A DNA stretch of 14,947 nucleotides, from contig JBFMGU010000260.1 in the NCBI GenBank assembly GCA_040752415.1, positions 1 through 14,947 on the forward strand, read 5' to 3'. This stretch comes from Myxococcota bacterium (lineage in GTDB: Bacteria > Myxococcota > JACRCW01). The notes under the pieces were generated by a model. The model did no database searches and was not told the DNA's origin. It saw only the letters and a list, made by a program, of their open reading frames with translations. The position numbers and the translations under genes are program-made. Shown piece after piece: positions 1 to 14,947 of this stretch. Position 1 is the first letter of the stretch, and each line of letters opens with the position of its first letter.

Positions 1-521
1 CCGCCCAGGTGGTGGCCTACCTCCGCCAGATCGGGGACGCGCTTCAGTACGCCCACGACAACCAGATCGTGCACCGCGACCTCAAGCCCGAGAACCTGAT
101 GGTGACCCGCGAGGGGCTGGTCAAGGTGATGGACTTCGGCCTGGCCCGGGGCCACACGAGCTCGACCGTGACCGCCACCGGGGCCGTGTTCGGAACCCCC
201 TCCTACATCCCGCCCGAGCAGGTGCTGGGCCAGAAGCAGTTGGACGCCCGCAGCGACCAGTACTCGCTGGGGGTGCTCCTGTTCGAGATGTTGACGGGAC
301 GTCGGCCCTTCGACGATCAGGACCCGGTGGCCCTGATCTTCAAGCACGTCTCCGAGTCGCCGCCGAAGGCGTCCTCGGTGCGGGAGGGCCTGCCGGCGTC
401 GGTGGACATGGTGCTCGACCGGATGCTCAGCAAGGAGCCGGCGGAGCGATATCCCAGCGTGAGAGAGGCCTGCCACGCCCTGGAGCAGGCCCTGACCGGA
501 CCCGGGAGGGAAGCCCCATGA
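1..521 (+). CDS. Hanks-type Ser/Thr protein kinase, C-terminal part (5' truncated by window edge; frame open from nt 3)
   Basis: Motifs HRDLKPEN (catalytic loop), DFG, GTPSYIPPE (APE variant), DQYSLG and the subdomain XI Arg (PAERY). The kinase domain ends the protein, with no C-terminal TM or PASTA. Stop TGA 519-521 overlaps the next ATG. Confidence 0.95.
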   Translation, partial: AQVVAYLRQIGDALQYAHDNQIVHRDLKPENLMVTREGLVKVMDFGLARGHTSSTVTATGAVFGTPSYIPPEQVLGQKQLDARSDQYSLGVLLFEMLTGRRPFDDQDPVALIFKHVSESPPKASSVREGLPASVDMVLDRMLSKEPAERYPSVREACHALEQALTGPGREAP

Positions 522-2197
522 GGAAGACACGCAGGGGAGCCGGAATCGCCACCGTCCTGGTGGTGTCGGCCCTGGTCCTGACCCTGGGGTTCACCCTGGC
601 GGCATCCAGCTTCATGCACCTGAACGTCAGCACCCAGGTGGTGAACGCCCAGCACGCCCGCGAGCTGGCCGAAAGCGTGGTGGCGGCGGGCATCCAGAAC
701 GTGGTGGAGTCCAGCGGGGCCTACGGTCGGGACGACAACCCCAGCTTCTCCCTGCCTGTCGAGGTGAGCCTGCAAGGGCTGCCGCCGGGGTCCACCGGAC
801 GGCTGGTATTCGACCCGGCCGAAGCTCGCCGGATGGGCATCCCCTACTCCACCAACCGGTTCGAGCGGACCGGAAGGCCGGGCTGGGGCGGCCGGATCGT
901 GCCGGAGGACTGCATCCACCTGGTGGGCACGGGTTCCTGCAACGGGGTGGTGCGCTCGGTGGAGGTGGTACTGCAGGTGCCGCGCTACCCTTACGCGCTG
1001 GCTGCCAACGGGCCCATCCGCTCTTCGGGGAGGATCCTGGTGGGAACCGTCACCCTGACGCAGGCCAGCACCCCCGGGGAAGGCATCGTGGGCGTCGACC
1101 CGGACGAGCTGCTGCCCGGGCACCTGGCCTCCAATGCCACCGACAACGACTCGGTGCGGCTGGCGTTGGACAGCCTGATCACGGGCAACCTGCGCAGCCG
1201 GGGCGGCGTGGTGCTCGACCCGACCGTGCAGGTCCGGGGGCAGGTGCGGGCCAACGGGGACTCCTCTCCGGTGCCCAGGGTCACCATCCCGTCGCTCGAC
1301 CCGGGCCCCCGGGCGCTGCCGCTGCCCCCCGTGGTGGAGCCCGACCCGGAGGCTCCCATCGTGGGCGAGCGCCGGGCCGTGGGCCCGGTGACGGTCAACG
1401 GGGACCTCCTCATGGCCCAGGCGGTGATCTACATCGACGGGGACCTGACCGTCCAAGGAGGGTTGATCGGGCAGGGTCTGGTGGCCTGCACCGGGCGCAT
1501 CCGCATCGACGGAGGCACCACGCTGGACGGCGGCAACCAGGCCGCGCTGCTGGCCGGGGAGGGGGTGGAGCTGATCGGCCGGGGAGCCGCCAGCTCTTCC
1601 TTCCAGGGCATCGTCTACAGCGAGGGGGAGCTTCTGGCCGACCAGATCAGCGTGTTGGGCGCGGCCGTGGTCAACGGGGACGGCACGGAAGGGGTCACCC
1701 TGCGGGACGCCGCCGCCGGGCACGTCCCCGAGTACACCCGCCTGAACATGAGCCTGCCGAATGCATACGCCAGGGCCATCCCCGACTCCTCGAACGCTAT
1801 GGTGACGATGTTCGCGGGGCCGCGGCGGCGCGGAGAGCCCTTCCAACCCACCACGTTCAAGATCGTCCCGTCCCAGCTCTACGTCAATGCCGTGCTGAAG
1901 AAGCCGGGCGACCCGCCCGGAACCGACTACAGCCGCACCTTCAGCAACTGGGCCCAGGCCGAGCCGTTTGCCCGGGACATCGTGGTCTGGTACCAGGGCT
2001 ACTACAACGGCCTGGGCCCGGGCGGCGGTCAGATGGTCAGAATCCTGCAAGGCTTCCTGGACGAATTCCCCACCCCGAGCGACACCTGGGGGGACGCCAA
2101 CCTGCCCACGGTGGCCTCCAACGACTTCACCTTCGACATCAACGAGTTCCTGAGCTTCGGCGACCGCCTCCGGGTGCGCTTCTGGCGCGAGTTCTGA
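518..2197 (+). CDS. PilX/GspK-like minor pilin-type protein with central beta-solenoid region (559 aa)
   Basis: N-terminus KTRRG|AGIATVLVVSALVLTLGFTLA resembles a class III (prepilin) signal lacking E5, as in PilX/GspK. It is followed by an ARELAES..AAGI helix, a central VNGDL/IYIDGDLTVQG/FQGIVYSEG beta-solenoid-like stretch and a C-terminal VRFWREF. GGAGG at 505-509; ATGA overlap with the kinase stop. Confidence 0.7.
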   Translation: MRKTRRGAGIATVLVVSALVLTLGFTLAASSFMHLNVSTQVVNAQHARELAESVVAAGIQNVVESSGAYGRDDNPSFSLPVEVSLQGLPPGSTGRLVFDPAEARRMGIPYSTNRFERTGRPGWGGRIVPEDCIHLVGTGSCNGVVRSVEVVLQVPRYPYALAANGPIRSSGRILVGTVTLTQASTPGEGIVGVDPDELLPGHLASNATDNDSVRLALDSLITGNLRSRGGVVLDPTVQVRGQVRANGDSSPVPRVTIPSLDPGPRALPLPPVVEPDPEAPIVGERRAVGPVTVNGDLLMAQAVIYIDGDLTVQGGLIGQGLVACTGRIRIDGGTTLDGGNQAALLAGEGVELIGRGAASSSFQGIVYSEGELLADQISVLGAAVVNGDGTEGVTLRDAAAGHVPEYTRLNMSLPNAYARAIPDSSNAMVTMFAGPRRRGEPFQPTTFKIVPSQLYVNAVLKKPGDPPGTDYSRTFSNWAQAEPFARDIVVWYQGYYNGLGPGGGQMVRILQGFLDEFPTPSDTWGDANLPTVASNDFTFDINEFLSFGDRLRVRFWREF

Positions 2198-2345
2198 CCT
2201 GGAGTCTGTCCCAGAACCTCACCAGCCGTCTTCGCGCTCGGCGACCAGGGCGTCCACGACCGACACCCGGGACCGGGCCGCCCGTCGTCCTCGCAGGATC
2301 AGTTCACCTGACCAGTTTCGTCCGATTCACCAGGGTCCGTCAAGC

Positions 2346-3878
2346 TCAAAAGCGGGTGGAGAACTGGCCGTAGATCACGGGGGACTGGCCGGTGGAGTTG
2401 CGTCCCGGCGCGATGGGGAAGCCGAAGTCGAGGCGTCCCGAGAAGCGTTCTCCCAGGCCCAGGCGCAGGCCCACTCCGGCGCCGGTGAAGTCGCGCCCGA
2501 GGGGTTCTCCCGGCTGGGGGTTCTCCAGGCTGGCCCCGCCGTGGTCCAAAAAGGCAGCCAGTTGCAGGCGGGCAGCTTCGTCGTCCAACACCGAGCGGCG
2601 GTACTCCAGGCTGAGGGTGTAGCCCCGGTCTCCCAGGAACTCCGATTGGACGTAGCCGCGCACCGAGTCGGGACCGCCCAGGGCGAACTGCTCCCCCACC
2701 GTGAGCGGCTGGCCGGTGAGCTGGCCGCTGGCCCGCAGCAGCAGGAAGTTCCCCTGGCCGAGCTGGTGGACGTGGCTGGCGTCCAGGTTGAGCCTTCCGA
2801 ACGAGTTGCCGGACCCGGCCCGGCTGGCCACCGGGTTGCTGTTGGGCGAGCCGCCCAGGACGGTTCCCAGACCCTGGGTGTAGACGGCCGACAACCCGGT
2901 GTTGCCGTCCTCCGTCAGCCAGCGTGCCACGTAGCCCACGTTCAGCGACCGGATGCGGTCCTGGCTCAGAGTCAGGTTGCCCAGGATGGAGTTCTTCACG
3001 TCCTTGAGCTGGAACCCGCAGGTGAGGTCGGCCCGGTGGGAAAGCCTGCGCTCCAGGGGGTAGGCGTATTGAATCCCGTAGATGTCGGCCTCGCCCCGGA
3101 TGTCCAGCACGGCCAGCTCCTCGCCCACCAGCGTGTCCGCGCTGGCGTAGAAGAAGTTGAGCCGGTCGCCCGCCTGACTCACGGGGAAGCCGTAGAGCGC
3201 CTGCAGGAACGGCTGCACCTGGCGGGTGGGAAAGGGAAAGACGGAGCGGACGGCCAGGGTGTCCCCCTCGAGGATGGGGTTGCCCCAGGCCACGCTGAGG
3301 CCGGCCCGGTGCTCCCCCACGAAGCGGTTGCCGAAGTTGTTGTACTCGACGCCCACGTGGATCGGGTCCGAATCGTCCACCCGCAGGGTGACGTCGGTGG
3401 TGCCCGGAGCTTTGCCGGGAGATAGCACCGAGCGCACCTTGAGGTCCTCGAAGTCGTTCAGAATCAAGAGGGCCCGCTCCAGGTCGCCCGAGTGCAGCAC
3501 CCCGCGCTGGGTGGCGGGCGCGAAATACCAGCGCACGAAGTCGGCCGAGTAGGCCTGGTTGCCCTCCACCCGAACCTCGCCCACCCGTCCCTCGAGGACC
3601 TGGATGCGCACGCGGCCGTCCCGAATCTCCTGGGCGGGCACCAGGGCGCTGGCCAGGAAGTAGCCCTGGTCCCGATACAACTGCTCCACCCTGCGGGCGG
3701 CCTCGCGCAGCTCCTCCAGGCTGGCCTCCTTGCCCTCGAACGGGGCCAGCACCGCTCGGAGCTGGGACTCGGGCAGGACCGAGTTGCCCTCCACCACGAT
3801 CTCGCGCACGGTGAGCCCCTGGGCCAGGGCACAGACCGTCAGGGAGAGCCACAGCGCCAGCAGTTGAATCCGCTTCAC
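2346..3878 (-). CDS. TpsB (ShlB/FhaC/HecB family) two-partner secretion outer-membrane transporter (510 aa)
   Basis: Sec signal (MKRIQLLALWLSLTVCALA), two POTRA-like segments (VREIVVEGNSVL...YRDQGYFLA; VGEVRVEGN), YNNFGNRFVG barrel start, loop-6 GGPDSVRGY (nt 2652-2663 = VRGY), FLDHG motif and C-terminal Phe. GTG start. Confidence 0.93.
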   Translation of the reverse strand: MKRIQLLALWLSLTVCALAQGLTVREIVVEGNSVLPESQLRAVLAPFEGKEASLEELREAARRVEQLYRDQGYFLASALVPAQEIRDGRVRIQVLEGRVGEVRVEGNQAYSADFVRWYFAPATQRGVLHSGDLERALLILNDFEDLKVRSVLSPGKAPGTTDVTLRVDDSDPIHVGVEYNNFGNRFVGEHRAGLSVAWGNPILEGDTLAVRSVFPFPTRQVQPFLQALYGFPVSQAGDRLNFFYASADTLVGEELAVLDIRGEADIYGIQYAYPLERRLSHRADLTCGFQLKDVKNSILGNLTLSQDRIRSLNVGYVARWLTEDGNTGLSAVYTQGLGTVLGGSPNSNPVASRAGSGNSFGRLNLDASHVHQLGQGNFLLLRASGQLTGQPLTVGEQFALGGPDSVRGYVQSEFLGDRGYTLSLEYRRSVLDDEAARLQLAAFLDHGGASLENPQPGEPLGRDFTGAGVGLRLGLGERFSGRLDFGFPIAPGRNSTGQSPVIYGQFSTRF

Positions 3879-3992
3879 CCATGGATAGTTCGCCGGAACG
3901 GGCGGCTTCCTGCTCGGTAGGGTTTCCGCGCAAGGGCATCGAAAACTATAGGATCCGGCAGACTTGCCCGGGGGTCGGCCGGGAGCGGGAAG
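3879..3992. promoter_or_regulatory. Divergent promoter region shared by tpsB and tpsA
   Basis: 114-bp spacer between head-to-head genes. Outward-facing AACTAT hexamers at 3885-3890 (minus strand, 6 nt before the tpsB GTG, no SD) and 3944-3949 (plus strand). TAGGAT (-10-like) at 3949-3954 and GGGAG (SD-like) at 3981-3985. Individual elements are tentative. Confidence 0.45.
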
Positions 3993-6900
3993 GTGGAAGT
4001 GGTGTTGCGAGCGAGCATCCTGCGCGCCGTCGCGTTGTTGGCGCTGCTATGCCCCTCTTTGTCCTCGGCCAACCCCACCGATCCCACCGTGGTCAGCGGC
4101 AGCGCCGTCGTTAACCAGACCAACCCCGCGGTCACCACCGTCACCCAGTACACCGACAGGGTCATCCTCAACTGGAACGGGTTCTCCATCGGGGTGGGCG
4201 AACTGACCCGCTTCATCCAGCCGAGCGACCTGGCCATCGCGCTGAACCGGGTCACCGGGGTCGATCCGTCCGTCATCCTGGGCTCGCTGCAGGCCAACGG
4301 CCGCATCTTCCTGGTCAATCCGAACGGTATCCTGTTCGGTCCCGGGTCCCAGGTGGACGTGGCCGGGCTGCTGGCCACCACGCTGAACCTCTCCGACGAG
4401 GACTTCCTCAACGGGAACTACCGGTTCTACCAGGATCCAAGCAAGGCCCTGTCCTACGTGGTCAACCAGGGTACCCTCACGGCCGCCGACGGCGGCAGCG
4501 TGATCCTTCTGGCCCCGCTGGTGAACAACGAGGGCGTCATCGTGGCCAACCTGGGCCAGGTCACCCTGGCCGGGGGCACCCGGGCGGTGGTCAACTTCGA
4601 CGGGGCGGGCCTGGTCAACCTGGCCCTGGGCGACTCCGACGCGGTACGCGGCTCGGTGCTGGCCGACCCCCAGGCGGTCAGCTCGCTCACCCAACTGGTG
4701 GTCAACCACCCCTCCGTGGTCGAGGCGGGCGCCGTGGTGCACCTGCCGGACGGCCGCATCCTGCTGCAGGGGGCCGAGGGCCTGGTCATCCAGGGCGGCG
4801 TCATCCGGGCGGACGGAGGCGTCCGGCCGGACCTGGGCGCCGGACCGGGCGGGTTGGTGGAGCAGAGCCTGGCCAACACGTCCGTGCGCCCGGGCGATCT
4901 GTCCTCCATCCCGCTGGCCACGGTCAACCACGGCTCGGATTCCGCCGGCAACGTCCTGTTGCACTCCACGGCCGGCACGGTCCTGGCCGACGGCAGCCTG
5001 ACTTCGGCCAGCGCCCCGTCCGCCCACGGCGGGGAAGTGATGGCCCTGTCGCAGGGGCTCACCGTGCTGGCGCCCGGCAGCCGCATCGAGGCGGCCGGAG
5101 GGGAAGGCGGGTTCATCGAGGTCAGCGGTCTCCAGAGCGTGGTGGTGCAGGGCTCGGTGGACACCGCGGGACCCCTGGGAACCTTCCTGATCGACCCCAC
5201 GGCGCTGACCGTGATCAACGGAGCCGGCCCGGGCACCCAGGACGCCCAGTTGCCCGACATCCTGTTCGGCGACCCCAACGTGGGGGCCAACACGGTCAGC
5301 GAAGTGGCCCTGGAGACCCAGGCCAGCGCCACCAATCTCATCCTGAGGGCCACCGGCACGGTGACCTTCAACAACCTGGCCGACGGCACCCTGGACCTCA
5401 CCAACGGCGGTACGCGGACGGACAAGTCGCTCACCGTGGAGACCCAGACCGGAAACATCACCTTCCTGGACCCGACCGACACGGTTCTGACCGGCGGCAC
5501 CGGGACCCTCACCTTCCGCTCGGCCATCAACGCCGGGAATTCGGGGGGCACGCTGGTGCTGGGCAACCTGACCACCCAGAACGGGGCGGTCACGCTGCAG
5601 TCGGACGGGAACCTGACCATGCGGCAGGTGAACTACGGCACCTCCACCCTGAGCGCCACCTCGGGGTTCGCCGGCATCCTGGACGGCAACGGGGCCACCG
5701 CCAACCTGGTGACGGCCGGGGCCGGCAACAGCGCCACCCTGACCGCGGCCGCGGGGATCGGGTCGGCCAACGCGCTGGAGACCTCCTCCACCGGGACCAC
5801 CGTGGTCAACTCGGCCACCGTGAGCGGGACGGGCGCGATCGGGCTGAGCGGCGTGGCCGGAAACCTGACCGTCAATACCGGGACCACCAACAACGGCGCC
5901 ATCACCCTGGGCGCCACCGGGGCGGACCTTACGGTGGGCACGCTAACGGCCGGCGGAGCCGGACGGAACGTCACCCTGACCACCGCCACCAGCGGGAACG
6001 TGAGCGTCGGCACCGTCACCGCCGCCGGCGACACCATCACGGTGAACGCAGCGGGCTCCCTGCTGGAGAACGGTGCGGACGCGGGCGCAGACCTGAACGC
6101 CAACATCCTGAACCTCACCGCAGGAAGCGGGATCGGGGCCGCCGGCGCCGCCCTGGAGGTGAACGGCACCACGCTGTCCACCGCCAACGTGACCGGAGCC
6201 GGGGTGATCAACCTGTCCGACACGGGGGGTGGCCTGACGGTGACCAGCGCCACCACGGCCAACGGGGCCATCACGCTCAACGCGGTCAGCGGCAACCTGA
6301 CCCTGGCCACCGTGACGGCGGGCGGCGCCGCCGACGTCAACCTGTCCACCACCACCAGCGGGAACGTCAACGCCGGCAACGTCACGGCCGCCGGGGACAC
6401 CATCACGGTCAACGCGGCGGGCTCCCTGCTGGAGAACGGCTCCGACCCGGGCCCGGACCTCACGGCCGCCAGCCTGAACCTGACCGCCGGGTCGGGGATC
6501 GGAACGGGGGCCAACGCCCTGGAGGTGAACGCCACCACGCTCAGCAACGCCAGCGTCACCGGAACCGGGCTCATCAACCTGAGGGACACCGCGGGCGGCC
6601 TGACGGTCACCAGCGCCACCACCGCCGACGGGGCCATCACCCTCAACGCGGTGGCCGGGACCCTGACGCTGAGCACCGTGACGGCCGGGGGCGCCGGGCG
6701 CAACATCTCGCTGTCCACCACCACCAGCGGCAACGTGAGCGCGGGCAACGTCACGGCCGCCGGCGACACCCTCACGGTCAACGCCGTCGGCTCCCTGCTG
6801 GAGAACGGGGGCGACGCGGGCGCGGACCTGACCGCAACCACGCTCAGTCTGACCGCCGGCGGCGGGATCGGAACCGGCGGGAACGCCCTGGAGGTGAACG

Positions 6901-9900
6901 GCACCACGCTGTCCACCGCCAATGTGACCGGGGCCGGGCTCATCAACCTGTCCGACACGGCCGGCGGTCTGGCCGTGACCAGCGCCACCACCAACAACGG
7001 GGCCATCACGCTCAACGCCGTGAGCGGCAACCTGACCCTGGCCACCGTGACGGCGGGGGGCGCCGCCAACGTCAACCTGTCCACCACCACCAGCGGCAAC
7101 GTGAGCGCGGGGAACGTCACGGCCGCCGGCGACACCATCACGGTCAACGCCGCCGGGTCCCTGCTGGAGAACGGGGCCGACGCGGGCGCGGACCTCACGG
7201 CCGCCACCCTGAGCCTGACGGCCGGGTCGGGGATCGGAACAGGGGCCAACGCCCTGGAGGTGAACGGCACCACGCTTTCTACCGCCAACGTCACCGCGGC
7301 CGGACTCATCAACCTGAGGGACACCGCGGGCGGTCTGACGGTCACCAGCGCCACCACCGCCAACGGGGCCATCACACTCAACGCCGTGAGCGGCAACCTG
7401 ACCCTGGCCACCGTGACTGCGGGCGGCGTCGCCAACGTCAACCTGTCCACCACCACCAGCGGCAACGTCAGCGCGGGAAACGTCACGGCCGCCGGGGACA
7501 GCATCACGGTCACCGCCGCGGGCTCCCTGCTGGAGAACGGGGCCGACCCGGGCGCGGACCTGACGGCCACCACCCTCAGCCTCACGGCCGGGAGCGGGAT
7601 CGGCACCGCCGCGGCTGCCCTGGAGGTGAACGGCACCACGCTGTCCGCCAACGTGACCGGAGCCGGGGTCCTCAACCTGTCCGACACCGCGGGCGGCCTG
7701 ACCGTGAGCGGCGCCAGCACCGCCAACGGGGCCATCACCCTGAACGCGGTGGGGGGCGACCTGACCCTGGCCACGGTCACGGCCGGCGGCACCGCCAACG
7801 TCAACCTGTCCACCACCACCAGCGGCAACGTCCTGGCCGGCAACGTCACGGCGGCCGGGGACACCATCACGGTCAACGCGGCCGGGTCCCTGCTGGAGAA
7901 CGGTGCGGACGCGGGGGCGGACCTGACCGCCACCACCCTGAGCCTGACCGCCGGAAGCGGGATCGGAGCCCCCGGGGCCGCCCTGGAGGTCAATGGCACC
8001 ACGCTGTCCACCGCCAACGTGACCGGCGCCGGGGTCATCAACCTCTCCGACACGGCGGGCGGTCTGTCGGTCACCAGCGCCACCACCGCCAACGGGGCCA
8101 TCACCCTCAACGCGGTGAGCGGCAACCTGACCCTGGCCACGGTCACGGCGGGCGGGGTGGCCGACGTCAACCTGTCCACCACCACCAGCGGCAACGTCAG
8201 CGCCGGCAACGTCACGGCCGCCGGGGACACCATCACGGTCAACGCCGCCGGCTCCCTGCTGGAGAACGGGGCGGATGTTGGGGCCGACCTGACCGCGGCC
8301 ACCCTCGACCTGACCGCCGGCTCGGGGATCGGAACGGCAGCCAACGCCATGGAGGTGAACGCCACCACGCTGAGCAACGCCAGCGTCACCGGAACCGGGC
8401 TCATCAACCTGTCCGACACGGCCGGGGGCCTGGCGGTGACCAGCGCCACCACCAGCAACGGGGCCATCACCCTGAACGCGGTGGCCGGAAACCTGACCCT
8501 GGGCACGGTGACGGCCGGTGGCGCCGGGCGCAACATCTCGCTGTCCACCACCACCAGCGGGAACGTGAACGTGGGCGACGTGCAGGCGCTGGGGGACACG
8601 ATCACCGTCGTCGCGGCCGGAGCGCTGGAGGAGAATGGCTCGGACCCGGCCGCGGACCTGTCGGCAGCCACGCTCAGCCTGACGGCCGTCAGCGGGATCG
8701 GCAACCTGGGGACGGTGGAGGTGGATGCCACCACCCTGTCCACGGCTAACGTCACGGGGGCCGGCGCCATCAACCTTTCCGACACGTCGGGGGGCCTGAG
8801 CGTGACCACCGCCACCACCCTCAACGGGAACATCACCCTGAACGCCGTGGGCTCGGACCTGACGGTGGCGGTGGTCACCGCGGGGGGTGCCGGCGACGTC
8901 TCCCTGTCCACCACCACCAGCGGAAACGTGAACGTGGGCAACGTGACGGCGCTGGCCGACACCATCACGGTCAACGCTGCAGGCTCTCTGCTCGAGAACG
9001 GGGCCGACGCCACGGCCGACCTCACCGCAGCCACGCTCGACCTCACCGCGGGCACGGGGATCGGGGCGGCCGGAGCCACGCTGGAAGTCAACGCCACGAC
9101 GCTGAGCAACGCCAACGTGACCGGCACCGGGGTCATCAACCTGTCGGACCTGGCGGGCGGCCTGTCGGTGACCAGCGCCACCACGTCGGACGGGGCCATC
9201 ACCCTCAATGCGGTGGCCGGAAATCTGACGCTGGGCACCGTGACCGCCGGCGGAACCGCCAACATCACGCTGTCCACTACCACCAGCGGGAACGTCAACG
9301 CGGGCGACGTCACGGCCGCGGGAGACACCATCACGGTCACGTCCGCGGGAAGCATCCAGGAAAACGGCGCCGACGCGGCGGCCGACCTGACCGCAGCCAC
9401 CCTGAGCCTGACGGCCGCCACCGGCATCGGCACCCTGGGCACGCTGGAGGTGGACGGCACCACGCTGTCCACCGCCAACGTGACCGGAGCGGGAGCCATC
9501 GACCTGTCGGACACGGCCGGGGGCCTCTCGGTCACCAGCGCCACCACCACCAACGGGGCGATCACCCTGAACGCGGTGGCGGGCGACCTGACCCTGGCCA
9601 CCGTGACGGCAGGCGGCGTGGCCAACGTCTCGCTGTCCACCACGACCAGCGGGAACGTCAACGCGGGCGACGTCACGGCCGCCGGGGACACCATCACGGT
9701 CAACGCCGCCGGTTCCCTGCTCGAGAGCGGGGCGGACGCGGCGGCGGACCTCACGGCCGCCACGCTCGACCTCACCGCGGGCACGGGGATCGGGGCCACC
9801 GGCGCCCCGCTGGAGGTGAACGCCACCACGCTCAGCAACGCCAGCGTCACCGGCACCGGAGTCATCAACCTGGCCGACACGGCGGGGGGCCTGTCGGTGA

Positions 9901-12011
9901 CCAGCGCCACCACCGCGGACGGAGCCATCACCCTCAATGCGGTGGCCGGGAACCTGACCCTGGGCACGGTTACGGCCGGCGGGACCGCCGACGTCGCCCT
10001 GTCCACCACCACCAGCGGCAACGTGAGCGTGGACAACGTCGCGGCGGCCGGGGACAGCATCACGGTCAACGCAGCCGGCTCCCTGCTGGAGAACGGGGCC
10101 GACGCGGCCGCCGACCTCACCGCCGGCACGCTCGACCTGACGGCCGCAGCGGGGATCGGAGCGGCCGGCGCGGTCCTGGAGGTGGACGCCACCACGCTCA
10201 GCAACGCCAACGTAACGGGGGTCGGCGTCCTGAACCTGTCCGACACGGCGGGCGGCCTGACGGTCACCAGCGCCACCACGACGGACGGAGCCATCACCCT
10301 CGACGCCGTGGCCGGGGACCTTACCCTGGCGACCGTGACGGCGGGCGGAACAGCCGACGTCACCCTGTCCACCACCACCAGCGGGAACCTGAACGTGGAC
10401 AACGTCACGGCGGCCGGGGACACCATCACGGTGAATTCCGCCGGCGCCATCGAGGAGAGCGGCGCCGACGCCGCCGCCGACCTGACCGCCGCCAACGTGA
10501 GCCTGACGGCGGCTGCTGGCATCGGCAACCTGGGCTCCCTGGAGGTGGACGCGGATGACGGCGGCCTCGCGCTGTCGGTGACCGGGGCCGGCAACGTGGA
10601 TGTGACGGAGACCGCGGGGCCCCTCACGCTGGGGAACTTTGCCAGCGTGGACGGGTCGATCTCGCTGACAGCCACCGGTGGCGACCTGACCGTGGCCGAC
10701 CTTACGGCCAACGGGGCCGGCCGGACGGTCACCCTGACCACCCTCGGCGCCGGGGACGTCAACGTGGGGAACGTGACCGCTTCCGGGATCACGGTCACCT
10801 CGGTGGGTGCGATCGAGGAGAACGGAAGCGACGCCGCCGCCGATCTCACCGCGGGCACGCTGAACCTCTCGGCCGTGTCGGGCATCGGTGCGGCCGACAC
10901 GCTGGAGGTAGACGCCACCACCCTGACCGGCGCGGAGGTGACCGGGCCGGGCCCCATCGACCTGAGCGACACGGCCGGGGGACTCGCGGTGACCAGCGCC
11001 ACCACCGCCGACGGGAACGTAACGCTCAACGCCGTGTCGGGCGACCTTACCCTGACCGCCGTGACGGCGGGCGGCACAGGGGACCTCGTCGCCTCGACCA
11101 CCGGAGGTGGAAACCTGTTCGTGGGCTCTCTGACCGCCGCCGGCGACTCCATCCTCTTGAACAGCGCCAGCGCGGTCCTGGACCAGAACGGGAACGGGGT
11201 CAACCTGACGGCCGACTCGGCCTCGCTGCAGGCGACCGGGACGCTCGGAACCGCGGTCGACGCCCTGGACACCGACGTCACCACGATGTCCGCCGCCGGC
11301 ACCAACCTGTTCGTCAGCGAGGCGAACGGGCTCACCCCGGCCCTGGTAGGAGGACTGACGGGGCTGGTCGCCGCCGGGGACGCCTCGGTAACCGTCCTGG
11401 CGGGCGACCTGGACCTGGGCCACGCCAGCCTGGGTGCCGCGCCCGCGCTCCAGGCGGGGGGTGGCCTCACCGTGAACGCGGTCCTGGGGAACGTGCTGGG
11501 CGACACGGACGAAACCGCACCTGACCTCGTCGCCGGGAGCGCGTGGCTGACGGCCGGGGGCGTGCTGGGCACCTCCGCGGTGCCCCTGGACCTGGCCGTG
11601 GTGGGGAGCCTGTCGGTAGCCGCGTCCGGGGTGCAGGGGGGGATCTCCGCCAACCTGCAGGGGACCGCAGGTTCCGTGGCGGTCCAGAATGCCCCCCCGG
11701 GTCAAGTCCTGTTCAACGGAGCGGTGATCTACCCGCCCGCTCCGCCGGTGCCCCCGGCGCCGCCGGTCCCTCCCGCTCCGCCCACCCCACCGGCACCGCC
11801 GGCTCCCGCGCCGGTCACCCCCAGCGCCACCCCCACCGAGAGCGCCGAGACCGCCCCGGCCGCGACCCCCGTGGACAGCGCCCTGGTGGAGGAGCTGGGT
11901 CTGGGCAACACCACCAACTACTTCCCCGCCGCGCCGACCGTGACGGCCGGCTCCGACTCCCTGCTCAAGGACGCTCGCTTCCTGATGCAGAAGCGCCACC
12001 GGAAAGACTGA
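3993..12011 (+). CDS. TpsA filamentous haemagglutinin-family exoprotein/adhesin (2672 aa)
   Basis: Sec signal ending SLSSA|NP (mature start about nt 4071). TPS secretion domain: ILNWNGFSIG, LNRVTG, GSLQANGRIFLVNPNGILFG (NPNG at 4317-4328). Long T/A/G/N-rich repeat stalk, Pro-rich linker, short basic tail. Adjacent to tpsB. The start could be one of the in-frame GTG/TTG codons at 3993-4005. Confidence 0.93.
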   Translation: MEVVLRASILRAVALLALLCPSLSSANPTDPTVVSGSAVVNQTNPAVTTVTQYTDRVILNWNGFSIGVGELTRFIQPSDLAIALNRVTGVDPSVILGSLQANGRIFLVNPNGILFGPGSQVDVAGLLATTLNLSDEDFLNGNYRFYQDPSKALSYVVNQGTLTAADGGSVILLAPLVNNEGVIVANLGQVTLAGGTRAVVNFDGAGLVNLALGDSDAVRGSVLADPQAVSSLTQLVVNHPSVVEAGAVVHLPDGRILLQGAEGLVIQGGVIRADGGVRPDLGAGPGGLVEQSLANTSVRPGDLSSIPLATVNHGSDSAGNVLLHSTAGTVLADGSLTSASAPSAHGGEVMALSQGLTVLAPGSRIEAAGGEGGFIEVSGLQSVVVQGSVDTAGPLGTFLIDPTALTVINGAGPGTQDAQLPDILFGDPNVGANTVSEVALETQASATNLILRATGTVTFNNLADGTLDLTNGGTRTDKSLTVETQTGNITFLDPTDTVLTGGTGTLTFRSAINAGNSGGTLVLGNLTTQNGAVTLQSDGNLTMRQVNYGTSTLSATSGFAGILDGNGATANLVTAGAGNSATLTAAAGIGSANALETSSTGTTVVNSATVSGTGAIGLSGVAGNLTVNTGTTNNGAITLGATGADLTVGTLTAGGAGRNVTLTTATSGNVSVGTVTAAGDTITVNAAGSLLENGADAGADLNANILNLTAGSGIGAAGAALEVNGTTLSTANVTGAGVINLSDTGGGLTVTSATTANGAITLNAVSGNLTLATVTAGGAADVNLSTTTSGNVNAGNVTAAGDTITVNAAGSLLENGSDPGPDLTAASLNLTAGSGIGTGANALEVNATTLSNASVTGTGLINLRDTAGGLTVTSATTADGAITLNAVAGTLTLSTVTAGGAGRNISLSTTTSGNVSAGNVTAAGDTLTVNAVGSLLENGGDAGADLTATTLSLTAGGGIGTGGNALEVNGTTLSTANVTGAGLINLSDTAGGLAVTSATTNNGAITLNAVSGNLTLATVTAGGAANVNLSTTTSGNVSAGNVTAAGDTITVNAAGSLLENGADAGADLTAATLSLTAGSGIGTGANALEVNGTTLSTANVTAAGLINLRDTAGGLTVTSATTANGAITLNAVSGNLTLATVTAGGVANVNLSTTTSGNVSAGNVTAAGDSITVTAAGSLLENGADPGADLTATTLSLTAGSGIGTAAAALEVNGTTLSANVTGAGVLNLSDTAGGLTVSGASTANGAITLNAVGGDLTLATVTAGGTANVNLSTTTSGNVLAGNVTAAGDTITVNAAGSLLENGADAGADLTATTLSLTAGSGIGAPGAALEVNGTTLSTANVTGAGVINLSDTAGGLSVTSATTANGAITLNAVSGNLTLATVTAGGVADVNLSTTTSGNVSAGNVTAAGDTITVNAAGSLLENGADVGADLTAATLDLTAGSGIGTAANAMEVNATTLSNASVTGTGLINLSDTAGGLAVTSATTSNGAITLNAVAGNLTLGTVTAGGAGRNISLSTTTSGNVNVGDVQALGDTITVVAAGALEENGSDPAADLSAATLSLTAVSGIGNLGTVEVDATTLSTANVTGAGAINLSDTSGGLSVTTATTLNGNITLNAVGSDLTVAVVTAGGAGDVSLSTTTSGNVNVGNVTALADTITVNAAGSLLENGADATADLTAATLDLTAGTGIGAAGATLEVNATTLSNANVTGTGVINLSDLAGGLSVTSATTSDGAITLNAVAGNLTLGTVTAGGTANITLSTTTSGNVNAGDVTAAGDTITVTSAGSIQENGADAAADLTAATLSLTAATGIGTLGTLEVDGTTLSTANVTGAGAIDLSDTAGGLSVTSATTTNGAITLNAVAGDLTLATVTAGGVANVSLSTTTSGNVNAGDVTAAGDTITVNAAGSLLESGADAAADLTAATLDLTAGTGIGATGAPLEVNATTLSNASVTGTGVINLADTAGGLSVTSATTADGAITLNAVAGNLTLGTVTAGGTADVALSTTTSGNVSVDNVAAAGDSITVNAAGSLLENGADAAADLTAGTLDLTAAAGIGAAGAVLEVDATTLSNANVTGVGVLNLSDTAGGLTVTSATTTDGAITLDAVAGDLTLATVTAGGTADVTLSTTTSGNLNVDNVTAAGDTITVNSAGAIEESGADAAADLTAANVSLTAAAGIGNLGSLEVDADDGGLALSVTGAGNVDVTETAGPLTLGNFASVDGSISLTATGGDLTVADLTANGAGRTVTLTTLGAGDVNVGNVTASGITVTSVGAIEENGSDAAADLTAGTLNLSAVSGIGAADTLEVDATTLTGAEVTGPGPIDLSDTAGGLAVTSATTADGNVTLNAVSGDLTLTAVTAGGTGDLVASTTGGGNLFVGSLTAAGDSILLNSASAVLDQNGNGVNLTADSASLQATGTLGTAVDALDTDVTTMSAAGTNLFVSEANGLTPALVGGLTGLVAAGDASVTVLAGDLDLGHASLGAAPALQAGGGLTVNAVLGNVLGDTDETAPDLVAGSAWLTAGGVLGTSAVPLDLAVVGSLSVAASGVQGGISANLQGTAGSVAVQNAPPGQVLFNGAVIYPPAPPVPPAPPVPPAPPTPPAPPAPAPVTPSATPTESAETAPAATPVDSALVEELGLGNTTNYFPAAPTVTAGSDSLLKDARFLMQKRHRKD
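5640..11600 (+). repeat. Intragenic tandem repeat array in tpsA: about 15 conserved units of 363-369 nt (121-123 aa) plus degenerate flanking units
   Basis: The anchor codon of the LLENG-type motif recurs at 6066, 6432, 6801, 7167, 7533, 7896, 8262, 8631, 8994, 9360, 9723, 10089, 10455, 10818 and 11184. Degenerate copies lie near 5685 and 11500. Confidence 0.92.
11733..11870 (+). repeat. Proline-rich linker (PPAPPV/T/A x4, 18-nt unit, then P/T/A-rich) near the TpsA C-terminus
   Basis: Translation PPAPPVPPAPPVPPAPPTPPAPPAPAPVTPSATPTESAETAPAATP; synonymous codons differ between units. Confidence 0.9.
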
Positions 12012-12679
12012 TGCGGACCTGGCTGGCGGCCCTCTTGCTGCTGCTCACCCTGCCGGCGCGGGCCCAGACCCCGGAGGAGGCGGACGCCGCCAGCGCGGCC
12101 CTGTCAGCTCAGTTGTCCGCGGGGCTGAGGGTGACCTGGACGGGGCAGGGGCTCTCCTGCGGGCCGATCCTCCTCACGGGTCTCTCCAACGGCAGCGGCG
12201 CCCCGCTGACGGTGCGCCTGGTGCCGGGAATGGTCCTGACGCCCTCCGACGACGGGCAGCGCATGATGCTGGCGTCGCGGCACGAAGTCGCGCTCCAGGC
12301 CGGCCAGGAGGCCAGCGTGATGCCGGAAGGCTACTGCCTGGACCCCTCCAAAGACCCGCCGCCCAGGGGACAGGCGGTGAACTATTCGCTGGGGTCCGGG
12401 TTCGCGGCCGACCTGACCCTCATCCGCGTGGGCGAGCGACTGGCCGCGGAGGGGCGGTTCGGCCCCGAGTTCCCCCCCGACCAGCGCAAGGTGGTGGTCA
12501 TCCAGCGCGCCATCTGGGCCTCCCGAGGCTACACCCGCCAGGACCTGGCCGTGGAAATCGCCGACGAATTCGCCGCCCGGACCGACCCCAACCGGGCCGG
12601 CTCGGTATCGCCCGAGGCCCTGGCGGACTCGATCTGGCGCGACGTCGAGCTGGTGCTGCGAGAAGCCGGACAACGCTGA
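12011..12679 (+). CDS. Exported 222-aa protein with thioester-domain (TED)-like motifs
   Basis: True start is most likely ATG 12011 (TGATG overlap with the tpsA stop), not 11543 as in the ORF track. Signal peptide MRTWLAALLLLLTLPARA|Q. Motifs GYCLDPSKDPP (C109) and VIQRAIW (Q165). The CDS is well supported; the TED call is tentative. Confidence 0.75.
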   Translation: MRTWLAALLLLLTLPARAQTPEEADAASAALSAQLSAGLRVTWTGQGLSCGPILLTGLSNGSGAPLTVRLVPGMVLTPSDDGQRMMLASRHEVALQAGQEASVMPEGYCLDPSKDPPPRGQAVNYSLGSGFAADLTLIRVGERLAAEGRFGPEFPPDQRKVVVIQRAIWASRGYTRQDLAVEIADEFAARTDPNRAGSVSPEALADSIWRDVELVLREAGQR

Positions 12680-12700
12680 TCGACCCGTCGTCGCGGTGCG

Positions 12701-12741
12701 TTTCAATGATTGTTCAAGGTTCGCCCGGGTAACGTTGCCCC
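12701..12741 (+). promoter_or_regulatory. Putative leaderless promoter of the toxin gene
   Basis: No SD before ATG 12742. TAACGT (TAnnnT) at 12730-12735 lies 6 nt upstream of the ATG. TTCAA direct repeat at 12702 and 12713; imperfect palindrome GGGTAACGTTGCCC at 12727-12740. Confidence 0.4.
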
Positions 12742-14448
12742 ATGAGAATCGTGGGAGTTCGGGACCCGGCCGATCGCCCCCCAGCCTCCAACGCAGGGGC
12801 GGCCCCGCAGGACTCGTTCCAGCACTCTTTAACCGGACTCAACCAGAACGCCAATCTGTTCGACGACCCGAACAGCCTGGGAACCGACACCGACGGGACG
12901 GTCTCCTACGAGGACGTTCTGACCGTGGCGTCCTGGGCAGATGACCCGGCCGCGCGCGAGAGGCTGGCGGCTCAGGGCTACACTCCCGGGCAAATCGACC
13001 AGATCCTGCAGACGGCCGCCTTCTTTCGAGACAACCCTGTGTACTTCTGGGCCATCGCCAACCAGACCGGCGAGGAGGGCAAGATCGATGGGACCGACCT
13101 GGATACCGCGGACGTGTTTCTGGCCACCACGGGCCAGGATCCGGCCAGCCTCGACACCACCCAGGAGGCCCTCAGCACGCTGCTGTTCTATTGGGACCTG
13201 TTGGACACGGCCGCCAGGGGCGGGGGAGGTGACGGCCAGGTTTCCCGGGCCGACCTGGAAGCCGCGCTCCAGCAGGCTCTGCCGGCCGACCTGCGGGCCG
13301 CCATCGAGTACATGCTGGCCACGCCGGCGGGGGACGCCACGCGCTTCGAAAACCTCTCACAGCACCTCAACTATGGCGGTGAGACCTTCCAGCGGGGCCT
13401 GTTCGAGACCCTGGTAGCCCTGGACAACCCGGTGGCCCTGAACGTGGTGACCGACCACCAGAGCCTGGAGTTGACCGTCGAGATCGAGGAAGACGGCGAC
13501 TTCCTCTGGGCGGACTCGGGAACCCCCCTCACCGTGGCCGAGGTCGAGGCGATGTACGCGGCCAGGGACGGGGGGCGGTCACCACTCTCGGAAGTCTTTC
13601 GCGATACCCTCTTCGATCTGGAGACCTTTTTCGGCGAGTATGCCGGAGCCGAGGAAGGCGTGCCCGGGTGGCTGCACGCCGTCCTCGACTTCGTGGGCAT
13701 GGCCCCCGTGGTCGGGGGCCCGGCGGACGGGATCAATGCGGGCCTGTACGCTCTCGAGGGAGACTACCTCAATGCGGGAATCTCCCTGTTCGGGCTGGTT
13801 CCCGTCGCGGGAGAGGTAGCCGTGGGAGGCCGCATCGTCCGGGGCGTCGGCGACGACGTGGTCGAGGAGGTCGCCGAGGGGGCCGTCAGCCGCGAAACGC
13901 GCCAGGAAGTGGGAGAAGGGGCCGCGCGAGGCGCTGGCCACGCAGCCGCGGACGGGGTCGACCCCCTGTTCGAGGCGGCCCGACGGGCTGGTTACCGGGG
14001 GGGAGCCGACACGTTTGCCCAACTGCTTCAGGCGGCCCGGAAGCTTTATCCCGAGTATGCCGACAACCCACGCTTCTGGGAACTGGCCGCGGATCCGGCC
14101 CACGCTGGCAACATCTTTGACAAGACCATGCGGGAGGCCTACGTGGGATTGAAGCTGGAGGAGGCCGGCGTCCTGAAGGCCCCGATCACCCGCTGGCCCA
14201 ACGCCGACGCCGAGTTTGCCGACGCGGCAGGCCGGCCCTGGGACATCAAGACGTTCAACTCCAAGTATGGCTATAACCGGGCCGACGCGGCCGGCAAGAT
14301 CCAAAGGGAACTGGCCCGGGGGGAAAACGTGATTCTGGACACCAAGGATCTGTCTCCCGGGGATCTCGCCGACCTCAGGCAGGCGGTCGCGGAGATGATC
14401 GCCCAGGACCCTTCGCTGAAGGATCGGATCCTCTGGTTCCCCGGGTAG
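12742..14448 (+). CDS. Polymorphic toxin: EF-hand-like/HrpF-NolX-like N-terminal repeats, PT-TG-like pre-toxin motif, C-terminal restriction-endonuclease-fold (PD-(D/E)xK-like) nuclease (568 aa)
   Basis: No Sec signal. Acidic loops DTDGTVSYEDV, GEEGKIDGTDLD and DGQVSRADLE. WLHAVLDFVGMAPVVGGPADGINAGLYALEGDYLNAGISLFGLVPVAG (from nt 13669) matches the pre-toxin TG-type helical motif. The tip has LAADPAH..REAYVGLKLE..AEFADAAGRPWDIKTF..ENVILD (E465, E491, D501, K503). Confidence 0.8.
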   Translation: MRIVGVRDPADRPPASNAGAAPQDSFQHSLTGLNQNANLFDDPNSLGTDTDGTVSYEDVLTVASWADDPAARERLAAQGYTPGQIDQILQTAAFFRDNPVYFWAIANQTGEEGKIDGTDLDTADVFLATTGQDPASLDTTQEALSTLLFYWDLLDTAARGGGGDGQVSRADLEAALQQALPADLRAAIEYMLATPAGDATRFENLSQHLNYGGETFQRGLFETLVALDNPVALNVVTDHQSLELTVEIEEDGDFLWADSGTPLTVAEVEAMYAARDGGRSPLSEVFRDTLFDLETFFGEYAGAEEGVPGWLHAVLDFVGMAPVVGGPADGINAGLYALEGDYLNAGISLFGLVPVAGEVAVGGRIVRGVGDDVVEEVAEGAVSRETRQEVGEGAARGAGHAAADGVDPLFEAARRAGYRGGADTFAQLLQAARKLYPEYADNPRFWELAADPAHAGNIFDKTMREAYVGLKLEEAGVLKAPITRWPNADAEFADAAGRPWDIKTFNSKYGYNRADAAGKIQRELARGENVILDTKDLSPGDLADLRQAVAEMIAQDPSLKDRILWFPG

Positions 14449-14459
14449 GAGGAGGGAGC

Positions 14460-14947
14460 ATGATCGCCGAGCACGGGCTGTGGTTGGATTCCGCGGGCCT
14501 GGAGGGCCGCAGACTGGAGGAGTCCCACCTGGACTGGCGCGGTCGGGCCCTCTCCCGGGCGCGGTTGTGCCAGGCGGTGCTGCCAGGAGCATCCCTGGAC
14601 GGTGCCCGGCTGGACGGCGCCGACCTTTATGCCGCCTTTCTCCACTCGGCTTCACTGGTGGGCAGCGACCTGCGCGGCGCGGTCCTGGTCCGGTCCGAGT
14701 TGGACGGGGCGGACCTGACCGAGGCCGACCTGTCGGGGGCATCTCTGTCGGGCGCCTGCGTCAGCGGAGCCTGCCTCCGAAGGGCCAACCTGACGGCGGC
14801 AGACCTGAGCGGGGCGGACCTGTCCCGGTCCGACCTCGAGGCGGCCTGCCTGCGACAGGCCCGCCTGGACCGAGCTCTGTTCCAGGATACCCGGCTGGAC
14901 CAGGCCGACCTGACCGGGTGCACCGGGCTCGCGACGGCGCAGGTCTG
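14460..14947 (+). CDS. Pentapeptide-repeat protein, candidate immunity protein (3' truncated by window edge; not in ORF track)
   Basis: Strong SD GGAGGAGGGAG directly after the toxin stop, ATG at 14460, frame open to the window end. Translation MIAEHGLWLDSAGLEGRRL...ASLDG ARLDG ADLYA AFLHS ASLVG SDLRG ... ADLTE ADLSG ASLSG ... ANLTA ADLSG ADLSR gives classic A(D/N)Lxx repeats. Confidence 0.9.
   Translation, partial: MIAEHGLWLDSAGLEGRRLEESHLDWRGRALSRARLCQAVLPGASLDGARLDGADLYAAFLHSASLVGSDLRGAVLVRSELDGADLTEADLSGASLSGACVSGACLRRANLTAADLSGADLSRSDLEAACLRQARLDRALFQDTRLDQADLTGCTGLATAQV

Follow-up and report, generated by a model that had tools for sequence, protein, structure and literature searches.

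The stretch of DNA analysed here, 14,947 nucleotides of a Myxococcota genome and referred to below as the window, carries directly downstream of the exoprotein gene of a two-partner secretion (TPS) pair a small gene for a predicted exported protein, P0001, whose subfamily is very probably a conserved third component of TPS loci. P0001 resembles the thioester domains (TEDs) of Gram-positive adhesins, and the statement taken as a whole, that it is a compact and distant TED relative acting as a TPS third component and containing an internal thioester, appears to us plausible, if a little short of probable.

Gene organisation and protein product

The features concerned are as follows, in window coordinates.

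2346..3878, minus strand: tpsB, Omp85-type transporter gene, divergent from tpsA (ShlB PF03865, E 2.4e-30; POTRA_2, E 2.6e-22)
3993..12011, plus strand: tpsA, gene for a 2672-aa repeat-rich exoprotein (TPS domain PF05860, E 5.2e-34)
11769..12008, plus strand: C-terminal extension of TpsA, comprising a Pro-rich linker, GLGNTTNYF and the tail LLKDARFLMQKRHRKD (alignment A5)
about 12008..12013, plus strand: TGATG stop/start overlap of tpsA and the TED-like gene (read from the sequence; recurs in locus L005)
12011..12679, plus strand: gene for the TED-like exported protein P0001 (222-aa translation; GC3 0.91; 121 homologous representatives)
12011..12064, plus strand: predicted Sec signal peptide of residues 1-18, with A-R-A before the cleavage site (read by eye)
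12257..12259, plus strand: codon of Gln83, candidate thioester partner, in the strand motif G-Q-R-M-M (Q in 99 of 121 members; co-loss with Cys109)
12332..12343, plus strand: YCLD with Cys109, equivalent to the TED [YFL]C-phi-zeta motif (C in 104 of 121; end of strand 106-109)
12500..12517, plus strand: IQRAIW, equivalent to the TED helical motif TQxx-phi-W (Q165 in 114 and W169 in 120 of 121; in helix 156-170)

An earlier note on this DNA had described a gene coupled to tpsA by a TGATG overlap and encoding a signal peptide and three short motifs, and all of these were recovered. PF05860 identifies the neighbouring ORF at 3993-12011 as tpsA, and its stop codon TGA (12009-12011) shares one base with the ATG at 12011-12013 (...GACTGATGCGG). 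YCLD occupies residues 108-111, with the Cys109 codon beginning at nt 12335, IQRAIW residues 164-169 (nt 12500-12517), GMVLTP residues 73-78 and DGQRMML, which contains Gln83, residues 81-87; the protein has no cysteines besides Cys50 and Cys109. The translated N-terminus, MRTWLAALLLLLTLPARA|QT, is signal-peptide-like, combining a basic residue with a hydrophobic stretch and an A-x-A site, and we read it by eye, as had been claimed, as a predicted Sec signal peptide. Hydrophobic N-termini are also present in homologues of P0001, and a lipobox-like site in 7 of the 110 Met-initiated family members. The plus frame is the coding frame at 12011-12679: GC3 of the TED-like gene in this frame is 0.91, against 0.94 for tpsA and 0.92 for tpsB, and that of an antisense ORF (12104-12706, 200 aa) is 0.72.

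The family, defined as cluster representatives at E <= 1e-3, has 121 members, the best homologue of P0001 matching with E 1.5e-36 and 41% identity. Its most conserved columns are the motif positions (W169 in 120 representatives, Q165 in 114, C109 in 104 and Q83 in 99), which argues that the motifs are more than chance. The neighbours of the cysteine in YCLD are likewise maintained, with Y or F in 108 of 121 members and D, E or N in 114, and at the position of the Thr in TQxx-phi-W most members have I, V or L, a Thr being found in 10 of the 121. Neither Pfam nor NCBIfam gave a match to P0001 even at E <= 1, and NCBIfam run over all 121 members returned solely coiled-coil-type noise, in long members. 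P0001 is almost certainly a real member of this family, and an exported one as far as its N-terminus predicts.

Association with two-partner secretion genes

The genome from which the window derives holds a single gene of each kind, TpsA, TpsB and TED-like, tpsA being the sole TPS-domain gene found. Sixteen distinct homologue loci were collected, 14 of them assessable, and a TpsB or TpsA-like gene stands directly beside the TED-like gene in 13 of these 14; the direct neighbour is TpsB in eight loci and, in five, a TpsA-like ORF whose end lies just upstream. Adjacency to tpsA or tpsB is conserved across genomes. At one further locus a POTRA_2 ORF lies 1.5 kb upstream of the TED-like gene, contig C41 of genome G402 provides an additional case of adjacency to a TPS gene, and at locus L005 a TpsA-like gene and the TED-like homologue are joined by an identical TGATG overlap. 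The PF05860 TPS secretion domain itself was detected neither in P0001 nor in any of the 121 members at E <= 0.001. The TED-like protein is very probably a TPS accessory.

Third genes of TPS loci have precedents in HMW1C and EtpC, which are glycosyltransferases, these known accessories being cytoplasmic enzymes. The present gene is comparable in being an extra gene kept beside tpsA or tpsB, presumably because the exoprotein needs it to mature or to be retained; unlike HMW1C and EtpC, P0001 has a predicted signal peptide and TED-like motifs and matches no enzyme family.

Similarity to Gram-positive thioester domains

According to the available part of Walden et al. (2015, PMC4450167), the TED cysteine belongs to the motif [YFL]C-phi-zeta, TQxx-phi-W is a helical motif whose Gln is not the thioester Gln, and the reactive Gln sits in a beta-strand, phi-Q-zeta-phi-phi, on the C-terminal side of the helical subdomain, an account with which the earlier description of the motifs agrees. 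Known TEDs are surface adhesins in the same text, and TEDs are described as Gram-positive both there and in the available part of PMC13685950 (2026). Compared with these definitions, the AF2 model of P0001 (pLDDT 94.3, pTM 0.87), in which a beta-sandwich at residues 39-128 precedes four helices at 132-218, has both signature motifs in the expected order and within the expected secondary-structure elements, namely YCLD in its strand context and V-I-Q-R-A-I-W-A-S within helix 156-170. The model has no strand after the helices, its last element being helix 201-218, and the strand of the reactive Gln is therefore absent from it, as the earlier note had suspected; G-Q-R-M-M is found upstream of the cysteine instead, an arrangement that may reflect either the circular permutation suggested in the earlier note or a mere loss of the Gln strand.

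In common with TEDs (PF08341; Cpa, SfbI, CpTIE and BaTIE, all of Gram-positive TIE adhesins), P0001 has a beta-strand that ends in a [YF]C-hydrophobic-acidic motif, some 56 residues further on a Q-x-x-hydrophobic-W helix and, as modelled, a beta subdomain packed on a helical one, the similarity in sequence and fold being weak. Unlike TEDs, which sit at the N-terminus of wall-anchored, multi-domain Gram-positive adhesins, it is a stand-alone domain of about 180 residues in a 222-aa protein with its own predicted signal peptide, and its genome also encodes a TpsB of the Omp85 type; it has no LPXTG anchor and no isopeptide or ester stalk; its candidate Gln83 precedes the cysteine rather than following on a C-terminal strand; its Cys109-Gln83 thioester is putative; and its family falls below the Pfam cut-off and occurs in diderms beside TpsA or TpsB genes, whereas TEDs are described as Gram-positive in the portions available of PMC4450167 and PMC13685950.

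Similarity searches point in the same direction at low scores. The gathering score of PF08341 is 22 bits, which none of the 121 family members reaches, and a PF08341 search of the window's own genome gave no match; five members lie just under the threshold. Three of these, P0028, P0053 and P0100, score 20.3-21.7 bits (21.7, 21.2 and 20.3) over profile positions 2 to 89-99, in matches that begin one residue before [YF]C and extend beyond QxxxW, and two more give partial matches covering the helix. In PDB sequences, the family profile A2 matched Cpa TED1 (4c0z_A, E 0.015), from 3 profile positions ahead of the Cys column, and SfbI-TED (5a0l_A, E 0.29), TEDs being the sole natural proteins among the 19 matches besides one tRNA ligase (E 1.2); no TED was matched in PDB sequences by P0001 alone, by the narrower profiles A1 and A4 or by members P0100 and P0053. 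Seven TED entries fell within the top 14 of 48,161 chains, with both subdomains covered, and with a second model, built from an independent alignment of distant relatives, TEDs took ranks 4, 6, 17 and 33. A Foldseek comparison with the PDB returned no TED for either model, and VIA re-alignment of its top 1000 yielded generic beta-sandwich matches exclusively.

The concordance of these lines constitutes weak evidence of similarity to Gram-positive TEDs, and we consider P0001 probably a TED homologue. The earlier picture of a TED-like, stand-alone, exported protein in a diderm is supported as regards its stand-alone nature, export, TED resemblance and host, counted as diderm because a TpsB/Omp85 gene is present.

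The Cys109-Gln83 pair

With the canonical strand absent, Gln83 is the best candidate substitute, and patterns across the alignment suggest that it behaves as a partner of Cys109, as the earlier note had proposed. Both residues are present in 96 of the 121 members, neither in 14, Cys only in 8 and Gln only in 3. On the tree, Gln83 was lost on the same branch in four of six Cys-loss events, Q165 and W169 being retained in three of those four joint losses, and the pair 83-109 ranks 13th of 15,400 by APC-corrected mutual information. Fisher tests give p ~1e-8 to 2e-10 for the association with relatedness ignored, and a phylogeny-aware test of pairs and co-loss found just two supported pairs and had no power. 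The eight members with Cys and no aligned Gln83 belong mostly to one divergent clade, in which the alignment may shift; Cys109, which is well conserved and not invariant, is absent from 17 members, and three lineages have Gln83 without it. C109 is the sole cysteine in 52 of the 103 domains that have it, other Cys columns reaching at most 8 of 117.

The pair also persists in a distant branch. An unannotated lipoprotein family, present in 35 of 172 genomes (9-13 Mb) of one family in the window's phylum, is homologous to the TED-like family (hhalign probability 98.8%, E 1.3e-16), and 30 of these relatives keep N60, G73 and Q83 (30/30 each) and C109 of the Y-C motif (29/30). They also retain the Q of the helix motif; they differ from P0001 in being shorter at the C-terminus, in often missing the Trp and in having extra invariant cysteines. 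Their loci have no adjacent TPS genes, so the TPS association belongs to the window's subfamily and not to the whole superfamily.

Two other pairings were discarded. A Cys50-Cys109 disulfide, raised beforehand as a possible refutation, fails: most homologues have A, S or T in place of Cys50, and there is no second conserved Cys column. Gln165 of IQRAIW was rejected as thioester partner, the Gln of TQxxW not being the reactive one in the available text of PMC4450167. The Cys109-Gln83 thioester in P0001 is putative, and we put it at marginally below an even chance.

The C-terminal tail of TpsA

TpsA-like genes directly preceding a TED-like gene have in common a tail motif of the pattern acidic-F-hydrophobic-hydrophobic-x-basic, in which D and F are invariant (5 of 5, alignment A5). 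The tail extension occurs in all six TpsA-like genes followed by a TED-like gene, the sixth being that of locus L064, and is absent from all six assessable TpsAs of genome G403 that have no TED-like gene downstream. The tail is a candidate docking or attachment site for the TED-like protein, though a doubtful one; the L064 tail, although a TED-like gene comes after it, is devoid of Lys close to its end, which weakens the case for a tail lysine as nucleophile.

The Bordetella FhaB prodomain, which is held in the periplasm, comprises a proline-rich region and an extreme C-terminus. TpsA of the window similarly ends in a Pro-rich linker and a short conserved tail, a layout which suggests that the C-terminus may be retained in the periplasm, where partners could bind it. 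The likeness is one of layout; in contrast to FhaB, the tail here co-occurs with a separate TED-like gene.

Proposed mechanism and alternatives

In the mechanism that we postulate, P0001, with a beta-sandwich that bears the [YF]C-L-D cysteine and packs against a helical subdomain containing the I-Q-R-A-I-W helix, would reach the periplasm via Sec and there fold with formation of an internal Cys109-Gln83 thioester, Gln83 from the upstream strand replacing the canonical C-terminal one. It would then act on the secretion machinery or its cargo by docking on the special C-terminal tail of TpsA and/or on TpsB, and the thioester might covalently capture an amine nucleophile, so that the C-terminal end of the filament became locked or anchored. 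Export, thioester formation, the pairing with Gln83, action in the periplasm and the target itself are all inferred. In its most specific form, a topologically rearranged diderm TED, with its Gln upstream of the Cys, would serve as a covalent envelope lock for TPS that recognises the tail present only on TpsAs followed by the gene and tethers the filament C-terminus by an isopeptide bond to itself, TpsB or the envelope; we regard this form as unlikely.

The same observations might instead reflect a TED-derived but chemically inert protein that binds the TpsA tail or the TpsB POTRA domains non-covalently, in the periplasm, and serves there as chaperone, plug or adaptor, with Cys109 and Gln83 engaged in packing or hydrogen bonding. 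Synteny and the tail correlation require binding alone and no chemistry, the canonical Gln strand is missing from the model, and the 17 of 121 members that are without the Cys yet keep the remainder of the fold along with Q165 and W169 imply a scaffold function that does not need it. Such a reading leaves unexplained, however, why a lone, highly conserved Cys, unusual in an exported protein, should be lost together with one particular Gln and why the two should persist in the most distant branch, and we rate it as rather unlikely. More radically, P0001 may be unrelated to TEDs, a generic beta-sandwich with a helical bundle in which two short motifs arose by convergence or chance. Every similarity score is sub-significant taken singly, Foldseek returned no TED, and the structural neighbours found in the ESM Atlas are clusters without a name (TM 0.55-0.58) and ARPP-1 clusters (TM 0.45-0.48); nevertheless, three independent kinds of search reach the same rare family in the same register, with PF08341 matches starting at the Cys, profile matches to both 4c0z and 5a0l, and TED entries that recur among the top chains with the second model, making coincidence improbable. 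ARPP-1 (PF20208) was itself dropped as a candidate relative, being a structural neighbour in the ESM Atlas alone and a literature search on it uninformative.

It is also conceivable that the TED-like protein leaves the cell, via TpsB or another route, and is a free or filament-attached covalent adhesin outside, an idea akin to the 'tip' of the earlier note. In eight loci the gene has TpsB, but no TpsA, alongside, so that it could be cargo, and known TEDs are surface adhesins in the available text of PMC4450167. Against this, the protein lacks a TPS secretion domain, and genomes with TpsB-paired copies encode TpsAs elsewhere (two in G401, eight in G402). Known TpsB cargoes need that domain. Moreover, some members are lipoprotein-like and the distant branch consists of lipoproteins, which indicates a location in the cell envelope; a secreted adhesin is accordingly quite improbable.

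Implications

Two-partner secretion is usually described as having two components, and a conserved exported third one, with a special TpsA tail to match, points to a step not yet studied, in which the filament might for example be retained, anchored or released. If the covalent lock were correct, it would be the first case both of an outer-membrane secretion system with a thioester-based covalent accessory and of TED chemistry in anything other than Gram-positive adhesins; the literature searched yielded no paper tying thioester domains to two-partner secretion or Gram-negative adhesins, and on that basis alone we take the connection not to be in print. Should a related domain in diderms use a Gln from another strand, the taxonomic and structural range of spontaneous protein thioesters would widen, and a size of about 180 residues could make the domain a useful scaffold for covalent protein tagging.

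Occurrence in related genomes

PADLOC found nothing, and no paralogue of P0001 was found in its own genome. Word-indexed homologue searches retrieved P0001 alone, or three proteins when the profile was used, and among 60 relatives there was a single weak match, which contains stops.

The TED-like gene and its product

The window is a complete contig of 14,947 bp from an 11-Mb genome of roughly 70% GC, in which the gene encoding the thioester-domain-like (TED-like) protein P0001 follows that for TpsA, the exoprotein of a two-partner secretion (TPS) system; in this genome the TPS-domain gene, the ShlB gene and the TED-like gene each occur once only.

Genes of the window and motifs of P0001 (motifs read from the translation)
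2346-3878, minus strand: tpsB, ShlB/POTRA_2 TpsB transporter (family match)
3993-12011, plus strand: tpsA, repeat protein of 2,672 aa, TPS secretion domain (PF05860, E 5.2e-34) at its N-terminus
12011-12679, plus strand: TED-like gene, 222 residues, its ATG overlapping the tpsA stop as TGATG
14460-14945, plus strand: pentapeptide-repeat protein, next after the window protein P0003 (PF00805, E 1.5e-31)
P0001 residues 73-78, plus strand: GMVLTP
P0001 residues 81-87, plus strand: DGQRMML, with Gln83
P0001 residues 108-111, plus strand: YCLD, with Cys109
P0001 residues 164-169, plus strand: IQRAIW

Translation bore out everything that the earlier note had read from the sequence, namely the overlap, a signal-peptide-like start and the YCLD, IQRAIW and GMVLTP..DGQRMML stretches. 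The N-terminus, MRTWLAALLLLLTLPARA followed by QT, resembles a signal peptide as judged by eye, the only cysteines are at positions 50 and 109, and the GC3 of 12011-12679 is 0.91 in its frame, as against 0.72 in the antisense ORF.

A family with a conserved cysteine

P0001 gave zero matches to Pfam and NCBIfam even at E ≤ 1, and zero to PADLOC and PDB sequences, and a word-indexed protein search returned P0001 alone. HMMER, run exhaustively over 1.84 billion representatives, retrieved 121 homologues at E ≤ 1e-3, 44 of them below 1e-10 (best E 1.5e-36, 41% identity). Roughly one in two stands alone as a protein of 200-300 aa, and in the rest the domain is C-terminal in proteins of 400-900 aa; among these long members are fusions to CarboxypepD_reg and a TonB-receptor Plug (P0106), TIG (P0019), eCIS_core (P0080) and coiled coils (P0085). 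The best-kept columns in the alignment of all 121 representatives (A2) are W169 (120), Q165 (114), P117 (110), C109 (104), G73 and N60 (103 each) and Q83 (99). Cys109 is the sole cysteine in 52 of the 103 near-full-length domains that have it. The earlier note had named a Cys50-Cys109 disulfide as an outcome that would overturn its reading; this is excluded as a family feature, because most homologues have A, S or T at position 50 and no other cysteine column exceeds 8/117.

More distant relatives emerged when a profile was run against 401 genomes from the same phylum as the window, with partial matches in 35 of the 172 genomes (9-13 Mb) of one family, f11. These (loci L014-L042) are lipoproteins of ~240 aa with the motifs V.LCL.F.N, PPGL, QNG, YC.N and [IV]Q.AV and no Pfam match; hhalign shows them to be homologues of the TED-like family (probability 98.8%, E 1.3e-16), with all four motifs in alignment. 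Across 30 such ORFs, N60, G73 and Q83 are each present in 30 and C109 in 29; the relatives have additional invariant cysteines, and they do not adjoin TPS genes.

Similarity to thioester domains

TEDs are defined by three motifs, of which the helical TQxx-phi-W makes hydrogen bonds to the Cys backbone and is not needed for bond formation, according to Walden et al. 2015 (PMC4450167), with whom the earlier note's account of the motifs agrees. On these motif definitions, Gln165 of IQRAIW was discarded as a candidate thioester partner. In an AlphaFold2 model of P0001 (pLDDT 94.3, pTM 0.87, 34-sequence alignment) a beta-sandwich spans residues 39-128, with Cys109 closing strand 106-109, and is followed by four helices (132-218), with IQRAIW in helix 156-170. 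Nothing follows the helices, in keeping with the earlier observation that no typical C-terminal Gln strand is evident. Two of the three TED motifs thus occur in P0001 in the right order, at the right spacing and, in the model, in the right secondary structure; for the third there is no canonical counterpart.

The TED profile PF08341 scores 21.7, 21.2 and 20.3 bits in three family members, under its cut-off of 22, and 17-18 bits in two others; the three full-length matches each start one residue ahead of [YF]C and extend beyond QxxxW. Searched against PDB sequences, the A2 profile matched Cpa-TED1 (4c0z_A, E 0.015, starting three profile positions ahead of the Cys column) and SfbI-TED (5a0l_A, E 0.29), the remaining matches being designed proteins and one tRNA ligase at E 1.2. 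These lines are individually weak, independent and in the same register, and make homology with TEDs probable. The earlier note's proposed Foldseek comparison with TED structures found nothing: the search with the P0001 model gave no TED, and re-alignment of the top 1000 produced generic sandwich matches only. Such an outcome is what a protein without any relation to TEDs would give, a reading that the shared register leads us to regard as improbable.

The exact P0001 sequence is present in the ESM Atlas, where its model is of good confidence (pTM 0.80) and has as neighbours in structure unnamed Bacteroidota clusters (TM 0.55-0.58) and ARPP-1 (PF20208) clusters (TM 0.45-0.48).

P0001 thus shares the motif logic of TEDs, whilst differing from them in having no canonical Gln strand, scoring below the Pfam cut-off and lacking a Gram-positive adhesin architecture; its thioester is putative. 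Because several tests of TED membership came out negative it is not filed as a TED, and is classed as a TED-like variant. TEDs are described as Gram-positive (PMC4450167, PMC13685950), and new TED clusters are reported in predicted fibrillar adhesins (PMC9210967). Within the main texts searched, we found no publication joining 'thioester domain' with 'two-partner secretion' and no diderm TED.

Gln83 as putative partner of Cys109

Both Cys109 and Gln83 are present in 96 of the 121 members and neither in 14, with Cys only in eight and Gln only in three, an association with a Fisher p of ~1e-8 to 2e-10 when relatedness of the members is ignored. A tree of 117 rows, with columns 83 and 109 taken out and four fragments left off, shows six Cys-loss events, in four of which Gln83 is lost on the same branch (homologues P0115, P0077 and P0084, and a clade of seven in which G73 is altered too); in a fifth, Gln83 is gone in one of three members. 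Q165 and W169 are retained in three of the four joint losses. By APC-corrected mutual information the 83-109 pair ranks 13 of 15,400, with 109-165 and 83-165 at ranks 5,834 and 9,370, whilst a phylogeny-aware pair test gave merely two supported pairs and had no power. Contrary to the pairing, the eight members with Cys but no aligned Gln83 come chiefly from one divergent clade, and Gln83 occurs without Cys in three lineages. Taken together, this covariation makes an internal Cys109-Gln83 thioester a serious possibility, if one falling a little short of probable. The arrangement might be a true circular permutation.

Genomic neighbourhood

Scans of genome-contig collections (eight loci) and metagenomes (nine, two of which coincide with the L010 and L012 contigs) together with the window gave 16 distinct loci, of which L048 and L050 are too short to judge, leaving 14 assessable. 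Seven of the genome-contig loci lie in MAGs titled Vulcanimicrobiota, Candidatus Xenobia or 'bacterium', and one in a MAG titled Burkholderiales. The synteny with tpsA that the earlier note had marked for checking recurs: a TpsA-like ORF ends just upstream of the TED-like gene in five loci (the window, L005, L006, L011 and L044), again through a TGATG overlap in L005; these calls are backed by tblastn for L005 and L011 and made by eye, from repeats and tail, for L006 and L044. In eight further loci (L007, with a 4-nt overlap, L008, L009, L010, L043, L045, L046 and L049) a TpsB orthologue 37-55% identical to that of the window directly adjoins the gene, and in L012 a POTRA_2 ORF lies 1.5 kb upstream. 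An arrangement of genes for an ankyrin-repeat (Ank) protein, an HD-domain protein, TpsB and the TED-like protein, in this order, is common to L008 (5837-12271), L009 (866-4622) and L010 (6946-13285), with BolA and an MrfA-type helicase following in L008 and L010. CHASE2-adenylate cyclase genes lie near the cluster in two of these three loci.

The genome G403, which has both L005 and L007, contains 26 TPS matches, three ShlB matches and two TED-like genes, with several TpsA genes in tandem on its contig C14; a few transporters therefore probably serve many cargoes. Given the gene counts per genome and the neighbourhoods, the TED-like gene therefore tracks the secretion machinery and not every cargo.

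The TpsA C-terminal tail

TpsA-like genes directly preceding the TED-like gene end in a linker and a short tail of the pattern acidic-F-hydrophobic-hydrophobic-x-basic, with a patch of acidic residues and with one Asp and the Phe invariant (tail alignment A5). In the window and in L005 the linker is rich in Pro, some extensions have an LG..T.Y element, and the window tail reads LLKDARFLMQKRHRKD.

TpsA C-terminal extensions
Window: 11769-12008
L005: 9735-9974
L006: 679-918
L011: 2695-2934
L044: 335-574

A sixth case of tail plus TED-like gene is L064 (genome G402, contig C41), which served as positive control among 15 other TpsA 3' ends compared. Two of these ran off contigs and two had no sensible frame; six, from G403, end at ...PPGxxLFNGxxxP without extension, an element that the window's TpsA has too, ahead of its Pro-rich linker; one from genome G401 has a comparable acidic/basic tail, and three finish differently. 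The extension is thus found in 6/6 TpsAs followed by a TED-like gene as against 0/6 of these G403 TpsAs, and so co-occurs with that gene, which suggests that the TED-like protein may recognise the tail. Near its end the L064 tail contains Arg but no Lys, which speaks against a tail lysine conserved in every case as the nucleophile.

Proposed role of P0001

Established for P0001 are the gene, its family, conservation, synteny and weak TED similarity only. In the mechanism we favour, P0001 would be exported by Sec and fold in the periplasm, where a Cys109-Gln83 thioester may form, enclosed by the sandwich on one side and the IQRAIW helix on the other. Serving the TpsB/TpsA machinery as an accessory, P0001 might dock on the TpsA C-terminal tail and/or TpsB, and the thioester would there capture an amine, locking the complex covalently.

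A TED-derived but chemically inert chaperone or plug would be equally at home beside TpsB, and the lineages keeping Q165 and W169 after losing the pair are consistent with it; the joint losses of Cys109 and Gln83 count against it, and we consider inertness of P0001 rather unlikely. A secreted adhesin or tip would suit the TED likeness; we hold this reading to be very improbable.

Other genes of the window

No family matched the long ORF upstream of tpsB (518-2197, and 2-2197, plus strand; 559 aa counted from the ATG), for which the sole hint is a GspK-like N-terminus (E 0.39). P0003 (12742-14448, plus strand; 568 aa, no signal peptide) drew blanks in Pfam, NCBIfam, PADLOC and PDB-sequence searches; inspection by eye shows a stretch rich in Gly at about residues 300-360, somewhat like pre-toxin (PT-TG) linkers, as well as a D..E..K-like pattern at the C-terminus. 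P0003 and the pentapeptide-repeat protein may be a candidate polymorphic-toxin and immunity-like pair.

What the first reader, a model, noticed from the sequence alone, without database searches (positions are those of the whole stretch)
14074..14947. Nuclease-fold toxin tip followed by a pentapeptide-repeat gene in the immunity slot: possible DNA-mimic immunity
Seen: the toxin ends in an E...AEFxD...WDIK motif set, and 11 nt after its stop a pentapeptide-repeat ORF begins with a strong SD; this ORF is missing from the supplied track. Established: polymorphic toxins are typically followed by their cognate immunity gene, and pentapeptide-repeat proteins such as MfpA and Qnr form quadrilateral beta-helices that mimic B-DNA. 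Inference: the downstream protein neutralises the nuclease by acting as a substrate mimic, which is not a textbook immunity mechanism. The substrate (DNA versus tRNA/rRNA) cannot be determined from sequence.
Basis: partly seen in the sequence, partly recalled or inferred. Interest (0 to 1): 0.85.

Follow-up and report, generated by a model that had tools for sequence, protein, structure and literature searches.

The report
Nuclease toxin with pentapeptide-repeat immunity gene
A secreted bacterial toxin ends in a restriction-enzyme-like nuclease domain, and the pentapeptide-repeat gene right behind it is almost certainly its antidote, an unusual antidote type conserved across many bacteria.

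Summary
The gene at 12742-14448 (568 aa) ends in a 126-aa domain with invariant E465, D494, D501 and K503. Eleven bases after its stop, behind a GGAGG site, a pentapeptide-repeat (PRP) gene starts (Pfam PF00805, E 1.5e-31). The contig end cuts it short.

The tip matches no Pfam or NCBIfam model. It is the C-terminal module of 561 protein clusters with varied delivery domains (WXG100, PrsW, PAAR, RHS, HINT, LysM, MuF). Its AlphaFold model (pLDDT 97) has a PD-(D/E)xK core. The best solved match is the Burkholderia CdiA-CT E479 tRNase (Z 11.6), then the 1026b tRNase (Z 8.4).

In 55 assessable non-redundant loci from other genomes and metagenomes, 43 have a PRP gene directly downstream. For close tips the count is 34 of 36. 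PRP-like ORFs occur almost nowhere else in those loci.

The toxin/immunity reading is therefore strongly supported. The DNA-mimic mechanism is untested, because the complex predictor never ran, and the nearest structures are tRNases. A 2026 preprint notes a PRP-like immunity (Tse6/Tsi6a) in passing. I rate this a new variant of a known kind.

The parts
12742..14448 (+). Polymorphic-toxin gene (P0001, 568 aa). The N-terminal 400 aa have no detectable relatives; the C-terminal part is the nuclease tip.
   Evidence: ORF and translation. GC3 0.84. No Pfam or NCBIfam family. Residues 1-400 found only themselves and have no paralogue in the genome.
13660..13827 (+). Gly/Pro-rich hydrophobic segment (aa 307-362). 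By eye it resembles a pre-toxin TG (PT-TG) linker.
   Evidence: Read from the sequence; the PT-TG motif is recalled from memory. Pfam found nothing for aa 287-400 even at E 10. 4 of 98 tip-bearing relatives carry PF14449 PT-TG. The Atlas feature score for a PT-TG cluster is 0.77, a lead only.
14068..14445 (+). Toxin tip (aa 443-568): a PD-(D/E)xK nuclease-fold domain of a family not in Pfam.
   Evidence: 561 clusters match at E <= 0.001; in the 150 best listed the match lies at or near the C-terminus. AF2 model pLDDT 97.4 with helix-strand-strand-strand-helix-strand order. VIA-align Z 11.6, rmsd 2.1 A over 100 residues to 5j4a_C; Z 8.4 to 4g6v_A.
14134..14136 (+). Codon of E465, the invariant acidic residue of helix 1.
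   Evidence: Invariant. Lies in helix residues 18-32 of the model.
14209..14250 (+). AEFAD (aa 490-494) and WDIK (aa 500-503): the D...DxK catalytic signature on strands 2 and 3.
   Evidence: D494, W500, D501 and K503 are invariant in 41 sequences. D501 and K503 are invariant in 98. Strand positions.
14449..14459 (+). 11-nt spacer carrying the Shine-Dalgarno run (GGAGGAGGGAG, starting in the stop codon). It implies operon-like coupling of the two genes.
   Evidence: Read from the sequence. In relatives the gap between the toxin stop and the PRP start is -47 to +136 nt.
14460..14947 (+). Pentapeptide-repeat protein gene (P0002, 162 aa seen; 3' end lost at the contig end). It is the predicted cognate immunity protein, cytoplasmic, net charge -7.
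   Evidence: PF00805 E 1.5e-31. Same family as the downstream genes of tip loci elsewhere, 38-46% identity; 177.9 bits to the family profile. Charge and pI.

Best explanation
Genes 12742-14448 and 14460->14947 form a polymorphic toxin/immunity cassette.

The toxin carries a lineage-specific N-terminal region and a linker, and ends in a 126-aa metal-dependent PD-(D/E)xK nuclease. The predicted catalytic residues are E465, D494, D501 and K503. After delivery into a rival cell this domain cuts nucleic acid. tRNA or other RNA is slightly more likely than DNA, because the closest solved folds are two CdiA-CT tRNases.

The producer protects itself with the co-translated cytoplasmic pentapeptide-repeat protein. 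This is an acidic rod of about 7 beta-helix coils with an N-terminal helix and a C-terminal cap. I infer that it binds the tip one-to-one and blocks the substrate cleft or active site.

Shown here: the fold and motif of the tip; its modular C-terminal spread on many delivery domains; and the conserved, position-specific pairing with this PRP family.

Inferred: toxicity, the substrate, direct binding, and that the block works by occupying the nucleic-acid site.
For: Tip fold and motif:
- The tip is a family of its own with invariant E, D and DxK.
- It scores Z 11.6 and 8.4 to the CdiA-CT E479 and 1026b nucleases. The next matches are other PD-(D/E)xK proteins: XisH-like 2okf, PaqCI, CdiA-CT YPIII and EC869. 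Foldseek's weak top rows are also PvuII, Ecl18kI, EndoMS and influenza PA endonuclease. Atlas leads point to PF18664 CdiA_C_tRNase clusters.

Modular spread:
- In the 150 best of 561 clusters, the tip sits at or near the C-terminus of proteins of 122-1381 aa.
- Among 98 bearers scanned: WXG100 in 5, PrsW in 5, eCIS_core in 4, PT-HINT in 4, PT-TG in 4, PAAR in 3, RHS in 1.
- PRP-linked loci carry DUF6861, LysM+SH3, MuF, PG_binding and PT-HINT N-termini.

Pairing with the PRP gene:
- 12 of 13 tip loci in other genomes of the phylum have a Pfam-confirmed PRP gene next downstream.
- 37 of 47 downstream ORFs from genome and metagenome contigs are PRPs.
- At 90% redundancy, 43 of 55 assessable clusters have a PRP, and 34 of 36 for close tips.
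- Of 50 PRP-like ORFs in 218 kb of loci, 47 are in that slot on the toxin strand.
- The own genome has only 2 PRP loci.

The PRPs are one family:
- They share an N-terminal helix, a KANLDY coil and a C-terminal module.
- The full-length model has pLDDT 96.
- They are acidic: median net charge -7 over the 48 PRPs measured.
- They diverge faster than the tips (mean identity 32% against 48%) while co-varying with them: r 0.59, with 0 of 2000 permutations reaching it.

Precedent: in the solved E479 and 1026b complexes the immunity proteins contact active-site residues directly (passages of PMC9086364).
Against: - No test of binding or toxicity could be run.
- Tips are near neutral (median net charge -2; the window tip is -3). 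A simple electrostatic DNA-mimic picture is therefore weak.
- 9 of 55 assessable clusters have other downstream genes: Sel1 repeats, a helical family of about 115 aa, and unrelated enzymes. Three more had no ORF by my criteria.
- 7 of 16 family-type PRP genes in other genomes of the phylum sample have no intact tip upstream. One has a 32-aa tip remnant; the others sit beside kinases or unknown genes. This fits orphan immunity genes, but it also allows a toxin-independent role.
- Co-divergence is expected from linkage alone.
- The window PRP lacks the conserved R108 and has R in place of K88.
- The route of export of P0001 is unknown: no signal peptide or known delivery domain.
Confidence: 0.65

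Rival explanations
1. The PRP is the immunity protein but works at an exosite. It binds the tip away from the active site and inactivates it by restraining or mis-orienting it, as reported for the EC869/TA271-type CdiA-CT/CdiI pairs. No mimicry of nucleic acid is involved.
For: In the TA271 and YPIII complexes, which share the PD-(D/E)xK fold, the active site stays exposed (passages of PMC9086364). Tips are not basic overall. PRPs diverge fast, as specificity-determining binders do.
Against: The nearest structural relatives (E479, 1026b; Z 11.6 and 8.4, against 5.5-5.7 for TA271/YPIII) are the ones whose immunity proteins contact the active site. The tip lacks the extra beta-hairpin used for exosite binding in TA271, as far as the secondary-structure string shows.
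Confidence: 0.15
2. The PRP protects the toxin's cellular target rather than binding the toxin. Qnr, MfpA, McbG and AlbG do this for DNA gyrase against poisons.
For: The PRP fold matches MfpA, QnrB1 and AlbG at Foldseek E 6e-9 to 4e-7. PRPs that give self-resistance to gyrase poisons are established (abstract of PMC7897471). Orphan copies of the family exist without a toxin gene.
Against: Scores to the Qnr and MfpA NCBIfam models are 20-44 bits against cut-offs of 240-500. Generic PRPs (NP275/276, HetL, designed solenoids) match better than Qnr or MfpA. The toxin has an intact nuclease signature, not a known gyrase-poison fold. A target protector should be conserved, yet these PRPs diverge faster than the tips.
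Confidence: 0.08
3. The PRP is not an immunity protein. It would instead be an accessory factor (chaperone, adaptor or regulator) of the toxin, like the pentapeptide proteins found with DUF2169 in some T6SS clusters.
For: PRPs are described as T6SS accessory proteins (reference titles seen). The PRP family also occurs apart from tips.
Against: The PRP follows the tip whatever the delivery domain: WXG100/T7SS-type, PAAR/RHS, MuF, LysM, HINT. It also follows short tip-only ORFs such as L007 (155 aa). It therefore tracks the toxic module, not a secretion machine. No other candidate immunity gene lies in the slot.
Confidence: 0.07

Closest known systems
CdiA-CT(E479)/CdiI and CdiA-CT(1026b)/CdiI of Burkholderia pseudomallei (PDB 5J4A, 4G6V; Pfam PF18664 CdiA_C_tRNase)
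   Same: PD-(D/E)xK core. Best structural matches: Z 11.6 (rmsd 2.1 A, 100 residues aligned to the 116-residue chain, 20% identity) and Z 8.4. Like those domains, the tip is a C-terminal toxin module followed by an immunity gene. The Atlas's nearest clusters carry PF18664 in 12-23% of members.
   Different: No sequence-level membership. PF18664 does not match the tip, and the PDB profile search does not find these chains. The tip keeps a canonical DxK lysine, whereas E479 has His in its place. The immunity proteins are unrelated folds. The carrier here is not a CdiA: it shows no similarity to the neighbouring TpsA.
Tox-REase families of Zhang et al. 2012 (PMC3482391), especially Tox-REase-2 (PF15646)
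   Same: REase-fold polymorphic-toxin tips with a D-(D/E)xK signature. Tox-REase-2 is listed with WXG and PrsW architectures and no known immunity protein (table passage). The present family also occurs with WXG100 and PrsW.
   Different: PF15646 gives no match in the genome at E 10, nor in the Pfam scans. The word 'pentapeptide' does not occur in the held 300,000 characters of that paper; the rest of the text and its supplements were not seen.
Tse6/Tsi6a of Stenotrophomonas rhizophila and DYE20_11250/11255 of Mycobacterium chelonae (bioRxiv 10.64898/2026.07.13.738213)
   Same: An Rhs C-terminal toxin of unknown fold, 'assigned' as a nuclease, whose immunity resembles a protein annotated as pentapeptide-repeat. 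Orthologues are reported in Actinomycetes, Planctomycetes and Myxococcota with PAAR, Rhs, HINT, TPS or no delivery domain (abstract and sections 5 and 8 read). This may be the same family.
   Different: Identity with the present tip could not be tested, because no Tse6 sequence was available. That work gives no fold assignment, catalytic residues or survey of the pairing, and its immunity claim rests on AlphaFold3 predictions. Its supplements were not seen.
DNA-mimicking pentapeptide-repeat proteins MfpA, Qnr and AlbG
   Same: Right-handed quadrilateral beta-helix, acidic.
   Different: Those proteins act on DNA gyrase. Scores are far below the family cut-offs. This family has its own N-terminal helix, KANLDY coil and C-terminal hairpin-helix.
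Rehh HNH DNase with acidic 'DNA-mimic' immunity proteins (bioRxiv 10.64898/2026.09.22.753552)
   Same: The concept: immunity to a nuclease toxin by mimicking the substrate's charge and shape (discussion passages).
   Different: A different toxin fold (HNH). The text has no pentapeptide-repeat immunity (0 occurrences).

Membership tests
PD-(D/E)xK (restriction-endonuclease-like) nuclease superfamily | [quoted passage not shown] | tested here: met
   In the AF2 model (pLDDT 97.4): helix 18-32; strands 41-42, 50-51 and 57-62; helix 71-83; strand 87-91.
PD-(D/E)xK (restriction-endonuclease-like) nuclease superfamily | Conserved acidic residue in helix 1, D at strand 2, (D/E)xK on strand 3 | tested here: met
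   E465, D494 and D501-I-K503 are invariant or nearly so in 41 and 98 sequences.
PD-(D/E)xK (restriction-endonuclease-like) nuclease superfamily | Structural similarity to solved members | tested here: met
   Z 11.6, 8.4, 6.6, 5.9, 5.7 and 5.5 to CdiA-CT E479, CdiA-CT 1026b, XisH-like 2okf, PaqCI, CdiA-CT YPIII and EC869.
PD-(D/E)xK (restriction-endonuclease-like) nuclease superfamily | Metal-dependent nuclease activity | not testable with these tools
   Needs an enzyme assay.
Pfam PF18664 CdiA_C_tRNase | Match to the family HMM above its cut-off (26.5 bits) | tested here: not met
   No match in hmmscan at E 10. The six-frame search of the genome with PF18664 gave no match in C180.
Pfam PF15646 Tox-REase-2 | Match to the family HMM above its cut-off (27.6 bits) | tested here: not met
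   No match at E 10 anywhere in the genome. None.
Polymorphic toxin system | The same C-terminal toxin module on diverse N-terminal delivery or carrier domains | tested here: met
Polymorphic toxin system | Cognate immunity gene immediately downstream, co-inherited with the tip | tested here: met
   43 of 55 assessable non-redundant loci have the PRP gene in that slot. Neutralisation itself was not tested.
Polymorphic toxin system | Recognisable secretion or delivery domain in this protein | tested here: not met
   P0001 residues 1-400 match no Pfam or NCBIfam family and have no homologues. There are only weak Atlas leads: NolX/HrpF 0.85, PT-TG 0.77.
Pentapeptide-repeat protein family (PF00805) | At least 8 tandem A(D/N)LXX repeats, HMM above cut-off | tested here: met
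   108 bits against a cut-off of 20.2. A full-length homologue has 28 pentapeptides, which is 7 coils.
Qnr / MfpA gyrase-protecting PRPs | Match to the NCBIfam equivalog models above their cut-offs | tested here: not met
   Best scores are 44.3 bits (QnrA, cut-off 450), 33.9 (MfpA, cut-off 360) and 30 (Qnr, cut-off 240).
CDI (CdiB/CdiA/CdiI) system | The toxin tip is the C-terminus of the TpsA/CdiA exoprotein, or an orphan copy sharing its pre-toxin region | tested here: not met
   The tip lies in a separate 568-aa gene. BLASTP of P0001 against the TpsA gives no match better than E 2.

The most novel reading that the evidence does not exclude
Pentapeptide-repeat beta-helices are a recurrent, convergently recruited class of immunity proteins that neutralise nuclease toxins by imitating a nucleic-acid helix. 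Here the rod of 7 coils (about 34 A by my own estimate, not a computed value) would imitate the coaxial acceptor/T-arm stack of tRNA in the cleft of an E479-like tRNase. That would make it a protein mimic of tRNA used as a toxin antidote. Uncharacterised YjbI-like pentapeptide genes lie next to GH-E HNH toxins that have no known immunity protein (PMC5714182, passage). That would be a second, independent instance.
Probability: 0.2. Interest if true: 0.85.

Novelty: new variant of a known kind. Interest (0 to 1): 0.62.

Why it matters
- It adds an unannotated toxin domain family. 561 clusters carry it, and the public names seen describe only the N-terminal domains.
- It assigns a concrete, testable cellular role to a pentapeptide-repeat family. 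A 2021 review names only two clear PRP functions and never uses the word 'immunity' (term search of PMC8145042).
- If binding is confirmed, the pair is a compact model for how a rigid repeat scaffold evolves specificity for an enzyme cleft.
- It would also show whether protein mimicry of DNA or tRNA is a general route to nuclease immunity.
- For annotation, a PRP gene right after an unannotated C-terminal domain becomes a marker for toxin cassettes.

Tried and rejected
- **Complex prediction.** The queue was full each time, then the tool was declared unavailable. Nothing was folded, so there is no result either way.
- **Locus search with large alignments.** A four-sequence alignment, A5, worked. 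It sampled only loci sharing two short peptide patterns.
- **Sequence search of the PDB** with the tip profile gave only chance-level rows, E >= 0.22.
- **Foldseek against the PDB** gave no row at E <= 0.001. The CdiA-CT match came only from the exhaustive VIA-align search.
- **Pfam and NCBIfam on the tip, linker and N-terminus** found nothing.
- **Homologue search with residues 1-400** returned only the query. Only proteins of 312-994 aa were searched.
- **Continuation of the PRP gene on another contig.** No overlap was found.
- **Orphan CdiA-CT idea.** I considered that P0001 is an orphan CdiA-CT of the neighbouring TpsA and rejected it.
- **The second PRP gene of the genome (C321)** has no tip-like neighbour. 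The coordinates printed are unreliable because the contig is shorter than the slice I asked for.
- **Identity of Tse6 with this tip.** Names for eight tip bearers gave no link.
Full report
**What is in the window**

The window is a whole 14,947-base contig (C180) of an 11-Mb, 69% G+C draft genome. Third-position G+C identifies the real genes:
- a protein-kinase fragment at 3-521;
- an unknown 559-aa gene at 518-2197;
- a ShlB/FhaC-type TpsB transporter at 2346-3878 on the minus strand;
- a 2672-aa TpsA exoprotein with a TPS domain at 3993-12011;
- a 222-aa gene with a signal-peptide-like start at 12011-12679;
- the 568-aa gene of the finding at 12742-14448 (P0001);
- the open-ended gene at 14460-14947 (P0002).

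One tip locus of the same phylum (L011) is at least 90% identical to a record titled Myxococcaceae (L020). The nearest named relative is from Archangium violaceum. The genome is therefore probably a member of Myxococcota.

- The stop codon TAG is at 14446-14448.
- A GGAGGAGGGAG run spans 14448-14458.
- ATG follows at 14460, after 11 nt.
- The motifs are E465/E473, AEFAD (490-494) and WDIK (500-503).
- P0002 matches Pfam Pentapeptide at E 1.5e-31.
- P0002 lacks about 30 C-terminal residues because the contig ends. No other contig continues it.

**What the tip is**

No Pfam or NCBIfam model matches P0001 or its pieces, even at E 10.

An exhaustive phmmer search with residues 400-568 found 561 cluster representatives at E <= 0.001 and 237 at E <= 1e-10. 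In the 150 best listed, the match lies at or near the C-terminus of proteins of 122 to 1381 aa.

Pfam scanning of 98 full-length bearers gave WXG100 in 5, PrsW protease in 5, eCIS core in 4, PT-HINT in 4, PT-TG in 4, PAAR in 3, DUF6861 in 3 and RHS in 1, among others. I gave that of the 108 sequences aligned, because of a size limit hit. This pattern is the signature of a polymorphic-toxin C-terminal module.

A 41-sequence alignment has D451, E465, R484, D494, W500, D501, K503 and S507 invariant.

AlphaFold2 on that alignment gave pLDDT 97.4 and a helix-strand-strand-strand-helix-strand core. E465 sits on the first helix, D494 after strand 2 and D501-x-K503 on strand 3.

Structure comparison:
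- Foldseek found nothing at E <= 0.001. Its weak top rows are largely restriction enzymes and the influenza PA endonuclease.
- The exhaustive VIA-align search gave CdiA-CT of B. pseudomallei E479 (5j4a_C) at Z 11.6, rmsd 2.1 A over 100 residues, 20% identity.
- CdiA-CT 1026b (4g6v_A) scored Z 8.4.
- Other PD-(D/E)xK proteins followed at Z 6.6 and below, including the DNase-type CdiA-CTs of Yersinia and E. coli at 5.7 and 5.5.

By the passages I read of the review PMC9086364, E479 and 1026b are tRNases. Their CdiI proteins contact active-site residues. The TA271/YPIII type are Zn-dependent DNases whose immunity proteins bind elsewhere.

The ESM Atlas gave the same lead: its nearest clusters carry PF18664 CdiA_C_tRNase in 12-23% of members. 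At the sequence level the tip is not a member of PF18664 or of Tox-REase-2. The PDB profile search does not find the CdiA-CT chains either.

**Is the pentapeptide gene in the immunity slot by rule or by chance?**

Three independent samples of tip loci were drawn by the tip alone.

1. A profile search of 401 genomes of the phylum found the tip in 14, including the window's genome. That makes 13 loci elsewhere. One is split by an ISL3 transposase (L010/L017) and one is read in two frames (L011/L016). In 12 of the 13 the next gene on the same strand, at -41 to +19 nt, is a Pfam-confirmed pentapeptide protein. The exception, L013, is followed by an enoyl-CoA hydratase.
2. and 3. Pattern scans of genome and metagenome contigs gave 4 and 55 loci.
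   - 47 had a candidate downstream ORF. Of these, 37 were pentapeptide proteins by Pfam and 10 were not.
   - Two more (L054, L058) duplicate positives and were not sent to Pfam.
   - Ten had no candidate. Six of those had too little sequence downstream.

After clustering tips at 90% identity there are 59 clusters from 76 loci. The non-own clusters split into 43 with a PRP, 9 with something else, 3 with no ORF by my criteria and 3 not assessable. That is 43 of 55 assessable. For tips with profile E <= 1e-39 the count is 34 of 36.

The exceptions are mostly divergent tips with a longer C-terminal tail. Four of them share a different, helical downstream protein of about 115 aa (L052, L061, L066, L072). 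One close tip (L019) is followed by a Sel1-repeat protein.

Controls:
- Across 217,906 bases of 74 loci, 47 of 50 six-frame ORFs with a pentapeptide score of 10 or more lie in the slot on the toxin strand. Two of the other three are the long toxin ORFs themselves.
- The window's own genome has PF00805 matches at only two loci.
- The PRP follows the tip behind DUF6861, LysM+SH3, MuF, peptidoglycan-binding and PT-HINT N-termini.
- It also follows short tip-only ORFs.

The PRP therefore tracks the toxic module, not a secretion system.

**The PRP family**

The downstream proteins form one family of about 200-215 aa. They have an N-terminal helix (H..W..S.G..G..L), a repeat core with a nearly invariant K in an L.KANLDYA coil, and a C-terminal module.

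A full-length member (locus L006) models at pLDDT 96. It has an N-terminal helix, 28 pentapeptides (7 coils) and a C-terminal hairpin plus helix. It matches solved pentapeptide proteins: NP275/276, HetL, MfpA, QnrB1 and AlbG. Scores to the Qnr and MfpA NCBIfam models are far below their cut-offs.

Charge and divergence:
- The PRPs are acidic: median net charge -7 and pI 5.2 over the 48 measured. The window's PRP is -7 with pI 4.85.
- The tips are near neutral: median -2. The window's tip is -3.
- PRPs diverge faster than tips (mean pairwise identity 32% against 48%) and co-vary with them: r 0.59, with 0 of 2000 permutations reaching it. Linkage alone would also produce this.

The best conserved surface positions are basic: K88 (97%) and R108 (86%), stacked one coil apart. 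The window protein has R at the first site and G at the second.

**The reverse question**

A profile of the PRP family over the same 401 genomes gave 17 full-length-type matches at 175 bits or more. Generic PRPs start at 122 bits.

Of the 16 outside the window's genome:
- 9 sit behind tips found before;
- 1 sits behind a 32-aa tip remnant and itself has a stop codon;
- 6 have no tip. Two of these lie beside kinase genes, one has an in-frame stop and one is truncated.

This looks like the orphan immunity genes and decayed cassettes usual for such systems. It also leaves room for a toxin-independent role.

**Mechanism**

Shown: the fold, the motif, the modularity and the pairing.

Inferred: the tip is a metal-dependent nuclease acting in the target's cytoplasm, and the PRP binds it directly.

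I think occlusion of the substrate cleft is the most likely mode, for three reasons. The nearest solved relatives are neutralised that way. The PRP is an acidic rod of nucleic-acid-like dimensions. The two genes are translationally coupled.

Whether this is true mimicry of a helix, a basic K/R plug into the acidic metal site, or exosite binding cannot be told here. The complex predictor never ran.

The substrate is open. The two best structural neighbours are tRNases, so 'DNA mimic' may be the wrong nucleic acid.

How P0001 is exported is also unknown. Its first 400 residues have no relatives. It is unrelated to the neighbouring TpsA. The only leads are weak Atlas scores for NolX/HrpF (0.85) and PT-TG (0.77).

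**Literature**

I ran six full-text searches.

- Zhang et al. 2012 (PMC3482391): 'pentapeptide' occurs 0 times in the 300,000 characters held. Tox-REase-2 is listed with WXG and PrsW architectures and no immunity protein. Supplements were not seen.
- The 2021 PRP review (PMC8145042): 0 occurrences of 'immunity' or 'antitoxin'.
- Jablonska et al. 2017 (PMC5714182, one passage): YjbI-like pentapeptide genes lie next to GH-E HNH toxins for which no immunity gene was found.
- bioRxiv 10.64898/2026.07.13.738213 (abstract and sections 5 and 8 read): describes the Rhs toxin Tse6 of unknown fold. It says the cognate antitoxin of a structurally similar M. chelonae T7SS toxin is annotated as pentapeptide-repeat and resembles the immunity protein Tsi6a. 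Orthologues are reported in Actinomycetes, Planctomycetes and Myxococcota. Interactions there are AlphaFold3 predictions. This may be the same family, which I could not test.
- bioRxiv 10.64898/2026.09.22.753552 (passages): proposes DNA-mimic immunity for an HNH toxin.

I found no paper that assigns this tip to the PD-(D/E)xK fold. None surveys the tip-PRP pairing, and none proposes pentapeptide proteins as nucleic-acid-mimic immunity proteins. These searches cover only the held library.

**Verdict**

This is a real and well-conserved toxin/immunity cassette with an unusual immunity fold. The toxin family is new to the domain databases but belongs to a known superfamily and a known kind of system. 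The mimicry idea remains an attractive, testable hypothesis.

Noticed in passing
window 2346-3878 (-) and 3993-12011 (+): A two-partner secretion pair: a TpsB (ShlB + POTRA_2) and a 2672-aa TpsA with only a TPS domain recognised. The TpsA has no recognised C-terminal toxin and no similarity to P0001. Whether it has anything to do with export of P0001 is unknown.
   Followed up: partly
window 12011-12679 (+): A 222-aa gene whose ATG overlaps the TpsA stop codon. It has a signal-peptide-like start (MRTWLAALLLLLTLPARAQ), no family and no paralogue in the genome.
   Followed up: partly
window 3-521 (+) and 518-2197 (+): The C-terminal part of a Ser/Thr protein kinase, cut by the contig start, followed by a 559-aa gene with GC3 0.92 and no Pfam family.
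   Followed up: no
L010 and L017 (G217:C1, about 2087758-2092898): A tip-bearing toxin gene is split by an ISL3-family transposase gene (DDE_Tnp_ISL3, E 2.4e-80). The 3' remnant is still followed by the pentapeptide gene.
   Followed up: partly
L052, L061, L066, L072 (also L074/L075): Divergent tips with an extra C-terminal tail are followed by a helical protein of about 110-116 aa with no Pfam family. Four of these are related to each other (27-40% identity). This looks like a second immunity family for the tip superfamily.
   Followed up: partly
L019:2915-3898: A close tip (profile E 2e-57), in a record titled Myxococcales, is followed by a 328-aa Sel1-repeat protein instead of a pentapeptide protein.
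   Followed up: no
L014:1968-3188 (= L094): The pentapeptide protein behind a divergent tip is fused to an FHA domain; it is 407-412 aa long.
   Followed up: no
L084, L085, L088, L089, L091, L093: Family-type pentapeptide genes with no tip upstream. Two lie directly behind kinase genes (APH-type in L088, Ser/Thr kinase in L085). L091 has an in-frame stop and L093 is truncated. They may be orphan immunity genes.
   Followed up: partly
L006:1934-2542 (PRP residues 88 and 108); window 14460-14947: In an acidic protein family the two best conserved surface residues are basic: K88 (97%) and R108 (86%), stacked on successive coils next to the conserved NLDY stretch. The window protein has R and G at these sites. 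This is a candidate contact for the toxin's acidic metal site.
   Followed up: partly
window 12742-13941 (P0001 residues 1-400): The Atlas feature search places the N-terminal region nearest to NolX/HrpF T3SS-translocon clusters (score 0.85, below the level where such hits are reliable). A Myxococcota cluster has 12% NolX members. Pfam NolX does not match.
   Followed up: no
G000 contig C321, about 5900-6430 (-): The only other pentapeptide gene of the genome (37% identical to P0002 over 166 aa) has no tip-like neighbour.
   Followed up: partly
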